A stretch of DNA of 64,000 bases from Faecousia sp. GTDB taxonomy: Bacteria > Bacillota > Clostridia > Oscillospirales > Oscillospiraceae. Location of the stretch: NCBI GenBank assembly GCA_045121575.1, contig JBGVGH010000047.1, positions 940 to 64,939 of the forward strand, given 5' to 3'. Shown in pieces: positions 1 to 64,000 of the stretch. The position numbers and the translations under genes were made by a program. Position 1 is the first letter of the stretch, and each line of letters opens with the position of its first letter. The notes beneath the pieces are model-generated. The model was not told the DNA's origin. It saw only the letters and a program-made list of their open reading frames with translations, and did no database searches.

Positions 1-436
1 ATTGTTTGTTCCAGTCAAAATGCCCCACCAAAATGAAGTCCAGCTTTACCGTATCAAACAGGTAATGAATCACCGCCTGAACCGCCTCCGGCATCAGTCC
101 CTGTCCCCAATAGGCTTTTGAAAGAACATAGCCGATTTCCCGGCCGGAAAGGTTGGAAAGCTCTGGATAATGTTCTTCGCTGTATTCCTCAATGCCCAAA
201 GAGCCAATTACTTTGCCTTGATACTCCAGGGCAAAGGTGTGTTTGCCGGTGATGAAGTGCCCAAGGATGCGCCGAGATTCCTCCAAATCCTGATGGGGCG
301 TCCAGCCCGCCATCTGCCCGACGCCGTCTACCCGTGCGTATTCGTAAAAGTCCTGCAAGTCAGTTTCCCGCCAGGGGCGTAAGAGCAGCCGCTCTGTTTT
401 CAGCGTAACGGTACTGATGTCAATTTGTGCGTTCAT
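1..436 (-). CDS. GNAT-family N-acetyltransferase (RimJ/RimL-like); C-terminus runs off the window
   Basis: Hand translation of the minus strand from ATG at 434-436 (GGGAGG upstream) gives MNAQIDISTVTLKTERLLLRPWRETDLQDFYEYA...SKAYWGQGLMPEAVQAV, a typical RimJ/RimL-type GNAT pattern. It is absent from the ORF track because it is open at the window edge. Confidence 0.7.
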   Translation of the reverse strand, partial: MNAQIDISTVTLKTERLLLRPWRETDLQDFYEYARVDGVGQMAGWTPHQDLEESRRILGHFITGKHTFALEYQGKVIGSLGIEEYSEEHYPELSNLSGREIGYVLSKAYWGQGLMPEAVQAVIHYLFDTVKLDFILVGHFDWNKQ

Positions 437-459
437 TTTTCTTCCTCCCAAATAAAAAA

Positions 460-497
460 GCAGTGCAAGCAACCTTTTCAGGCTGAGCTTGCACTGC
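460..497 (-). terminator. Hairpin terminator downstream of the ABC-2 operon
   Basis: Stem gcagtgcaagc / gcttgcactgc, flanked by an A-run and a T-rich run. Confidence 0.45.
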
Positions 498-722
498 ATT
501 TGTTTCTTTACGAATTCCTGTTTGGGTTATCCGAAAAAAGCATACGACAATGTAAGCCCGATGCAATGATTCTGCATTGCGTTACCGGACTGGTTATTAT
601 TCACATTGCAAATATAGCTGTAACCGAACATTGTCGTACCTCCTTTGGGATAATTTTCCTTACTATACACGATTTTTCTGCCACTGTCAATCCTTTTTGA
701 ATCATTCTAAAAAAGCGTTTCC

Positions 723-2318
723 TTACAATGCTTCAAAAATTGCAGCGCCCCGGGTTTTAATCCACCGCACCAGCACGCCGGACAGGGCCAGCAGCAGCAC
801 CGCCACTCCCAGCAGATACCACACCGCCGGAATGTAGGAAGCCAGGCCATAATAGGCGCCGCACAGGGCTATCACCAGTCCCCATCCGCCAAACAACGCC
901 AGGGTGACGCTCATGCTCTGCTTCACCGGCACCGCCTCATTGACCCAGTTCAGATTGGGCATTTTCAGATTCAGCCACAGGCCCGCCGCGGCGGTCAGCA
1001 GGACGAAGGCGGCGGAAGCCGCGAAAATCAGCACCGCAAAATACCAGGCCGGGCGAATCACCCACACCAAAACGGCACACAGCACCATGGTCGGAACCAG
1101 CGTCAGATACAGGTGCAGCTTCAGCTTTGCCATCAGTGCATCGGCGGCACGCACCGGCATGGAACGCACCAGCCAGAGATTTTTACCCTCCAGGGAAACG
1201 CTGGGAGCGGAAATATCCGACATAGAACTGATGGCGCAAACCGCCGCCACCGCCACCAGGGCCAGCACATCCGTTGCCCCGCCGAACAATTGGTTTATCA
1301 TCTCCACCAGCACCTCCCGCTTGAGGAGCAGGGCAACGGCGGCAATGGGCATAAACAGCAGGCCCAGACCGCAGTTGAGCATATAGGTGGGGCTGCCCAA
1401 AAACCGGCGCAGCTCCTTTTTCAGAAGCGCGGATTTTGCGTTCCCCACTTTCAGGGCCTTTTCCCTGTATTTTACCCGGGCTGTGCCCCGGTTTGCGGTG
1501 GCAATCTTCAAGAAGCTGCGGGACAGCACCAGATACACCGCCCCGAAAAGCAGCCCCATCATGGCGGCAAAAATCAACATGCTCAGCCCATTGCCGCAGG
1601 CGGCAAGGCCCATTTGATAGAAGGGATACAGGATGGTTTTCACCTTGCTGCCCAGATTGGCAGGGTCAGCGAGAATCTTCCCGATAATGGCATAGGCCTG
1701 GCTGTAAACATAGTAATAGCCCACAATGAAAGCCAGTGACAGCAACACCGTGAGGAAATTCTTGTTTTTCAGCCGGGATGTCACCAGTCCCACCACATAG
1801 CCCAACACTGCCGACAGCGCCAGCACCAGCAGCGACAGCAGCAGCGGCAGCAGCAGGCTGAATACAACCCCCGCCACAGTGGGATTTCCGTCGGCAAAGA
1901 ACACCACCAGCGCCGGAACCATCACAATCAGCTCATACATCAGGCCCGTCAGATAGACGCCGGACAGCCGCACCAGCAGGATTTTAGACGGTGGAATGGG
2001 CATGGACAGCAGCATATCATTGTCCTTGGCCTGATACAGCGAAGAATAGGTGTTAAAAACGCTGCCAAAAACGCCCAGCACCACCGCAACCATTCCCATC
2101 AGCGCCATGTACAGCCAGCCAAGCCCCGCCTGGGTCAAAGGCGCGCACAAAGAGGACGCCATCATCCCGAACACCATGCCCAACGAGGCAAACACAAACA
2201 GATACAGCAGGATGTAGCCAACAGCCCCGGCCTTGCCCCGCCGTTTTCCGGTCTTGGCATCCCGGTAAACCCAGGAAAAGACCTCCATCATCTGCTTTTT
2301 AAACAGCGCTTTTATCAT
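723..2318 (-). CDS. ABC-2-type exporter permease (multi-pass membrane protein)
   Basis: 531-aa, very hydrophobic ORF. Its start overlaps the stop of the upstream ABC ATPase gene (ATGA overlap at 2315-2318). Confidence 0.75.
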   Translation of the reverse strand: MIKALFKKQMMEVFSWVYRDAKTGKRRGKAGAVGYILLYLFVFASLGMVFGMMASSLCAPLTQAGLGWLYMALMGMVAVVLGVFGSVFNTYSSLYQAKDNDMLLSMPIPPSKILLVRLSGVYLTGLMYELIVMVPALVVFFADGNPTVAGVVFSLLLPLLLSLLVLALSAVLGYVVGLVTSRLKNKNFLTVLLSLAFIVGYYYVYSQAYAIIGKILADPANLGSKVKTILYPFYQMGLAACGNGLSMLIFAAMMGLLFGAVYLVLSRSFLKIATANRGTARVKYREKALKVGNAKSALLKKELRRFLGSPTYMLNCGLGLLFMPIAAVALLLKREVLVEMINQLFGGATDVLALVAVAAVCAISSMSDISAPSVSLEGKNLWLVRSMPVRAADALMAKLKLHLYLTLVPTMVLCAVLVWVIRPAWYFAVLIFAASAAFVLLTAAAGLWLNLKMPNLNWVNEAVPVKQSMSVTLALFGGWGLVIALCGAYYGLASYIPAVWYLLGVAVLLLALSGVLVRWIKTRGAAIFEAL

Positions 2319-3025
2319 TTGTCTTCCTCCAGTTCCAGGAACACGCTTTCCAGGGAATCATCGCCCCGCACCTCTTCCATGGTACCGCACTTGACCAGCT
2401 TGCCGCCGGAGATGATGGCCACCTTGTCGCACAGCTTTTCCGCCACCTCCAGCACATGGGTGGAGAAGAAGATTGCGGCTCCCTCGTCGCAGCGCCGGCG
2501 CATCATTTCCTTCAGCAGATGGGAGGCTTTGGGGTCCAGACCCACAAAGGGCTCATCCATCACAATCAGCTTGGGGTCGTGAATCCACGCCGCGATAATG
2601 GCCAGCTTCTGCTTCATGCCGTGAGAATAGGCGGAAATGGGCTTGGCCAAATCGTCAGTAATCTCAAAATCGGCGGCATACTGATGAATGCGGGCCTGCC
2701 GCTGGGCGGCGGAAATGCCGAACACATCCGCCACGAAGTTCAGATACTGGATGCCGGTCATAAATTCGTACAGGTCGGGATTGTCCGGGATGTAGGCGAT
2801 TTTCTCCTTGCAGGCCAGGGGATTTTCCTTCATGGAAATGCCATCGACGAAAATTTCACCCCGGTCAAACCGCAAAATGCCGCAGCAGGATTTGATGGTG
2901 GTGGTTTTGCCGGCGCCGTTGTGGCCGATGAAGCCATAGATTTCTCCCTTTTGAATGTGTAGGCTCAAATCGTCCACGGCCTTCTTTTCTCCGTAGGTTT
3001 TGGTCAGGTTGTTGATAATCAGCAT
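2315..3025 (-). CDS. ABC transporter ATP-binding protein
   Basis: Walker A GHNGAGKTT, signature YSHGMKQKL, Walker B LIVMDEP. Start moved to ATG 3023-3025, which follows GGGAGG. Confidence 0.9.
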   Translation of the reverse strand: MLIINNLTKTYGEKKAVDDLSLHIQKGEIYGFIGHNGAGKTTTIKSCCGILRFDRGEIFVDGISMKENPLACKEKIAYIPDNPDLYEFMTGIQYLNFVADVFGISAAQRQARIHQYAADFEITDDLAKPISAYSHGMKQKLAIIAAWIHDPKLIVMDEPFVGLDPKASHLLKEMMRRRCDEGAAIFFSTHVLEVAEKLCDKVAIISGGKLVKCGTMEEVRGDDSLESVFLELEEDK

Positions 3026-3078
3026 GGTTGTTCCTCCCTTTTTTCCGTTGATTTCTTTTTTCACCATCCGGTTTTATA

Positions 3079-3184
3079 GGCTCATTATAGCGCAAGCTCC
3101 CCGAAAAGAATAGCACGGATTTATTGCCAAATGTGTCGATTCTTCATCAAAGCAAAAGGAGAGAAGCCGCAGCTTCTCTCCTCC
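3079..3184 (-). repeat. Copy 1 of a ~106-bp terminator-plus-promoter module upstream of an ABC operon
   Basis: Matches 4954-5060 with about 8 substitutions and 2 single-base indels (hand alignment). On the minus strand it contains the hairpin ggagagaagc/gcttctctcc and a TATAAT (3084-3089). Confidence 0.8.
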
Positions 3185-3204
3185 AAAGGAATTTTGCGTT
3201 CCAG

Positions 3205-4920
3205 TTAGCCCTGAGAAATGGTGAACAGGGAGTAGAAATATCCCTTTTCCCCAATCAGCTCCTCAAAGGTGCCGCTTTCGACGATACGGCCGTTTTTCAT
3301 GGTAAGGATTTTGTCGTATTGCTTCAGCAGCCCTTCCTCCAGAGAATGGGTCACAACGATTCCGGTAATTCCCTCCAGCCCCAAAATGGCGCTGGATACC
3401 TGATAGGCCGTTTCCGCATCCAAGGCAGCCGTTGCTTCATCCACCAGCAGAATCTGGGATTTTTTCAGCAGGCTACGGGCGATGGAAATACGCTGCTTTT
3501 CGCCGCCGCTGAGGCCGCTTCCGTTTTCACCGCAGAGATAATCCTCTCCCTTTTTCTGAACCAGTGCCGTCAGGCCGGAAAGCTGCATGGCTTTCTCGAT
3601 TTGTTCCTCCGGGAAGGTGTGGAACATGGTAATATTGTCCCGAATTGTGGCATTGAACACAAATACATTCTGCTGGATGATGCTCTGCATCTCATAGAGG
3701 CTGGCGCTGGTGATGCTTCGCAACTCCATATCGTCATAGCAAATCGACCCATCGTAATGATGGTGCGAAGCCATCAGCAGATTCAGCAGAGTGGATTTTC
3801 CGCAGCCGGAAGCGCCAACGATGGCATACTTTTTCCCCACCTCAAAGGAGCAGTTAATGTGGTGCAGAACCGGCTTATCCTGCTCGTAGCCGAAGGAAAG
3901 GTTTTGCACAGTAATCCCCCGCTCCAACTTCTTTGCTTCCATTTGGCCTTCTTCCCGGACATTGCTATCCAGTGCGTTTGCCACTTTCTCAATCAGCGCC
4001 TTTGCCGCTTTTCGCTCTGCCAGGCAGGTGGGAATGGTGGCAATGGGATTGAGCACATAGTTCATCAGCTGCACAAAAACCATGGTGGTGCCGGCCGTAA
4101 TTCCCTTGCCGGACAGTGCCAGGTATGCGCCGAAAATAAATACCCCAATCTGCGCTGTCACCCCTGCCACCGAGCCAAACATCGACACCAGAATCTGCAC
4201 CTGTTCCCGGGTGCACTGTGCGTCTGCCAGTGCTTTGACATTCTCCCGAAAAATGCGAATCATCTGCTTTTCCGCTTTGAATGACTTGATGACCGAAAAT
4301 CCGCTGAGGCTGTCCTGGAGTGTCGCGGTATAGGTTTCATTCCGGTCCGATACGATTTTCTCCTGCCGCGCCACTTTATCACCCGCCAGAATGGATGCCG
4401 CCAGCGGAAACAGGGACAAAAGAAACGCAATCAGCGTTAATGTAGGGCTGTAGAGCAGCATCAGCACCACCGCCCCCAGAAAGACCAGCATACTGTCCAG
4501 CATGGTGAAGGTGTTGCGCAGGTATCCCTTCTCGATGATGGCCATGTCATTGGTCAGTCCCGAAATATAGGTAGACATATTTTCGCCGGAGAAAGCGGAT
4601 ATGTTTTTTCTGGTCAGCCCTTCAAAAACATAGGCCTTATACTGGGAAATGCCCTTTGCAATGAATTTGGGCTTTGAAAACAGGGCAATCAGATGCGCTG
4701 CCACCAGTACACCAATCCCGGCCAGCGTAATCCACACTAACTCCGTCAGCGTAAACCGGACGCCGTTGCCGCCAATGAGATCCAGCAGCTGCTGCAGCAG
4801 CCAGGAAACCAGCAGCGAGCAGCCCGCCGCCAGCACAGACTCGCACAGAGCAAGAGCGAAATAAAGGCTGTTGCCTTTGTAAAACTGCCGTGTAATGGGT
4901 TTGATATTCGTTTTTTTCAT
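3205..4920 (-). CDS. ABC transporter, fused permease/ATP-binding protein (type I exporter, MsbA/MdlB-like)
   Basis: N-terminal 6-TM region followed by Walker A GASGCGKST, signature LSGGEKQR, Walker B ILLVDEAT. ATG 4918-4920 follows GGGAGG. Confidence 0.9.
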   Translation of the reverse strand: MKKTNIKPITRQFYKGNSLYFALALCESVLAAGCSLLVSWLLQQLLDLIGGNGVRFTLTELVWITLAGIGVLVAAHLIALFSKPKFIAKGISQYKAYVFEGLTRKNISAFSGENMSTYISGLTNDMAIIEKGYLRNTFTMLDSMLVFLGAVVLMLLYSPTLTLIAFLLSLFPLAASILAGDKVARQEKIVSDRNETYTATLQDSLSGFSVIKSFKAEKQMIRIFRENVKALADAQCTREQVQILVSMFGSVAGVTAQIGVFIFGAYLALSGKGITAGTTMVFVQLMNYVLNPIATIPTCLAERKAAKALIEKVANALDSNVREEGQMEAKKLERGITVQNLSFGYEQDKPVLHHINCSFEVGKKYAIVGASGCGKSTLLNLLMASHHHYDGSICYDDMELRSITSASLYEMQSIIQQNVFVFNATIRDNITMFHTFPEEQIEKAMQLSGLTALVQKKGEDYLCGENGSGLSGGEKQRISIARSLLKKSQILLVDEATAALDAETAYQVSSAILGLEGITGIVVTHSLEEGLLKQYDKILTMKNGRIVESGTFEELIGEKGYFYSLFTISQG

Positions 4921-4953
4921 CCCGTTTCCTCCCTTTTCTTCCAAAATTCTATG

Positions 4954-5060
4954 GGCTCATTATAGCGCAGGCATCCCGAAAAGAATAGCACGGTTTTATT
5001 GTCAAATGTGTCGATTCTTCATCCAAAGTAAAAAGGAGAGAGGCCGCGGCTTCTCTCCTT
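4954..5060 (-). repeat. Copy 2 of the terminator-plus-promoter module
   Basis: See 3079-3184. The hairpin here is ggagagaggc/gcttctctcc, and the TATAAT complement is at 4959-4964. Confidence 0.8.
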
Positions 5061-5070
5061 TTCTCTTTGT

Positions 5071-7359
5071 TTATTGGGCAGATACCACAATTTCGCCGTT
5101 TTCCACCGTGACAGAAATGGAAGAAATGGGGCTTTCAAAGGAATCCACGATTTTCTCGCTGATGGGGTCCTCCAGTCTGCGCTGGATGGTGCGGCGCAGG
5201 TTCCGCGCGCCGTAAACGGCGGAGTAAGCCTCCTGCACCAGCATCTGGCGCACGCTCTCGTCCCAGGACAAAGACAGGCCCCGGCTCTCCAGGCTGCGGC
5301 GCAGCTCGCCCAGCATGATGTCGGCGATATTCAGGAAATTCTCCTGGGTCAGGTGGTTGAAGGTGATGATTTCGTCCACCCGGTTGAGGAATTCCGGCCG
5401 CAGGAATTCCCGCAGCGCCTGCATGGTTTTTTCCTTCACCATGTCGCTGTCGGTTCTGCCGAAGCCGACGCCTCCCACCCGACCTTCCGAGCCGGCATTG
5501 GAGGTCATGACAATGATGGTGTTTTCAAAATTCACCACCCGGCCCTGGGCATCGGTGATGCGTCCATCGTCCAGCACCTGCAGCAGCACATTCAGCACAT
5601 CCGGGTGTGCCTTCTCAATCTCGTCAAAGAGCACCACGCTGTAGGGGCGGCGGCGAATCTTCTCCGTCAGCTGCCCGGCCTCGTCATAGCCCACATAGCC
5701 GGGAGGCGAGCCAATCAGCTTGGAAACGGTATGTTTTTCCATGTACTCCGACATATCCAGGCGAATCAGGCTGTCCACGCTGTCAAACAAATCGTCCGCC
5801 AGCTGCTTGACCAGCTCTGTCTTGCCCACGCCGGTAGGGCCGACGAAAATAAAGGAAACCGGCTTTTTCTTGGGAGAAATGCCCACCCGGTTGCGGCGAA
5901 TGGCACGGGAAACCGCCTCCACCGCCTCGTCCTGTCCCACAATGTGCTGCTTCAGCCGGTCGGACAGGCCCTTAATCTGCTGATACTCCTGGGCCTTGAT
6001 TTTAGAAGCGGGAATTTTCGTCCACAGCTCAATGATGCGGGCCAGATTTTCCATGGTCACGGCAGGCTTGGGCAGCTTCTCCAGCTCCTCAATCTGTGCC
6101 GAAAGCTGCAGCAGCTTGCTGCGCACCATGGCAAGGCGCTCATAGTCCTGATTCTCCGTCTGCTCGTTGAGCATCCGCAGTTCCAGTTCATAGTCGTCCC
6201 GCTCTTTTTTCAGCTCTGCCATGCGGGAAATCTCTTTGCACCGCAGGTTCACATCGGAGCAGGCTTCGTCCAGCAGGTCGATGGCCTTATCCGGCAGGAA
6301 ACGGTCGGTAATATACCGCTCGGACAGAATGACGCACTGATAGGCGATTTCCGGCGGAATCTCCACCCCGTGGAACTGGGCATAGGCCTTGGCCACGCCC
6401 TGCATAATCTGTCCTGCCTCCTCGATGGTAGGCTCTGCCACCGTCACCGGCTGGAAGCGGCGCTCCAGAGCCGCGTCTTTTTCAATGTACTTGCGGTACT
6501 CGGCAAAGGTGGTGGCGCCGATGACCTGAATTTAGCCCCGGGACAGGGCAGGCTTGAGGATATTGGCGGCGTTCATGGAGCCTTCCGCGTCCCCCGCGCC
6601 CACCAGATTGTGGACTTCGTCGATGACCAGAATGATATTGCCGCAGGCCTTGATTTCCGAAATCAAGCTCTTCATTCGGCTTTCAAACTGGCCCCGGAAC
6701 TGGGTTCCGGCCACCAGGGCCGTGAGATCCAGCAGGAACACTTCCTTGTCCTTCAGCTTATAGGGCACATCCCCGGCGGCAATCCGCTGGGCAAGGCCCT
6801 CGGCAATGGCAGTTTTGCCCACGCCCGGCTCACCGATGAGGCAGGGATTGTTCTTCTGGCGGCGGTTGAGAATCTGGATAATCCGCTCTGTTTCCGTATC
6901 CCGGCCAATGACCTTATCCAGCTCGCCCCGCTGGGCCCGGCCGGTCAAATCCATGCAGTAGGAATCCAGGAATTTATGGGCCTTTTCCTTCTTTTTCGGG
7001 GGTTTCTCCCCTTCCGGCTGCTTTTTATGCTCCGACGGCTCCTGCTGGGCGGGCAGATTTTGGGAAGTGCCGAACAACTGATTCAGCAGCGGGAAGGTAG
7101 CCGTCTGGCTCTCCGCCTCGTCCTCGTCCGGGTGCTCCTGGTCCATTTGGCCGAACATATTGCTCATTTCATCCGAGAGGTTGTCCAAATCCTCCTCGGA
7201 GAAGCCCATCTGCTTCACCGCCTGGTCAATCTGGGGAATGCCCAGACTGCGGGCACACTTGAGGCAGTAGCCCTCGTTCAGCGTGGCGCCGTTTTCGATG
7301 CGGGTGATGAAAACAACGGCGATATTTTTCTTACATTTGGTACAAAGTTTGGGTTGCAT
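5071..7359 (-). pseudogene. ClpC/ClpA-type two-AAA+ Clp ATPase with an N-terminal CxxC...CxxC zinc-ribbon, interrupted by one in-frame TAA
   Basis: ORFs 6532-7359 and 5071-6447 are in the same frame. Reading through gives ...[46 protein letters not shown]..., and the TAA (complement of 6532-6534) sits where this family has Glu (GAA). Walker A motifs GEPGVGKT and GPTGVGKT are present. Confidence 0.8.
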
Positions 7360-7414
7360 CGGTTATCACTCCATTTCTATGGAACAACCTGCCCGCAAAG
7401 GCAGGCGCTATGGT

Positions 7415-8188
7415 TTAAAGAATGTCATGGCACTGGAAATTTTCAATGCCATCGTCGTACCACAGGTGGGTCATATACAGGCCGCCGGGCGGTACGGTGG
7501 GGCCGGCGGCAGTGCGGTTGCCCGCATCCAGAATGGCCCCGATTTCCGCAGGCTTGATTTTCCCCTCCGCGGCATACACCACGGTGCCTGCCATGGCACG
7601 GGCCATGTTATACAGAAAGCCGTTGGCGCACACCCGCAGGTAAATCAGATTCCCCTGCCGCTCCACATTATAATAATATACGGTGCGCACCGTGGACTTG
7701 ACATCGGTTCCCACGCTTCTGACCGCCGCGAAATCGTGGGTGCCCACAAACTGATCGGCGGCCTGCTGCATGATTTTTTCATCCAGGTGCTTGGGATAAA
7801 ACCAGGCACGGTTTACATAAAACGGGTCCCGCACTCTGGAATTGTAGATGATGTAGGTATATTCCTTCCGGGCACAGGAGCCGATGGCGTTGAAATCCTC
7901 GTGGACATCAAAGGCTTTCGTCACCACAATGTCCACCGGAAGATGGGTGTTGAGGGCATACGGAAGTCTTTCCGCCGGAATGGTGGAGGTGGTGCGGAAA
8001 TTGGCCACATAGCACTTGGCGTGCACCCCGGCATCGGTTCTGCCGCAGCCGGTGACATGGACGCTGTGGCCCACCACCATGGCAATGGCTTTTTCCATGG
8101 TTTCCTGCACCGTAGCCAGGTTTTTCTGCATCTGCCAGCCGTGATAGGCTGTGCCTTCATAGGTCAAAAACAGGGCTATATTTCGCAT
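7415..8188 (-). CDS. truA: tRNA pseudouridine(38-40) synthase TruA
   Basis: MRNIALFLTYEGTAYHGWQMQ...GCGRTDAGVHA. Start set at ATG 8186-8188, just after the ecfT stop. This is the canonical ecfA-ecfA-ecfT-truA context. Confidence 0.9.
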   Translation of the reverse strand: MRNIALFLTYEGTAYHGWQMQKNLATVQETMEKAIAMVVGHSVHVTGCGRTDAGVHAKCYVANFRTTSTIPAERLPYALNTHLPVDIVVTKAFDVHEDFNAIGSCARKEYTYIIYNSRVRDPFYVNRAWFYPKHLDEKIMQQAADQFVGTHDFAAVRSVGTDVKSTVRTVYYYNVERQGNLIYLRVCANGFLYNMARAMAGTVVYAAEGKIKPAEIGAILDAGNRTAAGPTVPPGGLYMTHLWYDDGIENFQCHDIL

Positions 8189-8196
8189 CCGCCACC

Positions 8197-9003
8197 TCAC
8201 AGCCCGAAGCGGGCCAGCACAATCACCGCCGCCAGCAGCAGCACGCCCACGCCGTAAGCGCCAAAGTCCCGGCGCTGATAGCGCAGCAGCTTCATCTTGG
8301 TGCGTCCCTCGCCGCCCTGGTAGCAGCGGCACTCCATGGCCGTGGCCAGCTCGTCGGCACGGCGGAAGGCGCTGATAAACAGGGGCACCAGAATGGGCAC
8401 CAGCGCCTTCACCCGCTGCATCAAAGAGCCGGTTTCAAAATCGGCGCCGCGGGCCTTCTGAGCGGACATGATTTTGTCGGTTTCCTCAATCAGGGTGGGA
8501 ATAAACCGCAGGGCGATGCACATCATCATGGCAAGCTCATGCACCGGCAGCTTGATTTTCTTCAGCGGTCCCAGCAGGGATTCCAGTCCGTCGGTCAGAG
8601 CAATGGGCGATGTGGTGTAGGTCAGAAGGAAGGTGCCTGAAATCAGCATCAGAATCCGAATCATCATGAAAAACGCCCGCACCACGCCCTCCAGCGTGAT
8701 GGTGATGACCCAGAAGGAAACCAACACCGTTTCCCCATCGGTAAAGAAAATGTTCAGCACGCCGGTGAAAATCAGAATCATCACCAGAGGCTTCATCCCC
8801 CGGAAAATGCTTTTCACCGGGATTTTGGAAATGGCGATGCACCAAACCAGAAACAGCAGCATCACCCCATAGGAAACCCAGCTCACTGCCAGAAACAGCG
8901 CCACAATATAGACCACCAGCATCACCAGCTTGGTGCGGGGGTCCAGCTTGTGCACCACGGAATTGCCGGGGAAAAACTGACCGAGGGTAATATCTTTCAG
9001 CAT
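8197..9003 (-). CDS. ecfT: ECF transporter transmembrane (T) component
   Basis: LDPRTKL start and the ARG...A.RxR type coupling motifs (AQKARGADFE, ALRFIPTL). Located downstream of two EcfA genes. Confidence 0.9.
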   Translation of the reverse strand: MLKDITLGQFFPGNSVVHKLDPRTKLVMLVVYIVALFLAVSWVSYGVMLLFLVWCIAISKIPVKSIFRGMKPLVMILIFTGVLNIFFTDGETVLVSFWVITITLEGVVRAFFMMIRILMLISGTFLLTYTTSPIALTDGLESLLGPLKKIKLPVHELAMMMCIALRFIPTLIEETDKIMSAQKARGADFETGSLMQRVKALVPILVPLFISAFRRADELATAMECRCYQGGEGRTKMKLLRYQRRDFGAYGVGVLLLAAVIVLARFGL

Positions 9004-9861
9004 TTATTTCCCCTCCTTCAGCTTTTTCAGGGCATCCACGGCCTGCTCCATGGTGTATACCGGCTCCACCGGCAGTCCCATTTCTTTCAGGCGCATGAAC
9101 ACTTTGGTAATCTGGGGAATGCCCAGTCCCATTTCCTCCAGCTCCCAGGCGTGGCTGAAAACCTCGCCGGGGGTGCCGTCCATGGCAATGTGCGCCCCAT
9201 TGAGCACCAGCAGTCTGTCCGTCAGCCGAGCCACATCGTTCATGGAATGGCTGACCATCATGATGGTGGCGTTCTTGGCACGGCGGTAGGCTTCAATATT
9301 GCCGAGAATTTCCTCCCGGCCCGCCGGGTCCAGTCCGGCGGTGGGCTCGTCCAGAATCAGCACCTCCGGCTCCATGGCAATCACGCCCGCAATCGCCACC
9401 CGGCGTTTCTGACCGCCGGACAGGTCAAAGGGCGAAACCTCCAGCTGCTGCTCCGTCAGGCCGACAAAGGCCGCAGCCTCCCGCACCCGGCGGTCCACTT
9501 CCTCCGCAGGCAGCCCCATATTCTTGGGGCCGAAGGAAATATCCTTGTACACCGTTTCCTCAAAAAGCTGATACTCCGGGTACTGAAACACCAGTCCCAC
9601 CCGGAACCGTGCTTCCCGGGTCAGCTTCTTGTCCGACCAGATGTCCTTGCCGTCCAGCAGCACCGTGCCGGAGGTTGGCTTGAGCAGGCCGTTCAGGTGC
9701 TGCATCAGCGTGGATTTTCCGGAACCGGTATGGCCGATGATGCCGATAAATTCTCCCCGGTTCACGGAAAAGCTGACATTATCCAGGGCGATATGCTCAA
9801 AGGGCGTCCCGGCGCTGTAAGTATGGGTCAGGTTCTGGACCTGTAAAATAGGCTCCACCAA
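9004..9861 (-). CDS. ecfA2: ECF transporter ATPase EcfA2
   Basis: Walker A GHTGSGKST, signature LSGGQKRR, Walker B ILDEPT. The stop abuts the ecfT ATG. The start is non-ATG (TTG or GTG) after GGAGGA. Confidence 0.9.
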   Translation of the reverse strand: MVEPILQVQNLTHTYSAGTPFEHIALDNVSFSVNRGEFIGIIGHTGSGKSTLMQHLNGLLKPTSGTVLLDGKDIWSDKKLTREARFRVGLVFQYPEYQLFEETVYKDISFGPKNMGLPAEEVDRRVREAAAFVGLTEQQLEVSPFDLSGGQKRRVAIAGVIAMEPEVLILDEPTAGLDPAGREEILGNIEAYRRAKNATIMMVSHSMNDVARLTDRLLVLNGAHIAMDGTPGEVFSHAWELEEMGLGIPQITKVFMRLKEMGLPVEPVYTMEQAVDALKKLKEGK

Positions 9862-9879
9862 AAAATTCCTCCCCGCGCG

Positions 9880-10728
9880 TCAGGCCTTCAGCGCATCGCA
9901 AAGTGCCTGCGCGCATTTATCTGTCTCCAGAGCATCCAGCGGAAGCCGGAAGCCCTCTTTGTTCAGTGCATAGCAAAGCTCCACCGTATCCGGTGCCGCC
10001 AGCCCGATGCTGTGCAGCAGTTCCACCTGGGAAAATACCTGCTCCGGGGTTCCGTCCGCCGCCACTTCTCCCTTGTGCAGAACGATGACCCGCTCTGCCT
10101 GGGCCGCTTCGTCCATGTGGTGGGTAATGAGCACCACGGTGATGCCCTTTTCCCGGTTCAGCCGGGTCACGGTTTCCATCACTTCCCGGCGGCCCCGGGG
10201 GTCCAGCATGGCTGTCGGCTCGTCCAGCACAATGCACTTGGGCTCCATGGCGATAATGCCCGCAATGGCCACCCGCTGCTTCTGACCGCCGGAGAGCAGA
10301 TGGGGGGCGTGCTCCCGGTATTCATACATCCCCACCTGCTTCAGGGCATTTTCCACCCGCCGGGCAATTTCCGGACTGGCCACGCCCAGATTCTCCGGGC
10401 CGAAGGCCACATCCTCCTCCACCACATTGGCGACGATTTGGTTGTCCGGGTTCTGGAAAACCATACCCACATTCCGGCGCACCCGCATCAGCAGCTCCTC
10501 GTTGGAGGTGTCCATGCCGGAGACATAGACCTTACCGCCGCAGGGCAGCAAAATGGAATTGAAATGCTTGGCAAGGGTGGACTTCCCACAGCCGTTGCTG
10601 CCGAGAATGGCCACAAATATACCTTCCTCAATGGTGAGGTTCAAATCCGTGAACACCGTCACACCGGGGGCATTGTCCACGCCCGGATAAACATAATTCA
10701 GGTGTTCCACACGAATGGCTTCGTTCAA
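9880..10728 (-). CDS. ecfA1: ECF transporter ATPase EcfA1
   Basis: Walker A GSNGCGKST, signature LSGGQKQR, Walker B VLDEPT. TTG start after GGGAGGG. Confidence 0.9.
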   Translation of the reverse strand: MNEAIRVEHLNYVYPGVDNAPGVTVFTDLNLTIEEGIFVAILGSNGCGKSTLAKHFNSILLPCGGKVYVSGMDTSNEELLMRVRRNVGMVFQNPDNQIVANVVEEDVAFGPENLGVASPEIARRVENALKQVGMYEYREHAPHLLSGGQKQRVAIAGIIAMEPKCIVLDEPTAMLDPRGRREVMETVTRLNREKGITVVLITHHMDEAAQAERVIVLHKGEVAADGTPEQVFSQVELLHSIGLAAPDTVELCYALNKEGFRLPLDALETDKCAQALCDALKA

Positions 10729-10743
10729 AAGTATTCCCTCCCG

Positions 10744-11601
10744 TCAGGGTGTCCAGCGGCCGGTTGCGCCGCAGGGCAGAATCAGGCCCGAAGATTTCAC
10801 CGGCAGGCCAACCTCGCCCACGGCGGTGTGTCCGCCGGGGAAAGCGGTGTCTGCCGCATAGCCCACGGCAGAGGGCGCAAGGCCTGTGGTGTAAGAATTG
10901 ATGATGACAAAAAGCGGATTATCCGTCAGCAGCTTGGCGGTTTCCAGCAGGAAGGGATAGAAACTGGTTTCCATCTTCCAGATTTCGCCGCTGGGACCGC
11001 GCCCATAGCTGGGCGGGTCCATGATGATGCCGTCATAGCGGCGTCCCCGGCGGATTTCCCTCTGGATGAACTTGGCGCAGTCATCCACAATCCAGTGGAT
11101 GGGCCGGTCTGCCAGGCCAGAAGCCTGGGCATTTTCCTTAGCCCAGGCCACCATGCCCTTGGAGGCATCCACATGGAACACCTCCGCCCCACCGGCAGCC
11201 GCCGCCAGAGTGGCGCCGCCGGAATAGGCAAACAGGTTCAGCACCCGGACAGGGCGACCCGCGCCGGCGCACTTCTCCCGGATGAAATCCCAGTTGGCCG
11301 CCTGCTCCGGGAACACGCCGGTGTGCTTGAAATTCATGGGCTTGACATTGAAAGTCAAAAAGTCCTTATAGCGCACCTGCCAGCGCTCCGGCAGATGATG
11401 CTCCGTCCAATGACCGCCGCCGGTGTTGGAGCGGACATAGCGGGCATCGTACTTTTTCCAGTTGGGGTCGGCATGGGGCGTGCTCCAGATGACCTGAGGG
11501 TCGGGGCGCACCAGGATATACTTTCCCCAGCGCTCCAGACGCTCGCCGTCGGAGGTGTCCAGCACCTCATATTCCTTCCATCCGTCAGAAATCCAAATCA
11601 T
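10744..11601 (-). CDS. Class I SAM-dependent methyltransferase (RlmI/RlmK-like rRNA methyltransferase fold)
   Basis: LNLFAYSGGATLAAAAGGA (SAM motif I) and IIMDPPSYGRG (DPP motif). ATG follows AAGGAG. Confidence 0.7.
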   Translation of the reverse strand: MIWISDGWKEYEVLDTSDGERLERWGKYILVRPDPQVIWSTPHADPNWKKYDARYVRSNTGGGHWTEHHLPERWQVRYKDFLTFNVKPMNFKHTGVFPEQAANWDFIREKCAGAGRPVRVLNLFAYSGGATLAAAAGGAEVFHVDASKGMVAWAKENAQASGLADRPIHWIVDDCAKFIQREIRRGRRYDGIIMDPPSYGRGPSGEIWKMETSFYPFLLETAKLLTDNPLFVIINSYTTGLAPSAVGYAADTAFPGGHTAVGEVGLPVKSSGLILPCGATGRWTP

Positions 11602-11605
11602 ATCT

Positions 11606-14350
11606 CTATCTCCTTATGAGTTCTGTATTTTCCGTGGGATTCGCCGTGGGGGCAGGCTCCGTCGTTTCTGTGGGAGCAGGTTCGGTCACCGATGTGGGTT
11701 CCGGCGGTGCTGTGGTGATGGGCACCGTGGGTTCCGGGGGCAGGGTCGCCGGCATGGTCACCACCGGGGGCAGCGTTGCAGGCGGCTCGGTTGCGGGCGG
11801 TTCTGTGGCAGGCGGCTCTGTGGGCCGTGTGGACTCCACAAATTCCTCCCAGCTCCTGCGGGTATGCACCCGGCAGATTTGATACGGAACATTCAGTCCC
11901 CCATTGATATTTCCATGGACGCCGAAAAAGGCCTTGTCCTTTCCCTTGCCATCCACCAGATAAATATAGTCGTTGCGCAGGTACTCGGAAACCAGTCCCT
12001 TTCCCTCTGCCTGTAGAAGCTGGTTCAGCCGGCTCTGGGTCAGTTTCAGCAGCGCCTTGCGCTCCAGGGGCAATACCCCTTCGGCGGCAAACAACTTACA
12101 GTATTCATTGGCAACTCCATGGCCCTCCACGCAGTAATCCAGCGTGATGTGCCGGTCGCAGTAGTCTTTCGGTTTATCCTCCGGGTAAAGCAGAACCTTT
12201 TCCACCCGGGAAAAGCCGTCCCCGGCGCGGATGTCGTGGTAGCAACTATCGGTTGCTATCTTCCCGGAATCCAGGCAAATGGGGACTTCCACCATCTTTT
12301 CCCGGTCATAAAGTGGGATAGACGGCAGTTTTTGGTGGAGCTGAAGCATCACCTTTTTCCAAAGCCTTGCGGCAGGATTGGCGGTGGAGCCGGTCAGCTC
12401 AATGGTCTGGGGGGTGTCGAAGCCGCACCAGACCGCCGCGGTGTAATACCCGGTAAATCCGGCGAAATACCGGTCCCGATTGGCGCCGGTGGTGCCGGTT
12501 TTGCCCGCCACCGCCATGCCCAATTCCTTTTTCATATCCGCCGCCGTGCCGGTGCCCCGGTCAACGGCGGTATCCAGGCAGTAATTCATATAATTGACGG
12601 CCTTGTCGCTGAGAATTTTCCGACTTTCCTGCCGGTTATCCAGCACCACCCGGCCTTCGTCATCCAGCACCAGCAGGAAGGTTCTCCCCTCCCGCCAGAC
12701 GCCGTTGTTGGCAAAGGCGGCGTAAGCGGAAGTCACCTCCCGCACCGTCATGCCCTTGGTCAATGCCCCCAGGGCAAGGGGCGCATAGTCCACATCCGAG
12801 AAAACACCGCCGCTGGGGGACACATAGTGCTCCGTCAGCGTGGTAATCCCGAATTGATTGGTCGCAAAATCATAGCTGTATTTCAGTCCCAGCTGCCGCA
12901 GAGTATTGGCAGCTACCGCATTGACCGACGACACCACGCCCCGCAGCACCGTGCGGGAGGCCTGATAGAGCCGGTTGTCGTTTCTGGGAAAGGGAGTTCC
13001 GTCGGAAAGAAAGGTCAGAGGCAAATCATCTATAATGGTTGCCGGGGTAATCAGCCCCTTGTCAAAAGCGGGGCCGTAAACCGTCAGGGGCTTGATGGAT
13101 GAACCGATTTGCAGCGGCACATCCGCCCGGTTATAGGCGTCAAAGTCCTTTTTTCCCCCCACGCCACCGGCCATGGCAACCACATCTCCGGTTCGGTTAT
13201 CCACAATTACAATGGCGGATTGCAGCTGATTTCCCCCTTTTACGGTGGGAATTTCCTCCAAATCGGTGTAAATTTTGTCAACTGCCAGTTGCGTCTTTGC
13301 GCTGTAAGGGGTATAAATGTGGTAGCCTGCCCGGGAAATCAGGGAGATATACTGGCTGCGAATGGCGCTGTTCCAGGCGGTGATGCCGTCCTGCTGCGCC
13401 AGCGCGTGGGCCACATCCTCCAGCACCGTGTCCACATACCAGGAGTAAACCCGGCCCTTTTCCTGGGCCACCGTTCCCTTTTGAAACACCATTTCCTGGG
13501 CCATGGCGGTGTCAAAGGTTGCCTTGTCAATCCAGCCCTGCACATACATCTGCTCCAGCACGCTCTCCTGCCGCAGCCGGTTGCGCTGCCGCCCGTTGAG
13601 CTGCTGGCCCCGGTAATTATCCAGGGTGGTGCGGTAGGGATTATACAGCGTTGGGTTGTTAGTGATGCCAATGAGGGCGGCGCAGTCAGCGGTGGTCAGC
13701 TCCCCCAGCTCCTTGCCGAAGTAATACTGGGCAGCGCTTTTTACACCGTAGCAGCCATTTCCAAAATAAATGGAGTTGAGATACCACTCCAGCACCACAT
13801 TTTTGTCATACGCCTTTTCAAAGGCCAGCGCCCGGAATATTTCGATAACCTTGCGCTGCACCGTCACATCGTCCGCCGTTTCGTCCGTGCTGAGAAAGAG
13901 GTTTTTCATCAGCTGCTGGGTCAGCGTAGAGCCGCCGAAGGTGGCGCTTCCGCCGGTGAACAGATTGAGGAAAGCTTTGGCGGTGGTAATCCAGTCCACC
14001 CCCTGATGCTCATAAAACCGCTTGTCCTCAATAGCAATGGCGGCGTTGATGAGGTCCGCCGGCAACTCCTCAAAGGAGGCCCACTGGCGGTCGGTTGTGG
14101 AATAGAGCTGTTGCAGCACCTGAATCTGGCCACTCTCATTATAATAATAGAGATACGAGGTGCGGTCCAGGGCGTAGTTTTCCAGATTCACCTGCGCCAG
14201 AGGCAGAATGTTCTTTTGCAGGTAAGCAGCTAAAATATTGACAAACACAAAGCTGCAAACCAGAACCACCACCAGCAGCGTCAGAATGCTTATGGTTATG
14301 ATTTTCCAAATTTTCCGCGGCTTTTCTCCGGGGCGTTTTTCCTTTTTCAA
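11606..14350 (-). CDS. Class A penicillin-binding protein (PBP1A: transglycosylase + transpeptidase) with a Pro/Thr/Glu-rich tail
   Basis: GT51 motifs (EDKRFYEHQGVD, GGSTLTQQL) and transpeptidase motifs (SSIKP, KTGTT). N-terminal TM anchor. TTG start after GGAGGG. Confidence 0.9.
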   Translation of the reverse strand: MKKEKRPGEKPRKIWKIITISILTLLVVVLVCSFVFVNILAAYLQKNILPLAQVNLENYALDRTSYLYYYNESGQIQVLQQLYSTTDRQWASFEELPADLINAAIAIEDKRFYEHQGVDWITTAKAFLNLFTGGSATFGGSTLTQQLMKNLFLSTDETADDVTVQRKVIEIFRALAFEKAYDKNVVLEWYLNSIYFGNGCYGVKSAAQYYFGKELGELTTADCAALIGITNNPTLYNPYRTTLDNYRGQQLNGRQRNRLRQESVLEQMYVQGWIDKATFDTAMAQEMVFQKGTVAQEKGRVYSWYVDTVLEDVAHALAQQDGITAWNSAIRSQYISLISRAGYHIYTPYSAKTQLAVDKIYTDLEEIPTVKGGNQLQSAIVIVDNRTGDVVAMAGGVGGKKDFDAYNRADVPLQIGSSIKPLTVYGPAFDKGLITPATIIDDLPLTFLSDGTPFPRNDNRLYQASRTVLRGVVSSVNAVAANTLRQLGLKYSYDFATNQFGITTLTEHYVSPSGGVFSDVDYAPLALGALTKGMTVREVTSAYAAFANNGVWREGRTFLLVLDDEGRVVLDNRQESRKILSDKAVNYMNYCLDTAVDRGTGTAADMKKELGMAVAGKTGTTGANRDRYFAGFTGYYTAAVWCGFDTPQTIELTGSTANPAARLWKKVMLQLHQKLPSIPLYDREKMVEVPICLDSGKIATDSCYHDIRAGDGFSRVEKVLLYPEDKPKDYCDRHITLDYCVEGHGVANEYCKLFAAEGVLPLERKALLKLTQSRLNQLLQAEGKGLVSEYLRNDYIYLVDGKGKDKAFFGVHGNINGGLNVPYQICRVHTRRSWEEFVESTRPTEPPATEPPATEPPATLPPVVTMPATLPPEPTVPITTAPPEPTSVTEPAPTETTEPAPTANPTENTELIRR
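11778..11822 (-). repeat. 3 x 15-bp tandem repeat encoding TEPPA-TEPPA-TEPPA in the PBP1A tail
   Basis: Plus-strand units are gcaggcggctcggtt / gcgggcggttctgtg / gcaggcggctctgtg. Confidence 0.8.
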
Positions 14351-14574
14351 CCCAATCCCTCCGTTGCTTCGTCCGCAAAAGAAGGATGAAATCCACAGGA
14401 AAGCCGCTGCGCATGGCTTTTCAATCTGAGATTATATCACATACTTTTGCAAAACGAAAGCCCTAATTTGTAAATAATCTGCCGTTCGGCGAAAACGGCC
14501 TGTTTTTCCGGGAATAGCATTCCCAAAATTGCATACATTATCATATCGTATTGTATGACAGAGAGGAGAAACCT

Positions 14575-14808
14575 ATGAAACACCACCGTCTGCAGCACAT
14601 GCTCTGTTCCCTGCTTCTGTTTGGCTTTCTCATCGGCGTTCATGAGGGGCGCATCGCCCTGTGGAAAGACGGCAGCCCGGAGCCCTGGCGCGTCTTTCCC
14701 TATCCTGTATGTGTTCTGCCGGAAAAAGACCGCATTGCTTTGAAAAACGGCATTCGGGTGGATTCCATGGAGGATTTGAACCGGCTGCTGGAAAATTATC
14801 TGTCCTGA
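14575..14808 (+). CDS. Small N-terminally anchored protein, function unknown (possibly BofC-like C-terminal domain)
   Basis: GAGGAG RBS before ATG 14575. Hydrophobic N-terminus LCSLLLFGFLIGV. The family call rests only on a weak recollection. Confidence 0.4.
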   Translation: MKHHRLQHMLCSLLLFGFLIGVHEGRIALWKDGSPEPWRVFPYPVCVLPEKDRIALKNGIRVDSMEDLNRLLENYLS

Positions 14809-14885
14809 TATTTTTCCACTTGATTTTGCACGGGGATGATAGTACAATAGGAGCGTAATCAAGTTCCCTTTGGAAGGAGTATTAT

Positions 14886-15170
14886 ATGTCTGACGAATTT
14901 GGCTCCGATTTCATCACCATCGTGGACGAGGACGGCACCGAGTACGAGCTGGAGGTCCTCACCTCCCTGGAGTATAACGGTGAAACCTATCTGGCGGTCA
15001 TCCCCGCCGTGGACGCGGATGAGGAAGCGGATTTGGAAATCTCCATTCTCAAGTCCGTGGAAGAGGACGGCGAAAGCATCCTGTGCGCCATTGAGGACGC
15101 CGAGGAGCTGGAAGCGGTTCACAGTCTCATGATGGATTCCCTCTACGAGGAAGAAGCGGACGAAGAATAA
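14886..15170 (+). CDS. DUF1292 (UPF0473) family acidic protein
   Basis: ITIVDEDGTEYELEVLTSLEYNGETYLAVIP pattern, a very acidic tail, and the usual ruvX neighbourhood. Confidence 0.75.
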   Translation: MSDEFGSDFITIVDEDGTEYELEVLTSLEYNGETYLAVIPAVDADEEADLEISILKSVEEDGESILCAIEDAEELEAVHSLMMDSLYEEEADEE

Positions 15171-15192
15171 TCTTTCTTCCTGCTTGGTGCGT

Positions 15193-15220
15193 AATGTGTC
15201 CTTTTGGACCCACATTTTTG
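15193..15220 (+). terminator. Imperfect hairpin plus T-run after the DUF1292 gene
   Basis: aatgtgtcc tttt ggacccacatt followed by tttt. Confidence 0.45.
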
Positions 15221-15370
15221 AATCGGGAAGTTAGCTTCCTGCCCGGTTTGCAGACCTCCCGCCCCCGCTTTGACGAGGGGTGGATGTTGGGAGCAGTGAA
15301 GGACAGGAGCGGCAACCCACCTGCCATCACGTGCAGGTCATAATTGGATGCATACGGCCGAAGCGGGTGC

Positions 15371-15399
15371 ATGGGGAGCGCAAGCTCCCCATGTTTTTT
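15371..15399 (+). terminator. Intrinsic terminator ending a ~170-nt structured non-coding segment
   Basis: atggggagc-gcaa-gctccccat (GNRA loop) followed by gtttttt. Confidence 0.7.
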
Positions 15400-15468
15400 A
15401 TTATGCACGGTTTCCATGGCAAAAACTGTAAAATTTTTTCTTTTTTCTACTTTTTAGCAGTTTGCCCC

Positions 15469-15497
15469 TTGAAACTCCGGTCAAAATCAGTTATAAT
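15469..15497 (+). promoter_or_regulatory. Sigma-A type promoter for the PPIase gene
   Basis: TTGAAA, 17-nt spacer, TATAAT. Confidence 0.65.
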
Positions 15498-15566
15498 CCT
15501 CTGGTCTATGCGTGAAAAAATACCTTCGCGTGCAAATCACTAGGACAAACGAGAGGAAATGATTCT

Positions 15567-17231
15567 ATGAGTTCATCCAAGAAAAAGCAGTTGCGCAACG
15601 CGCAGAACATGACCGAGCGTCAGCTCGCCGCCGAAAAGGAAGCCAAGCAGCTCAAGCGCTACACCTTGACTTTCTGGGTTGTGATTGCCCTGGTTCTGGC
15701 AATCTTCGTCAGTGCCGTCGCACTCAACCCCATTAAGAACATCATCTACAAGAACAGCGATGCCATTGAGGTTGGCGGTCACACCCTCAGCGCTGTGGAA
15801 GCCAACTACTTCTACATTGATGCTGTCAACTCCTATGTCAACCAGGTGGGCGATTACATTTCCCTCTTCCTGAACACCTCCAAGCCTCTGGACGAGCAGG
15901 TGTATGACAAGGAATCCGGCAAGACCTGGGCCGACAGCTTCCTGGACAACGCCAAGAGCAACATCCAGTACACCTACGCACTGTACAACGAGGCTGTAAA
16001 GAACAACTTCCAGCTGAGCGAGGATCAGCAGAAGTCCATCGACAGCATGATGTCCACCCTGAAAATCTATTCCTCCATCTATGGCTACAAGAATGTGGAC
16101 GCTTACCTGCGTGCCGTCTACGGCAACGGTGCCACCGAGGAATCCTACCGTAACTACTACACCGTCTGCGCCACCGCCGACGCTTACCACGCTGAATACG
16201 CTGAATCTCTGGAGTATGAGGCCAGCGACCTGCGGGAGTTTGAGGCCGGTTCCGCTTTCAAGTATAACTCCTACTCCTACGCTGCCTACTATCTGACTGT
16301 CAGCTCCTTCTACGAGGGCGGCACCAAGGGTGAGGATGGCAAGGTCACCTACTCCGCCGAGGAGAAGGAAGCCGGCCGTCTGGCCGCCGAGAAGGTTGCC
16401 AACGAACTGGCTGCCGGCACCTACGCCACGCTGGAAGAGTTTGACGCCGCGATCAAGGCTCTGGAAATTAACAAGGAGAACGAAAAGGCCGCTTCCACCA
16501 AGTACGAAGATGTGCTGTACAACGGCTTCAACGGCACCACCGGTGTCAGCTCCCTGTTCCAGGATTGGATTGCCGGCAAGGTCGAGTCCGAGGTTGAGGG
16601 CGAGGATCCCGCCTATGTGGAGCGCAAGGAAGGCGACATGACCGTGGTGGCCAACAAGTCCGGCTCCGGCGACAGCGAAGTGGTCTACGGCTACTATGTG
16701 CTGCGCTTCGGCTCCGTCAGCGACAACAACTATGCTCTGAAGAATGTCCGCCACATTCTGATTTCCTTCGAGGGCGGCACCAAGGACTCCAACGGCAATG
16801 TCACCTACTCCGACGCGGAGAAGGATGCTGCCAAGCTCAAGGCCTCCAACCTGCTGAAGACATGGATCTCCGGCGATAAGACTGAGGAGAGCTTCGCCGA
16901 ACTGGCAGAGAAGAACTCCACCGATACCGGCTCCAAGTCCAACGGCGGCCTGTATGAGGATATCTACCCCAACCAGATGGTGGAAGCCTTTAACGACTGG
17001 TGCTTCGATTCCGAGCGGAAGCCCGGCGACACCGGTCTGGTGGAAACCGAGTACGGCTACCATGTGATGTACTTCGTCGGCGACAGTGAAACCCTGTTCC
17101 GTGACTACATGGTGGAAGCCGCCCTGCGCAGCAGCGATGTGTCCGAATGGCTCACCGCGCTGGAGGACGCCATCACTGTGGAAGTGCTCAGCACCAAGCA
17201 CATCAAGATGGACCTGACTCTCAGCCACTAA
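15567..17231 (+). CDS. Membrane-anchored PpiC/parvulin-type peptidyl-prolyl isomerase (PrsA/SurA-like)
   Basis: N-terminal TM (FWVVIALVLAIFV). C-terminal parvulin domain VRHILISF...GGLYEDIYPNQMVEAFNDW...TEYGYHVMYF. Confidence 0.8.
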   Translation: MSSSKKKQLRNAQNMTERQLAAEKEAKQLKRYTLTFWVVIALVLAIFVSAVALNPIKNIIYKNSDAIEVGGHTLSAVEANYFYIDAVNSYVNQVGDYISLFLNTSKPLDEQVYDKESGKTWADSFLDNAKSNIQYTYALYNEAVKNNFQLSEDQQKSIDSMMSTLKIYSSIYGYKNVDAYLRAVYGNGATEESYRNYYTVCATADAYHAEYAESLEYEASDLREFEAGSAFKYNSYSYAAYYLTVSSFYEGGTKGEDGKVTYSAEEKEAGRLAAEKVANELAAGTYATLEEFDAAIKALEINKENEKAASTKYEDVLYNGFNGTTGVSSLFQDWIAGKVESEVEGEDPAYVERKEGDMTVVANKSGSGDSEVVYGYYVLRFGSVSDNNYALKNVRHILISFEGGTKDSNGNVTYSDAEKDAAKLKASNLLKTWISGDKTEESFAELAEKNSTDTGSKSNGGLYEDIYPNQMVEAFNDWCFDSERKPGDTGLVETEYGYHVMYFVGDSETLFRDYMVEAALRSSDVSEWLTALEDAITVEVLSTKHIKMDLTLSH

Positions 17232-17241
17232 GATGAATAGC

Positions 17242-17283
17242 AATCGCCTCCTGTGGAAAGCTTTCCGCAGGAGGCGATTTTTT
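17242..17283 (+). terminator. Strong intrinsic terminator after the PPIase gene
   Basis: 15-bp stem aatcgcctcctgtgg / ccgcaggaggcgatt plus a T-run. The right arm contains the AGGAGG RBS of the next gene. Confidence 0.75.
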
Positions 17284-17631
17284 ATGGTTCATTGGAAATC
17301 CGGTTTGGCAGGGCTGCTGGCCGGAGCCGTCAACGGCCTGCTGGGAGCGGGCGGCGGTATGGTGCTGATTCCGATGCTGAGCACCACCGGGCAGTGGGAA
17401 GAGCAGGAGCTGTTCCCCGCGTCTGTGGCTATTGTGCTGCCGCTGTGCCTGGTTTCCCTGGCTGTCAGCGCCACGCAGCAGCCCCTGCCCTGGCGCGCTG
17501 CTCTCCCCTATTTGCTGGGCGCTGTTCCGGGCGGTATTCTGGCAGGACTGCTGGGCAGGCGGATTCCCGTGAAGTGGCTGCACCGGCTGCTGGGTGTCAT
17601 GCTGCTGTGGGGAGGGATTCGGTATTTATGA
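17284..17631 (+). CDS. Half-size TSUP (TauE/SafE) family membrane protein, subunit 1
   Basis: GLLGAGGGMVLIPML and LLGRRIP..WLHRLLGV motifs; about 4 TM segments. Confidence 0.7.
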   Translation: MVHWKSGLAGLLAGAVNGLLGAGGGMVLIPMLSTTGQWEEQELFPASVAIVLPLCLVSLAVSATQQPLPWRAALPYLLGAVPGGILAGLLGRRIPVKWLHRLLGVMLLWGGIRYL

Positions 17632-18005
17632 TGCCTTCCCTGCTTATGGGATGTATTCTGGGCTTTCTTTCCGGCATCGGCATCGGCGGCGGAAGCCTGC
17701 TGATGCTGTGGCTGACCCTGGTGCTGAAGCTGGAGCCATTCACCGCCCGGTGTATCAATCTGCTGTTTTTCATCCCCTGCGCCCTGTGCGCCAGTTTGTT
17801 CCGATGGCGGCAGGGACGCTTAAAGCTTAAAAAAATCCTGCTGCCCATGGCACTGGGATGCGCCGCGGCAGCAGGGTTTTCCCTTCTCAGCCCGTATCTC
17901 GACACAGGGCTGCTGAAAAAATTTTTTGGATTTCTTCTCATTCTCAGCGGCATTCGGGAGTTACGGTACCGCCCCAAAAAGCTCACTTCCGCTTCAGAGA
18001 ATTGA
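17628..18005 (+). CDS. Half-size TSUP (TauE/SafE) family membrane protein, subunit 2
   Basis: ATGA overlap with the previous stop. GFLSGIGIGGGSLLM motif; about 4 TM segments. Confidence 0.7.
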   Translation: MMPSLLMGCILGFLSGIGIGGGSLLMLWLTLVLKLEPFTARCINLLFFIPCALCASLFRWRQGRLKLKKILLPMALGCAAAAGFSLLSPYLDTGLLKKFFGFLLILSGIRELRYRPKKLTSASEN

Positions 18006-18402
18006 GATACCCCTCCAGAATCAGAGAAGCCGCCACTGCGTCCACGGTGTTCTTTCGCTTCTGGCCGTGGTAATTGTGCTGGGAGAGGATGTTGTGGGCC
18101 TCCACCGTGGTGCGCCGCTCATCCCACATGGTCACAGGCAGCTGGGCTGCCTGCCCCAGCACCTGGGCAAATTCCCGGCAAAGCTCCGCCCGGACACCTT
18201 CTGTGCCATCCATATTCCGGGGCAGACCCACCACAATTTCGCCGACCTCGTTTTCCTTTGCCATCCGGACAATGTCCGCGATGGCTTTTTCTCTGTTTCG
18301 GCTGGGCACCACCGCTGTGGAGCCAACCAGTGAGCAGAGTAAGTCCGATATAGCCACACCCGTGCGGGCGTCCCCATAGTCAATTCCCATAATTCTCTTC
18401 AT
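17983..18402 (-). CDS. ruvX: Holliday-junction resolvase-like nuclease RuvX (YqgF)
   Basis: MKRIMGIDYGDARTGVAISD...VVGLPRNMDGTEG...DERRTT. Confidence 0.9.
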   Translation of the reverse strand: MKRIMGIDYGDARTGVAISDLLCSLVGSTAVVPSRNREKAIADIVRMAKENEVGEIVVGLPRNMDGTEGVRAELCREFAQVLGQAAQLPVTMWDERRTTVEAHNILSQHNYHGQKRKNTVDAVAASLILEGYLNSLKRK

Positions 18403-18533
18403 ATCCGTAAGTCCTTTCCTTCTGATGCCTCTATTATAATCGGACAAAGGCAAAAAAGAAAGGGCTTTTTTCTTTTTGTGGCCAAATGCCGATTCTTTTT
18501 CGTAAAATCAACGAAAAAATCCGAAAATAATTG

Positions 18534-18562
18534 TTGACTATGCCATAAATCTGTGATAGAAT
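18534..18562 (+). promoter_or_regulatory. Promoter of the rpmG-secE-nusG cluster
   Basis: TTGACT, 17-nt spacer, TAGAAT with an extended TG. Confidence 0.65.
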
Positions 18563-18696
18563 GACCTCACCTGTGAAAAAAGGGTCTTGTTGTTATGCCC
18601 ATTTTTCAGCCACGGAGCGGAAATGTAGTTGTCCGCTTTCTAAATTCCAACCTAGCCGGGGTGATACAGGGAGGCAATTTTTAAGGAGGTGCCGTT

Positions 18697-18846
18697 ATGC
18701 GCGTTAAGGTCACTTTGAGATGCTCTGAGTGCAAGCAGAGAAACTACAACACCATGAAGAACAAGAAGAACGATCCCGACCGTCTGGAGATGAGCAAGTA
18801 CTGCAGATTCTGCAGAAAGCATACCACTCACAGCGAGACGAAGTAA
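18697..18846 (+). CDS. rpmG: 50S ribosomal protein L33
   Basis: Hand translation gives [59 protein letters not shown]. It is below the ORF-track length cutoff. Confidence 0.9.
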
Positions 18847-18861
18847 GGAGGGCCTATCATC

Positions 18862-19095
18862 ATGGCAGAAGTCAAAAAGGAAAACTGGTTCAAAAGAGCC
18901 TGGGGCAGCGTCTGCAGATACTCCCGTGAGCTGAAAAGCGAACTGAAGAAGGTTGTCTGGCCTACCCCCAAGCAGGTCCTGAAGAATACGCTCATCGTCT
19001 GCGGCTGCGTGCTGGTCGTCGGCGTGTTCATCTGGGTCTTTGACTTTGCGGCAGGTTTCGGTATCAGCAGCCTGATCGACCTGATTAAGGGTTAA
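18862..19095 (+). CDS. secE: Preprotein translocase subunit SecE
   Basis: ELKKVVWPT motif, a single C-terminal TM, and position between rpmG and nusG. Confidence 0.9.
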   Translation: MAEVKKENWFKRAWGSVCRYSRELKSELKKVVWPTPKQVLKNTLIVCGCVLVVGVFIWVFDFAAGFGISSLIDLIKG

Positions 19096-19099
19096 TACC

Positions 19100-19630
19100 A
19101 TGGCCGATGCTGCAAAGTGGTATGTTGTGCATACCTATTCCGGTTACGAAAACACTGTAAAGGCCACCATCGAAAAGACCGTGGAAAGCCGCCATCTGCA
19201 GGATCAGATTCTGGCTGTTTCCATTCCTCTGGAGACCGTCACCGAAATCACCGAGTCCAGCGTCAGCAAGACTTACGACCGCAAGGTGTATCCCGGTTAT
19301 GTGCTGGTTAAGATGGTTTACAGCGATGATACCTGGCATGTCATTCGGAATGTCCGCGGTGTGACCGGCTTCGTGGGCTCTTCCAGCAACGACCCCACTC
19401 CCCTGACCGAGGAGGAAGTTTACGCCATGGGCGTTGAGAAGAAGGAAATCATCGTCAATTACATTGTTGGCGATACCGTCCGCATTCTCGACGGTCCGCT
19501 CAGCGGCTTCACCGGCAGAGTGGAGGCCATCGAGGTCGACAAAAATCTGGTCAGCGTGGTTGTTTCCATGTTTGGCCGCGAGACCCCCGTCGAGTTTGAA
19601 CTCGATCAGGTAGAGGTCATTTCCCAGTAA
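19100..19630 (+). CDS. nusG: Transcription termination/antitermination factor NusG
   Basis: [17 protein letters not shown] domain and a C-terminal KOW motif ([18 protein letters not shown]). Confidence 0.95.
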
Positions 19631-19734
19631 ACGCATCGGGTCGGAATTCTGTCCGGCCGGAACGTGGGAGGGGTAATACCCCGAAAAATTGCGCATCGCG
19701 CATTACACCACAATATATTCAGGAGGTGCTTATC

Positions 19735-20160
19735 ATGGCACAGAAAGTCACTGGCATTATCAAGCTTCAGATTAACGCCGCTAAGGCTACCGCTTCTCCC
19801 CCTGTCGGTCCTGCTCTGGGTCAGCACGGTGTCAACATCGCTGCTTTCATCAAGGAGTTCAACGCTCGTACCCAGGCTATGGAAGGCTACAAGATCCCCG
19901 TCGTTATCACCGTTTACGCTGACCGCAGCTTCACCTTCATCACCAAGACCCCTCCGACTCCCCTGCTGGTTCTGAAGGCCGCAGGCCTGCAGAGCGGCTC
20001 CGGTGTCCCCAACAAGACCAAGGTTGGCTCCCTGACCGCTGCTCAGGTCACCGAGATCGCTAAGACCAAGCTGCCCGACCTGAATGTCAACTCTCTGGAA
20101 GCTGCCGAGAGCCAGGTCCGTGGCACCTGCCGCTCCATGGGCGTCACCGTCATCGACTGA
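19735..20160 (+). CDS. rplK: 50S ribosomal protein L11
   Basis: [43 protein letters not shown]. Confidence 0.95.
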
Positions 20161-20240
20161 TATTTGTCTGTCCGGGAAAAGGAATCCCGGAAATGTGGGA
20201 GGATTATTCCGCATCACCACTATATAGGAGGATTATTTAA

Positions 20241-20933
20241 GTGTTTAGAGGTAAAAAGTATCAGCAGAGCGCGAAACTGATCGACCGCTCTGTTCAGTAT
20301 GATCCCGCCGAAGCCCTGGACCTGGTTGTGAAGGGTGCTTCCGCCAAGTTCGACGAGACCGTCGAGCTGCACATCAAGTTGGGCGTTGACTCCCGTCACG
20401 CTGACCAGCAGGTTCGTGGCGCTGTCGTCCTGCCCCACGGCACCGGCCGCACCATGCGCGTTCTGGTTTTCGCCAAGGATGCCAAGGTGGACGAGGCTAA
20501 GGCTGCCGGCGCTGACTATGTCGGCGGCATGGAGCTGGTGGAGAAAATCACCAAGGAGAACTGGTTCGAGTTCGATGTGGTCGTCGCTTCCCCCGACATG
20601 ATGGGCGTTGTTGGCCGTCTGGGTAAGGTTCTGGGCCCCAAGGGTCTGATGCCCTCCCCCAAGGCTGGCACCGTCACCCCCAATGTTGGCGCTGCTGTCA
20701 CCGAAATCAAGGCTGGTAAGGTCGAGTACCGTCTGGACAAGACCAACATCATCCACTGCCCCATCGGCAAGGTTTCCTTCGGCACCGAGAAGCTGACCGA
20801 GAACATGGATACCCTGATTCAGGCTGTTGTGAAGGCCAAGCCCGCCGCAGCCAAGGGCCAGTATATCCGCTCCTGCACCGTGGTTTCCACCATGGGCCCC
20901 GGCGTCAAGGTTTCTACCGCCAAGTATCTGTAA
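20241..20933 (+). CDS. rplA: 50S ribosomal protein L1
   Basis: [22 protein letters not shown]...[24 protein letters not shown] start after AGGAGG. Confidence 0.95.
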
Positions 20934-20946
20934 GGATAACGAAATT

Positions 20947-20980
20947 CCCCGGAAGCAACTGCTTCCGGGGATTCTTTTTT
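20947..20980. terminator. Terminator between convergent rplA and the accessory paralog gene
   Basis: ccccggaagc aact gcttccgggg followed by attctttttt. Confidence 0.7.
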
Positions 20981-21461
20981 ACTTGATGCCGAAAAATTCC
21001 TTCAGCTCTGCCGTGGTATATTCCCCATTGCTGCTGGCAACAAAATGGTCATGGTTTCCCCATAGCGTAAAATGCCAGCACTCAAAATCCGGGCTGAAAT
21101 CCAGACCTCCAAAGTATTCCCAACGCTCGTTAACTTCCACAAAAATCGAAATCTGATAATATCTCACTTTTTCCCACTTGGTGACCAGGCCTTTAACCTT
21201 GGAGGACGCATCCCGAACAAGTCCAATGTAGGAATATTCATCAAAGGGTTTGATGGTAATATCCATTCTATCTTTGCGGAACAGGTAATCGAGATAATGT
21301 CCCCGAATGACAATCTCTGCCGTTCCCACTTCGTTCCCATCGTCATCCAGTTTCACTGCATGAAGTGTCTGGGATACATCTGTTTTCCGGGGCAGCAAAC
21401 ACAGGCACGCGGCCGCTACCAAAAGGGCAATAATCCCAAGCGCCAAAATTTTTCGTTTCAT
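20979..21461 (-). CDS. Signal-anchored protein, divergent member (P3) of a local paralog family
   Basis: GGAGGA RBS and N-terminal hydrophobic segment. Shares the D(G/D)G...V.(L/I).(V/I)RG and (V/A)A(S/T)(S/T/N)...(E/D)L...F landmarks with the two genes upstream. Confidence 0.6.
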   Translation of the reverse strand: MKRKILALGIIALLVAAACLCLLPRKTDVSQTLHAVKLDDDGNEVGTAEIVIRGHYLDYLFRKDRMDITIKPFDEYSYIGLVRDASSKVKGLVTKWEKVRYYQISIFVEVNERWEYFGGLDFSPDFECWHFTLWGNHDHFVASSNGEYTTAELKEFFGIK

Positions 21462-21485
21462 ATCATTTCCTCCGAAGCACTGTCT

Positions 21486-22007
21486 TTACTCCCATCCGAA
21501 GTCAACATGCTGAACAGATTCATACAGCGCCGCCAAGTCTGCGTTGGGGTCAGTGGAGGCAATTACGATGCGCTCATTTTCGCCCCAAGCAAAGACAGCA
21601 AGCTCCTTTTCCGGGAACACCCAGTAGCGATAGGTGACCGGTTTGTTTTCCTCCGGGTCATAATCCGTGCCGCTAAACAGCAGATATACAGATTCCCCCT
21701 TACCGTCATCTTCCAGCGGATAGGAATGGCATGTTGTCAGTTTACCGTCCCGGTATTGGAAATTCTCCGGCCACTCAACGGCAATCTCCGCCTCCACGCC
21801 CTGCCCGGCTGTCAACTGCGCCGGATATGCGCCACGCACGGAAAGAGAAACCTGATTCCCCAGGCTGCCATCTGCCGAAATCCAGGCACCGTAGAGCTGC
21901 CACTCAATTTTTTCCTTCTGCACCTTTTCTCCGCAACCAGACACTCCCACCAGAAGCAATACCGCCGCCAGAACAGCCATTACAATTCGATGATATTTCT
22001 TTCGCAT
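21486..22007 (-). CDS. Putative lipoprotein, paralog family member P1
   Basis: Lipobox LLVGVSGC. WISADGSL..VSLSVRG and ASTDPNADLAALYES motifs. Start placed at the ATG 6 nt after AAAGGAG. Confidence 0.6.
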   Translation of the reverse strand: MRKKYHRIVMAVLAAVLLLVGVSGCGEKVQKEKIEWQLYGAWISADGSLGNQVSLSVRGAYPAQLTAGQGVEAEIAVEWPENFQYRDGKLTTCHSYPLEDDGKGESVYLLFSGTDYDPEENKPVTYRYWVFPEKELAVFAWGENERIVIASTDPNADLAALYESVQHVDFGWE

Positions 22008-22025
22008 AGTCATCTCCTTTCATCC

Positions 22026-22146
22026 TCCCTATCTTTACTTCCATCCGAAGTTAACATGCTGAACAGATTCATACAATGCCGCCAGGTCTGCATTGGGGTC
22101 GGTAGATGCCACAAATTTCCCCTCACTCCAGAGGAAAATAAACGCA
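22026..22146 (-). pseudogene. 3' remnant of a fourth paralog (C-terminal ~36 codons only)
   Basis: Minus-strand translation ..FIFLWSEGKFVASTDPNADLAALYESVQHVNFGWK* nearly duplicates the C-terminus of P1. The DNA at 22031-22110 closely matches 21484-21560. It has no start codon or N-terminal part. Confidence 0.7.
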
Positions 22147-22148
22147 GC

Positions 22149-22661
22149 TTAGTCAAATGCAAAAACCTGCATAAACAGTTCAAAATGCTTCAAAATATCT
22201 GTCGGATCTACATCGGGATTCGTTGCCGCGACAAGGTATTCATCGGTATTGTTCTCCCAGAACAGAATGAGATACTCTTCTTCCAGGTCAATCGCATGCG
22301 ACGCCATTACACCGTATTTCATTCTTTCATCAGCATCAAGCGAACGCACACCATAATAGCTGACACCCAACAACCTCTGCACACAACTAGCAAGGCCGTC
22401 GGAGTCAGGCCAAGTCGTATATGGCCCTTCCGGCAAGTTGTATTCCAGCCACAGTCGGGGGTCTTCGCCTTTTTTCGCCTTGCTTACAGAGCCTCTTACA
22501 GTCAGTTTTACCTTTTCCCTTACCGTCCCATCGGCGGAAACCCAGTACCCCTGCATTGTCCAGTCAAAAGACCGCTTTCTATTCACAAGGAAAACCGTTA
22601 CCGCCACAGCTATAACCAGCAAGCAACATGCCACTATGATAATCCATCGTCTTCTGTTCAT
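22149..22661 (-). CDS. Signal-anchored protein, paralog family member P2
   Basis: TM IIIVACCLLVIAVAVTVFLV. WVSADGTV..VKLTVRG and AATNPDVDPTDILKHF motifs. An alternative start at 22670 is possible. Confidence 0.6.
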   Translation of the reverse strand: MNRRRWIIIVACCLLVIAVAVTVFLVNRKRSFDWTMQGYWVSADGTVREKVKLTVRGSVSKAKKGEDPRLWLEYNLPEGPYTTWPDSDGLASCVQRLLGVSYYGVRSLDADERMKYGVMASHAIDLEEEYLILFWENNTDEYLVAATNPDVDPTDILKHFELFMQVFAFD

Positions 22662-22674
22662 GAAACGCATCCTT

Positions 22675-23775
22675 TCAAGAATCTATTTGCACCTTTGAAA
22701 TCGGTGGGCTGTAATGCGTAAACAAATATTCTGAACCTGGCTGAAGCGTCAAATCATCTTGTCCGAGATAAAACTTTACATCAACGCGGTCATGGGGAAT
22801 ATTGGCACCGTGTACCATTGCGGAAACCGCATCATAAAGGCGCTTGTTTATATCAAAATAATCCGCCGAATAGATTGTGTTTTTTATAGTATCTCCTTGA
22901 ACTATGTCGAAAAAGTTCGTAGATTCATTCAATACCGCCCCGCTTGTGTATGCTGTAATATTTGCATATTCTGAGCATTGAGCACCGCACCAGTAACCTT
23001 TATCTCTCCAATAAACCTGGATAAACTGGCGATTCCAGGTAGTATATGCAAAGACATTCATTGCACCTGGCGATAGATGAATCACGCCGTCGTCCGTTAC
23101 AAGCTTAGCCAAAAGCGATGCAATAGATGCGTAGGGACCTTGCGCCAGATTATCAAGCACTGTTAGCAGGCAAAATTCTGCCAGTTCTTTCCATGTCTTA
23201 TGTGCCAATCCCATTTCACCCAATGTACTCTCCGTCCGATCACTCCATCCACCTTCCGCGGAGGTAACTGTAATAAAACGAACATCATAAGTAACCCCAT
23301 TATAAGTATATGTAGCCGGATAAGCGCCTGTATCATCAGGTTGCCCCAACTCAATTTCGGGAGAAATGGTAGAAGCCGGTTGAACACCATCATCGGGGGT
23401 TGCGTCGGATTCCGTTCCCTCAATCACCACGATATACGAGCCATTTTCCTGCATTCCCATAGCACCAAAATCGGTTTTTAATTCCTTTTCAAGAGCTTCA
23501 TAGCTCTCTGCTGTAACATTGTATGCTGTATATCCGGCGGCGTTCAGCGCGTCCACGGTTTCCTGTTCCAGGGTCTTTGTGTTGCTCTGGCGCGAGCGGC
23601 TGGAGGCAGGGGCAACTTCTCCCTGCTGCTGTGCGGCAAAAGCTTTTGCGTGATACTCGCTCAGAATTTCCTCCACTGTAGGCTGCGCAGACGGTTCGTC
23701 AGCGGCTACGGCAGAAGGAAAGGATGCCAGCATGGCAAAACTAAGGGCAAGTGCGGTCAGTTTTCTTTTCAACAT
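22675..23775 (-). CDS. Secreted protein of unknown function (Sec signal peptide, AVA-AD cleavage-like site)
   Basis: AAAGGAG RBS. MLKRKLTALALSFAMLASFPSAVAADEPS signal peptide. I recognise no family. Confidence 0.6.
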   Translation of the reverse strand: MLKRKLTALALSFAMLASFPSAVAADEPSAQPTVEEILSEYHAKAFAAQQQGEVAPASSRSRQSNTKTLEQETVDALNAAGYTAYNVTAESYEALEKELKTDFGAMGMQENGSYIVVIEGTESDATPDDGVQPASTISPEIELGQPDDTGAYPATYTYNGVTYDVRFITVTSAEGGWSDRTESTLGEMGLAHKTWKELAEFCLLTVLDNLAQGPYASIASLLAKLVTDDGVIHLSPGAMNVFAYTTWNRQFIQVYWRDKGYWCGAQCSEYANITAYTSGAVLNESTNFFDIVQGDTIKNTIYSADYFDINKRLYDAVSAMVHGANIPHDRVDVKFYLGQDDLTLQPGSEYLFTHYSPPISKVQIDS

Positions 23776-24119
23776 GTTGTTACTCCTTTCAGTTTTTGGG
23801 GTAGTCGTTGGCTTTTGAAATTTTTACGGTACGCTCCTTCCCAATTTATTTTGTATAGTATATCATACCTTCCTTTTCCCGGCTATTGGAGGAAATTCCA
23901 GATTTTCCCATGGAAATCCCCGCCTTTTCCCCGCTCCTTTGGAACTTATTCCAAAGTTTTTTCGTTTTGCAAAATAATGTTTGCCCTTTCTTCGCCGCTG
24001 TGATAAACTATCCTTTGGTGGGTTTGGCATTAAAAGAAGCCATCCGCCCTTTGCAGAAAAGGTGATTCCTCTTTTTGTTGGAAATTCACAACAAAATCCA
24101 ATTTTCCTCAAAATAATGC

Positions 24120-24148
24120 TTGACAAATATGCGCACCTGTGATAGAAT
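24120..24148 (+). promoter_or_regulatory. rplJL promoter
   Basis: TTGACA, 17-nt spacer, TAGAAT with an extended TG. Confidence 0.7.
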
Positions 24149-24149
24149 G

Positions 24150-24278
24150 CATCTGTTGCCAAAGACAGCAGGTTTCGGAAGATGTAATTCCTGCCGAGGT
24201 GCGCCTACAATTTGATTGTTTGCGTGTCTTTCTGTCTTTCTGGCAGAAGGACATTTTTATTTTTCGGAGGTGAAAATT
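24150..24278 (+). promoter_or_regulatory. Candidate ribosomal protein L10 leader with an attenuator hairpin
   Basis: ~130-nt untranslated leader between the promoter and rplJ. Hairpin tgtctttctg...cagaaggaca is followed by ttttatttttc just before the RBS. L10(L12)4 autoregulatory leaders are known at this position in Firmicutes. Confidence 0.5.
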
Positions 24279-24806
24279 ATGCCCAACGCAAAGGTTCTTG
24301 AGAGCAAGAAGGCAGTCGTTGAATCCCTGACCGGCAAAATCCAGGAAGCTACTTCCGTGGTCTTCGTCGATTACAAGGGCATCACTGTTGCTCAGGACAC
24401 CGAACTGCGTAAGCAGTTCCGCGAAGCTGGCGTGGAGTACACCGTCGTTAAGAACACCCTGACCAATTTCGCCACTAAGAATTGTGGCTACGATTTCTCT
24501 AAGGTTCTGAACGGTACCACCGCAATGGCTTCCACCACCGGCGACCCCATCGCCCCTGCTCGCATCGTCTGCGAGTTCGTCAAGAAGAACAAGCTGAAGA
24601 CCCTGAACATCAAGGGCGGCATCGTGGAAGGCTCTGTCCTGTCCGCCGACCAGCTCAGCGGCTTCGGTGAGCTGCCCAGCAAGAATGCTCTGGTGGCTTC
24701 CGTGCTTGGTACCTTCCTGGCACCCATTTCCAGCCTGGCCTTCGTCCTGGATCAGATCCGGATGCAGAAGGACGGCTCCGCTCCTGCCGCAGAAGCAGAA
24801 GCCTAA
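24279..24806 (+). CDS. rplJ: 50S ribosomal protein L10
   Basis: MPNAKVLESKKAVVESLTGKIQEATSVVFVDYKGITVAQDTELR. GGAGGTG RBS. Confidence 0.95.
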   Translation: MPNAKVLESKKAVVESLTGKIQEATSVVFVDYKGITVAQDTELRKQFREAGVEYTVVKNTLTNFATKNCGYDFSKVLNGTTAMASTTGDPIAPARIVCEFVKKNKLKTLNIKGGIVEGSVLSADQLSGFGELPSKNALVASVLGTFLAPISSLAFVLDQIRMQKDGSAPAAEAEA

Positions 24807-24864
24807 TCGCACTCCCCTTTCATTCTTAAATTAAACACAAACACACATTAGGAGGATTATTAAA

Positions 24865-25239
24865 ATGGCTAGTGAAAAGATCACTGCTCTGGTTGAGCAG
24901 GTTAAGGAACTGACCGTCCTGGAGCTGTCCGAACTGGTCCACACCCTGGAAGAGGTTTTCGGTGTTTCCGCCGCTGCCGCCGCTGTTGCCGCTCCCGCTG
25001 CTTCCGCTGCTGCTGAGGTCGAGGAGAAGACCGAGTTCGATGTCATCCTGAAGAACGCCGGCGCTTCCAAGCTGAACGTCATCAAGGTTGTCCGTGCCGC
25101 TACCGGCCTGGGCCTGAAGGAAGCTAAGGAGATCGTTGACAACGCTCCCAAGACCCTGAAGGAAGCCATCTCTAAGGAAGACGCTGAGAAGCTGGTCGCT
25201 GAGCTGAAGGAAGCTGGCGCTGAGGCTGAGATTAAGTAA
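24865..25239 (+). CDS. rplL: 50S ribosomal protein L7/L12
   Basis: Ala-rich hinge, then [24 protein letters not shown]. Confidence 0.95.
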
Positions 25240-25267
25240 TTTAATCTTCGTTTTCTATCGACTGAAA

Positions 25268-25295
25268 CAGCCGCCAGTAATGGCGGCTGTTTTTG
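25268..25295 (+). terminator. Terminator after rplL
   Basis: cagccgcca gtaa tggcggctg followed by tttttg. Confidence 0.75.
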
Positions 25296-25314
25296 CTTTC
25301 AAAAGGAGGTTTTC

Positions 25315-26130
25315 ATGGAAAAAATCAACGAATTGTTCGCTGCCTTGCAGGATAAAGTCAGCACCATCATCGACTATGCCATTGTTTTCGGCATTCTCGT
25401 GGTCGCCTTTCTGCTGCTTGGCTCCATGTTCCGCTTTCTCTTTGGCAAAAAGGCACAAATCGGCAAGGCAATCACCTCTGCCATGGAGATTCTGTGCCTT
25501 TACATGGTCTGTATCGTGATTTACAGCTTCGGGTTGCACTGGGAGCTGTTCGTCAATCCCCTGCCCTTCATGACTTTGGACGGGGATGTGCTGCGGCTGT
25601 TCCCCATTCTGGACGCTTCCTTTTCCCAAATCTGCACCCAGGTGCTGCAGCTGCTGATTCTGGCCTTCCTGGTGAATCTGATGAATTCCATCATTCCCGA
25701 GGGCAAGAAGTTGCTGCCGTGGCTGCTGTGGCGCATTGTCACCGTGGCGCTGGCGCTGGGCGTCAACTATGCGACCGACGGGCTGCTGAACCAGTGGCTG
25801 CCGGAAGGACTGGCTTCCATTGCCCCCATCGTGCTGATTGCGGTGCTGGTGGTTCTGATTCTGCTGGGCAGCATGAAAGTCCTGGTGGGCGCGGCGCTGA
25901 CCATTGCCAACCCCGTCATCGGGGTGCTGTACACCTTCTTCTTCTCCAACTTCATCGGCCGGGCTCTGGCCCGCTCCATTCTCAGCACCGCGCTGATTAC
26001 AGGCCTTGTGGTTCTGCTGAACTCCATGAACCTGGTCGCCATTTCCATCACCACCGCCAGCTTGATTGCATCCATTCCCTTTTTGCTGCTTCTGGTGCTG
26101 CTGTGGTATGTGGTTGACCGCATTGTTTAA
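25315..26130 (+). CDS. Multi-pass membrane protein, unknown function
   Basis: GGAGG RBS. 271 aa with about 7 hydrophobic segments. Confidence 0.6.
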   Translation: MEKINELFAALQDKVSTIIDYAIVFGILVVAFLLLGSMFRFLFGKKAQIGKAITSAMEILCLYMVCIVIYSFGLHWELFVNPLPFMTLDGDVLRLFPILDASFSQICTQVLQLLILAFLVNLMNSIIPEGKKLLPWLLWRIVTVALALGVNYATDGLLNQWLPEGLASIAPIVLIAVLVVLILLGSMKVLVGAALTIANPVIGVLYTFFFSNFIGRALARSILSTALITGLVVLLNSMNLVAISITTASLIASIPFLLLLVLLWYVVDRIV

Positions 26131-26151
26131 AAATAGCCGCCGCAGTTTTAT

Positions 26152-26469
26152 GTGGATGAAGATAAAACAGCGGCTGTCAGCACCTTTATTGAGAAACCAC
26201 AGGATATTATTATCCAAGTGATTCCTTTTGAGGGGCGGTATATCTCACTCGATGGACATACCCGTTTGTATTATGCGGTTATGAAGGGGTGGGATTCTGT
26301 CCGTGCCGTGATCGAATCCTCTGACGATTGGGTATACCGGTTTGTAGAGGAAGCGACGAAACGGAATATCCTTGCACCCAAAGATATGGAGCTTGTCAGC
26401 CATGACGAGTACGAGGAAAAATGGAATCGCTTTTGTGATGATTTCTTTGCAAGCGAGGGAGATATATAA
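26152..26469 (+). CDS. Small protein with a ParB/Srx-like DGHTR motif, unknown function
   Basis: YISLDGHTRLYYAVMKGWDSVRAV resembles the ParB-N/sulfiredoxin-fold DGxHR motif. The start codon is uncertain (GTG, no clear RBS). Confidence 0.45.
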   Translation: MDEDKTAAVSTFIEKPQDIIIQVIPFEGRYISLDGHTRLYYAVMKGWDSVRAVIESSDDWVYRFVEEATKRNILAPKDMELVSHDEYEEKWNRFCDDFFASEGDI

Positions 26470-26470
26470 G

Positions 26471-26920
26471 ATGGAAATCAAGCAATATACAAAAGACCGC
26501 ATCCCGGATGTACTGCAATTTGAACGTGATCTTCGAGCCGAGGAAAACTTTTGGGGCTGGGAGATCGACGAAAAGTATATAGCGGATGTGACCAAAAGTT
26601 TTGACGATCCAGCATTTGATAACTCTCTGTCATTACTTGCCTATATGGACGACAAGGTGGTTGGAAGAATCGACTCAAGCATGATCCACAGCCATTTTGA
26701 TGGTTCTACAAAAGCATATTTGGATTGGATCTGCGTTATCAAAAGCTACCGTCATAAGGGCATTGCCCAGGCATTGATGCAGACTTTACGCAAGGAACTG
26801 AAAGAACACGGTGTCGATACACTGATCGGCCTTATCGCTTCCAATGAAGATGCCCAGCGGTTCTATCGCAACCTCCCTAATGCAGAAATCAAGGACGAAG
26901 GCATTTGGATTGACTTGTGA
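26471..26920 (+). CDS. GNAT-family N-acetyltransferase
   Basis: WICVIKSYRHKGIAQALM (R/QxxGxA acetyl-CoA motif). The ATG lies 1 nt after the upstream stop. Confidence 0.8.
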   Translation: MEIKQYTKDRIPDVLQFERDLRAEENFWGWEIDEKYIADVTKSFDDPAFDNSLSLLAYMDDKVVGRIDSSMIHSHFDGSTKAYLDWICVIKSYRHKGIAQALMQTLRKELKEHGVDTLIGLIASNEDAQRFYRNLPNAEIKDEGIWIDL

Positions 26921-26986
26921 TGGAGGACAATAGTGAAGCGGTAGCCTGGTTATCCAGGTTGCCGCTTATGTACAGAAAATACAAAG

Positions 26987-27013
26987 CCCAGTTGAGCGTT
27001 ACACTCAACTGGG
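26987..27013. terminator. Hairpin between convergent GNAT and CobW-like genes
   Basis: cccagttgag cgttaca ctcaactggg, T-rich on both strands. Confidence 0.5.
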
Positions 27014-27091
27014 TCATTGTATTTTGTCATCCTACCCGATTGCGTAATTATCCGTTAAGGACATCACGCTTTTGACTGCGGCGGTTTGTTT

Positions 27092-28027
27092 TTAGAATGT
27101 TGCCACATCCGGCTGGGCAGGCTGGGCCGGCTCCACAGAAATGGCCGTCAGAACCGGGCCAAGCTCCCCTTTGTACAGGCTGTGCTTTTCGGCGGAAATT
27201 TTTGCCGTCACCTGATACCAGGCCCGGGGCTCCACCTGACCCGGGTAGATGCAGGGAACGCCCAGAAACTGAATGTCCTCCACACAGCAGGTCATAACGA
27301 ACCGGCCGGGGGCGAAAATCCCCTTCTTCTCCCGGCGCAGCATGGCCGCCTGACACTTGAAAGAAACGGTTTTGCCGTCGTATTTTTCCGGCTCCTCCGT
27401 CACATCCCGGTACCACAGGGCATAGTCCTCGTCCTTCACCTGAATGACAGGGGCGTTGATGTCAAAGGGCAGTGGGTCCTCTACATCATCATAGGCATTG
27501 GTTCCATCGGTGAAGTCATACATAATGTCCACCCGGCGGTTGGCGGCTCGCACCAGCTTGTGCAGGGGCATGGTGTCCGCCCCCGGCTCCACCCGGTTGA
27601 AAATCACCATCTGCGCGCCCATCAGCTTATCCATCATCAGGTTGCGCATATTATTATTGTATTGCACGAAGGTGGTGGCATCGGCAAACATCACTTCCTG
27701 GGCCACTGCCCAATCCTGGGGGAAGCGGGTATACAGGTCACCCACCAGCTCCATGCCGTTGAGCTCTGCCACCACCCGCTGCGCCTTGTATTTCTTTGCC
27801 AGAGCCTGCATATCTTTGGTGGTGACGGTACGCTGGTCCAGCACCTCCAGATACACATTCTGATGGGGATAGGTGGAGAAATCATACTCCTCCTCCCCTT
27901 CCTCAAACACCAGCAGCAGCGTCCGCTCACCGGCGTTGAAACGCTCATCTTCCAGCGTTTCCTGAATGAATTTGGTCTTGCCGGAATCCAGAAATCCGGT
28001 AAAGACATAGACAGGAATCTGATTCAT
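27092..28027 (-). CDS. G3E/CobW-related P-loop GTPase-like protein (no canonical GCxCC motif seen)
   Basis: N-terminal VFTGFLDSGKTKFI P-loop. Directly downstream of a canonical CobW gene. Confidence 0.6.
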   Translation of the reverse strand: MNQIPVYVFTGFLDSGKTKFIQETLEDERFNAGERTLLLVFEEGEEEYDFSTYPHQNVYLEVLDQRTVTTKDMQALAKKYKAQRVVAELNGMELVGDLYTRFPQDWAVAQEVMFADATTFVQYNNNMRNLMMDKLMGAQMVIFNRVEPGADTMPLHKLVRAANRRVDIMYDFTDGTNAYDDVEDPLPFDINAPVIQVKDEDYALWYRDVTEEPEKYDGKTVSFKCQAAMLRREKKGIFAPGRFVMTCCVEDIQFLGVPCIYPGQVEPRAWYQVTAKISAEKHSLYKGELGPVLTAISVEPAQPAQPDVATF

Positions 28028-28036
28028 AGCTTATCC

Positions 28037-29044
28037 TCACACGCCGAAGAGCTGGGCGATGGCCTTTTCATCCAGCTTGGAGCCGATGACGCACAGCTTG
28101 CCAATCACCGCAGCGGAACCCATGCGGACATTGGCCTCTTCCGGCACATAGTCGAAGTGAATCCAGCCGCCGTCGGCGCAGGCAACAATGCCCTTGGCCC
28201 GCAGAACCGCGCCGTAGGAACCGGTGTCCAGCGCCTCCAGTGCCTTCTGGATGCCCTCTACCGTGAATTTGCCTGCCGTTTCCACGCCCCAGGAGGTAAA
28301 CACCTCGTCGGCATGGTGGTGATGATGGTCATGGTCGTGGTGGCCGCAGCAGCAATCTTCCTCATGGTCGTGATGATGCTCATGGTCGTGGTCGTGGTGG
28401 TGATGATGCTCGTGGTGATGCTCCAGCTCCTCCTGTTCCTTCTGCAGGGAGCTCTGTCCCTCCATGGCTTCCTGCAGCTGGGCGCCGGTCAGCTCGTCCC
28501 AGGGTGCCACCACCAGCGCCGCGTGGTCATTGTGCTCCCGCAGCAGGGCCACGGCAGCGTCCAGCTTTGCCTGAGGGATGGCGTTGGTGCGGGAGAGGAT
28601 AATGGTATCAGCGGTTTCGATTTGGTTGTTGTAGAACTCGCCAAAGTTCTTCATATAAATCTTCACCTTGCCGGCATCGGCAACCGCCACCTTATAGCCC
28701 AGCACCACATCGTCGGAAATCACCTTCTCCACCGCAGCCACCACATCCGACAGCTTGCCCACGCCGGAAGGCTCAATCACAATGCGGTCAGGGTGATACT
28801 GCTCGATGACCTGGGTCAGTGCCTTGCCAAAGTCGCCCACCAGAGAGCAGCAGATGCAGCCGGAGTTCATCTCCGTAATATTGATGCCCGCGTCCTGCAA
28901 AAATCCGCCATCGATGCCGATTTCACCGAACTCATTTTCGATGAGGACAAGCTGCTCGCCCTTGTAGGCTTCCTGAATCATCTTCTTAATCAAAGTGGTC
29001 TTACCGGCGCCCAAAAAGCCGGAATAAATGTCAATTTTGGTCAT
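28037..29044 (-). CDS. COG0523/CobW-family GTP-binding metallochaperone with a His/Cys-rich insert
   Basis: GFLGAGKTTL P-loop, GCICCS metal motif, ViEPSGvg switch. The His-rich tract ELEHHHEHHHHHDHDHEHHHDHEEDCCCGHHDHDHHHHH is encoded at 28310-28420. Confidence 0.85.
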   Translation of the reverse strand: MTKIDIYSGFLGAGKTTLIKKMIQEAYKGEQLVLIENEFGEIGIDGGFLQDAGINITEMNSGCICCSLVGDFGKALTQVIEQYHPDRIVIEPSGVGKLSDVVAAVEKVISDDVVLGYKVAVADAGKVKIYMKNFGEFYNNQIETADTIILSRTNAIPQAKLDAAVALLREHNDHAALVVAPWDELTGAQLQEAMEGQSSLQKEQEELEHHHEHHHHHDHDHEHHHDHEEDCCCGHHDHDHHHHHADEVFTSWGVETAGKFTVEGIQKALEALDTGSYGAVLRAKGIVACADGGWIHFDYVPEEANVRMGSAAVIGKLCVIGSKLDEKAIAQLFGV

Positions 29045-29141
29045 ACAAAATGCCTCCTGTATTTTTCGCTTTTGTTATTATATCACGGTAAAAATTGTTT
29101 TTCTACCCTTTTTCAAAAAAAGATGCCCTGATACATCCGCA

Positions 29142-29747
29142 TCAGGGCTTCTTTTCCTCATAATCAAAAGCATAGTACCCGCAGGCGTTGATGACCGTGG
29201 TGTTTTCCAGCTCCGTCAGCCGGGGGACATCGTGGCCATATTCCATGTGGATATGGCCATGGATAAAGTACCGGGGCTTGTATTTTTCCAAAAGCTCATT
29301 AAAGCACTCAAACCCCCGGTGAGGCAGCGTGTCAAAGTCATTGAGCCCTCTGGCTGGCGCGTGGGTCATCAAAATGTCAAAGCCCTTGTTCTTGCGAATT
29401 TGGCGATTGAGTTTCCGAATCCGCTTGCGCATTTGCTTTTCGGAATACATATACTTGCCCGGACGGTAGCAATAAGAGCCACCCAGCCCCAAAATGCGGA
29501 TGCCCTTGTAAACATACAGGCAGTCATCGACGCAGTCACAGCCCTCCGGGGGGTGCGTGTCAAATCTTTCATCGTGATTTCCGTGGATATACAGCACCGG
29601 ACACCGGGCCATGGTCACTAAGAATTCCATATAGGCCGGCTTTAGGTCACCGCAGGCCAGAATCAAATCGTATTCTGCCAGCACCCCCGGCACATAATAA
29701 TCATAAAAATGCTGGGCTTCCACATCGGAAACAGCCAATATCCGCAC
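29142..29747 (-). CDS. Metallophosphoesterase (calcineurin-like)
   Basis: ILAVSD, ACGDL and IHGNHD motifs. Confidence 0.8.
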   Translation of the reverse strand: MRILAVSDVEAQHFYDYYVPGVLAEYDLILACGDLKPAYMEFLVTMARCPVLYIHGNHDERFDTHPPEGCDCVDDCLYVYKGIRILGLGGSYCYRPGKYMYSEKQMRKRIRKLNRQIRKNKGFDILMTHAPARGLNDFDTLPHRGFECFNELLEKYKPRYFIHGHIHMEYGHDVPRLTELENTTVINACGYYAFDYEEKKP

Positions 29748-29785
29748 GAAATCACTTCCTTGCTCTCTTTTGTACCGGATGAATG

Positions 29786-30991
29786 TTATACCTTCATCAC
29801 TTCTCTGCGGTAGCGGGCGATGCCCTTTTCCAGCAGCTCCATGGCACGGCGCAGCCGGTCCTCCTGCAAGATGTAGGCGATGCGGACTTCGTCCATACCC
29901 TTACCGGGCGTGGCATAGAAGGGCGCGCCCGGCGCAAACATCACCGTTTCCCCGTTATCCGCAAAGTCCGTCAGCAGCCAGTTCTGGAATCTATCTGTAT
30001 CGTCCACCGGCAGCCGGGCCATCACATAGAAGGCACCCATGGGCTTTTCCACCAGCACGCCGGGGATGGCCCGCAGGCAGTCAATCACCAAATCCCGCCG
30101 CTTTTCATACTCCCTCCGGCAGGCAGCGTAAAAATCCGTTCCCACGGTGTAAAGCTTTGCCGCTGCCACCTGATCCATGGTTGCCACCGCCAGTCGGGAC
30201 TGGCAGAATTTCAGCAGTGCCTTCTGCAAGGACTTATTTTTGGTGATGGCGCAGCCCACCCGGGCGCCACAGGCGGAAAACCGCTTGGACACGGAATCAA
30301 TCAGCACCAGATTCTCCGCAATATCCTCAAAAATACCCATAGTGGGGACACTGCCGGAGCGGTCGTAGCAGAACTCCCGGTACACCTCGTCGCTGACAAG
30401 GTACAATCCATGCGCCTTTGCCACATCGGCAATCATCCGCATTTCTTCATCCGTCAGGGCCACGCCTGTGGGATTGCCGGGATTGGTAATCAAAATGGCC
30501 CGGGTGTTGGGGTTGATCAGCGCCTCCAGCCGGTCCCGGAAGGCATAGCGGTAGCCCTCCTCCGGGCAGGTGGGCAGAGGGCGGATGACGCCGCCGGCCA
30601 TGGTGGCAAAGGTGGCATAATTGGGATAAAAAGGTTCCGGCACGATCATTTCCGAGCCGGGGTCCAAAATGCAGTTGCACACCAGCATCAGCGCTTCACT
30701 TCCGCCGGTGGTAATCAGCACATCCCCCCGCTCCAGTTCCACGCCCAAGCCCCTGTAATAACCACGAATGGCATCAATCAGAGCCGGATGGCCGGGCGAT
30801 TCGGAATAAGACAGGGTTTTCTGATTAAACTGCCGCACCGCGTCGTAAAATACCTCCGGGGTGGGCAGGTCAGGCTGTCCGATGTTCAAATGATAGATAT
30901 TCATTCCCCGCTCTTTTGCGGCCACCGCCAGCGGATGGTACTTCCGCATCGGCGAGGACTCACAGCGGTTGGCTTTGTCTGAGATTTTCAT
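29786..30991 (-). CDS. PLP-dependent aminotransferase, class I/II (aspartate/aromatic type)
   Basis: NIGQPDLPTP, NPGNPTG and SVSKRFSACGARVG (PLP lysine) motifs. Start taken at the second ATG after GGAGGA. Confidence 0.85.
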   Translation of the reverse strand: MKISDKANRCESSPMRKYHPLAVAAKERGMNIYHLNIGQPDLPTPEVFYDAVRQFNQKTLSYSESPGHPALIDAIRGYYRGLGVELERGDVLITTGGSEALMLVCNCILDPGSEMIVPEPFYPNYATFATMAGGVIRPLPTCPEEGYRYAFRDRLEALINPNTRAILITNPGNPTGVALTDEEMRMIADVAKAHGLYLVSDEVYREFCYDRSGSVPTMGIFEDIAENLVLIDSVSKRFSACGARVGCAITKNKSLQKALLKFCQSRLAVATMDQVAAAKLYTVGTDFYAACRREYEKRRDLVIDCLRAIPGVLVEKPMGAFYVMARLPVDDTDRFQNWLLTDFADNGETVMFAPGAPFYATPGKGMDEVRIAYILQEDRLRRAMELLEKGIARYRREVMKV

Positions 30992-32375
30992 CATATCCTC
31001 CACGGGCAGATGTGGTGCTGCCCTTCTTTTCATATTCTTTCGTTAATTTCACCACTTCCGGGGTCAAAATCCCCAGAGCAAGCAGATTGGGAATGGCCAT
31101 CAGGCCATTGACGATTTCAGCCAGGCGCCAAACCGTCCCGGTTTGCAGCACCGCTCCCAGCACCACCGTGGATGCCTGCAGAAACACAAAGGGCTTCCAC
31201 GCCCCCTCCCCAAAGAGAAACTGAGCGCAGCGGATGCCATACAGCCCCCAGCCCAGCACCGTTGCCAGTGCCAGCAGGCACAGCGCAAGCGAAATCGCCA
31301 CCGACACCCATGGGCCCAGCACCGCAGTGAAGCCGGCGGTGGTCAGGCTGATGCCCACATCCTGTCCATAGGGAATTTTCACGCCGCTGCACAAAATGAC
31401 CAGCGCCGTCAGGGTGCAGATGACGATGGTATCTACAAATACCTCCACAATGCCCATCATCCCCTGCTCCACCGGGTGTTTTACATCCGCGGCAGCGTGG
31501 GCGATGCCCGCTGTGCCCATGCCGGCCTCATTGGTAAAGATGCCTCTGGAAACGCCGATGCGCAGCGCACCGATGGCAGAACCCACTGCCCCGCCGGTCA
31601 CTGCCGACGGAGAAAAGGCCCCCTCCAAAATGGCGGCAAAGGCTCTGGGCACTTCGCCCAGCCGCAGCACCAGCACCAGCAGGCACAGCAGCAAATAAAG
31701 CGCCGCCACAAAGGGAACCAGCTTTTCCGCCGCACGCCCAATGCGCCGGGCACCGCCCAGAAGCATCAGTCCGATGAGCGCCGCCAGTGCCGCCCCCAGC
31801 GCCAGATTGCCCCAGGGGGGCATTTCCAGCCGGAAGCAGGAAAGGCCGCCCTCAATGCTGCGGATAACCGTATTGATTTGGGTGGCATTGCCCACGCCGA
31901 AGGCGGCAATCACCCCGAAAAAGCTATATACCGTGGCAAGAATGCGGTATTTATTCCCCATTCCGCCCAGAATCACATACATCGGGCCGCCAACCCATTC
32001 GCCGCTTCCGTTTTTGCGGCGGTAGCGGACTGCCAGAACCGCTTCGCTGAATTTCAGCATCATCCCCAGGATGCCGCAAATCCACATCCAGAAGATGGCG
32101 CCCGGCCCGCCGATGGAAATAGCCCCTGCCACCCCCGCCAGATTTCCGGTGCCCACCGTTGCCGCCAGAGCGGTACACAGGGCCCGAAAGGAGGAGGTGC
32201 CGTTGGAAGCCTTTTCTTTGCTCAAAAGCCGGCCACAAAAGCGGCGCACCGCCGCCGGGAACAGCCGAAGCTGGGCAAATCCACTTCTCACGGACAAATA
32301 TACACCCACAGCCAGAATCAGCACCAGCGCCGGAATGCCCCAGACCAGCTCGTACGCTTTTTGCAATATCACCAC
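30960..32375 (-). CDS. Alanine/glycine:cation symporter (AGCS family)
   Basis: SSFRALCTALAATVGTGNLAGVAGAISIGGPGAIFWMW signature. Confidence 0.85.
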   Translation of the reverse strand: MVILQKAYELVWGIPALVLILAVGVYLSVRSGFAQLRLFPAAVRRFCGRLLSKEKASNGTSSFRALCTALAATVGTGNLAGVAGAISIGGPGAIFWMWICGILGMMLKFSEAVLAVRYRRKNGSGEWVGGPMYVILGGMGNKYRILATVYSFFGVIAAFGVGNATQINTVIRSIEGGLSCFRLEMPPWGNLALGAALAALIGLMLLGGARRIGRAAEKLVPFVAALYLLLCLLVLVLRLGEVPRAFAAILEGAFSPSAVTGGAVGSAIGALRIGVSRGIFTNEAGMGTAGIAHAAADVKHPVEQGMMGIVEVFVDTIVICTLTALVILCSGVKIPYGQDVGISLTTAGFTAVLGPWVSVAISLALCLLALATVLGWGLYGIRCAQFLFGEGAWKPFVFLQASTVVLGAVLQTGTVWRLAEIVNGLMAIPNLLALGILTPEVVKLTKEYEKKGSTTSARGGYDENLRQSQPL

Positions 32376-32426
32376 GATTCACCCCCATAGAATATCATAA
32401 ATTGCCCCTTTTTTCAACCTTTTCAA

Positions 32427-32460
32427 TAAAAAAAGCAGTTCCTTTTCGGAACTGCTTTTG
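32427..32460. terminator. Bidirectional-looking terminator
   Basis: agcagttcc ttttc ggaactgct, flanked by an A-run and a T-run. Confidence 0.6.
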
Positions 32461-32473
32461 TAAAAAACGGATT

Positions 32474-32815
32474 TTATTCCCAAGTGGCCCAGATTTCCGG
32501 GCAGAAGCCCACCGTCGCCTGTTTTCCGTTGCGGACGATGGGGGTTTTCATCAGGCCGGGATTGTCGAAAACCTTATCTTCCTTGGCGATTTTGTCATCC
32601 ATATAGCGCATCAGGGTGATTTCCGGGTCATTTTTCTCCCAGTCGATGAGATTATCAATGCCACCCACCGCCCGCAGCACGCTGTCGAACTCCTTGCCGG
32701 ACAAGCCGAAGCGTAGTAAATCCACGGACTGAAATTTGATGCGTCGCTCCTTGAAATAGCGCTCAGCCTTCTTTGTATCAAAGCACTTGTTTTTTCCAAA
32801 TATCTGAATATTCAA
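32474..32815 (-). CDS. ArsC/Spx-family (glutaredoxin-like, YffB-type) protein
   Basis: IQIFGKNKCFDTKKAERYF...TPIVRNGK pattern. TTG start overlaps the truA-2 TGA, with GGAGG 7 nt upstream. The track start at 32836 is an alternative. Confidence 0.65.
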   Translation of the reverse strand: MNIQIFGKNKCFDTKKAERYFKERRIKFQSVDLLRFGLSGKEFDSVLRAVGGIDNLIDWEKNDPEITLMRYMDDKIAKEDKVFDNPGLMKTPIVRNGKQATVGFCPEIWATWE

Positions 32816-33546
32816 TACTGTACCTCCACCAGACACAGCCCCTGGGGCGGCATCAGCACACCTGCTTCGCTGCGTTTTTTTCCAAAAAGCTGCGCAACGC
32901 TCTCCGGGCTGCGGCTCCCCCGCCCCACTTCCACCAGTGTTCCGGTGAGAATCCGCACCATGTTGTAAAGGAAGCCGTTTCCTGTAAACAGGAGCTGTAC
33001 TTCCTCCCCAACCCGGCAGATTTCGATGGAATCGATACGGCGGACAGTGGATTTTTTCATGTGGTTATTTCCGCAAAAGGCAGAAAAATCATGCTCGCCC
33101 AGAAGAAATTCCGCCGCTTTTCTCATGCTGTCGCAGTCCAGTTTTTCCTGCACCACCGTCACAAAACGGCGCTGAAAAACGCAGGGCTGGCTGCTGTTCC
33201 AGATGCGGTAGCGGTAGGTTTTGGATTTGGCATTCAGCCGGGCATGAAACCTGTCCGACACCTGCTTACAGGAATATATGCCGATATCCTCCGGCAAATA
33301 CCGCCGCAGTTGGGAAAGAATATCCTGGCAGGGCATGGGATTTTCGCAGTGGAAGCTGGCCACCTGCCCCTCCGCATGGACACCGGCATCGGTTCGCCCG
33401 CTGCCGGACAGCTCCACCGGCTCCTCCAAGATTCTGGACAGTGCCGTTTCCAGCTTTCCCTGTATGGTATTGTCCACACCGGGCAGGCGCTGCCAGCCAC
33501 GGTACCGGGTGCCGTCGTAGCACACATCCAGACGCAGATTTCGCAT
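32812..33546 (-). CDS. truA: Second tRNA pseudouridine synthase A paralog
   Basis: LRLDVCYDGTRYRGWQ...GSGRTDAGVHAEGQVASF...GNGFLYNMVRI. Confidence 0.85.
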   Translation of the reverse strand: MRNLRLDVCYDGTRYRGWQRLPGVDNTIQGKLETALSRILEEPVELSGSGRTDAGVHAEGQVASFHCENPMPCQDILSQLRRYLPEDIGIYSCKQVSDRFHARLNAKSKTYRYRIWNSSQPCVFQRRFVTVVQEKLDCDSMRKAAEFLLGEHDFSAFCGNNHMKKSTVRRIDSIEICRVGEEVQLLFTGNGFLYNMVRILTGTLVEVGRGSRSPESVAQLFGKKRSEAGVLMPPQGLCLVEVQY

Positions 33547-33558
33547 GATAACGCTTCC

Positions 33559-34494
33559 TTATTTCGTCACTTGCTGCTCCTGCAGCCAGCGGAGGATGTG
33601 TCCGTAGACTTCCTCCTTGTTGATTTCGTTCAGCAGCTCATGGCGGCACAGCGGGTAAATGCGGATGTCCACGCGGGTCATGCCGGCTTTGCCGAACTCC
33701 TTCCACGCCTTGGTCACGCCTTCGCCGTAACCGCCCACCGGATCGTCCCCGCCGGAGATGAAGAGCACCGGCAAATCCTTGCGCATTTTCGCCAGATTTT
33801 CCGGCTCCTGGTTAAACCGCAGACCCAGCAGCATATCCCGGGCAAGTCCCGCCGTCACATCAAAGCCGCACCAGGAGTCAGCTATGTAGGCATCCACCAC
33901 CGCATTGTCCCGTGTCAGCCAGTCGTATGCCGTCCGCTTATGCTCCACCCGGCTGTTATAGGTGCCGAACATCATGGTACTGACCATCTTATTGGGCTTA
34001 TCCTCGCCGCTGGTTTTGCAGGCCAGACGGGCCGCCGCCAGGCCGGTGTTGATGAGGCCCCGGTGCATCCAGGCTGTGCCGCAGAGAATGGCGGCGCTGA
34101 TGCCGCAATTGGGATACTTGATGAGCATGGTGCGCACCATAAACGAGCCCATGGAGTGCCCCAGCAGAATATAGGGCACATCCGGCTGCTCCATGCGGGT
34201 GTAGCTCAGGAGCCGGTGGGTATCGGCCACCGCCTTGAACCATCCACCGTCAAAATAGCCGGGGACGCCGCTTTCGCCAATGGAGCCGCCATGGCCCATA
34301 TGGTCCTCAGCCACCACAAGGAAGCCCTGCTGGGCCATGAAGGTGGCAAATTCATCATAGCGGGCGGCATATTCAGCAATGCCATGGACGATTTGCAGCA
34401 CCGCTTTGGGCTTTCCCTCCGGCTCCCAGCGGCAGCCGTGAATCATGCCTTTTCCATAAGACGGATAGTAAAAATCCGAGCGCATAGCCTTCAC
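33559..34494 (-). CDS. Alpha/beta hydrolase (lysophospholipase/monoacylglycerol lipase-like)
   Basis: GHSMGS nucleophile elbow and HGIAEYAARY motif. Confidence 0.75.
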   Translation of the reverse strand: MKAMRSDFYYPSYGKGMIHGCRWEPEGKPKAVLQIVHGIAEYAARYDEFATFMAQQGFLVVAEDHMGHGGSIGESGVPGYFDGGWFKAVADTHRLLSYTRMEQPDVPYILLGHSMGSFMVRTMLIKYPNCGISAAILCGTAWMHRGLINTGLAAARLACKTSGEDKPNKMVSTMMFGTYNSRVEHKRTAYDWLTRDNAVVDAYIADSWCGFDVTAGLARDMLLGLRFNQEPENLAKMRKDLPVLFISGGDDPVGGYGEGVTKAWKEFGKAGMTRVDIRIYPLCRHELLNEINKEEVYGHILRWLQEQQVTK

Positions 34495-34495
34495 C

Positions 34496-36964
34496 TCATT
34501 TCAGAACTTCGTAACCGGCATCCGTAATTGCCTTCTTCAGTGCCGCTGCGTCCGCGCTGCCCCGCACCGTCACCTGTTTCTTTTCCAAATCCACCACGGC
34601 ATCCTCTGTGCCGGCAACCGCCTTGCATGCCTGTTCCACTCTGGCCTTGCAATGGATACACATCATGCCGTCTACCTTAATCACCTGTTCCATAACCTGT
34701 TCCTCCTTGACCTGAATTTCCTCATTTTTCACCTGAAGCGCCCCGGTTTTCGGCCGGAAAAACCGCAGCCGCAGCGCGTTACTCACCACAAAAACAGAGC
34801 TGAAGCTCATAGCCGCCGCCCCCAGCATGGGGCTCAGCTGCAACCCGAAGGCCGGATACAGCACACCAGCTGCCACAGGAATCCCCAGCGTATTATAAAA
34901 GAATGCCCAGAACAGATTCTGCCGGATGTTGCGGATGGTGGCCCGGCTCAGCTCCACCGCCCGGCTGATGCCGGACAGCGACCCGGACATCAGCACCACA
35001 TCTGCCGATTCCACCGCAATGTCCGTACCAGCACCGATGGCCATGCCCACATCCGCCGTCACCAGCGCCGGGGCATCGTTGATGCCGTCGCCCACCATCA
35101 AAACCCGGCGTCCCTGCTCTTGCAGGGATTTCACTGCACCGGCTTTTTCACCGGGCAGCACATCGGAAACAACCCGATCGATTCCCGCCTTTTGGGCAAT
35201 AGCCCCGGCGGTCAAAGTATTGTCGCCGGTGAGCATCACCACGGAGAGCCCCAGCTTTTTTAGGCTCTGCACCGCATCGGCGGAATCCGCCTTCAGCACA
35301 TCCGCCGCGGCGATGGCACCGAGATAGGTACCGTCCTCCGCTCCGAAATACAGCGGGGTCTTGCCCTCCTGGGCCAGCGCCGGATATTCCGGCACCGAAA
35401 CGCCTTTGCTTTCCAGCAACCTGCGGTTGCCACCAAAATATTTTTTGCCGGAAATCACGGCAGAAACCCCGAAACCGGGTAATGTTTCAAACTCTTCCGC
35501 CGTTTCATATTTCACACCCGCCGCCGCGTCCATAATGGCTTTGGCAAAAGGATGTTCCGATTTTTCTTCCAGCGAAGCGGCAATTTTCAGCAGGCCGCAA
35601 CCGGCGGTTGCCTCCAGAATGTCCGTCACCACCGGGTGTCCAGCGGTAAGAGTGCCTGTTTTATCCAGCACCACCGTATCCACCCGGTGCAGATTTTCCA
35701 GTGCGGCGGCATTCTTGAACAGCACGCCCATGGACGCGCCCCGCCCGGTGCCCACCATGATGGCAACCGGCGTTGCCAGTCCCAGGGCGCAGGGGCAGGA
35801 AATCACCAGCACCGAAATGGCAGTGGTCAGGGAAAACTCCAGCCCGGCACCCAATCCCATCCACACAATAAATGCAATCAGGGCGATGGACATAACCACC
35901 GGGACAAAAATTCCAGCAATTTTATCTGCCAGCCGGGCAATGGGCGCCTTGGAACCCCCCGCCTCCTCCACCATGCGGATGATTTTGGAAAGGGTGGTAT
36001 CCTCACCCACACAGTCGGCCCGCAGGGTCAGAAAGCCACTGCGGCTGATGGTGGCGGCAGCTACCGTGTCTCCCACCGTCTTTTCCACCGGGACACTTTC
36101 CCCGGTCAGGGCGCTTTGGTCCACGGAGGCGGTGCCGGAGAGCACCGTGCCATCCACCGGGATACTGCCGCCGGCACGCACCAGCATCGTATCCCCCACC
36201 CGGACTTCTTCCACCGGGATTTCGACTTCCTCACCGCCCCGCAGCACCGTTGCGGTTTTCGGCCGCAGGTTCATCAGCTGGCGGATGGCGTCGCCGGTCT
36301 TTCCCTTTGCTCTGGCTTCCAGGAACTTGCCCAATGTCACCAGAGTCAAAATCGTCGCCGCGGATTCAAAATACAGGTTGTGCCCGTATGCCTGCACCCG
36401 TTCCCAGTCGCCCCGCTGCATGGCATCCGCCATCAAAAACAGCACCGCGATTCCGTAGACCAGCGCAGCGCCGGAGCCCACCGCAATCAGAGAATCCATA
36501 TTGGGCGCGCGATGTGCCAGGGCTTTGAACCCTCTGGTATAGTAAGCCCGGTTGAGGAAAACCACCGGCAATGTGAGGAAAAACTGCAGCAGCGCCCCAA
36601 TCATGGGATTGTGATGGTACCACCCGGGCACCGGCAGGCCTGCCATGTGCCCCATGGTAAAATACATGAGAATCACCAGCAGCACCGCCGAGCCGATGAT
36701 GCGTTTTTTCATCTCCCCCAGGCCGGTATCCCGGGGCATGGGCGGCTGGGTGGGCTTTTTGCCGGAGGAGATTCCATATCCGGCTTCCGTCACCGCTTTC
36801 TCAATTTCCGCCGTCACCGCCGGATTTTCTGCCTCCACGGTCATTTTTCCGGCCAGCAGGTTCACTTCTACCCGGCTGACGCCCGGAACGGCGGATGTCA
36901 CCTTCTCCACCCGGGCAGAGCAGGCCGCGCAGGTCATGCCCGTCACTTCAAACTTCAGTTTCAT
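34496..36964 (-). CDS. copA: Copper-translocating P1B-type ATPase
   Basis: N-terminal HMA GMTCAACSARVE, CPC motif (SCPCALGLATP), DKTGTLT, GDGINDAP. An additional C-terminal HMA-like domain has MMCIHCKARVE. Confidence 0.9.
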   Translation of the reverse strand: MKLKFEVTGMTCAACSARVEKVTSAVPGVSRVEVNLLAGKMTVEAENPAVTAEIEKAVTEAGYGISSGKKPTQPPMPRDTGLGEMKKRIIGSAVLLVILMYFTMGHMAGLPVPGWYHHNPMIGALLQFFLTLPVVFLNRAYYTRGFKALAHRAPNMDSLIAVGSGAALVYGIAVLFLMADAMQRGDWERVQAYGHNLYFESAATILTLVTLGKFLEARAKGKTGDAIRQLMNLRPKTATVLRGGEEVEIPVEEVRVGDTMLVRAGGSIPVDGTVLSGTASVDQSALTGESVPVEKTVGDTVAAATISRSGFLTLRADCVGEDTTLSKIIRMVEEAGGSKAPIARLADKIAGIFVPVVMSIALIAFIVWMGLGAGLEFSLTTAISVLVISCPCALGLATPVAIMVGTGRGASMGVLFKNAAALENLHRVDTVVLDKTGTLTAGHPVVTDILEATAGCGLLKIAASLEEKSEHPFAKAIMDAAAGVKYETAEEFETLPGFGVSAVISGKKYFGGNRRLLESKGVSVPEYPALAQEGKTPLYFGAEDGTYLGAIAAADVLKADSADAVQSLKKLGLSVVMLTGDNTLTAGAIAQKAGIDRVVSDVLPGEKAGAVKSLQEQGRRVLMVGDGINDAPALVTADVGMAIGAGTDIAVESADVVLMSGSLSGISRAVELSRATIRNIRQNLFWAFFYNTLGIPVAAGVLYPAFGLQLSPMLGAAAMSFSSVFVVSNALRLRFFRPKTGALQVKNEEIQVKEEQVMEQVIKVDGMMCIHCKARVEQACKAVAGTEDAVVDLEKKQVTVRGSADAAALKKAITDAGYEVLK

Positions 36965-37144
36965 AAAAACGCTCCGTTTCTTTTGTTATTATCCGTCATT
37001 TCCGCCGAAAAATCAACCACCGCAAGTAAAAAATTATTGACAGATTTGTGACATTGTGCTACCATTTTAACACAATCGTCCAAAATGGCAAGTATGCACC
37101 TTTTTGTACCATACTACCCTTTTGGGTACCAAGGAGGTATTTCC

Positions 37145-37510
37145 GTGAAAAGCCAGCAAAATTGCCCGGTTGAAGCCACGCTGGATCTCATTGGCGGCAA
37201 ATACAAGGCTCTGATTCTCTGGCATCTTTCCACCAGCAAGCTGCGCTACTGTCAACTGCGGGACCGTCTGGATGGCATCACTCCTAAAATGCTGACCCAG
37301 CAGTTGCGGGAGCTGGAATCCAAGCAGCTGATTCACCGGGAGGTATTTCCCATCGTCCCCCCCAAGGTGGAGTATTCCCTCACCGAATTGGGCCAAAGTC
37401 TGATGCCCATTCTCGTTGCCATGCGGGACTGGGGCGCATCCTATCTGCGGCAGTCCAAGGTGGAGCCCGACTGCTTCATGATGACCCCCGCCGCCCTTCC
37501 CAATCTTTGA
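37145..37510 (+). CDS. HxlR-family winged-helix transcriptional regulator
   Basis: CPVEATLDLIGGKYKALILWHL...YSLTELG pattern. GTG start after AAGGAGG. Confidence 0.8.
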   Translation: MKSQQNCPVEATLDLIGGKYKALILWHLSTSKLRYCQLRDRLDGITPKMLTQQLRELESKQLIHREVFPIVPPKVEYSLTELGQSLMPILVAMRDWGASYLRQSKVEPDCFMMTPAALPNL

Positions 37511-37535
37511 GAACATCTATGAAAGGAATTTTTTC

Positions 37536-38381
37536 ATGAATATCAAGATTCTCTCCGACAGCACCTGTGATTTGTCTGCCGCCCTGCTGGAAAAGTACGG
37601 CATCACCGTCGTTCCGCTGACCGTGGTCAAGAACGAGGAGCAGTTCAAAGACGGCATTGACATCACCCCTGCCGACATTTTTGCCCATGTTGCCGCCGGC
37701 GGCAGCCTGTGCTCCACCGCGGCCAACTCCGTGGGCGAGTATGCAGACTGGTTTGAAAAGTACGCCCACGACTACGACGGCGTTATCCACATCAACATCA
37801 GCGCCGAGTTCTCCTCCTGCTACCAGAACGCCTGCCTGGCGGCGGAGGGATTCGACAATGTCCGGGTCATCGACTCCCGGAACCTGTCCACCGGCCAGGG
37901 GCTGGTGGTGCTGGAGGCCTGCCGTCTGGCAAAGGAATGCGACGATTTGGACGAAATGGCCGAAAAGCTGCGTGCCTTCACCGGCCGGGTGGAAGCCAGC
38001 TTCCTGCTGGACCGGCTGGAGTATATGACCAAGGGCGGGCGCTGCTCCGCCGCGGCTGCTCTGGGCGCAAATCTGCTGAACCTCAAGCCCTGCATTGAGG
38101 TCAAGGACGGCAAAATGGTGGTGGTGAAAAAATACCGGGGCAACTACGCCAAGTGCCTTGCCAACTATGTCAAGGACCGGCTGGACGGCCGGGACGATTT
38201 GGCGCTGGAGCATCTGTTCGTCACCAAAACCCCTGTCACCCCCGCCTGTTACGAGGCCGTCATGGAAGCGGTTTCCCAGTACGGCCACTTTGAAAATGTT
38301 TACGAAACCGACGCCGGCTGCACCGTGTCCTGTCACTGTGGCCCCGGCACGCTGGGCATTTTGTTCGTCCGCAAAGCGTAA
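37536..38381 (+). CDS. DegV-family fatty-acid-binding protein
   Basis: IKILSDSTCDL start and overall DegV pattern. Confidence 0.85.
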   Translation: MNIKILSDSTCDLSAALLEKYGITVVPLTVVKNEEQFKDGIDITPADIFAHVAAGGSLCSTAANSVGEYADWFEKYAHDYDGVIHINISAEFSSCYQNACLAAEGFDNVRVIDSRNLSTGQGLVVLEACRLAKECDDLDEMAEKLRAFTGRVEASFLLDRLEYMTKGGRCSAAAALGANLLNLKPCIEVKDGKMVVVKKYRGNYAKCLANYVKDRLDGRDDLALEHLFVTKTPVTPACYEAVMEAVSQYGHFENVYETDAGCTVSCHCGPGTLGILFVRKA

Positions 38382-38429
38382 ATACATCAAAAACCGGTGC
38401 AGCCCGTTGGGGGCCGCACCGGTTTCCTT

Positions 38430-38978
38430 TTATTTTTTCAACGCTTTCTTCAGCAGCGGCACAATGACGATTGCCAGTCCGCCACCAATGAGCGCCGTAA
38501 CCAGCTGGGGCCAGGAGAACATGGCCGGCAGCTTTTGCAGCATGGGGGCTTTCAGCATTCCATTTTCCAGCAGCGGGGCGGATGCCACGCCGCAGATGAT
38601 TTTCGCCACCAGAACAAACAGCACCACGCATTTTGCCAGGGCAGCAGCCAGCCACGCCGCTACCTGCCGCAGCGGGTCTTTTCCGTAAAGCAGCCGCAGC
38701 AGCACCACAAACACGGTGTTTCCCACCATGATGGCAGGAACCGTCACCGCCTGGGGGGCAATGCCCAGCAGGAAGGCCAGCATCGGCGAAATGACCGCAA
38801 CCACGATGCCGCAGGACATCCCTCCAAGCAGCGACACAACCGCCAGCACCGCATTGACCCAGGAGCCGGTCACAAACTGGCCCAGGCCCTTGGTGACTGC
38901 CTGCCCCGCCACCAGCAGCGCCAGCAGCACCGCCGTGGTGGTAATCCACAGCACCTTCTGATGATTTTTCTGATTCAT
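38430..38978 (-). CDS. Small multi-pass membrane protein, probable ECF-transporter S component (substrate unknown)
   Basis: 182 aa with 5-6 TM segments. TTGCAA-16-TATAAT promoter upstream with only a ~35-nt leader, so there is no room for a riboswitch. Confidence 0.5.
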   Translation of the reverse strand: MNQKNHQKVLWITTTAVLLALLVAGQAVTKGLGQFVTGSWVNAVLAVVSLLGGMSCGIVVAVISPMLAFLLGIAPQAVTVPAIMVGNTVFVVLLRLLYGKDPLRQVAAWLAAALAKCVVLFVLVAKIICGVASAPLLENGMLKAPMLQKLPAMFSWPQLVTALIGGGLAIVIVPLLKKALKK

Positions 38979-39203
38979 CCCTCTTCCTCTCTTTCTTCAG
39001 CATATTCTCCCATTATAGCACGCCTTTTTCAGATTGCAAGAAAGAATGCACAGTTTTACCTGTATGTTTTCACCGCAATTTGTATATTCTTCCATTTTCA
39101 AAAGAAAAGCCTGCCGTCAAAAAGAAAAATGAAAAGATTTGCTTGTTTTTCTCCCCAGAAGTGATATACTGATTTGGTTAGATTACCACCTGTGAGGAAT
39201 CGT

Positions 39204-40436
39204 ATGATGGATTATAATCGGCTACTGGATTTTACCGTTGACTTTGGCTATGAGCTGGCCATGTCCGGCGCGGAGATTTTCCGGGTTGAGGAAAGCATCA
39301 CCCGGATGTTCGCCGCCTACGGCATTGAGGCGGAGGTTTTCGCCATTCCCAACAATCTGACGGTCAGCATCATCCGCCCGGACGGAAAGCCTTTCACCCG
39401 GATGCGGCGCATTGGCTATCACGACAACGACCTGGACTCCGTAACCCTTTACAATGATTTAAGCCGCCGCATCTGCCGGGAAACGCCGGACGCGGACACC
39501 GCCATGCAATGGCTGGAGGAAACCCGCCGCCGCTGCCACCGCTACTCTCTCCCCGCTTCCCTGCTGGGCTACTGGCTCACCTCCGCTGCGTTCTGTATGT
39601 TCTTCGGCGGCAGCGTGCTGGATGCCCTGGCCGCCGGTCTGAGTGGCGCCTGCGTGGGCCTTATCAGCCACTTTCTGACCCGGCTGAAAACCAACCCCTT
39701 TTTCAGCACCCTGCTTGCCGCCATTCCCCTGGCGTTTATCCCCTATACGCTCAACGCCCTGGGGGTCTGTCCCAACCCGGACGCCGCCATCATCGGCGCG
39801 GTGATGGTGCTGATTCCGGGGTTGCTGTTCACCACTGCCATGCGGGATATCATCTACGGCGACACCAATTCCGGCATCAACCGCTTTTTCCAGGTGATGC
39901 TGATTGCCGTGGCCATTGCCGCCGGCACAGCCGTGGCCTGGAACATTGCCGACAGGCTTTGGGGCCCGCCCGTCAGCGCGCCGGACACCCAGTACATGTT
40001 CCTCATTGAATGCATCGTCTGCTTCATGGGCGGCATGGGTTTCTCCGTTCTTTACAACATCCACGGCAAGGGCATGCTCTTTTGCAGCCTGGGCTGTATC
40101 GTGACCTGGTCTGTTTACCAGCTGTCAGTTCTTCTGGGCACCAGCGAAATGATGGCCTACCTCTTTGCCGCCATCGGCTCCGCCGGTTACTCGGAAATCA
40201 TGGCCCGGATTCGGAAATGCCCCGCCATCGGCTACTTAATCATCTCCATTCTGATTCTCACCCCCGGCTCCAGCCTGTATTACACCATCTACAAAATGGT
40301 GCTGGGCGACACCGCCGGGGCCGGGCGCTTCGGCACCGCCACCGTCACCATCGCAGGGCTGATGGCCGCCGGCATTCTGCTGGTGTCCACCACCGTGCGG
40401 ATGTTCACCGAATGGCACGCCAAACGGCACAAATAA
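39204..40436 (+). CDS. ThrE-family (DUF1212 + DUF3815) putative threonine/serine exporter
   Basis: LLDFTVDFGYELAMSGAEIFRVEESI start motif and a long polytopic C-terminal half. Confidence 0.75.
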   Translation: MMDYNRLLDFTVDFGYELAMSGAEIFRVEESITRMFAAYGIEAEVFAIPNNLTVSIIRPDGKPFTRMRRIGYHDNDLDSVTLYNDLSRRICRETPDADTAMQWLEETRRRCHRYSLPASLLGYWLTSAAFCMFFGGSVLDALAAGLSGACVGLISHFLTRLKTNPFFSTLLAAIPLAFIPYTLNALGVCPNPDAAIIGAVMVLIPGLLFTTAMRDIIYGDTNSGINRFFQVMLIAVAIAAGTAVAWNIADRLWGPPVSAPDTQYMFLIECIVCFMGGMGFSVLYNIHGKGMLFCSLGCIVTWSVYQLSVLLGTSEMMAYLFAAIGSAGYSEIMARIRKCPAIGYLIISILILTPGSSLYYTIYKMVLGDTAGAGRFGTATVTIAGLMAAGILLVSTTVRMFTEWHAKRHK

Positions 40437-40440
40437 TCAA

Positions 40441-40469
40441 AGGCACCTGCTTTCCGCAGGTGCCTTTTT
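40441..40469. terminator. Terminator shared by convergent thrE-like and cobB genes
   Basis: aggcacctgc tttcc gcaggtgcct followed by tttt. Confidence 0.7.
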
Positions 40470-41175
40470 ACAGCTGTGAAAAAATTTCGCCCAGGGGCTG
40501 GTGGAAAACCAAATCCGCCCGGCGGTCATAGGGGGTTTCGTCCCGGTTAATGAGCACCAGGCGGTTTCCCTGATAGTAATCAATCAGCCCCGCCGCGGGA
40601 TACACCGTCAGGCTGGTGCCTGCCACCAGCAGCAAATCCGCCGACGCAATGGCACGGATGGCCCCCTCCAGAGTTTCCGGGTTCAGCCCCTCCTCGTACA
40701 GCACCACATCGGGCTTGACGATGCCGCCGCAGGCGCACCGGGGAATGCCCCGGCTCTCTTTCACAAATTCCGCAGAGAAAAATTTGCCGCAGCGGACGCA
40801 GTAGTTGCGCAGCACCGAACCATGCAGCTCATACACCCTTTTCGACCCGGCCTTTTGGTGCAGGCCGTCAATGTTCTGGGTCACAACGGCAGAGAGCTTC
40901 CCCTCCTGCTCCCATTGGGCCAGCTTTTTGTGGGTGATGTTGGGTTCAAAGCCCAGAGGCAGCATTTTCTCCCGGTAAAAATCGAAGAAATACGCCGGGT
41001 TCCGCTCATAAAAGCTGTGGCTGATGATAACCTCCGGCGGGTAGTCGAATTTCTGGCTGTACAGCCCGTCCACACTGCGGAAATCCGGGATTCCCGATTC
41101 CGTGGACACCCCGGCTCCCCCAAAGAATACCATGCGGCGGCTTTCCTCAATCCACTGTTTCGACTTGTGTATCAT
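40468..41175 (-). CDS. cobB: NAD-dependent protein deacylase (Sir2 family)
   Basis: FFGGAGVSTESGIPDFRS, TQNIDGLH and the Zn ribbon CVRCG...CACGG. The ATG (41173-41175) straddles the left inverted repeat of the inserted element. Confidence 0.85.
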   Translation of the reverse strand: MIHKSKQWIEESRRMVFFGGAGVSTESGIPDFRSVDGLYSQKFDYPPEVIISHSFYERNPAYFFDFYREKMLPLGFEPNITHKKLAQWEQEGKLSAVVTQNIDGLHQKAGSKRVYELHGSVLRNYCVRCGKFFSAEFVKESRGIPRCACGGIVKPDVVLYEEGLNPETLEGAIRAIASADLLLVAGTSLTVYPAAGLIDYYQGNRLVLINRDETPYDRRADLVFHQPLGEIFSQL

Positions 41176-41455
41176 TGTCCAAACTAATTTCCATATCTTC
41201 CTCAATAATCGGAAGCTTGAATTTAATGGATTTTAACCACTGTCCGTTTGCCCTTCGTTCCTCGTAGACCTGAATTTCTGAAATTAACGATTCCATAATC
41301 TGACGTTTTTCCGCCTCGTCCATGACTGAATACAACTTGTCAAAGTAAATCAATACCTTGTAGATATTATCTCCGGTCAGTTTCTCCGCTTCGATTGCGG
41401 TTTTCTTCGCTCTCGCTGCGATAAGCTGGCTTTCGAATTCCTCAATCTTAACCAA
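41147..41455 (-). pseudogene. C-terminal remnant (~100 aa) of a large serine recombinase
   Basis: ...IYKVLIYFDKLYSVMDEAEKRQIMESLISEIQVYEERRANGQWLKSIKFKLPII matches the conserved tail of large serine recombinases. The catalytic N-terminal domain is absent, and the reading frame runs across the element end into host DNA. Confidence 0.7.
41174..41187. repeat. Left terminal inverted repeat (ATTGTCCAAACTAA)
   Basis: Exact reverse complement of 51230-51243. Confidence 0.9.
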
Positions 41456-41738
41456 CCGAAATAATTACATCCAGATTATAATAATCTACATCATAGACTT
41501 TTCCATCAGAGGCAGTGTAGGCAAATTTTGCCCACACTGATTCTTTTTGCAATTCGCCTTCTTTAAATATATTTCTTACGTGTTTTCCGATAACACTTCT
41601 GTCTCGCTGAAACAACTCTGCCATCTGGTCAATGGATAACCATACCGTATCCTCATCAAAGGTCGTTTCAATTTTTGCAAGACCGTCCTCTGTTGTATAA
41701 ATGATAATATTGGATTTCATATCCTCTTTAAATTCCAT
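41448..41738 (-). pseudogene. N-terminal remnant of a RhuM-family protein
   Basis: SNIIIYTTEDGLAKIETTFDEDTVWLSIDQMAELFQRDRSVIGKHVRNIF...YYNLDVIISVG then a stop. Full-length RhuM proteins continue with YRVKS... Confidence 0.7.
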
Positions 41739-42281
41739 TGCTAACCCTCTTTCCAATTTGTGCAACACCCCGTTGCACTATTTCTATGTAGCTCATTTTG
41801 AAACCCTGTTCCAAAATGAGTTTGGACAGATTTTACACGTTAATTATATCATGCAACATCTTTTGATTCAATAGTCGAAAGTGATTCCTCCGTAAAATTC
41901 TCAGTGTCTTTATCGGGAAGATTTTCCACATCAATCACAGATGCATATTTCTCGATCAAATCTGCCATCAAATTTGCAAATCCGCTCCACACGTCCTTTT
42001 CCAACTGTCCTATAAACATCAACCTCCTTGTGGGTGTGCTCAGCACCGCTCCCTTGTCTGCACACAAAAAGCCCTGCAAGGGAAATGACAACAAAGTTCG
42101 ACAACAGAACTCAAAAAACTGCCCATTTCCAATACAGAGCCTTACTACTACATTTCTATTCTTTTTTCATTTATTTGTTGTTTTGGTTGTCAGAGTGGTA
42201 AAACTCCTTGAAAACAAAGGACTTTTTAACTGCTTTTCCATGCAACCAACCGACAACACAGCCGACAATCTGGCCGACACT

Positions 42282-43679
42282 TTAGAAGGGAAGTTCCATC
42301 TGTCTGGCTTCTTCCTCTGACAATTCCACAAATCCATCCGTAGATTTTTCTTCCGTTGCATCGGTGCTGTTGTCACGTTCCCAGCCACGCTGCCTGCCAT
42401 AACTGCCAAAATATCTCGGATTGGAAAACTGCTTCCAACCTTTCACGCTATTATTCATAATCTCATTGATTTCCCTAATTTCCCATTGCTTCGGTTCATC
42501 AAAAGGATGGTTCAATGCTTCTTTATAAAGCTGCTTGGAACACACCTGTTTTCCAGTAAAATTCTCCAAATAAGCCTGTATCAGCCCTGCCTTGGTATCT
42601 TCCGGCATAAATTCCTTCTGCAGTTCCTTCAGATATTGCTCCACTTCTTTAGACAATGTCGGACGAACCTTTCCGCTTCTGTAAATCACCATCGCTTCTG
42701 CCCATAACTGATCAATATACTTACGGGATTCTGTCACATTCTCTAAAATATGAACCTCTGCTTTATCCGGATAAACCATAACAGGGAGAAAGCGTCGGTT
42801 TCCGCTTCGGTCAAGTGGCAGAAAATCCAACGTATTGGATGTACCACCAAACACACATTGACGCAGCCTGTCCGATGCCTGTTTCTCATACGGCACTTTA
42901 TAGGTTTCTTTCCTGCGACTTAAAAAAGATTTGATTTCCTCAATGCTTTTTGCATTTGCTGTGGCAATCATCTCCGACATCTCAATAATCCAATGCCCCT
43001 GTATCTTACGGAAAACATTCTCGTCATCCATCTTTTTTAGGTCATCTGAGAACCATTCATCCTTAACAGCGAGAAATTGAAAAAAAGTTGATTTTCCTGC
43101 ACCTTGACCGCCAGTCAGACAAAGCATGGTATCAAATTTACATCCCGGCTTAAAGGCTCTGCTGATTGCTCCCAACAAAAACAGTCGCATAGCTTCATAA
43201 GTGTATTCATTGATATCCGAACCCAAGAAATGGTGTAATACATATCGGATACGTTCTGTTCCGTCCCATTCCAGTCGGTTCAGATAATCTCTAACAGGAT
43301 GATATTGATTTTTGTCTGCAACGATAGAAATTGCTTTTTCAATTTTCTTTTCCACTGTCAGGCTGTACTTTTCTTCCATATAGAGAAAAAGATAATTGAT
43401 ATCCGTTTCATTCAACGCTCTGGAAGTCTTTTTCCACCAAAGTGGTTTTACAATATCGACTCTCTCCGTCATAATATTATAGCGAATCGCACCCGACAGA
43501 ATTGGATCAGACTGCAATACGGTCAGACAATTCTTGATACTGTTTTTGATGCTGCCATTCTCGTTCAGTATCAGGCTCCCTCTGACTTCTTCCACACTGC
43601 GACAGGTCTGCATTTCTCCAATCGTCTGCATCACTGCTTCCTGCGTCTCTGATGTTAAATTCTGAAATTCGTTGTTCAA
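42282..43679 (-). CDS. VirE (virulence-associated E) family P-loop primase/helicase-like protein
   Basis: DTMLCLTGGQGAGKSTFF Walker A, HWIIEMSEM Walker B-like, RRKETYKVPYEK...GGTSN...GNRRFLPV. Confidence 0.8.
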   Translation of the reverse strand: MNNEFQNLTSETQEAVMQTIGEMQTCRSVEEVRGSLILNENGSIKNSIKNCLTVLQSDPILSGAIRYNIMTERVDIVKPLWWKKTSRALNETDINYLFLYMEEKYSLTVEKKIEKAISIVADKNQYHPVRDYLNRLEWDGTERIRYVLHHFLGSDINEYTYEAMRLFLLGAISRAFKPGCKFDTMLCLTGGQGAGKSTFFQFLAVKDEWFSDDLKKMDDENVFRKIQGHWIIEMSEMIATANAKSIEEIKSFLSRRKETYKVPYEKQASDRLRQCVFGGTSNTLDFLPLDRSGNRRFLPVMVYPDKAEVHILENVTESRKYIDQLWAEAMVIYRSGKVRPTLSKEVEQYLKELQKEFMPEDTKAGLIQAYLENFTGKQVCSKQLYKEALNHPFDEPKQWEIREINEIMNNSVKGWKQFSNPRYFGSYGRQRGWERDNSTDATEEKSTDGFVELSEEEARQMELPF

Positions 43680-43933
43680 TTTTCATATTGAGCCGTATAA
43701 TACATAAGCTCCACTTGTTCAAAAGAAAAATCTTTTTCTGTTTCTTTAGGACGGTCAATTCCCGTAGAAACGCCACGGTAACAATCCCAATACACATTCA
43801 TCTTCGCTCGTTCCGTATCAATATGTTCACTATTTTCCAAATCAAAACGCCTGTCATTATGCTTTGGATTATAAGTGCCATGCTTTCCGGAACGACCATT
43901 ATGTCTGGTCAACCTCATCGACTTTTCCTCCAT
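43676..43933 (-). CDS. Small protein coupled to the VirE gene; N-terminus resembles Mob/Pre-type relaxase starts (weak)
   Basis: ATGA overlap with the VirE start. The RHNGRSGKHGTYNPKHNDRRFDLENSEHID motif recalls the HN(D/Q)R region of Firmicutes Mob proteins, but this is recollection only. Confidence 0.4.
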   Translation of the reverse strand: MEEKSMRLTRHNGRSGKHGTYNPKHNDRRFDLENSEHIDTERAKMNVYWDCYRGVSTGIDRPKETEKDFSFEQVELMYYTAQYEN

Positions 43934-44598
43934 TTCTTAAAATTTCTGATTCATCTGGTCAAAGAAATCGAAGCAGCTTTGCTGCTGTCCTGCTTCATTT
44001 ATGCGCAGGTAATACCCAGTACTAAGTGGCGAAACGCCACTGACTGGGCAAGGCTGCCGCCCTTGACCCGCACAGGGATATTGCATTCCCTGTACCCATG
44101 CACAAAGGGTTGCACCCTCTGTACTCCTGCCGAATAAACTGTCTCGTACCGGTGGCATCCGGTTCTTACAGTTCATTCGTTTTTTCAGAACTCTCCACCG
44201 GAGACTTTTGAAAAAAGGCAATGACCATCTACTATGCCACGTAGATTTTCATTGCCTGTTTGAGTATGCCGCAACTGGCACACTCGATTTGTTTTGCAAA
44301 TGAGCAAAACAAAAAGCATCAACTTTTTACAGCTGATACTCTTTGCTTTAGTCATTATTTGCCGTTCTACCCTTGATGTTTCCTTGGAGGCATATCCCCT
44401 GTGCGGTGCTGTCCAGTCTCCTTTGCAGAAGCGCTCTTTTTCATGGCGGTGTATTTCATCTTGGACGGTCATTCAATTTTTGCTCATCTCTGAACTGGCT
44501 ACATCATACAGCAAAAAATCGAAATTCCCGGATACTTTCCACTATCGAAAATTCACGCAAAAAAGCCCCCAATTTTCCACATAGAAATCCGGGGAACG

Positions 44599-44627
44599 TT
44601 GTCACTTTATTTTGTTTATGATAGAAT
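44599..44627 (+). promoter_or_regulatory. Promoter of the XRE regulator gene
   Basis: TTGTCA, 17-nt spacer, TAGAAT with an extended TG. Confidence 0.6.
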
Positions 44628-44648
44628 ATCTGCGTTAGGAGGATGCTA

Positions 44649-45461
44649 ATGAAAACTCAATTATCAATACAGGAAAAATTAGAAGATTTAAGAAAAGAAC
44701 GTAAGCTTACCCAAGATGTTGTGGCATCTGCTGTCGGGATAACCATATCTACGTTAAGTAAGTATGAAAATAAAGAAAACAAAGAATACAACATTGCCAC
44801 TCTCAACAGTCTGGCTAAATATTATGATGTTCCTTTGGAGTGGCTTGTCGGCAATACCGAAATACGAGAAGTGACCAACACACCTATCAATGAACTGATG
44901 TTAGATGATGAAACAATCGAGCTGTTAAAAAGTGGTCGTTTTAACAACCGACTTCTCTGTGAAATTATAAAACATCCAGACTTCATAAAGCTGATGACAG
45001 ATACTGAAATCTATGTTGACGGTATCGCCACCATGCAGATCAAAAATATGAATGACTGGCTGGATGCTGTCCGTTTCCAAATCATACAGCAGAAAAATCC
45101 GGATGCTAATGATTTATATTTGAAAGTACTGGAAAGCTCACATATTCAGGAAGAAGAATATTTCTTCCATACCATTCACAGTGATTGGGACAATATTGTT
45201 CGCACAATTCGTGAAAACCATCAATATGCTGTAGAGTCTGCACCGATTGAAAGACCTATGTCCAACGATAAAAAGGTTCAGCGATTCTTACAGACTCTCA
45301 AATTCAAGAGTAACCCAATCGAAGAATTCTGGCATTTCTTCTGCGACGAAATGCAGATTCCATTCGACCACCTATCTGTAGAAGAACATAAAATCATGAA
45401 GGACGTTTTCAAGCGTTCCAAACTTTTGAAAGCCTTGCCAAATCGCAGAAAAGGGAAGTAA
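44649..45461 (+). CDS. XRE-family HTH regulator with a ~190-aa C-terminal domain of unknown function
   Basis: LRKERKLTQDVVASAVGITISTLSKYEN HTH. AGGAGG lies 6 nt before ATG 44649. Confidence 0.8.
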   Translation: MKTQLSIQEKLEDLRKERKLTQDVVASAVGITISTLSKYENKENKEYNIATLNSLAKYYDVPLEWLVGNTEIREVTNTPINELMLDDETIELLKSGRFNNRLLCEIIKHPDFIKLMTDTEIYVDGIATMQIKNMNDWLDAVRFQIIQQKNPDANDLYLKVLESSHIQEEEYFFHTIHSDWDNIVRTIRENHQYAVESAPIERPMSNDKKVQRFLQTLKFKSNPIEEFWHFFCDEMQIPFDHLSVEEHKIMKDVFKRSKLLKALPNRRKGK

Positions 45462-45523
45462 AAAAGACTCACATAAAAATTCTTTTTTTGACTGACATTA
45501 ACTCCATTTTCGAAAAACGAAGC

Positions 45524-45559
45524 AAAAGGCACTAACTTTTTTGCGGTTAGTGCCTTTTG
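45524..45559. terminator. Bidirectional terminator between the XRE gene and the cargo operon
   Basis: aaaaggcactaac ttttttgcg gttagtgcctttt. Confidence 0.75.
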
Positions 45560-45569
45560 GCTTGGTCAT

Positions 45570-45926
45570 TTATTTTGTTGTTAATAAGATTCTCGCATCG
45601 AATTTGAAATTTCTTCCATCGTCTGTATAAACATCAACTTTATCACCCTCATGAGCTTTTATCGTTGCAAGCAACTGAGAAGAAATTTTTTTCTTGCCAG
45701 CTAAACTTAGAACATCCTCATAAACATCAAAAGTTATACATTCATTAATATCATAAACAAAAATCTTTACATTCAATACGGTGCCAAGATATTCTCCACC
45801 AGTAACATATGTTCCATTCCCACCGGGGTAATTGTCATATTTATACTGGTCGTAACCCTGTACTCCTTGTTTAATGTAAGTTATTCGACTTTGATGTTTT
45901 TCTATTTCAACAATTCGTCCTTTCAT
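45570..45926 (-). CDS. 118-aa soluble protein, unknown function (last gene of the cargo operon)
   Basis: GGAGGTGG RBS 4 nt before ATG 45924-45926. No TM segment and no motif I recognise. Confidence 0.6.
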   Translation of the reverse strand: MKGRIVEIEKHQSRITYIKQGVQGYDQYKYDNYPGGNGTYVTGGEYLGTVLNVKIFVYDINECITFDVYEDVLSLAGKKKISSQLLATIKAHEGDKVDVYTDDGRNFKFDARILLTTK

Positions 45927-45988
45927 TTTTCCACCTCCAGTCAATATTCTTCATTCATTAGAAAAAAAACGATTGCGGAATATGATAA

Positions 45989-47506
45989 TCAGAATCCAAA
46001 TAAACTCGCAAAACCACGAGCGAGGGATTTCACTCCGCCAACAACCGCACTGCCTACTGACTTTACAACTTCTACAGCCTTGTCACGGACTTTCTGAACA
46101 CCTTTCACAACTGTTTCAGCCACTTTAGAGCCAGCCATATAGCCTATTGTTCCGCCAACAAAACCTCCAACTGCTGCTCCAACGGGTCCCAAAACAGAAC
46201 CGATAGTTGCACCGATAACTGCTCCTTTAGTGGACGTAGCAATGCCTGCAACACAAGCGGCAGTTGTCTGTTCCATTTTGTCCAGACCCTCTTTAGCTGT
46301 CAATTCTCCTGTTGCGACTTTTCCTAAAACCTTGACATTCTCTACGGCTACAAAAGCAATGTTTGCGAATGTACTTCCCTTTGTTCCTTTTGGAATAACT
46401 TTCAATATGCCCTTTTCTGATGCAGCTTTCAATGCTCCGGCAGTCGCTGTTTTCACGCCGAAATCCGCACCCGAAACGATAGCAGTTTCAACAACTTCTT
46501 CGCTATCAATCGGCTCTCCATTCCAAACTTTAGTTGCGATTGCCATACCTGCACCGACAGCAGCACCTTGCAGACAAGCGTAACCCGTTTGTTTTCCGAT
46601 GCCGATTGCAATATCTTTAGCAATATAGTCATTCCAATCAGCATCCATGAAGTTGCCCTTTTGAGCTTGCTCTTGCAATTCCTTTGCTTGCTCTTTTGTT
46701 AAAGGCTTACTCGATATATCTCCATCTTGAATGGTGGAGGTAACGGTCTTATAGGGAAAAGCTTCTTGAACTGCCGCAACTTGCTCCTCTGGAACAACAA
46801 GAATTTGGTTGTTGTAGTTTCCAGAGTTTATCATACGAATGGTGTCCTCAGCGGTAGCACCATATTTCATCTGATACTGATGGATTCTCTTTCCTGTGGC
46901 ATCCTTGATAACTACATCAAAACCGTTTTTTGTGTAAGTTTCGCCGGGCTTTAGTGGCTGAACTTCTGCTCTCAAGCCACTACCTTTTGCCGCAGCATTC
47001 ATATTAAAAGAATTGACATGATGCTGTTCTGCAATAAAGCCATCCAAGTTCGGATTCATACTTGGTGTGATGTATCCACTTCCCTTTGTCGTAATGGTTT
47101 CGTGCATAGCGGCATTTGCACTCTTTACCGCATCATCCAAGCTCTGCAAATATTTTGCACTTTCTTGTGCTGACATTTGCGAAGTAGATTTCAAAACTGT
47201 CGAAGCAAACCAACTATCTTTGCTTCTTCCGGCTGCAATTGCTTTCTCCTGAGATACTTTCATATCTTCTGTTACTTTAAGGGAGTCGATAATCTCGGAA
47301 CTCATTTCCTTAATTTCCTCAGAAGATTTTTCTGGAAGTTGTTTTTGGAGTTCTTGGGGCAACCATTCTTCCACGGACATCTTATCCTTGGAAGAAGCAT
47401 AGCTCTCTAAAAACTCTCGCTGTATTTTAGAAATACCTTTTGCTTCTTCCTCTGACAGAACTTTTTCCGAGAAATCAAATTCATATATTTCATCTTTCTT
47501 ATCCAT
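45989..47506 (-). CDS. 505-aa protein: acidic helical N-terminus, central globular domain, Gly/Ala-rich glycine-zipper C-terminus
   Basis: Starts 8 nt after the AAA+ stop. The C-terminus is GAVIGATIGSVLGPVGAAVGGFVGGTIGYMAG, made of GxxxG repeats. Confidence 0.7.
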   Translation of the reverse strand: MDKKDEIYEFDFSEKVLSEEEAKGISKIQREFLESYASSKDKMSVEEWLPQELQKQLPEKSSEEIKEMSSEIIDSLKVTEDMKVSQEKAIAAGRSKDSWFASTVLKSTSQMSAQESAKYLQSLDDAVKSANAAMHETITTKGSGYITPSMNPNLDGFIAEQHHVNSFNMNAAAKGSGLRAEVQPLKPGETYTKNGFDVVIKDATGKRIHQYQMKYGATAEDTIRMINSGNYNNQILVVPEEQVAAVQEAFPYKTVTSTIQDGDISSKPLTKEQAKELQEQAQKGNFMDADWNDYIAKDIAIGIGKQTGYACLQGAAVGAGMAIATKVWNGEPIDSEEVVETAIVSGADFGVKTATAGALKAASEKGILKVIPKGTKGSTFANIAFVAVENVKVLGKVATGELTAKEGLDKMEQTTAACVAGIATSTKGAVIGATIGSVLGPVGAAVGGFVGGTIGYMAGSKVAETVVKGVQKVRDKAVEVVKSVGSAVVGGVKSLARGFASLFGF

Positions 47507-47514
47507 TGTTCACC

Positions 47515-49182
47515 TTATCCTCTCGAAGAATATCCTCTCAATATTGCTGAAAGCGAAGAACCAAGAGCCGAGATAGCTTGTGCTTGGGATGCTGTGGATG
47601 TAGCACTTGTTGCAGTACCTGTTGATTTGCTTTCAACATGGGAAGGTTCTACCACTTTTTTAAGTGCAGGTTTTGATGCTACCTTGTTCTCTGGATTACT
47701 TGCAGGCTTCAAATCCATATCCTTAACGGCTTCCTTGATTTCTTTGATGCGTTTTTCCAATGTACTGGAAATAGATTTAATATTCTTTTGTGCTGATTTC
47801 AAATCATCGGTCGTTAATTGTTCTCTGCCCTCAATAAAGCAACTCTCAATCGCATCTTTAACAATGGCTTCCAAGTCAGCACCATTGTAGCCACTGGTCA
47901 ACTTAACAAGAGAGATTATATCTAACTCTTTGTTCCATTTATGACGCTTTTTCAAATGAATCTCTATGATTTTTCTTCTTTCCTCATCGTTAGGGAAGTC
48001 AACATAGAACAACTCATCAAATCTACCTTTTCTCAAAAACTCTGCCGGAATTTTTGAAATGTCGTTTGCAGTAGCAACAATGAAAACTGTATTTTCCTTT
48101 TCCTGCATCCAAGTCAAAAACTGTCCAAACAAGCGTGTAGTAACATCACTGCCACCACCGGAACTTCCGACACCGGAAAAAGCTTTTTCGATTTCATCAA
48201 TCCAAAGCACACATGGGCTGATTGCTTCTGAAAGCTTCAACGCCTTTCTCATATTTTCTTCGGATTCGCCAATATACTTTCCGAGCAAGCGTCCAACATC
48301 AAGCCTTACCAGCGGAATTTCAAACAGTTTAGCCGTAGCCTTTGCTGCCAAACTCTTTCCGCATCCTGGCATACCGACTATCATGATTCCTTTTGGAATA
48401 TCAACTCCAAATTTCATGGCTTTATCTAATTGATTGAAAATCCTCTCTTTTTTATAAAGCCACTCTTTCAGATTTTCCAAACCACCAATATCTTCAATGC
48501 TCTCGTTTACGGGAATCATTTCAAGCAGTCCGGCTTTTTTTATCAACTGTTCCTTCTGGCTCAATATCAAACGCTTATCATCAAAATCTAAGCAACCACC
48601 GTCTTGATATGCCAAATTTAAGATTTGCTTTACTTGAAATTCATTTAGTCCCTTGAAAGAAAGAGCAATCTCGCTCATGACATCATCAGTCACATCAATT
48701 TCTAAGTCCTTCGTGAAGCCTATCATGATGTTCTTGATTTCCGACACCGATGGCAACGGCATATCAAACACTGTGATCAAATCTTCAAGCTCATCTGGAA
48801 TACAAAGTTTGCTTGAAACAATAAAAACAGATGCGTTGTAGCTCTCATTATATAGATTTCGCTCTGCTATGTATTTCAACAAAGACACGATTTCTGGTTT
48901 GTCCAACTGACTATGAACATCTTTTAAGACAATGAACATAGAATGTTCATATCCATCATCTTTAACAAGGTTAAGGAAGTTATACAAATCGCACTCTTTC
49001 ATCGTGGATTTTGTCTTAAAGTCCACAATACCTAAACCATTGTTATATTCTACAACTTTCCTATTATCTGTTATATCCGTGATAATTTCATCAATTACTT
49101 TGAAATCAAAGTGATTGATGTAAATGATTGGGTATAAGGCATCAATATATGAAGCCATTAAATCCCTTGCGCTATTCTTCAT
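47515..49182 (-). CDS. Classical AAA+ ATPase, Ycf46-like (degenerate N-terminal domain plus one active AAA module), Ser/Thr-rich tail
   Basis: Walker A GMPGCGKS, Walker B VLWIDEIEK, SRH/Arg finger ATAN...LRKGRFDE. The N-terminus ALYPIIYINHFDF resembles the Ycf46 start (recollection). Start reset to ATG 49180-49182 after GGAGG. Confidence 0.85.
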   Translation of the reverse strand: MKNSARDLMASYIDALYPIIYINHFDFKVIDEIITDITDNRKVVEYNNGLGIVDFKTKSTMKECDLYNFLNLVKDDGYEHSMFIVLKDVHSQLDKPEIVSLLKYIAERNLYNESYNASVFIVSSKLCIPDELEDLITVFDMPLPSVSEIKNIMIGFTKDLEIDVTDDVMSEIALSFKGLNEFQVKQILNLAYQDGGCLDFDDKRLILSQKEQLIKKAGLLEMIPVNESIEDIGGLENLKEWLYKKERIFNQLDKAMKFGVDIPKGIMIVGMPGCGKSLAAKATAKLFEIPLVRLDVGRLLGKYIGESEENMRKALKLSEAISPCVLWIDEIEKAFSGVGSSGGGSDVTTRLFGQFLTWMQEKENTVFIVATANDISKIPAEFLRKGRFDELFYVDFPNDEERRKIIEIHLKKRHKWNKELDIISLVKLTSGYNGADLEAIVKDAIESCFIEGREQLTTDDLKSAQKNIKSISSTLEKRIKEIKEAVKDMDLKPASNPENKVASKPALKKVVEPSHVESKSTGTATSATSTASQAQAISALGSSLSAILRGYSSRG

Positions 49183-49184
49183 GC

Positions 49185-50063
49185 TTATACCTCCATATAT
49201 AACAATTCGAAAGAAGCATTGTTGCACTGGTATTCCAATCCATCGAACTTAACTAACTTGTCGTTTACATCAGTATTTCCAAGCTTCTCGTAGAAATTGC
49301 CTGCATTTTTGATAAATGTTCCAGAAGCAATGTTAATGACCATAAGTTTAACTTCAGGTCTTTCAATAGGATCCCACATAGCTTGAGTGTTTCTCTTGAC
49401 GATTTTCAAATCATCGCCAAGAATTTCTTTTGCTTTGCTTGTTGTTAGCAGGGAAGATTTAACACTTGTATAAATCTTTGCGTTTGCTTCTTCGCCAATC
49501 CAAAACTTTCGAAAAGCATCTCTTGTTAAAATCGCAAAAAGCGCTTTTGGTGCAGATACAAGTAGGCGAAAATACAGTTCGTAATGGTTTAATTCAAATA
49601 AACCAAAATACTCTCTTTCCATCTGAATCGCATCAGCTTTCAGAACCGCCATATTGTCTTTGTTTTCTTCCATGTGCATAACAAGAGCTGTGTAACCGGA
49701 ATGGTAATCGTCAATTACCTGTTTCTTACCGAAAGCATTTTCTTTATAAATAGCGTTTAATTCCTTTTCTTCATCCAAATAGGAAAGGATACCGATTGCT
49801 TTTTCAATCTCGCTATCGTCTAAATCTACAACCTCAAAAATCTTAACAAGCTCTGTAATAATTGCTTTTTTATCTGCATTTTTGTCTATTGCAGAAACCT
49901 TCTCATATTCCTTCTCGTAACCACGAACATCTAACCAGCGAAGCAGGAGACCATTATCAAAATATTTGAGCATATCTTCCATTGAAAAATGTTCCTGCAT
50001 ACCCTCAATATTTCTTACTGGATAATTGTCCAGAATCAAATTAAACTTAATTGTTTTAGCCAT
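49185..50063 (-). CDS. 292-aa protein, unknown function (cargo operon gene A)
   Basis: AGGAGG lies 8 nt before ATG 50061-50063. The stop is 2 nt before the AAA+ ATG. No motif I recognise. Confidence 0.65.
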   Translation of the reverse strand: MAKTIKFNLILDNYPVRNIEGMQEHFSMEDMLKYFDNGLLLRWLDVRGYEKEYEKVSAIDKNADKKAIITELVKIFEVVDLDDSEIEKAIGILSYLDEEKELNAIYKENAFGKKQVIDDYHSGYTALVMHMEENKDNMAVLKADAIQMEREYFGLFELNHYELYFRLLVSAPKALFAILTRDAFRKFWIGEEANAKIYTSVKSSLLTTSKAKEILGDDLKIVKRNTQAMWDPIERPEVKLMVINIASGTFIKNAGNFYEKLGNTDVNDKLVKFDGLEYQCNNASFELLYMEV

Positions 50064-50120
50064 TGCCAAATCCTCCTAAAATATTATTTACATTTTACCA
50101 TCCCATATAGACACCATCTG

Positions 50121-50336
50121 TCATTCCGATGATTTATCTGCTTTTCTCCAATTTTTATATTCGCCTGTTGTAATACGTCCATCAATAGGCTTGTTAACAT
50201 CCTTAGGTATTGCCCAAGATCTCCCGAATTGAACCGCACCAGGAATTTTTCCAGTAGCACAAAGTGTCCTAACCCAGCGTGGTGTCAATTCCCATTTCTC
50301 TGCCACTTCTTTTACAGTGTAAAAGTCTTTATTCAT
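50121..50336 (-). CDS. Excisionase/MerR-like small HTH DNA-binding protein
   Basis: YTVKEVAEKWELTPRWVRTLCATGKIPGAVQFGRSWAIP, the Xis-family HTH pattern. GAGGTGGTGG RBS. Confidence 0.7.
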   Translation of the reverse strand: MNKDFYTVKEVAEKWELTPRWVRTLCATGKIPGAVQFGRSWAIPKDVNKPIDGRITTGEYKNWRKADKSSE

Positions 50337-50397
50337 TATCCACCACCTCACTTCTGGATTTTATACCATTCTTTCTCATTGGAACAAATCATATATA

Positions 50398-50426
50398 TTA
50401 TATTCCCCAAAAGGAATAATGTCAAT
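50398..50426 (-). promoter_or_regulatory. Consensus promoter of the cargo operon
   Basis: Minus strand TTGACA (50421-50426), 17-nt spacer, TATAAT (50398-50403). Confidence 0.7.
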
Positions 50427-50500
50427 GTTACATCAAAAAGTTTGGACTTCATACAACAAAAACTGGACTCCACAAACATCTGTGAAATCCAGCTCTTTGA

Positions 50501-50869
50501 TTATACATATATCATTTCACGGAGCACAATTTCTTCTGCCCTGTTACGAATGAAATTCATACTCTGAATCCATTTCCACTGATCATTCTTCTTCAATTCC
50601 TCAGTTACAGATTCCGCTTTTTTCATCTGCTCGATGATAACCTCTAATCTGTTCTGCGCCTGCTCATTTATATCAGCAAGATAAGTCCAAAGCTGGCAGG
50701 TCAAAATCAAATCATCATACTGCATCGGTTTATGTTCCTTCAAGTAATCTCGGTGCATTCGTCCAAAGCGACCAATCATTCTGTGTTCCTCTGGAAGTTT
50801 TAAATCCGGAATATAGTAATCGCCTACTAAAACATAATCAATGCCGTTTTCTGTTATTCTTTCTTTCAT
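50501..50869 (-). CDS. tnpV: TnpV-family transposon protein
   Basis: GDYYIPDLKLPEE..IGRFGRMHRDYLKEHKP...YLADINEQAQNRLE...MNFIRNRAEEIVLREMIY matches the TnpV pattern of Tn4451-type elements. Confidence 0.8.
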   Translation of the reverse strand: MKERITENGIDYVLVGDYYIPDLKLPEEHRMIGRFGRMHRDYLKEHKPMQYDDLILTCQLWTYLADINEQAQNRLEVIIEQMKKAESVTEELKKNDQWKWIQSMNFIRNRAEEIVLREMIYV

Positions 50870-50941
50870 GCGTTTGTCTCCTTTTCTTCACTCATTTTTG
50901 TTAAAACTTGAAAGTTCAGAGACAAGTTGTATTCATTATGG

Positions 50942-51187
50942 TTAAATCATCCCAAAGTGCTTCAAAGCATCTACGATGGCAGCTTCTTTATCTGCAGGAC
51001 ACTTTGGCTGTCTGGAATCCTCGGATTTCGGCTTATTGTAATTCTCTCGCTCGATAATGCCATGTTTCTGCTTTACCTGTGCGATATACAGGCTACTTAC
51101 TTTCATGCCTGTATTTTCCATGACATAAGCCTTAATTTCCTCGTAAGTGGCTTTCTTTTCAGCATCGGTCAAATCCAGCTCGTCCAT
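50942..51187 (-). CDS. Element-encoded 81-aa ORF, now in frame with trmD
   Basis: MDELDLTDAEKKATYEEIKAYVMENTGMKVSSLYIAQVKQKHGIIERENYN... This sequence type is common next to TnpV in such elements (recollection). No SD sequence precedes its ATG here. Confidence 0.45.
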   Translation of the reverse strand: MDELDLTDAEKKATYEEIKAYVMENTGMKVSSLYIAQVKQKHGIIERENYNKPKSEDSRQPKCPADKEAAIVDALKHFGMI

Positions 51188-51994
51188 ATTCAATTCGACT
51201 TCGATATGATTAGTCGATTTTAGTTTGGACAATAAACACACCGTCTCAGCGTTTGCAGCATCCTCCGCCTCCATTTCACGCAGTAGCTTCTTGTCCTGCT
51301 TGGAGGACAAATCCAGCTTTTCATACATATCGGGGCGGCGGGCTCTGGTGCGACGCAGGGCCTGCTTCCGCCGCCACTGGTTCACCTTTTCATGGTTTCC
51401 AGACAGCAGAATCTGGGGCACTTCCCTGCCGTGCCAGACGGCGGGGCGGGTATACTGGGGGTATTCCAGCAGGCCGTTATAGTGGCTTTCATCCTCGAAG
51501 CACTCCGCATCCGCCAGTACCCCCGGCACCATGCGGCACACCGCGTCTGTGACCGCCATGGCGGCGATTTCGCCGCCGGTCAGCACAAAGTCCCCCAGGG
51601 AAATTTCTTCGTCCACACACTCGTCAATGAACCGCTGGTCGATGCCCTCGTAATGGCCGCAGACCAGCACCAGATTCTCCATCCGGCTCAGGCGGATGGC
51701 GTCGGCCTGCTTAAAAGTATGGCCGCAGGGGGAAAGATAGATGGTATGCACCGGGCCGCCCGCCTCGTCGCACACCGCCTCCCAGCAGCGGTACAGCGGG
51801 TCGGCGGTCATCACCGCGCCCCGTCCGCCGCCGTAGGGATAGTCATCGGTCTGGTTCTGCTTGTTGGCGGTGTAATCCCGAATCTGGTGGGTTTCGATGC
51901 GGATGAAGCCCCGCTCCTGGGCCCGGCCCAGAATGCTCTCGCTGAGCACATCCCCCAGAGTTTCGGGAAACAGGGTCAGAATGTCAATTCTCAT
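50942..51994 (-). CDS. trmD: tRNA (guanine37-N1)-methyltransferase TrmD, native stop lost, 96 element-derived codons appended
   Basis: MRIDILTLFPE..., GHYEGIDQR and LTGGE motifs. The native part ends at about 51244; the frame continues through the right inverted repeat to the TAA at 50942. Confidence 0.85.
   Translation of the reverse strand: MRIDILTLFPETLGDVLSESILGRAQERGFIRIETHQIRDYTANKQNQTDDYPYGGGRGAVMTADPLYRCWEAVCDEAGGPVHTIYLSPCGHTFKQADAIRLSRMENLVLVCGHYEGIDQRFIDECVDEEISLGDFVLTGGEIAAMAVTDAVCRMVPGVLADAECFEDESHYNGLLEYPQYTRPAVWHGREVPQILLSGNHEKVNQWRRKQALRRTRARRPDMYEKLDLSSKQDKKLLREMEAEDAANAETVCLLSKLKSTNHIEVELNMDELDLTDAEKKATYEEIKAYVMENTGMKVSSLYIAQVKQKHGIIERENYNKPKSEDSRQPKCPADKEAAIVDALKHFGMI
51230..51243. 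repeat. Right terminal inverted repeat (TTAGTTTGGACAAT)
   Basis: Exact reverse complement of 41174-41187. Confidence 0.9.
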
Positions 51995-52472
51995 CGGTTC
52001 TCATTCCCTCAATGATGGTCACATCCATGCGGTTGGCTTCCATATCGGTATTCAGCACGAACTGCTTTACCGCGGGAATCATGTATTCATGCTTCCCCCG
52101 CACCACATAGACGGAGTTGCCCGGATAGTCCAGCACATCCACGATTTTTCCCAGCTTTTCCCCGGCGCAGAACACCTCCACGCCCATCAGCTCCGCGGCA
52201 AAAATCACATCGTCGTCGATGTCCTCCCGGTACAGCTCCAGCACCTTGCCCCGCAGCGCCTGTGCCTGCTCCACGGTGTCCACCCCGGACAGCTTCACCA
52301 GATTGCAGGTTTTCTGCACGCGGCACTCCATCCGGTATTCTTTTCCCCCGATGCGGCAGCGGTCAAAGTCCGGCAGCACTTCCGGGCCGTCCACCCAGGG
52401 AAGCACCTTTACCTCGCCGTGAATGCCGTGGGTGGTGACGATTTCACCCGCTTCGATAAATTGCAGCTTCAT
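51984..52472 (-). CDS. rimM: 16S rRNA processing protein RimM
   Basis: GEIVTTHGIHGEVKV start and a PRC-barrel C-terminus, in the rpsP operon context. Confidence 0.9.
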   Translation of the reverse strand: MKLQFIEAGEIVTTHGIHGEVKVLPWVDGPEVLPDFDRCRIGGKEYRMECRVQKTCNLVKLSGVDTVEQAQALRGKVLELYREDIDDDVIFAAELMGVEVFCAGEKLGKIVDVLDYPGNSVYVVRGKHEYMIPAVKQFVLNTDMEANRMDVTIIEGMRTDEN

Positions 52473-52496
52473 GGTTTTTCCTCCTGAAAACGGAAA

Positions 52497-52522
52497 ATGC
52501 GTGACGCCAATCCGTCACGCAT
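52497..52522 (-). terminator. Internal hairpin plus U-run between the KH gene and rimM
   Basis: Minus strand atgcgtgacg gattgg cgtcacgcat followed by tttccgttttc. Confidence 0.5.
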
Positions 52523-52527
52523 AACCG

Positions 52528-52758
52528 TTAGTCCACGATTTCGACGGTTACCTTTTCGCCGGTGCGCTGGGCAACAGTCTTGATGATGGTCCGGATCTCT
52601 TTTGCGATCCTGCCCTGGCGGCCAATGACCTTGCCCATGTCGCCTTCGGCAACACGCAGCTCCAGCACCTTGCCGTCCTCTCCGTCCAGCTCGGTGACGG
52701 TGACAGCTTCGGGATGGTCAACCAGGTTTTTTGCCATATACAGCAAAAGTTCCTTCAT
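52528..52758 (-). CDS. KH-domain RNA-binding protein (YlqC/UPF0109)
   Basis: GKVIGRQGRIAKEIRT (GxxG KH motif), between rpsP and rimM. Confidence 0.9.
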   Translation of the reverse strand: MKELLLYMAKNLVDHPEAVTVTELDGEDGKVLELRVAEGDMGKVIGRQGRIAKEIRTIIKTVAQRTGEKVTVEIVD

Positions 52759-52779
52759 TTGCGCTTTCTCCTTTTCGGA

Positions 52780-53019
52780 TTACAGCACGCCAGCCTTCTT
52801 CAGCAGGCCACGAACGGTATCGGTGGGCTGTGCGCCGTTCTTGATCCAGGTCTGAGCCTTCTCCACATCGATGTTGACGGTGGCGGGGTTGGTCAGGGGG
52901 TTGTAAGTGCCGATTTCTTCGATGCAGCGGCCGTCGCGGGGAGACCGGGCGTCAGCAACAACAACACGGTAGAAAGGAGCCTTCTTTGCACCCATTCTTC
53001 TCAGTCTAATCTTAACCAT
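52780..53019 (-). CDS. rpsP: 30S ribosomal protein S16
   Basis: [23 protein letters not shown]. Confidence 0.95.
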
Positions 53020-53091
53020 TGAGATTCACCTCCAAATTTTTTCGAATTTCATTTATCTATCGCAAAGCAAATCTGCTTAGAGCGAACCGTT

Positions 53092-54441
53092 TTACAGGCC
53101 GGGGAAGCCCCCCATGCCGCCGAAGCCCTTCATACGCTTCATCTTTTTGCCCGCGCCGGGGCCGGAGAACTGCTTCATCATCTTCTGCATCTGCTCGAAG
53201 GATTTCAGCAGCTTGTTCACATCCTCCACTTTCAATCCGCATCCGGCGGCAATGCGCTTCTTGCGGCTTCCGCCGATGATGCTAGGATTTTCCCGCTCCT
53301 TCGGGGTCATGGACAGGATGATGGCCTCGGTATGGGCCAGCTGCTTTTCATCCACCTGCAGATTCTTCAGAGAACCTGCGCCGGGAAGCTGGGCCAGAAT
53401 ATCCTGCATGGAACCCATGGACTTCATCTGAACCATCTGGTCATAGAAATCCTGGAGGGTAAACCGGTTGGAGCGGAGCTTTTCCTCCATCTCCGCGACC
53501 TTCTTGGCGTCGTACGCCTTTTCCGCCTTTTCAATCAGGCTCAGCACATCGCCCATGCCCAAAATGCGGCTGGCCATCCGGTCGGGATAGAAAGGCTCAA
53601 TGTCCTCCAGCTTTTCGCCCACACCGACGAATTTCACCGGCTTTCCGGTGATGGCCTTGACCGACAGGGCCGCGCCGCCTCTGGCGTCGCCGTCCAGCTT
53701 GCTGAGCATCACCGAATCAATGTCCAGCCACTCGTTAAAGGTCTGGGCGGCGTTAACCGCATCCTGACCGGTCATGGCGTCCACAACCAGCATGATTTCA
53801 TCGGGCCGGACGGTGGCTTTGATGTTTTTCAGCTCGTCCATCAGCTGCTCGTCCACATGCAGACGGCCGGCGGTATCCAGAAATACCATATCGTGGCCGT
53901 GCTGACGGGCGTACAAAACTGCCTGCTTGGCCGTTTCCACCGGATTCTGGGTGCCCTTCTCAAAGACGGGGATGCCCAGCTTTTCGCCGCAGACCTGCAG
54001 CTGGGTGATGGCGGCGGGGCGGTAAATATCACAGGCCACCAGCAGCGGGTTCTTGCCCTGCCGCTTCATCAGGCCCGCCAGCTTGCTGCCGTTGGTGGTT
54101 TTACCGGCGCCCTGCAGGCCCACCAGCATCACCACCGTGGGGCCGTTGGGGTTGATGGTGATGTGCTTGACATCGGAGCCCATCAATTTGGTAAGCTCCT
54201 CGTCGACAATCTTCACAATCATCTGCGCCGGGGTCAGGGATTCCAGCACATCGCTGCCCACGCACCGCTCGGTGACAGATTTGGTAAAATCCTTGCAAAC
54301 TTTATAACTGACATCCGCTTCCAGCAGTGCCATGCGGATTTCCCGCATCGCCTCCTTGACATCGGACTCTTTCAGGCGGCCCTTGCCGCGGAGTCTTTTG
54401 AAGGTAGCGGAAATTTTTTCGGTTAAGCCTTCAAATGCCAT
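53092..54441 (-). CDS. ffh: Signal recognition particle protein Ffh
   Basis: GLQGAGKTT, DTAGR and the Met-rich M domain. Confidence 0.95.
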   Translation of the reverse strand: MAFEGLTEKISATFKRLRGKGRLKESDVKEAMREIRMALLEADVSYKVCKDFTKSVTERCVGSDVLESLTPAQMIVKIVDEELTKLMGSDVKHITINPNGPTVVMLVGLQGAGKTTNGSKLAGLMKRQGKNPLLVACDIYRPAAITQLQVCGEKLGIPVFEKGTQNPVETAKQAVLYARQHGHDMVFLDTAGRLHVDEQLMDELKNIKATVRPDEIMLVVDAMTGQDAVNAAQTFNEWLDIDSVMLSKLDGDARGGAALSVKAITGKPVKFVGVGEKLEDIEPFYPDRMASRILGMGDVLSLIEKAEKAYDAKKVAEMEEKLRSNRFTLQDFYDQMVQMKSMGSMQDILAQLPGAGSLKNLQVDEKQLAHTEAIILSMTPKERENPSIIGGSRKKRIAAGCGLKVEDVNKLLKSFEQMQKMMKQFSGPGAGKKMKRMKGFGGMGGFPGL

Positions 54442-54444
54442 ACA

Positions 54445-54789
54445 TTACTCCTCGAAATTCTGGGCACAGGCACAAATCTCCTCTGCCAGCCGGGAAACCC
54501 GGTCATCCGGATAATCCACCAAAAGGGAGGCTTTCCGGGCGATGGTATCCATCCGGTCGCGCAGAAGCCGGTCACGGCGGACGCAGCCGGTTTTTTCTTC
54601 CATATTCTTCAGCAGCGCTTCCGTGCGGCTGAGATTATCATAAACTGCCTGGCGGCTGATGTGCAGCTCCTGGGCGATTTCACCCAGGGACAAGTCCTGA
54701 TTGTAGTGCAAATCAAAGCACTGCTTTTGCCGCTCGGTCAGCACATCGCCGTAATAATCAAACAGCAGAATGAGTTCCAGTGAATCCAT
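54445..54789 (-). CDS. ylxM: YlxM (UPF0122) putative HTH protein upstream of ffh
   Basis: LFDYYGDVLTERQKQCFDLHYNQDLSLGEIAQELHISRQAVYD. GAGGAGG RBS. Confidence 0.85.
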   Translation of the reverse strand: MDSLELILLFDYYGDVLTERQKQCFDLHYNQDLSLGEIAQELHISRQAVYDNLSRTEALLKNMEEKTGCVRRDRLLRDRMDTIARKASLLVDYPDDRVSRLAEEICACAQNFEE

Positions 54790-54831
54790 GGAAACCTCCT
54801 CTGCCAAGGTTTTTTCCTTGACACCTGAGGC

Positions 54832-54860
54832 ATTATACTACATTCTCTCATTGTTGTCAA
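54832..54860 (-). promoter_or_regulatory. Promoter of the ylxM-ffh-rpsP operon
   Basis: Minus strand TTGACA, 17-nt spacer, TATAAT. Confidence 0.7.
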
Positions 54861-54888
54861 GTATTTTTCCTTGTCAGATGGCACTTTT

Positions 54889-55527
54889 TCATCCGAACAC
54901 CCGATACCAGCGCCGCAATTCCGCCGTGGGCAAAAATCCCATTTTTTCATACAGGCGCAGGGCCTTTTCATTGGTGGACGCCACTTCCAGACGGATGCGG
55001 TCAGCCCCCGCCGCCGTCAGCAGCGTGCGCATCACCAGCTCCCCCATCCCCGGCACGGTGGACGCCAGCAGGTGCATGGTATCCTCCTGCACCCAGCCGA
55101 TGCCCAGGAGGGTTCCCCGGTCATGGACGAAATAAGCCCCGCCGGAAGATAAAATCTCGTGAGCCAGCCGTGTGGTAATGGTGGCTGCGTTGTCCACCCC
55201 CGCCAGGCGGTCATTGGCAACGGTGCGCCACCGCTCCAGGGTTTCCTCCGTCACCGGCCAAAGGCTGGCAATTTCCCCCTCCGGGGCGTCGCCCCGCATC
55301 TCATAAACCACGGTGTGCAGCGGATAGCCCTCCAGATTCTCCCCCTCGGCATAGATTTTCTCCGCGCCGCAGGCCCGGCAGAAGCCCACGCATTCAGTTA
55401 GCAATTCCTCCAGCTTTCCCGGCACCACCGCTTGCAGGCGGATATATGCCTCCCCCCGGTAGGGAATTTCCCCCAGCACCAGCGCCGCAATGCCATATTC
55501 CGTCGTAAAAACGGGAATGTCTTTCAC
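54889..55527 (-). CDS. GNAT-family acetyltransferase (C-terminal GNAT domain)
   Basis: VASTNEKALRLYEKMGF tail motif. GTG start after GGAGGGAG. Confidence 0.7.
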   Translation of the reverse strand: MKDIPVFTTEYGIAALVLGEIPYRGEAYIRLQAVVPGKLEELLTECVGFCRACGAEKIYAEGENLEGYPLHTVVYEMRGDAPEGEIASLWPVTEETLERWRTVANDRLAGVDNAATITTRLAHEILSSGGAYFVHDRGTLLGIGWVQEDTMHLLASTVPGMGELVMRTLLTAAGADRIRLEVASTNEKALRLYEKMGFLPTAELRRWYRVFG

Positions 55528-55694
55528 GCCTCTCCCTCCTTTTTTCCTATCTTATCACACATCATTCTGCCGGACAAGTCAGGATTTGACAAAAACCATT
55601 GTCTATTATGACGAAAACCGAAGCCGTCAGCGCTTAAAAACTAACGCCATCAAACAAATCGAATCAAAAAAAGCCCGATTTTCCAAAAAAGACC

Positions 55695-55722
55695 TTGAAA
55701 TATTTCCGAAATAATGTATAAT
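55695..55722 (+). promoter_or_regulatory. Promoter of the small 76-aa gene
   Basis: TTGAAA, 16-nt spacer, TATAAT. Confidence 0.55.
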
Positions 55723-55760
55723 AATCTAAAACTGCTCTGAACGGAAAGGAGGTCAAGACC

Positions 55761-55991
55761 ATGAAGAAAATCATCTGCAAGAAGGAATACGATTCCGAGA
55801 ACGCAACGCTCATCAAGAAGTGCACCTACGGTAACTTCGGCGATCCCGCCGGCTACGAGGAAATCCTGTTCCAGACCGAGGGCGGTCTGTACTTCGTTTA
55901 CACCCGCGGCGGCGAGGCTTCTCCTTATCCCGGTGAGGATATTCAGCGCCTGGCAAAGACCAAGGTCAACGAATGGATTGAGAACCACTAA
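55761..55991 (+). CDS. 76-aa conserved-looking small protein, unknown function
   Basis: AAGGAGG RBS, own promoter, and a strong terminator (cggaggctgc accg gcagcctccg followed by ttctttttt). Confidence 0.6.
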   Translation: MKKIICKKEYDSENATLIKKCTYGNFGDPAGYEEILFQTEGGLYFVYTRGGEASPYPGEDIQRLAKTKVNEWIENH

Positions 55992-56032
55992 TACATAAAA
56001 GCGGAGGCTGCACCGGCAGCCTCCGTTCTTTT

Positions 56033-57004
56033 TTAGCTGTTTTTTCCGAAATCAGGGAAATACTCCCGGACAAAGTCCACATCGTTTACCTGAAAAGACT
56101 TTCCGTTGAGGTAATTCAAATCCTCCGCGTCCGTGGTAAAGGTGAAGGTCAGCTTGTAGGAGTAGAGTGCCTGATAGTTCCGGTCATAGTTTTTATTCAG
56201 CTTGCCGTACTTCCCGTCCCCCAGCAGCGGATGGCCCGCGTGGGCAAACTGGGCGCGAATCTGATGGGTTCGCCCTGTAATCAGCTCGCACTCCACCAAA
56301 GACAAACCGTTCCGGCTGGAAAGCACCTTGTAATTGGTCTGGCAGGACTTGCTGCCGGGCTGGGGCTTATCGGAAACAAACACCCGGTTCTGCTTGGCAT
56401 CTTTAAACAGATAACCCTTCAGGCTGCCCTCTCTGGGCTTGGGCGTTCCCTCCACCACAGCCAGGTACCGCTTGTCCAGCTCCCGGTCCTTGATTTTCTG
56501 GTTCATCACCCGCAGGGCCTGGGCGGTCTTGGCGGCAATGACAATGCCGCCGGTGTTGCGGTCAATGCGGTTGCACAGCGCCGGTGTGAAGGCATTTTCC
56601 TGCCGGGGAAGCCATTCCTTTTTCTGATACAGGTAGGCCTGAATGTGGTCAATGAGGGTTCTGCCGTATTCCGCGCCGTCATGGGGATGGACTGCAATTC
56701 CCGGCCGCTTGTCCACCAGCAGGATGTGTTCATCCTCGTAGACGATATTCAGCTTCGGAGTCGCCACCGTCAGAAAGGCGTTATCCTCCCGGGGCTTGTC
56801 GAAAAATTCATCGTTGATGTACAGCTGCAGCACATCTCCGGCGCACAGCCGGCTGTCCCGCTGCGCCCGGCCGCCGTTAAGCTTAATGCGCTTCAGACGG
56901 ATGTATTTCTGCGCCAGTGATGCCGGCAGCAGCGGCACCGCCTTGGCAAGAAAACGGTCCAGCCGCTGACCGGCGTCATTGGTTCCAATGGTCAGTTCTT
57001 TCAT
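56033..57004 (-). CDS. RluA-family pseudouridine synthase with an S4 domain (RluD/RluC-like)
   Basis: QRLDRFL S4 region, HRIDRNTGG catalytic motif, TGRTHQIR. Confidence 0.85.
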   Translation of the reverse strand: MKELTIGTNDAGQRLDRFLAKAVPLLPASLAQKYIRLKRIKLNGGRAQRDSRLCAGDVLQLYINDEFFDKPREDNAFLTVATPKLNIVYEDEHILLVDKRPGIAVHPHDGAEYGRTLIDHIQAYLYQKKEWLPRQENAFTPALCNRIDRNTGGIVIAAKTAQALRVMNQKIKDRELDKRYLAVVEGTPKPREGSLKGYLFKDAKQNRVFVSDKPQPGSKSCQTNYKVLSSRNGLSLVECELITGRTHQIRAQFAHAGHPLLGDGKYGKLNKNYDRNYQALYSYKLTFTFTTDAEDLNYLNGKSFQVNDVDFVREYFPDFGKNS

Positions 57005-57948
57005 ACATTATTTCCCATATTGGCTTCAAATTTGCGGTTAATTTGCTCCGTCAGCTCCAGAGCGGCGTTGTAGCCCATCTTCCGCTGACGGTTATTCATA
57101 GCCGCCACCTCCAGAATCACCGCCAGATTCCGTCCGGGCGTCACAGGGATGGTGTTCATGGGCACCTTAACCCCCAGCATCTCCGTGTAGGTCACTTCCG
57201 CGCCCATCCGGTCATACACATTCTGGCTGTTCCACGGCTCGATGTTCACCACCAGATTGATTTCATTTTCCGCCTTGACGGCGCCCATGCCGAACAGCTT
57301 TGCCACATTGATGATGCCGATGCCCCGCAGCTCCACAAAATTGCGCAGCACCTCCGGAGCGGTGCCCATCAGAGTATTGCCGGAGATTTTCCGAATTTCC
57401 ACCGCATCGTCGGCAATCAGACGGTGGCCCCGCTTCAAAAGCTCGATGGCGGTTTCGCTTTTGCCCATGCCGCTTTCGCCGGTGAGCAGAATGCCCTCGC
57501 CGTAGACCTCCACCAGCACGCCGTGCCGGGTGATGCGGGGGGCCATCTCATCGCTGAGGTAGGAAATCAGCGACGAAACAATGACCGATGTGGCCTCCTT
57601 GGTGCGAAGCAGGGTCACATCGTGCTTTTTTGCCATGGCGATGCAGATGGGGTCAGGCTGCAACCCCCTTGCCACCAGCAGCGCCGGAATCTTGAAACCG
57701 AACAGCCGGTCATAGATTTCTTCCCGCTGGCTTTCCGGGAGCTTGCCCAGATAGCTCATCTCCACATTGCCCAGCACCTGCAGCCGGTGATGCTCAAAAT
57801 GGTCAAAGAATCCCGCCAGCAGCAGGCCCGGACGGGCCACATCCGCCACCGTCATGCGAACGGAATCATAATCCGTGGAGGCGTATTCCACCTGCAGGTC
57901 AAATTCTTCCACCATGGTTTTGAGCAAAATGCTGTAAATATCCGCCAT
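57001..57948 (-). CDS. hprK: HPr kinase/phosphorylase
   Basis: GEGILLTGESGMGKSETAIELLKRGHRLIADD P-loop signature. Confidence 0.9.
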   Translation of the reverse strand: MADIYSILLKTMVEEFDLQVEYASTDYDSVRMTVADVARPGLLLAGFFDHFEHHRLQVLGNVEMSYLGKLPESQREEIYDRLFGFKIPALLVARGLQPDPICIAMAKKHDVTLLRTKEATSVIVSSLISYLSDEMAPRITRHGVLVEVYGEGILLTGESGMGKSETAIELLKRGHRLIADDAVEIRKISGNTLMGTAPEVLRNFVELRGIGIINVAKLFGMGAVKAENEINLVVNIEPWNSQNVYDRMGAEVTYTEMLGVKVPMNTIPVTPGRNLAVILEVAAMNNRQRKMGYNAALELTEQINRKFEANMGNNV

Positions 57949-58045
57949 GCTGCCACCTCTTTCCTGTTGATATGGTTATTATAGCGGCCCGAAGCCGGAA
58001 TAGCAATAAATTTTTCAAAAAACTGAAAAAATGTGAAAATAGTAC

Positions 58046-58074
58046 TTGCATTTTTTCCAAATCTCTGCTATCAT
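58046..58074 (+). promoter_or_regulatory. rpmB promoter
   Basis: TTGCAT, 17-nt spacer, TATCAT. Confidence 0.5.
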
Positions 58075-58135
58075 ATTCAAGCACCTGTAAAGGGCGTCAT
58101 TTCGTGGATTTCGATTCGGATAGGAGGTGCAACGA

Positions 58136-58324
58136 ATGGCGAAGTGTGATTTTTGCGGTAAGGGTGTTACCTTTGGTATTAAGGTTTCCCACTCCCACAG
58201 ACGTTCCAACCGTACCTGGAAGCCCAATGTGAAGCGGGTCAAGGCTGTTGTCAACGGTACTCCGTGCCATGTGTACGCTTGTACCAGATGCCTCCGTTCC
58301 AACAAGGTTGAGCGGGCTGTCTGA
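58136..58324 (+). CDS. rpmB: 50S ribosomal protein L28
   Basis: MAKCDFCGKGVTFGIKVSHSHRRSNRTWKPNV. AGGAGG RBS. A terminator follows (cggcattgc ttct gcaatgccg followed by tttttt). Confidence 0.9.
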   Translation: MAKCDFCGKGVTFGIKVSHSHRRSNRTWKPNVKRVKAVVNGTPCHVYACTRCLRSNKVERAV

Positions 58325-58432
58325 TAAACGCATAAAACGCGGCATTGCTTCTGCAATGCCGTTTTTTGTGTCCTCTCCCCTGTTTTTTGCATTCAAAAGG
58401 CGTGACCTTTTCGGTCACGCCCTTTCTATTTC

Positions 58433-59434
58433 TCAGGAAAGCCAGCCGGCGTCCTCGGATTCCGCCTTTTTCTGCCGGGTCAGCAGCTTCTGCACCGCTT
58501 CCCGGGCAGGAACGCCCTCGTACAGCACCGCGTGGGCCGCGCCCACAATGGGCATCTCCACGCCCTGCTGCTGTCCCAGAATCCAGGCGGATTCCGTGGC
58601 GTAATATCCTTCCACCACAGCGCCCACTTCCTCCATGGCCTGCTGGGGGCTTCTCCCCTGGCCGATGAGAACGCCGCTTCTGTGGTTTCTGGAATGCTGG
58701 GAGGTGCAGGTCACAATCAAGTCCCCCACGCCCGCCAGGCCCGCCAGCGTATCCTTCTGCGCGCCCATGGAAACGCCCAGCCGGGCAATCTCCGTCAGGC
58801 CCCGGGTCATGAGCATTGCACGGGTGTTATCCCCATAGCCCAGGCCGTCGCAGACACCGGCGCACAGGGCGATGACATTTTTCAGAGCGCCGCCCAGCTC
58901 CGCGCCAATGATGTCCGGGCTGGTATAGACCCGGAAGGTATCACTCATAAAGGCATCCTGCACCAGCTCCGCCAACGCCTGATTGGGGCTGGCCGCCACG
59001 CATCCGGTGGGAATGCCCCGGGCCACCTCCTCAGCGTGACTGGGCCCGGTGAGAGCCACCACGCTGTGGCCGGTTTCCCGCTCCACAATCTGGCTCATGC
59101 GCAGTTGGGTGTCCTTGTCAATGCCCTTGGTCACGGACACCAGCACCGCATCCCCATCCAGATAGGGCGCAACCGTCCGGCACACATTGGCAATGGCAAA
59201 AGAGGGGCTGGCAATGACCACCAGCTTTCTTCCGCTGACACAGGCCGGGTCGGCAGAAATATCCAGTTCCGGCGGAAGGAAAACGCCCTTCAGCATGGGA
59301 TTTTCCCGGCTGACGCACAGCGCAGCCGCCTTTTCCGGGTTATGAGACCACAGCACCGTATCATGGCCGTTTCGGCACAGCACCAAAGCCAGGGCCGTGC
59401 CCCAGCCGCCGCTTCCGACTACCGCAGTTTTCAT
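58433..59434 (-). CDS. gpsA: NAD(P)H-dependent glycerol-3-phosphate dehydrogenase
   Basis: VVGSGGWGTALA, GALKNVIA and LAGLAGVGDLIVTCTS motifs. The ATG overlaps the plsY TGA (ATGA). Confidence 0.9.
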   Translation of the reverse strand: MKTAVVGSGGWGTALALVLCRNGHDTVLWSHNPEKAAALCVSRENPMLKGVFLPPELDISADPACVSGRKLVVIASPSFAIANVCRTVAPYLDGDAVLVSVTKGIDKDTQLRMSQIVERETGHSVVALTGPSHAEEVARGIPTGCVAASPNQALAELVQDAFMSDTFRVYTSPDIIGAELGGALKNVIALCAGVCDGLGYGDNTRAMLMTRGLTEIARLGVSMGAQKDTLAGLAGVGDLIVTCTSQHSRNHRSGVLIGQGRSPQQAMEEVGAVVEGYYATESAWILGQQQGVEMPIVGAAHAVLYEGVPAREAVQKLLTRQKKAESEDAGWLS

Positions 59435-60051
59435 TTCTTCTTTCCTTTCAAAACCAGCTTGGATTCCGTTCCCTGGAGCAGCCGGACAATATTCTTCCGG
59501 TGCATCACGATTGCAAGCACCCCCAGGAAAATGCCGCCGGCGGCCACCCAGGGCTGATGCCAGTACAGCACGCCAAATCCAATCGCAAATCCCGCCGCGC
59601 CCAGCACAGAGCCCAGGGACACCAGCCGGGTCAGGGCCACCGTGATGACAAACACCGTCAGCAGAACCGCGCAAATCCGCCAGTCCACGCACAGTGCCGC
59701 CACCGCGCCGCAGAGGATGCCCTTGCCGCCCCGGAAGCCCAATGTCGCCGGGAAATTGTGTCCCAGCGTCACAGCCACCGCGCCCAGCATCTGCCCTTCC
59801 TTTTGCAGGCCATAGGGCTGCAGAAGCAGGCCGCCCAGCAGGCAGGCCAGCGCCGTCTTTCCGCCGTCAATTAAAATCACCAGCAGAGAACCTGCCGTGC
59901 CGTAATTGCGGACAAAATTGGTCAGTCCTGCATTGCCGCTGCCGTGGCTGCGCACATCCTCCTTGGCTTTCAGGGTCGAAATGCACACGGAGCCATTGAG
60001 GTTTCCCAGCAGATAAGAAACCAGAAACGCAATCAAAATGGGATACCACAT
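59431..60051 (-). CDS. plsY: Glycerol-3-phosphate acyltransferase PlsY
   Basis: SYLLGNLNGSV...HGSGNAGLTN...GHNFP...GGKG. Confidence 0.9.
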   Translation of the reverse strand: MWYPILIAFLVSYLLGNLNGSVCISTLKAKEDVRSHGSGNAGLTNFVRNYGTAGSLLVILIDGGKTALACLLGGLLLQPYGLQKEGQMLGAVAVTLGHNFPATLGFRGGKGILCGAVAALCVDWRICAVLLTVFVITVALTRLVSLGSVLGAAGFAIGFGVLYWHQPWVAAGGIFLGVLAIVMHRKNIVRLLQGTESKLVLKGKKK

Positions 60052-60054
60052 AGC

Positions 60055-61386
60055 TTATTCCTCTTTATCTCCCTTTTGGCGGATGGTGATGCGCACAGGC
60101 GTACCCTTCAGGCCAAACACATCCCGAATCTGATTTTCCAGATACCGCTGATAGGAGAAATGGAAAAGCCGGGCATCGTTGCAGAAAATGATGAAATGGG
60201 GCGGCTTGGTACCCGCCTGGGTCATATAATAAATCTTCAGGCGGCGGCCCTTGTCAGAGGGGGGCTGCACCCGGGCAGTGGCATCGGCCAGAATGGAGTT
60301 CAGCGCACCGGTGGTGATGCGGCTGGTATTCTGCCTGTACACCTCCTGAATGAGGGGGAACAGCTTATCCACCCGCTGGCCCGTCAGCGCCGACAGGAAC
60401 ACCACCGGCGCATAGGTCATATAGCTCAGGCCGTCCTTGACCGCCAGCTCCTTGTCCCGCATGGTGTTGGTTTCCTTGTCCTCCACCGCGTCCCATTTGT
60501 TCACCACAATGATGGCGGCTTTTCCCGCCTCATGAACCAGGCCTGCAATCTTGGTGTCCTGGTCGGTGACACCGTCGTTGGCGTCAATCATGATCAGGCA
60601 CACATCTGCCCGCTCGATGGCATTGATGGTGCGCATATTGGAGTATTTTTCAATGGCATCGTCAATGCGGCTCCGGCGGCGCATACCGGCGGTGTCGATG
60701 AGGCAATACTTGCCGGTTTCGTTTTCAAAATAGCTGTCGATGGCGTCCCGGGTGGTGCCGGCCACATTGGAAACAATGACCCGCTCTTCTCCCAGAATCC
60801 GGTTGAGCAGGCTGGACTTGCCCACATTGGGCTTACCCACGATGGCCACTTTGACGATGCCTTCCTCGTCCTCATCCTCCCCATCCTCCGGGAACTGCTC
60901 CACGCACCAGTCCAGCAAATCGCCGGTGCCGTGGCCATGGAGGGCAGACACTTCAAACACATCACCGATGCCCAGGCCGTAGAACTCATACACCGCCAGA
61001 TTCACCGGGCCGATGGAGTCGCACTTGTTCACCGCCACCGCCACCGGCTTGCCGGACTTGCGCAGCATGGTGGCCACATCCTGGTCAGCGGCGGTCACGC
61101 CGGTGTGGACATCCACCACCATCACGATGCAGTCAGCCAGCTCAATGCCGATTTCCGCCTGGCGGCGCATGAATTTCAGCATATCATTTTCGGTGTTCGG
61201 CTCAATACCGCCGGTGTCCACCAGAGAAAAGTGATGCCCGCACCATTCGCAGTCACCGTAAATACGGTCACGGGTTACGCCGGGGGTGTCCTCCACAATG
61301 GAGGTGCGGCGGCCCGTCAGCTTGTTAAACAGCATGGACTTGCCCACATTGGGCCGTCCAACAATCGCTACCAAAGGTTTTGCCAT
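60055..61386 (-). CDS. der: Ribosome-biogenesis GTPase Der (EngA)
   Basis: Two G domains (GRPNVGKS and GKPNVGKS) plus a KH-like C-terminus. Start set at MAKPLVAIVG after GGAAAGGAAG. Confidence 0.9.
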   Translation of the reverse strand: MAKPLVAIVGRPNVGKSMLFNKLTGRRTSIVEDTPGVTRDRIYGDCEWCGHHFSLVDTGGIEPNTENDMLKFMRRQAEIGIELADCIVMVVDVHTGVTAADQDVATMLRKSGKPVAVAVNKCDSIGPVNLAVYEFYGLGIGDVFEVSALHGHGTGDLLDWCVEQFPEDGEDEDEEGIVKVAIVGKPNVGKSSLLNRILGEERVIVSNVAGTTRDAIDSYFENETGKYCLIDTAGMRRRSRIDDAIEKYSNMRTINAIERADVCLIMIDANDGVTDQDTKIAGLVHEAGKAAIIVVNKWDAVEDKETNTMRDKELAVKDGLSYMTYAPVVFLSALTGQRVDKLFPLIQEVYRQNTSRITTGALNSILADATARVQPPSDKGRRLKIYYMTQAGTKPPHFIIFCNDARLFHFSYQRYLENQIRDVFGLKGTPVRITIRQKGDKEE

Positions 61387-61486
61387 GGTAACACTTCCTT
61401 TCCGCTCAAGGCACATTTTTCTTATTATGCCACAGATTTCAAATAAAAGCAATAAAAACCTGCGGATTCTCCCACAAAAGGAAAAA

Positions 61487-61508
61487 GAGGAAGGCTTCCG
61501 CCTTCCTC
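61487..61508 (-). terminator. Terminator after rpmF
   Basis: Minus strand gaggaaggc ggaa gccttcctc followed by tttttcctttt. Confidence 0.7.
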
Positions 61509-61523
61509 CTAACTTTTCCTGCC

Positions 61524-61709
61524 TTAGTCAGCCTTGGCGGCCAGGACCTGACGGCCCTTGTAGGAACCGCAAGCCTTGCAGGCTCTGTGGGGCTGAGTGG
61601 GCTCGCCACACTTGGGGCAAACCGTAACGCTGGGAGCGGACAGCTTCCAGTTGGAGCCACGACGCTTGTCGCGACGAGCAGAGGACACTTTACACTTAGG
61701 GACAGCCAT
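61524..61709 (-). CDS. rpmF: 50S ribosomal protein L32
   Basis: MAVPKCKVSSARRDKRR...CPKCGE...HRACKACG. AAGGAGG RBS. Confidence 0.9.
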   Translation of the reverse strand: MAVPKCKVSSARRDKRRGSNWKLSAPSVTVCPKCGEPTQPHRACKACGSYKGRQVLAAKAD

Positions 61710-61759
61710 GGATGACACCTCCTTGGTAGAACTGCTTTTAAACAGCTTTCATTATTATT

Positions 61760-62260
61760 TTACTTTTCCAGAAGCTGCTTTAAAGCAGCAAAACGGGGAT
61801 CGAGTTCCTTCTGGCAATGGCAGGGGCCTTCGTTCAGGTTCTGACCGCAGCGGCAGCAAAGGCCCTTGCAGTCCTCCCGGCACAGCAGCTTGGAATCCAT
61901 GTTCAGCACGAACACCGTGCGGACAATATCCTCCAGGTCTGCATTGTCCCCCTCCAGAGGGAATACCCATTCATCTTCGTTTTCTTCGTCGGACAGCTCC
62001 GTCACCAGAACCACATTGATGGGAATTTCCACATCCCGGGTAAATTCGGCGGCGCAGCGGTCGCAGACACCATGCAGACAGGTGGTAATGGAGCCTGTCA
62101 TCATCAGAACCCCAGCCGTATTGCGGATGATGCCCTGGGCATTCACCGGCTCGGATACGGGGTTGCAGGTGCCGAAGCGAAGATCACTCAGATCGATGCT
62201 GGCAGAAAAAGGAACGCTGGCGCCGGGACAATCTATAATCTTGGAAAGTCCTAACAGCAT
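61760..62260 (-). CDS. yceD: YceD/DUF177 family protein
   Basis: C-terminal Cys cluster CREDCKGLCCRCGQNLNEGPCHC and position upstream of rpmF. Confidence 0.8.
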   Translation of the reverse strand: MLLGLSKIIDCPGASVPFSASIDLSDLRFGTCNPVSEPVNAQGIIRNTAGVLMMTGSITTCLHGVCDRCAAEFTRDVEIPINVVLVTELSDEENEDEWVFPLEGDNADLEDIVRTVFVLNMDSKLLCREDCKGLCCRCGQNLNEGPCHCQKELDPRFAALKQLLEK

Positions 62261-62339
62261 AGTATCCCCCTTCTTCACAATCATGCTTAGATATTATATA
62301 GAAGAACTTGCCGTTTGTCAAATGTTATTTTTCAAAAAA

Positions 62340-63842
62340 TCAAGAAATTTCTCTCTTTTTTTGCAATCCCGGCAATCCGGCAAGCCAGCGCACATCCTCG
62401 GCATAGAGACTCCCCGTCAAATACAGGCTGGAAAACACCAGTGCCAGGTAAGATACCACTTTCAGCGCCGGATTTGTCAGCAAATCCGCCCCCAGCACCG
62501 CCGCCACCATCGCCCCCACCGACAGCCAGGGCACATGCAGCGGGATGCGCAGACCGGTGATTTTCAGCAGCAGCCCCAGGCTCAGCACCGCGTTGACCGC
62601 GTGGCTGACGAAAAAGCTGACAAAATACCCCCGGATTCCCCACACCGGCAGCAGAAAATACAGCCCCAGCACATCCATCACCGAGGTGAGGATGTTGAAG
62701 CGGACACAGACGGTCTGCTGCCCCAGCCCCTTGTTCATGGCATCCACCACCGCGTCGCAGTAGAGCATGGGTGCAAGCAGGGCAAACCACCGCAGGTACT
62801 CCCCTGCCTCCCCGCTGCGGTACAGCAAAACACACAGCGGCTCTGCCAGCAGGAAAAGCACCCCGCCGCAGGCGATGCCGTAAAAGAGGGCCAGGCGCAG
62901 ACTCCGCCGGGCAAGGTAGCGAATGCGTCTGCGGCTGCCGGCGGCATTGCACCGGGCCATTTCCGGAATCAGCAAATCCGAAAGTCCATACAAAATGGCC
63001 GCCGGAAACATCAGCACCGGAAACACCATGCCACACACCGTCCCGAACTGAGCCAGAGCGTCCCCCGCCCCGGTGTAAAGTGCCAGGCGCTTGGGCACCA
63101 TGAGATTTTCCGTGGTGGTGATGCCCATTTTCAAATCGTCCGCCACCGCCAGCGGCAGTGCCACCGTCGTCAGCCGGCGGGCAACAGGAATGCGTGGCCC
63201 CGCTCCGGCCCGCTCCAGCAGCCGCAGCACCATGAGCGAAAGCAAAGTCAGGCAGCTTCCCACGCAGCTTCCCAGCACCACCGCCTGGCAGGCCCGTCCA
63301 ATGTCCTTCCCTGCCCACAAAAGCAGGGCCGACGCGGTCACCCCCATGGAGCAAAGCTGCTCCGCCACCTCCACCGCCGCCAGGGTGCCGATGCGGTTGG
63401 CGGCGGTAAAATAGCCAATCATCACCCCGGACAGGCAACTCACCGGCAGAAACACCGCCAGCAGCCGGATGGCACCCACCGTCTGGCTGCTTCCTATCCA
63501 GATTGCTGCGATTTTCGGCGCAAAGGCATACACCCCCGCCCCCACGGCGCAGCTGAAAATCAGGCTGTAAACCACGCAGCTGGAGAGTATCCAGCTGACA
63601 TTCTGCGCCCGCTTCTTTCCCAGCTCCTCCGCCGTCAGATACATGGTTGCCGTCCGCACCCCGGCAACGCCGGCTGTCATGGACAGGTTTCCCACCGACA
63701 GCACCAGCTGCAAAAGCCCCACCCCGGAAGCGCCGATTCGCCCGGAAATAAACACCTGAAAGGAGGTGGACACCAGACGCAGCAGCAGGTTCACCCCTGT
63801 CAGCATCAGCGCATTGTAAAAAATCGGCCGTTTGCGTCCCAT
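62340..63842 (-). CDS. MOP-superfamily flippase (SpoVB/polysaccharide biosynthesis protein-like)
   Basis: 500 aa with about 14 TM segments. N-terminus FYNALMLTGVNLLLRLVSTSFQVFISGRIGASGVGL is typical of SpoVB-like proteins. Confidence 0.75.
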   Translation of the reverse strand: MGRKRPIFYNALMLTGVNLLLRLVSTSFQVFISGRIGASGVGLLQLVLSVGNLSMTAGVAGVRTATMYLTAEELGKKRAQNVSWILSSCVVYSLIFSCAVGAGVYAFAPKIAAIWIGSSQTVGAIRLLAVFLPVSCLSGVMIGYFTAANRIGTLAAVEVAEQLCSMGVTASALLLWAGKDIGRACQAVVLGSCVGSCLTLLSLMVLRLLERAGAGPRIPVARRLTTVALPLAVADDLKMGITTTENLMVPKRLALYTGAGDALAQFGTVCGMVFPVLMFPAAILYGLSDLLIPEMARCNAAGSRRRIRYLARRSLRLALFYGIACGGVLFLLAEPLCVLLYRSGEAGEYLRWFALLAPMLYCDAVVDAMNKGLGQQTVCVRFNILTSVMDVLGLYFLLPVWGIRGYFVSFFVSHAVNAVLSLGLLLKITGLRIPLHVPWLSVGAMVAAVLGADLLTNPALKVVSYLALVFSSLYLTGSLYAEDVRWLAGLPGLQKKREIS

Positions 63843-63948
63843 CTCATCCCCCCTGCCCGATGATATGTGGACAAGTGCGCAAATATGCCGTTGACTTTGG
63901 TCTGTGCCATGTTATACTGGTTACAAACCGACACAACGGGAGGCAGGT

Positions 63949-64000
63949 ATGGATAAAGCGCACTATAAAGCCCTCTGGCAGCAGGAGGAGGACATCGCCC
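63949..64000 (+). CDS. 5' end of an unidentified gene (runs off the window)
   Basis: GGGAGG RBS, then ATG 63949 (MDKAHYKALWQQEEDIA...). Confidence 0.35.
   Translation, partial: MDKAHYKALWQQEEDIA

Follow-up and report, generated by a model that had tools for sequence, protein, structure and literature searches.

Gene content of the island

We examined a 64,000-nt stretch of Faecousia sp. DNA (GCA_045121575.1, JBGVGH010000047.1:940-64939; hereafter the window), in which a low-GC block absent from the closely related strain L006 (GCA_045121325.1) lies between trmD and cobB. The block (41162–51245, minus strand) measures 10,084 bp, or 10,086 bp with one copy of the GA dinucleotide that adjoins it on both sides. 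At its trmD end an ORF of ~100 codons (50942–51245, minus strand; here called X) has no start codon at its 5′ end and is fused in frame to trmD. Following X on the minus strand are TnpV (50501–50869; PF14198, E = 2e-44), which the first-pass annotation had rightly taken to be carried here, and a small DNA-binding protein of the HTH_17 type (excisionase/MerR-like; 50121–50351; PF12728, E = 3e-8). An XRE/Cro-type HTH regulator (44643–45461; HTH_19, HTH_3) reads on the plus strand, and two minus-strand genes encode a VapE-like (virulence-associated protein E) P-loop protein (42282–43679; PF05272, E = 5e-71; called as 449 aa in contig L097), probably with a replication function, and a conserved 81-aa product (orf81, 41849–42094), placed by tblastn synteny upstream of the integrase, or of RhuM and the integrase, in relatives. 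There is no transposase gene in the island.

A cargo operon occupies 45570–50069 (minus strand) and encodes a 294-aa protein, an AAA+ ATPase, a 505-aa protein with a C-terminal glycine zipper and a 124-aa protein; the same gene block was found on all 10 of the contigs L087–L096, in four insertion contexts. The ATPase matched IetA models at E = 5e-26 (81 bits to the NCBIfam IteA model, against a cut-off of 510), and the genes neighbouring it matched no protease or IetS model. We rejected an assignment to the IetAS anti-phage system: the IetA-like ATPase stands here without a neighbouring IetS protease.

At the cobB end, only the 3′ remnant of a large serine recombinase (LSR) gene is present (41147–41455, minus strand), reading out of the island and ending on the last codons of trmD. 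Its homology (41153–41449) corresponds to about residues 458–564 of ~565, leaving ~100 C-terminal residues. The remnant gave no Pfam match and no other LSR occurs anywhere in the window, whereas in full-length relatives (loci L013 and L023) Resolvase, Recombinase and Zn_ribbon_recom domains are all found, which marks the window copy as a defective derivative, in agreement with the earlier view that its recombinase is not intact. For the L013 recombinase the best NCBIfam model was CcrB, with a score under that model's cut-off.

The remnant is joined directly to the N-terminal fragment of a RhuM-family gene (41448–41768, minus strand; residues 13–103 of 339), which also matches PADLOC PDC-S05, and this junction marks an internal deletion of ~2 kb. 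A second truncated gene (43676–43933, minus strand) encodes an 85-aa N-terminal fragment (residues 24–99) of a ~434-aa protein, with 70% identity to the ORF L062:4959-6260. The full-length protein is possibly a relaxase; the L062 ORF gave neither a Pfam match nor a Mob_Pre match. An HxDR-like motif was noticed by eye alone. Two internal deletions, which seem to have followed insertion, took out material here: ~460 of ~565 integrase codons and most of RhuM in one case, most of the ~434-aa gene in the other. The island can presumably no longer excise by itself; a related integrase could still move it in trans, since attL and attR are intact.

The empty site and the point of exchange

Strain L006, the sole empty-site genome found and ~99.7% identical in the flanks, has identical RimM and trmD-cobB and no island. 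Because trmD and cobB are adjacent there without it, their adjacency predates the element, as had been proposed. The first-pass annotation had also suggested comparing island-free relatives with a predicted empty site, GTGTGTTTATGATACACA, and on running this comparison we found that L006 instead reads ...AACGCT-GA-AACAGTGGATTGA... (GCTGAAACAGTGGATTGA). Window flanks and L006 aligned at 99.6–99.7% identity with a 9-nt overlap, GAAACAGTG. In the window, one junction reads AACGCT-GA-GACGGTGTGTTT followed by the inverted repeat, and the other reads the inverted repeat followed by GATACACAAGTC-GA-AACAGTGG; the only nucleotides shared with L006 at both junctions are GA, and the empty site equals left flank, one GA and right flank with no other duplication. 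On the attL side, L006 matches the window over 6.5 kb through GA at 51246–51247 (minus strand), with the first differences at 51245 (+1) and 51242 (+4). On the attR side there are zero mismatches for 580 bp leftward from 41161, and 41162, just inside, differs from attB. From these junction sequences, the exchange can be placed at GA, at 41160–41161 (minus strand; TC on the plus strand) and 51246–51247, 12 bp outside the repeats. The general expectation of an LSR element exchanging a 2-bp core and inserting precisely was thus borne out, with GA rather than AT as the core.

The inverted repeats themselves had been only partly located. ATTGTCCAAACTAA does lie at 41174–41187 (plus strand), and its exact reverse complement exists; that copy, however, occupies 51220–51233 and not 51230–51243, where the sequence is CAATAAACACACCG, an offset of 10 bp. 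With the right copy there, the span from outer edge to outer edge is 10,060 bp and not the 10,070 bp claimed. Both copies coincide with transitions from a GC fraction of ~0.60 outside to ~0.38 inside, AT flanks the outer edge of each, and the minus-strand junction strings quoted earlier are correct. Taken alone, a perfect 14-nt inverted repeat is unremarkable: the same 11.5-kb stretch holds two further perfect inverted pairs of 14–15 nt (I11 and I23), and in a shuffle control allowing ≤2 mismatches at least 2 matches arose in 7 of 100 shuffles. It is position and conservation that mark the repeat as a real feature. Across related loci, TTTGGACA is invariant (76/76) at a fixed 22 nt from a GA that is itself invariant (76/76), and TTGTCCAAACT is found again at the opposite end in the related elements L072 and L085.

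Here and in relatives the element ends 12 bp outside the repeats, at GA, and not at the repeats as first thought; the repeats form the outer 14 bp of a pair of attP arms, each 26 bp long. The P arm (41162–41187, minus strand; TTAGTTTGGACAATGATACACAAGTC) contains the left repeat as its outer 14 nt and also encodes integrase residues ISLDNDTQV, and the P′ arm (51220–51245, minus strand; GACGGTGTGTTTATTGTCCAAACTAA) contains the right repeat likewise. In register around GA, P′ matches the reverse complement of P at 18 of 26 positions, made up of the 14 outer nt, a single additional position and GTC/GAC on the inner side. The rebuilt attP of the circle, TTAGTTTGGACAATGATACACAAGTC-GA-GACGGTGTGTTTATTGTCCAAACTAA, overlaps the last codons of the integrase gene and is a 54-bp imperfect palindrome centred on the core, in which the two 14-mers stand 26 bp apart, rather than the 26-bp perfect palindrome envisaged before. 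The attB at trmD matches the arms weakly (9/26 and 12/26). By the established serine-integrase mechanism, integrase dimers would bind both 26-bp arms, cleave both strands of attP and attB at GA with a 2-nt stagger, rotate and religate. The asymmetry of GA would then fix the direction in which the element inserts, a polarity that would be lost with a palindromic AT core. The practical lesson is that the most conspicuous terminal repeats of a serine-integrase element are the outer attP binding motifs and not its ends, and that an elegantly rebuilt gene junction may be mere coincidence; the empty site decides.

Related elements and alternative explanations

Most of the 76 related loci encode an intact LSR of 560–600 aa. 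Full-length relatives of the integrase gene lie at the end of the element and point outward, preceded by VapE and orf81 and in many cases also by RhuM. Integrase tails past the Glu codon are mostly 8–14 aa and RumA-like, following E[TCSA][VI].LL..[RK]. In 8 of the 76 loci, the integrase reads straight into X with the frame open. Sister insertions were surveyed at the P′ end only (contigs L087–L096): an identical P′ end joins four different flanks, trmD and three others, all diverging directly 5′ of GAGACGG, and X is in frame with the upstream gene in every context seen. The trmD junction itself occurs in several samples (L088, L094 and L097), and the L087 flank is a PF05958 methyltransferase gene of the rumA type, unlike the trmD/cobB site of the window copy. 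Homologues of X fall into more than 5,200 clusters; among the 120 listed, 13 carry PF05958 and 7 are named 23S rRNA uracil-C5 methyltransferase. From this comparative evidence we conclude that 41162–51245 is very probably an integrated island of a single-LSR family whose usual target is the conserved 3′ end of rumA-type (TrmA-family, uracil-C5) RNA methyltransferase genes. Evidence for rumA as the primary target consists of a single flank confirmed by Pfam, motifs read in other flanks and tails, and published work.

Among described elements, ICEs and IMEs whose serine integrase targets rumA come closest. In the vanG/ICE-r elements of Enterococcus, Streptococcus and Roseburia, the target is GA in the rumA codon 11th from last, the imperfect terminal repeats span 28–30 bp, and a stop-less integrase gene at one end is paired with a start-less ORF of 101–115 codons at the other (Srinivasan et al. 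2014, PMC4120198). By that published description, the likeness is one of layout: the target dinucleotide GA present at each end, terminal inverted repeats that are imperfect and ~26–30 bp long, a serine recombinase gene that spans one end, lacks its own stop and is fused to the last codons of the target, a start-less ORF of ~100–115 codons at the other end in frame with the 5′ part of the target, and tandem arrays, to which the eight loci running integrase into X correspond. Unlike these ~45-kb elements, the island is 10 kb, lacks conjugation genes, sits at trmD/cobB and not in rumA, and has a truncated recombinase. In streptococcal ICE/IME_rumA, the integrase gene contains attR, target gene and integrase gene trade their 3′ ends, and insertion also makes use of secondary sites; CTn5 of C. 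difficile moved between an adhesin gene and rumA (PMC4701971). The island shares with these elements (PMC4701971; Guedon et al. 2017, PMC5704250) attR in the integrase gene, the reciprocal 3′-end exchange and secondary sites in other protein genes, and IME-size members exist; it differs in its host, a gut Clostridia bacterium of ~60% GC, and in its TnpV, VapE and IetA-like ATPase genes. With this locus the rumA-targeting family, known above all for carrying vanG and other resistance genes, gains gut hosts of the Oscillospiraceae type and a small island of the TnpV/VapE type; current understanding of the family is left unchanged.

Mx8 is a myxophage and its Int a tyrosine recombinase, both points of difference from the island. 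Its attP lies inside int, and the integrated and excised forms encode different proteins (PMC4701971); there, as here, integration alters the integrase C-terminus.

The AT-crossover model, in which a Tn4451-like element ends at the 14-bp repeats, recombination restores a trmD end ETVCL-TGA overlapping the cobB ATG, and the circle carries a 26-bp palindrome, is exceedingly unlikely. In its favour, the repeats show no mismatch, directly abut a shared AT and are set at the GC transitions, and the rebuilt joint yields plausible gene ends with an ATGA overlap. The arithmetic of joining the two AT dinucleotides holds (it gives ...TTTATGATAC..., and the circular joint or excision product would read TTAGTTTGGACA-AT-TGTCCAAACTAA), but L006 differs from it as a real empty site: the two 12-nt segments that the model assigns to the chromosome, GACGGTGTGTTT and GATACACAAGTC, are missing from L006, travel with the element into three other flanks, and are conserved beside the integrase gene in the 76 relatives. 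A palindromic core would also leave orientation free, yet X keeps the frame of its upstream gene in all contexts seen. The L006 empty site, the other flanks and the mismatch bracketing thus already refute the model. A DDE-type transposon that has terminal inverted repeats of 12–14 bp and duplicates a 2-bp AT target would look no different in the sequence; its probability is practically negligible, as the island has no transposase gene, the element sequence reaches 12 bp past each repeat, relatives have a serine recombinase at the element end, and the empty-site junction, which contains no AT, already refutes it.

Membership of Tn4451/Tn4453 proper is a further reading. The core of TnpX is also GA, and in Tn4451 the circle joint lies upstream of tnpX, which reads inward. 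To our knowledge, a start-less X ORF has not been reported for Tn4451 or Tn5397. TndX of Tn5397 requires a central GA (PMC4430133), and the island shares with Tn4451/Tn4453 (TnpX) and Tn5397 (TndX) an LSR exchanging a 2-bp core (PMC5704250), GA, the presence of TnpV, and the use of preferred and secondary targets. The small HTH-type protein and the fragment of a possible relaxase likewise fit a TnpX orthologue accompanied by TnpV, TnpY, TnpZ and TnpW. In the island, however, attP overlaps the 3′ end of an outward-reading recombinase gene at the element end, gene sets differ, there is no TnpY-like second resolvase, and the full-length L062 relative gave no Mob_Pre match; the start-less X and the C-terminus exchange are features of the rumA-targeting group (PMC4120198, PMC4701971). 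True membership is accordingly improbable, and the Tn4451-like layout first proposed does not hold. About equally doubtful is a gain of the island by homologous recombination or gene conversion through the flanks (for instance after transformation or conjugation from a strain already bearing it), with no site-specific event in this lineage. With its integrase defective, the present copy could not have inserted by its own means once the deletion had taken place, several samples contain the trmD junction, and such recombination was raised for within-species vanG spread by Srinivasan et al. (PMC4120198). This would account for strain-to-strain spread but not for the origin of the junction, whose exact GA structure recurs at three unrelated flanks; moreover, the deletion may simply post-date insertion, and no long foreign-SNP tracts are seen next to the junctions, over 6.5 kb on one side and 0.58 kb on the other.

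Effects on trmD and cobB, and a possible reading of integration state

The element used a look-alike site, GCT-GA-AACAGTG, coding the C-terminal A-E-T-V of TrmD and resembling H-V-E-T-V of RumA; the GA core falls in the GAA (Glu) codon of TrmD AETVD. As in rumA insertions, trmD and the integrase gene have swapped 3′ ends. The native part of trmD (51246–51994, minus strand) runs on into X as a single ORF (50942–51994), lengthening TrmD from the 253 aa of L006 to 350 aa (+97 residues), and codon 253 (Asp) with the stop now lies at 41147–41152 behind the integrase remnant, which reads out through the P arm and GA as ...SLDNDTQVE/TVD-stop, its final codons coming from TrmD. The native TrmD end is ETVD-stop in L006, not the ETVCL-stop rebuilt earlier.

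The supposed ATGA overlap of the trmD stop and cobB start likewise gives way: in the native arrangement, cobB begins with an ATG located 29 nt within trmD. In L006, cobB starts at position 11212 (MLQTLKQWIEE), equivalent to window position 51261, so that the original start codon (51259–51261, minus strand) is now 10 kb from the rest of the gene. cobB (SIR2; 40468–41175, minus strand) has lost its first five codons and is now read from an ATG that chances to lie in the P arm, which supplies it and four further codons (MIHKS); codons 6 to the end are native. A rumA-targeting element has thus used the end of an essential gene, and the strain evidently survives with a tailed TrmD and a rewritten cobB start.

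The conservation of X begins at ETVCLLSKL, and the ~17 codons between the att arm and the first Met of X are conserved at the protein level, their alternating hydrophobic pattern being encoded by different codons. From this conservation and the frame open from integrase into X in the eight loci, we tentatively consider that the open frame across attP might act as a switch sensing integration state, though we regard this as rather unlikely. The circular form would encode the integrase as part of a ~660-aa integrase-X fusion; in the integrated form, the integrase would end on a few host codons, and X would be translated from the host promoter as a C-terminal extension of a host protein. [quoted passage not shown] 2016 (PMC4701971); it might concern activity or direction, or X might serve as a directionality factor. 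In the window, this design joins X to the essential enzyme TrmD.

Crossover point and exchange of host gene ends

The 14-mer ATTGTCCAAACTAA occurs at 41174-41187, and its exact reverse complement at 51220-51233. The first-pass annotation, which described a perfect 14-bp inverted repeat bounding a 10,070-bp element, was right about the repeat and placed its right copy (51230-51243) 10 bp too high, so that the repeat-to-repeat span is 10,060 bp. The change in GC content that it located at both repeats (~0.60 to ~0.38) and its minus-strand junction strings are correct. Taken alone, a perfect 14-nt match of this kind carries little statistical weight in an AT-rich stretch of 11.5 kb: the stretch contains two more perfect inverted pairs of 14-15 nt, and a relaxed repeat search (≤2 mismatches) was matched by 7 of 100 shuffles. 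We took the repeats as real because of their position and their conservation in relatives. Conservation was not found for a perfect 15-nt inverted repeat, TGAATACAACTTGTC, at 41327-41341 and 50921-50935 (~150-300 bp inside each island end), which is probably a chance occurrence.

Look-up of the window's exact RimM retrieved a genome (GCA_045121325.1) in which the island is absent and the end of trmD (253 aa) shares 29 nt with the start of cobB (235 aa). Its empty site reads ...GCAAACGCT-GA-AACAGTGGATTGAGG... (string GCTGAAACAGTGGATTGA), and the empty site predicted earlier, GTGTGTTTATGATACACA, does not exist. With the repeats in brackets, the right junction of the window reads ...GCAAACGCT-GA-GACGGTGTGTTT[ATTGTCCAAACTAA] and the left junction [TTAGTTTGGACAAT]GATACACAAGTC-GA-AACAGTGGATTGAGG. 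Between the two genomes, overall flank identity is 99.6-99.7%: on the upstream side there are no mismatches over 6.5 kb to GA, followed by mismatches at +1 and +4, and on the downstream side identity runs from GA for 580 bp, with a different base 5' of GA. The empty site and the two junctions have only GA in common, which places the exchange at GA (41160-41161 and 51246-51247) rather than at the AT core proposed previously. The island therefore extends beyond the repeats, from 41162 to 51245 (10,086 bp counting one GA).

The AT model is also undermined by the 102-aa ORF at the left end, as its homology runs past the left repeat. Its homologues are C-termini of large serine recombinases, and their conservation continues through ...SLDND.H.ETV, 7 codons past the earlier left boundary, before they diverge. 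Exchange at GTG, considered from the shared ETV codons, was rejected because it would make the SNPs at +1 and +4 after GA chromosomal and leave the arms asymmetric; the same SNPs rule out exchange at a second GA.

Read from the sequence, insertion at the GA of 41160-41161 and 51246-51247 exchanged 3' ends between the integrase gene and trmD. The integrase remnant terminates in ...DTQVE/TVD-stop, on TrmD's own final codons, and TrmD, which natively ends in ...AETVD-stop, now reads ...AETVCLLSK..., gains 96 residues from X, a right-end ORF (50942-51245) without a start codon at its 5' end, and grows from 253 to 350 aa. The insertion separates cobB codon 5 from codon 6, leaving the original ATG (51261-51259) 10 kb upstream of the remaining gene. 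The left attP arm, P (AAT GAT..., 41162-41187), supplies an in-frame ATG and four codons (MLQTL to MIHKS); through this ATG, present by chance, CobB length is unchanged. Combined with the TGTGT...ACACA dyad that arises from the inner arm parts, this coincidence accounts for the erroneous ATGA reconstruction in the first-pass annotation. A strong Shine-Dalgarno-like GAGGAAAG (41115-41140, minus strand) lies 7 nt upstream of cobB Met15 (MVFFGGAG...). CobB may start at Met15 whether or not the island is present, in which case the N-terminal swap would be without effect.

Related loci and attP anatomy

The window's exact TnpV was found on many contigs, where the identical right arm, P' (51220-51245 in the window), is joined to four different flanks: AACGCT/GA in trmD, GGTCATGTT/GA in a PF05958 (tRNA_U5-meth_tr, RumA-like) gene, GGTGCATGTG/GA and GGACATGTC/GA. 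All four diverge directly 5' of GAGACGG, and three of the four encode ...HVE/TV. A genome scan yielded 80 related loci in Oscillospiraceae, Lachnospiraceae, Faecalibacterium, Butyricicoccus and others, most with an intact recombinase of ~560-600 aa (Resolvase, Recombinase and Zn_ribbon_recom domains) that reads outward at the element end, with VapE and an 81-aa ORF (orf81), often RhuM too, upstream. GA lies 22 nt past the invariant TTTGGACA in 76 of 76 loci, and the integrase tails after the Glu codon are mostly 8-14 residues long (E[TCSA][VI].LL..[RK]). Where both ends are present (L015, L072 and L085), all three loci show the same pattern, B/GA/P' and P/GA/B'. The 37-nt P' end had no matches in the metagenome scan.

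The rebuilt attP joint is 54 bp long, TTAGTTTGGACAATGATACACAAGTC-GA-GACGGTGTGTTTATTGTCCAAACTAA. Aligned in register, its 26-nt arms match at 18 of 26 positions, agreeing throughout the outer 14 nt and the inner GTC/GAC and at one position more, and this symmetry identifies the 14-bp repeats as outer parts of the attP arms. By analogy with a solved serine-integrase/attP complex, these outer parts could be zinc-ribbon-domain motifs.

The best 120 matches in both protein searches, at 100-180 aa, gave the impression that most relatives are short remnants. This was rejected, as ~90% of the genomic loci uncut by a contig end have full-length genes; the short matches mostly reflect fragmentary metagenome contigs. 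Searching with the window's exact VapE or its exact integrase remnant retrieved only the same strain (L097), and thus no sister copy in which an intact integrase adjoins this VapE.

The Anaerococcus prevotii conjugative plasmid pAPRE01 encodes an integrase (NC_013164.1, 57106-58782) that shares 78.5% identity with its counterpart in L013, another retrieved locus, and lies at the end of a MobQ/replisome-organizer module; the family thus also occurs on plasmids and outside Clostridia proper (Tissierellia). A solitary, frameshifted 135-aa integrase 3' remnant between ABC-transporter and Band_7 genes (L001, 9900-10410; also L003-L005), read on 17 contigs carrying it, looks like a fossil element end from which the remainder was lost. 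Contig L002 is self-mirrored around ~11.76 kb, with genes recurring in inverted order, which is almost certainly due to a hairpin introduced in the ERZ1311629 assembly.

ORF X and published rumA-targeting elements

X has >5,200 homologue clusters. Several among the X matches listed carry PF05958 or are named 23S rRNA uracil-C5 methyltransferase, which makes them RumA-X fusions. In the alignment, conservation begins exactly at ETVCLLSKL and the sequence upstream is variable; the ~17 codons ahead of X's first Met show conservation at the protein level (H, I and E are invariant in alignment A1), and in distant relatives different codons encode the same alternation of hydrophobic residues. Together with the missing start codon, this suggests that X is translated as a fusion to the host protein or to the integrase. 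In the rebuilt circular form the integrase frame would continue through X without a stop. Read-through integrase-X ORFs of 656-672 aa occur in 8 of 76 loci (L011, L023, L024, L030, L033, L035, L040 and L062; at about 8800-10800 in most), crossing an intact P-GA-P' joint into X inside large chromosomal contigs; L030 has XRE genes to both sides. These loci are probably tandem arrays of two elements. X may act in a putative switch that depends on integration state. The AlphaFold2 model of X (pLDDT 74) has three helices and a disordered stretch of 24 residues at its start; Foldseek against the PDB gave no match (best E = 2.5), nor did Pfam or NCBIfam.

This design is already published. The vanG element and ICE-r target GA in the 11th-from-last codon (GAG) of rumA, have imperfect terminal repeats of 28-30 bp and form tandem arrays; at the right end a stop-less serine recombinase gene is fused to rumA's final 11 codons, and at the left end a start-less ORF of 101-115 codons is fused to the 5' part of rumA (Srinivasan et al. 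2014, PMC4120198). In all streptococcal ICEs in rumA, attR lies within the integrase gene and 3' ends are swapped reciprocally; secondary sites are in use, CTn5 having moved between an adhesin gene and rumA, and the authors, with Mx8 as a parallel, suggested that the two integrase forms may be functionally distinct (Ambroset et al. 2016, PMC4701971). A central GA is required by TndX (PMC4430133), and TnpX exchanges at a 2-bp core (PMC5704250).

We accordingly assign the window element to the rumA-targeting serine-integrase group, as a defective member of small size in a secondary site. The original observation is partly confirmed and its interpretation partly supported: the class, a serine-recombinase integrative element, was recognized correctly, but the proposed core, ends and empty site were wrong, as was the Tn4451-like assignment, which gives way to the rumA-targeting group. 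Tn4451 has TnpV and the GA core in common with the window element, but not the layout.

Gene content and degeneration of the window copy

The island is bordered by rimM-trmD on the right and by cobB (SIR2) and thrE on the left. From right to left, on the minus strand unless stated, X carries on the trmD reading frame and is followed by TnpV (PF14198), an HTH_17 protein and a cargo operon (45570-50069) encoding a 294-aa protein, an AAA+ ATPase with IetA-like matches, a 505-aa protein with a C-terminal glycine zipper and a 124-aa protein. Next come an XRE regulator (44643-45461, plus strand), an 85-aa gene fragment, a VapE-like protein, orf81, a 106-aa RhuM N-terminal fragment and the 102-aa ORF, which reads out through the left repeat. 

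No intact recombinase is present in the island, and no other large serine recombinase within the 64-kb window. Only residues ~458-564 of the integrase, 13-103 of 339 in RhuM and 24-99 of a ~434-aa protein are retained, and the direct joining of the RhuM and integrase remnants indicates a deletion of ~2 kb. This truncated version was found only with the trmD insertion. The island is presumably unable to excise by itself; since its att sites are intact, a related integrase might act in trans.

The cargo ATPase matched IetA models (E = 5e-26) but scored below the NCBIfam IteA cut-off, and no neighbouring gene matched an IetS-like protease. The cargo gene block is present on 10 of 10 contigs (L087-L096), spanning four insertion contexts, and may constitute a so far undescribed module for phage defence or abortive infection. 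Whole-island megablast gave no match to phages and one match to plasmids: the 220 bp at 43998-44217, which separate the 85-aa fragment from the XRE gene, share 85% identity with a part of Subdoligranulum variabile plasmid OY725877.1 that lacks annotation. Within the island, scans for Rfam families and tRNAs were negative; elsewhere in the window, and unrelated to the island, a 6S RNA gene (15174-15373) and a ribosomal protein L10 leader (24141-24268) were detected at Rfam gathering scores.

Follow-up and report, generated by a model that had tools for sequence, protein, structure and literature searches.

The IetA–IetS pair was first described as an AAA-ATPase/protease toxin-antitoxin pair that stabilises plasmid pTiC58, and Iet, i.e., the AAA+ ATPase IetA with the subtilisin-like protease IetS, was reportedly identified as a defence system by Gao et al. 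in 2020. A protein with a similar layout to the ATPase described below is Ycf46, an AAA+ protein of cyanobacteria and plastids whose function is unclear (~500 aa, with a single AAA+ module following an N-terminal domain); it is encoded by a stand-alone conserved gene that is not known to be linked to gene A or to the zipper protein of the present locus. Glycine-zipper C termini occur in the membrane-depolarising secreted toxins TspA, Ssp6 and Tse4.

In the window analysed here (the whole stretch of 64,000 nucleotides of Faecousia sp. DNA), the initial annotation had placed five tightly packed minus-strand genes at 45570-50336, and rechecking of gene coordinates and junctions bore this out. The genes encode a 71-aa HTH_17 (MerR/excisionase-type) DNA-binding protein (50121..50336), the 292-aa product of gene A (49185..50063; ATG at 50063, TAA at 49187-49185), an AAA+ ATPase of 555 aa (47515..49182), a 505-aa glycine-zipper protein that we propose as the effector (45989..47506) and a 118-aa protein (45570..45926). 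The junctions had also been read correctly: the AAA+ ATG (49182-49180) lies 2 nt past the TAA of gene A, its GGAGG falls within the last codons of gene A, and the following gaps are 8 nt (AAA+ to 505-aa gene) and 62 nt (505-aa to 118-aa gene). Only the 51-nt gap given between the HTH gene and gene A needs revision, as it is valid for an upstream TTG at 50069; from the ATG at 50063, the start used by homologues (MAKTIKFN), the gap is 57 nt. The sigma-70-type promoter TTGACA-17-TATAAT on the same strand (50397..50425) matches the consensus at 12/12 positions, as claimed; it lies 61 nt 5' of the HTH ATG and is the sole perfect match in 44000-51500 (7.5 kb). At the other end, the terminator hairpin described between the 118-aa gene and a convergent XRE gene was recovered as a bidirectional intrinsic terminator (45516..45567; -23.9 kcal/mol, z = -5.87), with a 13-bp perfect stem and an extension followed by a T-run.

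Three of these genes recur together in distant genomes. Linkage was counted in 80 GTDB loci from ~12 phyla, including Bacillota, Bacteroidota, Pseudomonadota, Campylobacterota, Synergistota, Cloacimonadota, Cyanobacteria, Kiritimatiellota, Ignavibacteria, Spirochaetia and one archaeon. Gene A is directly followed by the AAA+ gene in 75 of the 80, the other 5 being contig ends or gene fragments, and because this junction recurs in independent loci the tight packing is not due to chance. The gap is mostly +2 or -4 nt; judged from these junctions, the two genes are translationally coupled across many phyla. The glycine-zipper gene adjoins the pair in 71/75 loci, directly downstream (48) or directly upstream (23). 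The suggested co-occurrence of gene A, the AAA+ ATPase and the glycine-zipper protein is thus that of a conserved module found far outside the source genome, with tandem extra copies at some loci, and the functional unit is this three-gene core, not the whole five-gene set. Phages almost entirely lack the module: gene A was found in none of 50,697 GenBank phage records and in 1 of 2.9 million IMG/VR viral contigs. A variant of the module is present in 3/5,426 genomes of E. coli. The cassette is apparently unnamed: neither the open-access literature nor the libraries searched, which run to 2023-2026, yielded a description of gene A or the 505-aa protein.

The AAA+ protein has a single AAA+ ring, preceded by an N-terminal domain of ~225 aa in which no Pfam family was matched and followed by a low-complexity tail of 55 aa. 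It matches Pfam AAA (1.2e-29) and AAA_lid_3, phrog_8638 (7e-115), PAN (2e-39) and, as best PDB matches, the D2 domain of CDC48/p97 (4e-63), which places it in the classical (Cdc48/PAN/FtsH) clade. Its motifs are conserved in 75-78 of 78 orthologues: all 78 retain K276 of Walker A (G270-S277) and D329/E330 of Walker B, and 75-76 retain Y303 and G305 of the pore loop (K302-Y-I-G-E306), the sensor N373 and R387. The ATPase therefore keeps every motif required for hydrolysing ATP and threading a polypeptide through its pore. Between phyla it is so similar (E = 1e-180 to 1e-240) that it would be an unusually conserved immune gene, which counts against a defence role.

For its two core partners the initial annotation had recognised no family, and neither has a whole-protein family in PADLOC, Pfam, NCBIfam, PHROG or PDB. 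Gene A, which forms a family of 1120 clusters at 50% identity, matched nothing in Pfam, NCBIfam, PHROGs, PADLOC or PDB sequences, and a Foldseek search of PDB and BFVD with its AlphaFold2 model (mean pLDDT 87) gave nothing at E < 1e-3. The predicted fold starts with a beta-hairpin and helices, continues into a long helical hairpin and ends in a beta-sandwich. Invariant and near-invariant columns cluster in residues 1-60 (49884..50063; MAKTIKFNL..D..PVR..E.L.E.F...D.L.YY..GLL.RWL.VRGY) in alignments of 35 and 62 diverse homologues. The identity of gene A across Megasphaera, Peptoanaerobacter, Lachnospiraceae and Peptostreptococcus is 77-100%. We propose that gene A is an adaptor or sensor of the ATPase.

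The 505-aa protein carries near its C terminus a glycine-zipper hairpin (residues 428-464, 46115..46225) that matches the Pfam entries PF13488, PF13441 and C19orf12, with Gly-zipper_Omp at 25.7 bits (cut-off 25), and that is the protein's hydropathy peak, a moderate one (KD19 = 1.67). The glycines G428, G432, G436, G440, G443, G447, G451 and G452 vary little or not at all, the SLFGF that ends the protein is still conserved in E. coli, and the hairpin is, in its sequence, of the kind seen in membrane-depolarising toxins. Shorter zipper proteins (~360 aa) are homologous to the long ones (hhalign probability 100%, E = 2e-41) and lack a central insert (about residues 150-270, 46697..47059), which we regard as a candidate PD-(D/E)xK-like nuclease domain. 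The initial annotation had found no nuclease that it could name, but that statement is premature because the insert has a predicted alpha-beta-beta-beta-alpha-beta topology (pLDDT 60-80) and conserved E / D / QxK residues; E160, H163, N168, D197, Q212 and K214 vary little or not at all. Its Foldseek matches to the restriction enzymes EcoT38I, PaqCI and MspJI are weak and not significant (all E >= 0.1).

The remaining genes lie outside the conserved core. The 118-aa gene had been counted as a member of the set, but it is accessory: it matches no family in Pfam, PADLOC, NCBIfam or PHROGs, lacks a homologue throughout ~100 related loci and is seen only with the identical element, its position in a close relative being taken by an unrelated 112-aa gene. 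The leading HTH protein (Pfam HTH_17, E = 2.8e-8) had been likened to an excisionase: its family does include excisionases, but it scores 20.6 bits against TIGR01764 'excise', below the cut-off of 28.8, and homologues recur directly 5' of gene A in diverged copies of the module (L091 and L030) or 1.7 kb 5' of it, beside an XRE homologue (L023/26/27). The convergent XRE-family protein (272 aa, 44643..45461, plus strand; Pfam HTH_19 and HTH_3) has a homologue (3.8e-40) that is placed likewise, convergent with the operon, in L091, and others 5' of gene A at L023/26/27. Both proteins may either control the module or belong to the backbone of the element, and the HTH_17 protein may be a regulator rather than an excisionase.

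That the operon is cargo of a decayed mobile element is supported by an intact TnpV (50501-50869, E = 2.3e-44), a truncated recombinase (41147-41455, the last ~100 aa of a 558-aa protein) and a second insertion site, the identical element being present at two different host genes. The element spans ~10.1 kb (41150..51248), its right end set by comparison with the copy at the other host gene and its left end approximate, from the GC profile and the recombinase remnant; it also contains a RhuM fragment (41448-41768) and a VapE-like primase (42282-43679, E = 4.9e-71). TnpV, VapE and the recombinase remnant are not part of the module. GC is 0.39 in the element vs 0.57-0.58 in its flanks, and the operon, described as the most AT-rich part, is at 0.383 barely below the rest of the element (0.384-0.403).

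In other genomes the module often adjoins known defence genes and WYL regulators (raw counts), in line with what had been anticipated. It lies near restriction-modification, Hachiman (HamA and helicase), C5 methylase and Abi_2 genes in Megasphaera, a WYL regulator and restriction-modification genes on a C. butyricum plasmid, GmrSD_N and WYL in Lachnospiraceae, and GmrSD in Ligilactobacillus ruminis. The E. coli variant, in which the zipper protein and the AAA+ ATPase occur with a CARF/PD-(D/E)xK protein, vWA, PP2C, a kinase and an MkoA-like helicase, adjoins BREX. WYL models match 14-17 of the 143 nearest-neighbour ORFs, and of the 58 loci that could be evaluated 13 have a WYL-like gene directly upstream and 26 have one within 10 kb (all raw counts); other matches among the 143 include Bunzi, SoFic, PDC-S39, PDC-M09A, methyltransferase, mads and LeoA, along with many ordinary genes. 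The module thus sits in defence islands, often behind a WYL regulator, and these neighbours make it a good candidate for a new anti-phage or cell-suicide system.

We infer, for function and mechanism alike, that the core is best read as an ATP-driven abortive-infection or toxin-control module. To the specific view that it is a self-contained conflict module spread by horizontal transfer, most likely anti-phage and of the abortive-infection type, we would give about an even chance. The N-terminal 60 residues of gene A would bind the ATPase and its variable C-terminal beta-domain would act as sensor or adaptor; upon a trigger from the invader, the hexameric unfoldase would remodel a latent soluble glycine-zipper protein, possibly engaging its conserved ...SLFGF tail, and the zipper would insert into the membrane and collapse the membrane potential. 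In the long form found here, the PD-(D/E)xK-like insert may add nuclease activity. Expression would be set by the small HTH_17 and XRE proteins here and by WYL proteins elsewhere. The passage from a latent soluble to a membrane state is drawn from sequence features only, because the full model of the 505-aa protein is poor (mean pLDDT 47.6).

The same organisation could serve a toxin-antitoxin or addiction module stabilising carrier elements, which is possible but not probable: the zipper protein would be the toxin and the AAA+ ATPase, aided by gene A, would spend ATP on unfolding or extracting it without pause and so act as antitoxin, and a cell that lost the element or ran low on ATP would die. 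This would suit a module carried by a TnpV/serine-recombinase element here and in many metagenome contigs and found elsewhere near relaxase, recombinase or IS genes, as well as the match of the AAA+ core to models of IetA (PADLOC 4.8e-26), from the plasmid-stabilising pair introduced above, and the tight translational coupling, which fits a stoichiometric neutralising pair. However, many copies lie in chromosomal islands with restriction and Hachiman genes where no backbone of an element is visible, WYL regulators typify inducible defence operons and not addiction modules, and simple addiction would have no need of a third conserved protein whose variable domain looks like a sensor. The two readings overlap, because such modules often abort phage infection too. 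The position of the module between TnpV/HTH and the VapE-like primase, the excisionases of the HTH_17 family and a weak TraT-like match (0.0015) of one zipper homologue would be compatible with a function of the element itself (transfer, entry/surface exclusion, replication control), a very improbable reading given that the same three genes occur elsewhere with entirely different flanks devoid of element genes, in phyla with different mobile-element repertoires and one archaeon, and match no conjugation, replication or recombination family in Pfam, PADLOC, NCBIfam or PHROGs.

A housekeeping or stress role is improbable as well. A Cdc48/FtsH-like machine extracting or remodelling a membrane protein, e.g., in membrane-stress repair, with no part in conflict, is hard to reconcile with a patchy, clearly horizontal spread (77-100% identity between different families), with presence on mobile elements and in variable islands, with tandem extra copies, with lack of the module in nearly all of the 5,426 E. 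coli genomes (3 have the variant) and with a composition foreign to the host (GC 0.38 vs 0.57), even if the ATPase is a classical-clade unfoldase of very high sequence conservation and, by their Pfam names, glycine-zipper proteins also feature among ordinary outer-membrane and stress proteins. It is likewise most unlikely that the 505-aa protein is an exported interbacterial toxin like the LXG/type VII glycine-zipper toxins, with the AAA+ ATPase and gene A serving as chaperones for export and the small gene downstream conferring immunity. Zipper C termini are indeed found in TspA, Ssp6 and Tse4, and one homologue is labelled 'LXG domain-containing' in UniRef (one source), but Pfam LXG matches neither it nor any other homologue scanned; a small variable gene does follow the 505-aa gene here and in Megasphaera, but near-identical 505-aa proteins precede unrelated small genes, unlike what is expected of a cognate immunity gene. 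Secretion-system genes were not found in the neighbourhoods, and the module occurs in phyla lacking type VIIb secretion.

The abortive-infection reading can be set against described systems, whose protease, HORMA and cyclase partners had been reported as missing from the operon; family searches agree. Like Iet, the module is a compact mobile operon in which a classical-type AAA+ ATPase has a potentially toxic partner as neighbour. The ATPase matches IetA models (PADLOC 4.8e-26; NCBIfam IteA 8.4e-23) only through the generic AAA+ core (residues 249-487), scoring 81 bits where the family cut-off is 510, and PADLOC has no match to gene A or the 505-aa protein. In contrast to Iet, there is no protease, and Iet offers no counterpart to gene A, to the glycine-zipper protein or to the N-terminal domain of ~225 aa. 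In CBASS, Cap6 (TRIP13/Pch2) and HORMA likewise combine an AAA+ remodeller and an adaptor-like protein in the control of immunity, but the operon here has no HORMA, cyclase or nucleotide-activated effector, and its ATPase is Cdc48/PAN/FtsH-like, with a marginal, partial match to TRIP13 (1.1e-4). The proposed output, i.e., permeabilisation of the cytoplasmic membrane by a small hydrophobic or zipper element, recalls RexAB, the transmembrane effectors of CBASS, Pycsar and Thoeris, and the toxins TspA, Ssp6 and Tse4, although homology to these is limited to the zipper motif and the long form here has a nuclease-like insert; to our knowledge, activation by an unfoldase has not been described for any of them. 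The best sequence matches are to Cdc48/p97/VAT, PAN and FtsH, with which the ATPase has in common Walker A/B, a Tyr-hydrophobic-Gly pore loop and arginine fingers. It differs from them in its single AAA+ ring, in an N-terminal domain that matches no Pfam family, in having no protease domain or proteasome partner and in being encoded by an accessory, mobile gene, and the separate adaptor that these machines use on their N-terminal domain is the model that we propose for gene A.

The genes form a single compact transcription unit on the minus strand, from 50,425 to 45,516. It opens with a consensus promoter (TTGACA-17-TATAAT, minus strand, 50,425-50,397), the sole 12/12 match within 7.5 kb, followed on the same strand by the gene of a 71-aa HTH_17 protein (50,336-50,121) and by gene A (292 aa), whose ATG start at 50,063 is preceded by AGGAGG. 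The initial annotation gave the gap between these two genes as 51 nt; counted to the ATG start that homologues use, it is 57 nt. Gene A and the gene of the AAA+ ATPase (49,182-47,515, minus strand) are translationally coupled: the latter begins 2 nt past the TAA of gene A and has its own GGAGG within gene A's last codons. The gene of the 505-aa glycine-zipper protein (zipper protein; 47,506-45,989, minus strand) comes 8 nt later, and a 118-aa gene (45,926-45,570, minus strand) follows after a further gap of 62 nt. A hairpin at 45,516-45,567 (-23.9 kcal/mol, z = -5.9) is common to the operon and to a convergent XRE gene (44,643-45,461). The operon had been described as visibly the most AT-rich part of its carrier element, which the base composition does not bear out: its GC content is 0.383, against 0.384-0.403 in the rest of the element, and the marked contrast is that between the element and its flanks (0.57-0.58).

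The core of this operon is conserved far beyond the genome studied here. We scanned one genome per GTDB species with a seed alignment of eight gene A sequences and obtained 80 loci, the six-frame ORFs of which were searched with the proteins of the window. These loci span the Bacillota, Bacteroidota, Pseudomonadota, Campylobacterota, Synergistota, Cloacimonadota, Cyanobacteria, Kiritimatiellota, Ignavibacteria and Spirochaetia, and include one archaeon (Methanofollis). In 75 of the 80 loci the next gene after gene A is the AAA+ gene, the other five being contig ends or gene fragments, and the junction between the two lies within -8 to +4 nt in 71 of 77 cases (with modes at +2 and -4). A zipper gene flanks the pair in 71 loci (48 with the gene immediately behind the AAA+ gene, 23 with it immediately ahead of gene A), so the co-occurrence proposed for these three genes holds outside the genome in which it was noticed. 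The upstream form of the zipper protein has about 360 aa and lacks the central insert (residues ~150-270 of the 505-aa protein); by hhalign, the N-terminal and C-terminal regions of the two forms are homologous (probability 100%, E = 2e-41). The 118-aa gene, which had been counted as part of the set, has no homologue in any related locus and was ruled out as a fourth component or an immunity gene. Its product has no match in Pfam, NCBIfam, PHROGs or PADLOC, and Megasphaera, whose homologue of the 505-aa protein is very close (phmmer E = 1e-296), encodes an unrelated 112-aa protein at the same position. The unit is thus composed of gene A, the AAA+ ATPase and the zipper protein.

The two small regulators require a separate assessment. 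Homologues of the HTH_17 gene lie directly upstream of gene A in two loci (L091, L030) and 1.7 kb upstream, beside a homologue of the XRE gene, in three others (L023/26/27). XRE homologues flank the module in these last three loci and in L091, where the gene is convergent as in the window. This recurrence suggests that both regulators may belong to the module in this sub-lineage. The HTH_17 gene lies on the element, to which the initial annotation had tentatively assigned it as a likely excisionase, and it may instead regulate the system. In some genomes a further copy of the module, diverged from the first, lies in tandem with it (L008, L028, L039, L056, L068), and one of these loci (L068) has two gene A paralogues ahead of a single AAA+ gene. 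In a Lachnospiraceae locus (L086:12979-15863), the module is followed by tightly packed genes of 435, 83 and 440 aa on the same strand, with no Pfam match, which may either extend the module or form a system of their own beside it.

The ATPase matches the Pfam families AAA and AAA_lid_3, its best match in the PDB is the D2 domain of CDC48/p97 (4e-63), and its best NCBIfam models are PAN, CDC48 and FtsH. Judged by its motifs, it is a protein unfoldase of the classical clade, defined by a Walker A (GxxGxGK[ST]), a Walker B (hhhhDE), an aromatic-hydrophobic-Gly pore loop, a sensor-1 Asn and the arginines of the second region of homology: the corresponding segments are GMPGCGKS (270-277), VLWIDEI (325-331), KYIGE (302-306), ATAN (370-373) and RKGRFD (384-389). 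The Walker A (G270-S277), the pore loop, the Walker B (D329/E330), the sensor-1 N373 and R387 are kept in 75-78 of 78 orthologues. The motor is therefore intact and is predicted to hydrolyse ATP and thread polypeptides. Its N-terminal domain (225 aa) has no match in Pfam. Orthologues usually have about 500 aa, and the 55-aa low-complexity tail of the window copy is lineage-specific. The C terminus is a site of variable appendages: one orthologue has a DUF5050 beta-propeller at the position of the tail (L020:1129-3489; 2.7e-65), and several others have extensions of 130-210 aa that match no family (L010, L048, L065, L066).

Gene A has no match in Pfam, NCBIfam, PHROGs, PADLOC or the PDB sequences, even with 35 diverse members included, and searches of the PDB were negative with the single sequence and with the profile. 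Its AlphaFold2 model (mean pLDDT 87) has a beta-hairpin and short helices (residues 1-75), a helical hairpin of about 50 residues, more helices and a C-terminal beta-sandwich. Searches of this model with Foldseek against the PDB and BFVD gave nothing at E < 1e-3, and the weak resemblance of the C-terminal beta-domain to cyclic-nucleotide-binding rolls was discounted as insufficient (probability ~0.7, TM ~0.3). Conservation is centred on the first 60 residues, and the C-terminal half is variable, with inserts in some members. The family is large: it has 803 close relatives and, among 1.84 billion representatives, forms 1,120 clusters at 50% identity. None of the 50,697 GenBank phage records contains it, and it was found a single time in the 2.9 million contigs of IMG/VR.

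The only family matches of the 505-aa protein are to glycine zippers, at residues 428-464. The match to PF13488 is marginal (25.7 bits for a cut-off of 25) and recurs in homologues; the protein has the (G/A/S)xxxGxxxG hairpin of a glycine zipper, scored just above the family cut-off. The zipper itself is conserved, its glycines being invariant in 16-42 homologues. Its hydropathy is only moderate (KD19 = 1.67), as one would expect of a protein that stays in solution up to the moment of membrane insertion. Alignments show a conserved helical N-terminal part with a GRSKxSW motif and a central insert in which E160, H163, N168, D197, Q212 and K214 are invariant or nearly so. The C-terminal half consists of glycine-rich helical sequence and terminates in SLFGF. 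The structure model has an overall pLDDT of 47.6, rising to 60-80 in the central segment. There, the order alpha-beta-beta-beta-alpha-beta in this low-confidence model, with E160, D197 and Q212-x-K214, would fit the core of PD-(D/E)xK nucleases (E ... D ... (D/E/Q)xK on helix 1, strand 2 and strand 3). Foldseek matches of the model to restriction enzymes are weak (EcoT38I, probability 0.96, E = 0.097; PaqCI and MspJI; E ~0.1-0.4, none below 0.01), those of the zipper part include Tim23 and are also weak, and the insert gave negative results in the PDB profile search and in hhalign comparisons with HamA and the Card1 nuclease domain. We regard a nuclease fold in the insert as a lead rather than a result. 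The possibility of an LXG or type VII toxin was discarded: Pfam LXG has no match at E <= 0.05 in P0275, a homologue labelled LXG in UniRef, or in other homologues, and no secretion genes were found in the neighbourhoods examined.

A variant of the system lacking gene A is found in Escherichia coli. A nucleotide search of E. coli genomes matched a short part of the AAA+ gene only; profile searches revealed a homologue of the 505-aa protein directly upstream of the ATPase (38% identity over 500 aa), with the central motifs and the SLFGF end retained. The ATPase (715 aa) shows 40% identity over a stretch of 490 aa that takes in the N-domain, and its additional 215 C-terminal residues are not a hidden gene A fusion (hhalign negative). 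Of 5,426 complete E. coli genomes, 3 carry the variant. One copy lies on the chromosome of strain ZF34 (L100, 5518-16290) and another on a plasmid of strain EC2001 (L104); both of these are interrupted by IS elements. The cluster is tight and encodes, beside BREX brxL, a vWA protein, the zipper protein, the ATPase, a CARF/Card1-like PD-(D/E)xK protein (PADLOC model CARF4, 1.4e-265), a small vWA-like protein, a PP2C phosphatase, a Ser/Thr kinase and an MkoA-like helicase. The zipper homologue has no PADLOC match. This organisation suggests an invariant output pair, made up of the zipper protein and the ATPase, with an exchangeable front-end. More distant relatives of the ATPase (30-36% identity) are encoded by phages. 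A distant full-length relative (31% identity, 89% coverage) is found in the Streptococcus satellite phage Javan368 (L103, 2607-7190). Its flanking proteins, of 573, 154 and 160 aa, have no match to the profiles of gene A and of the zipper protein, and the locus may represent another module that uses this type of ATPase.

In several genomes the module, in an island or mobile-element setting, has known defence genes or regulators of inducible type as neighbours. In Megasphaera lornae, it lies amid a type II restriction-modification pair, Hachiman (HamA and helicase), a C5 methylase and an Abi_2 gene. On a megaplasmid of C. butyricum it is preceded by a WYL gene and followed by two methylases and a restriction enzyme; GmrSD_N and WYL genes precede it in Lachnospiraceae, and a helicase and GmrSD lie upstream of it in Ligilactobacillus ruminis. 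Among the module's 143 closest neighbouring ORFs, drawn from 70 loci, 14-17 match WYL models, and others match Bunzi, SoFic, PDC-S39, PDC-M09A, type II methyltransferases, mads genes and LeoA/dynamin. In 13 of the 58 loci that could be evaluated, those of the archaeon and of Cloacimonadota among them, a WYL-like gene of the same orientation ends no more than 1.5 kb upstream, and a WYL gene is found within 10 kb in 26 of the 58. The copy in the window has the HTH_17 and XRE genes in place of WYL. The association with defence genes that these counts describe is a qualitative one.

The AT-rich block that carries the operon extends from ~41,150 to 51,248. It encodes TnpV (E = 2.3e-44) and a 465-aa VapE-like primase/helicase (E = 4.9e-71; 42,282-43,933, including the preceding 85-aa ORF, the stop of which overlaps the VapE-like start). 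This ORF and the VapE-like gene would be the replication genes of the element, apparently intact despite the loss of the recombinase. At 41,147-41,768, two truncated genes overlap: a 106-aa N-terminal fragment of RhuM (PADLOC candidate defence protein PDC-S05; 2.9e-46 to the first 93 of 330 model positions) and a 102-aa recombinase remnant. Since the remnant aligns only with the final ~100 residues of a recombinase family protein of 558 aa, the recombinase is truncated and the element decayed. Compared with Tn4451-like mobilisable elements, we found TnpV and no intact large serine recombinase at the end of the element. An identical block (TnpV, HTH, gene A, AAA+, 505-aa, 118-aa and XRE genes) is present on at least 23 metagenome contigs. 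In one locus (L092), it adjoins the 3' end of a tRNA U5-methyltransferase gene rather than trmD, and this second insertion site indicates past mobility. The junction alignment places the right end of the element at ~51,248, within the trmD ORF of the window (50,942-51,994; 350 aa), whose TrmD domain stops at residue 221. The last ~102 trmD codons are element DNA, implying that the insertion produced a C-terminal extension or fusion.

In kind, the module would be a defence or toxin operon that is driven by an NTPase and bears an effector; large unannotated families account for two of its three components. We propose tentatively, giving the idea less than even chances, that it is the founding example of a so far undescribed and phylogenetically broad immune system, in which a Cdc48-like unfoldase, steered by a sensor or adaptor of new fold (gene A), mechanically turns a glycine-zipper protein, which may or may not have a nuclease domain, from a latent form into a membrane-killing effector; zipper protein and ATPase together would be a portable output module, wired in Enterobacteria to CARF, vWA, PP2C and kinase signalling instead. 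In the most likely mechanism, gene A would dock on the ATPase via its conserved N terminus, and its variable beta-domain would sense or recruit. The ATPase would then remodel the zipper protein, perhaps from its invariant C-terminal tail, and the freed zipper would depolarise the membrane, to which the central insert may add DNA cleavage. The main rival has the opposite polarity: the ATPase would be an antitoxin that keeps the effector unfolded. The sequence data fit this polarity as well as that of an activator, and both readings are equally compatible with them. The two would merge if addiction modules also abort infection.

If its role in defence is confirmed, the module would be a widespread system triggered by protein unfolding through a machine of the Cdc48/p97 type. 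At 50% identity the gene A family comprises over 1,100 clusters, and it is represented in about a dozen phyla as well as in one archaeon. To our knowledge, this principle has not been reported in this form for known bacterial immune systems; it echoes the biology of p97 in eukaryotes. Confirmation would also assign functions to two large protein families now lacking annotation, and the E. coli variant suggests that the effector-ATPase pair can be reused with different sensing front-ends. The cassette (4.9 kb, with its own consensus promoter) is compact enough for direct cloning and testing.

In the open-access literature, searched for Ycf46 and defence, AAA+ and glycine zipper, unfoldase and anti-phage, and homologue accessions, we found no description of the module and nothing tying Ycf46 to such operons. 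DefensePredictor uncovered new E. coli systems with P-loop NTPases, and no system in the main text of that work matches (PMC13092281). A link to PspA/ESCRT-type membrane remodelling or to MoxR-vWA ternary systems was set aside because their ATPases and partners differ (PMC11237479, PMC7159879). Comparison with known systems agrees with the initial annotation: gene A, the 505-aa and the 118-aa proteins have no match at E <= 0.01 in PADLOC-DB v2.0.0 (2023), and the glycine zipper is their only match across Pfam, NCBIfam, PHROGs and PADLOC. The absence of protease, HORMA and cyclase partners was likewise upheld, with no match to a peptidase family on any operon protein, nor to HORMA or cyclase families in the operon or element (Pfam, NCBIfam and PADLOC). 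Iet and the TRIP13-HORMA branch of CBASS are the closest systems by parts. The ATPase scores 81.1 bits with NF042959 (NCBIfam) for a cut-off of 510, at residues 249-478 only, and the PADLOC IetA models cover only its generic AAA+ core, so it is not an IetA/IteA orthologue; nor is it one of TRIP13, whose PADLOC match (1.1e-4) has no full matched stretch. Each of these systems is close, yet fails on its defining partner, and the module therefore belongs to neither. By output, it is closest to membrane-depolarising abortive-infection effectors and glycine-zipper toxins, a likeness in which homology is confined to the motif.
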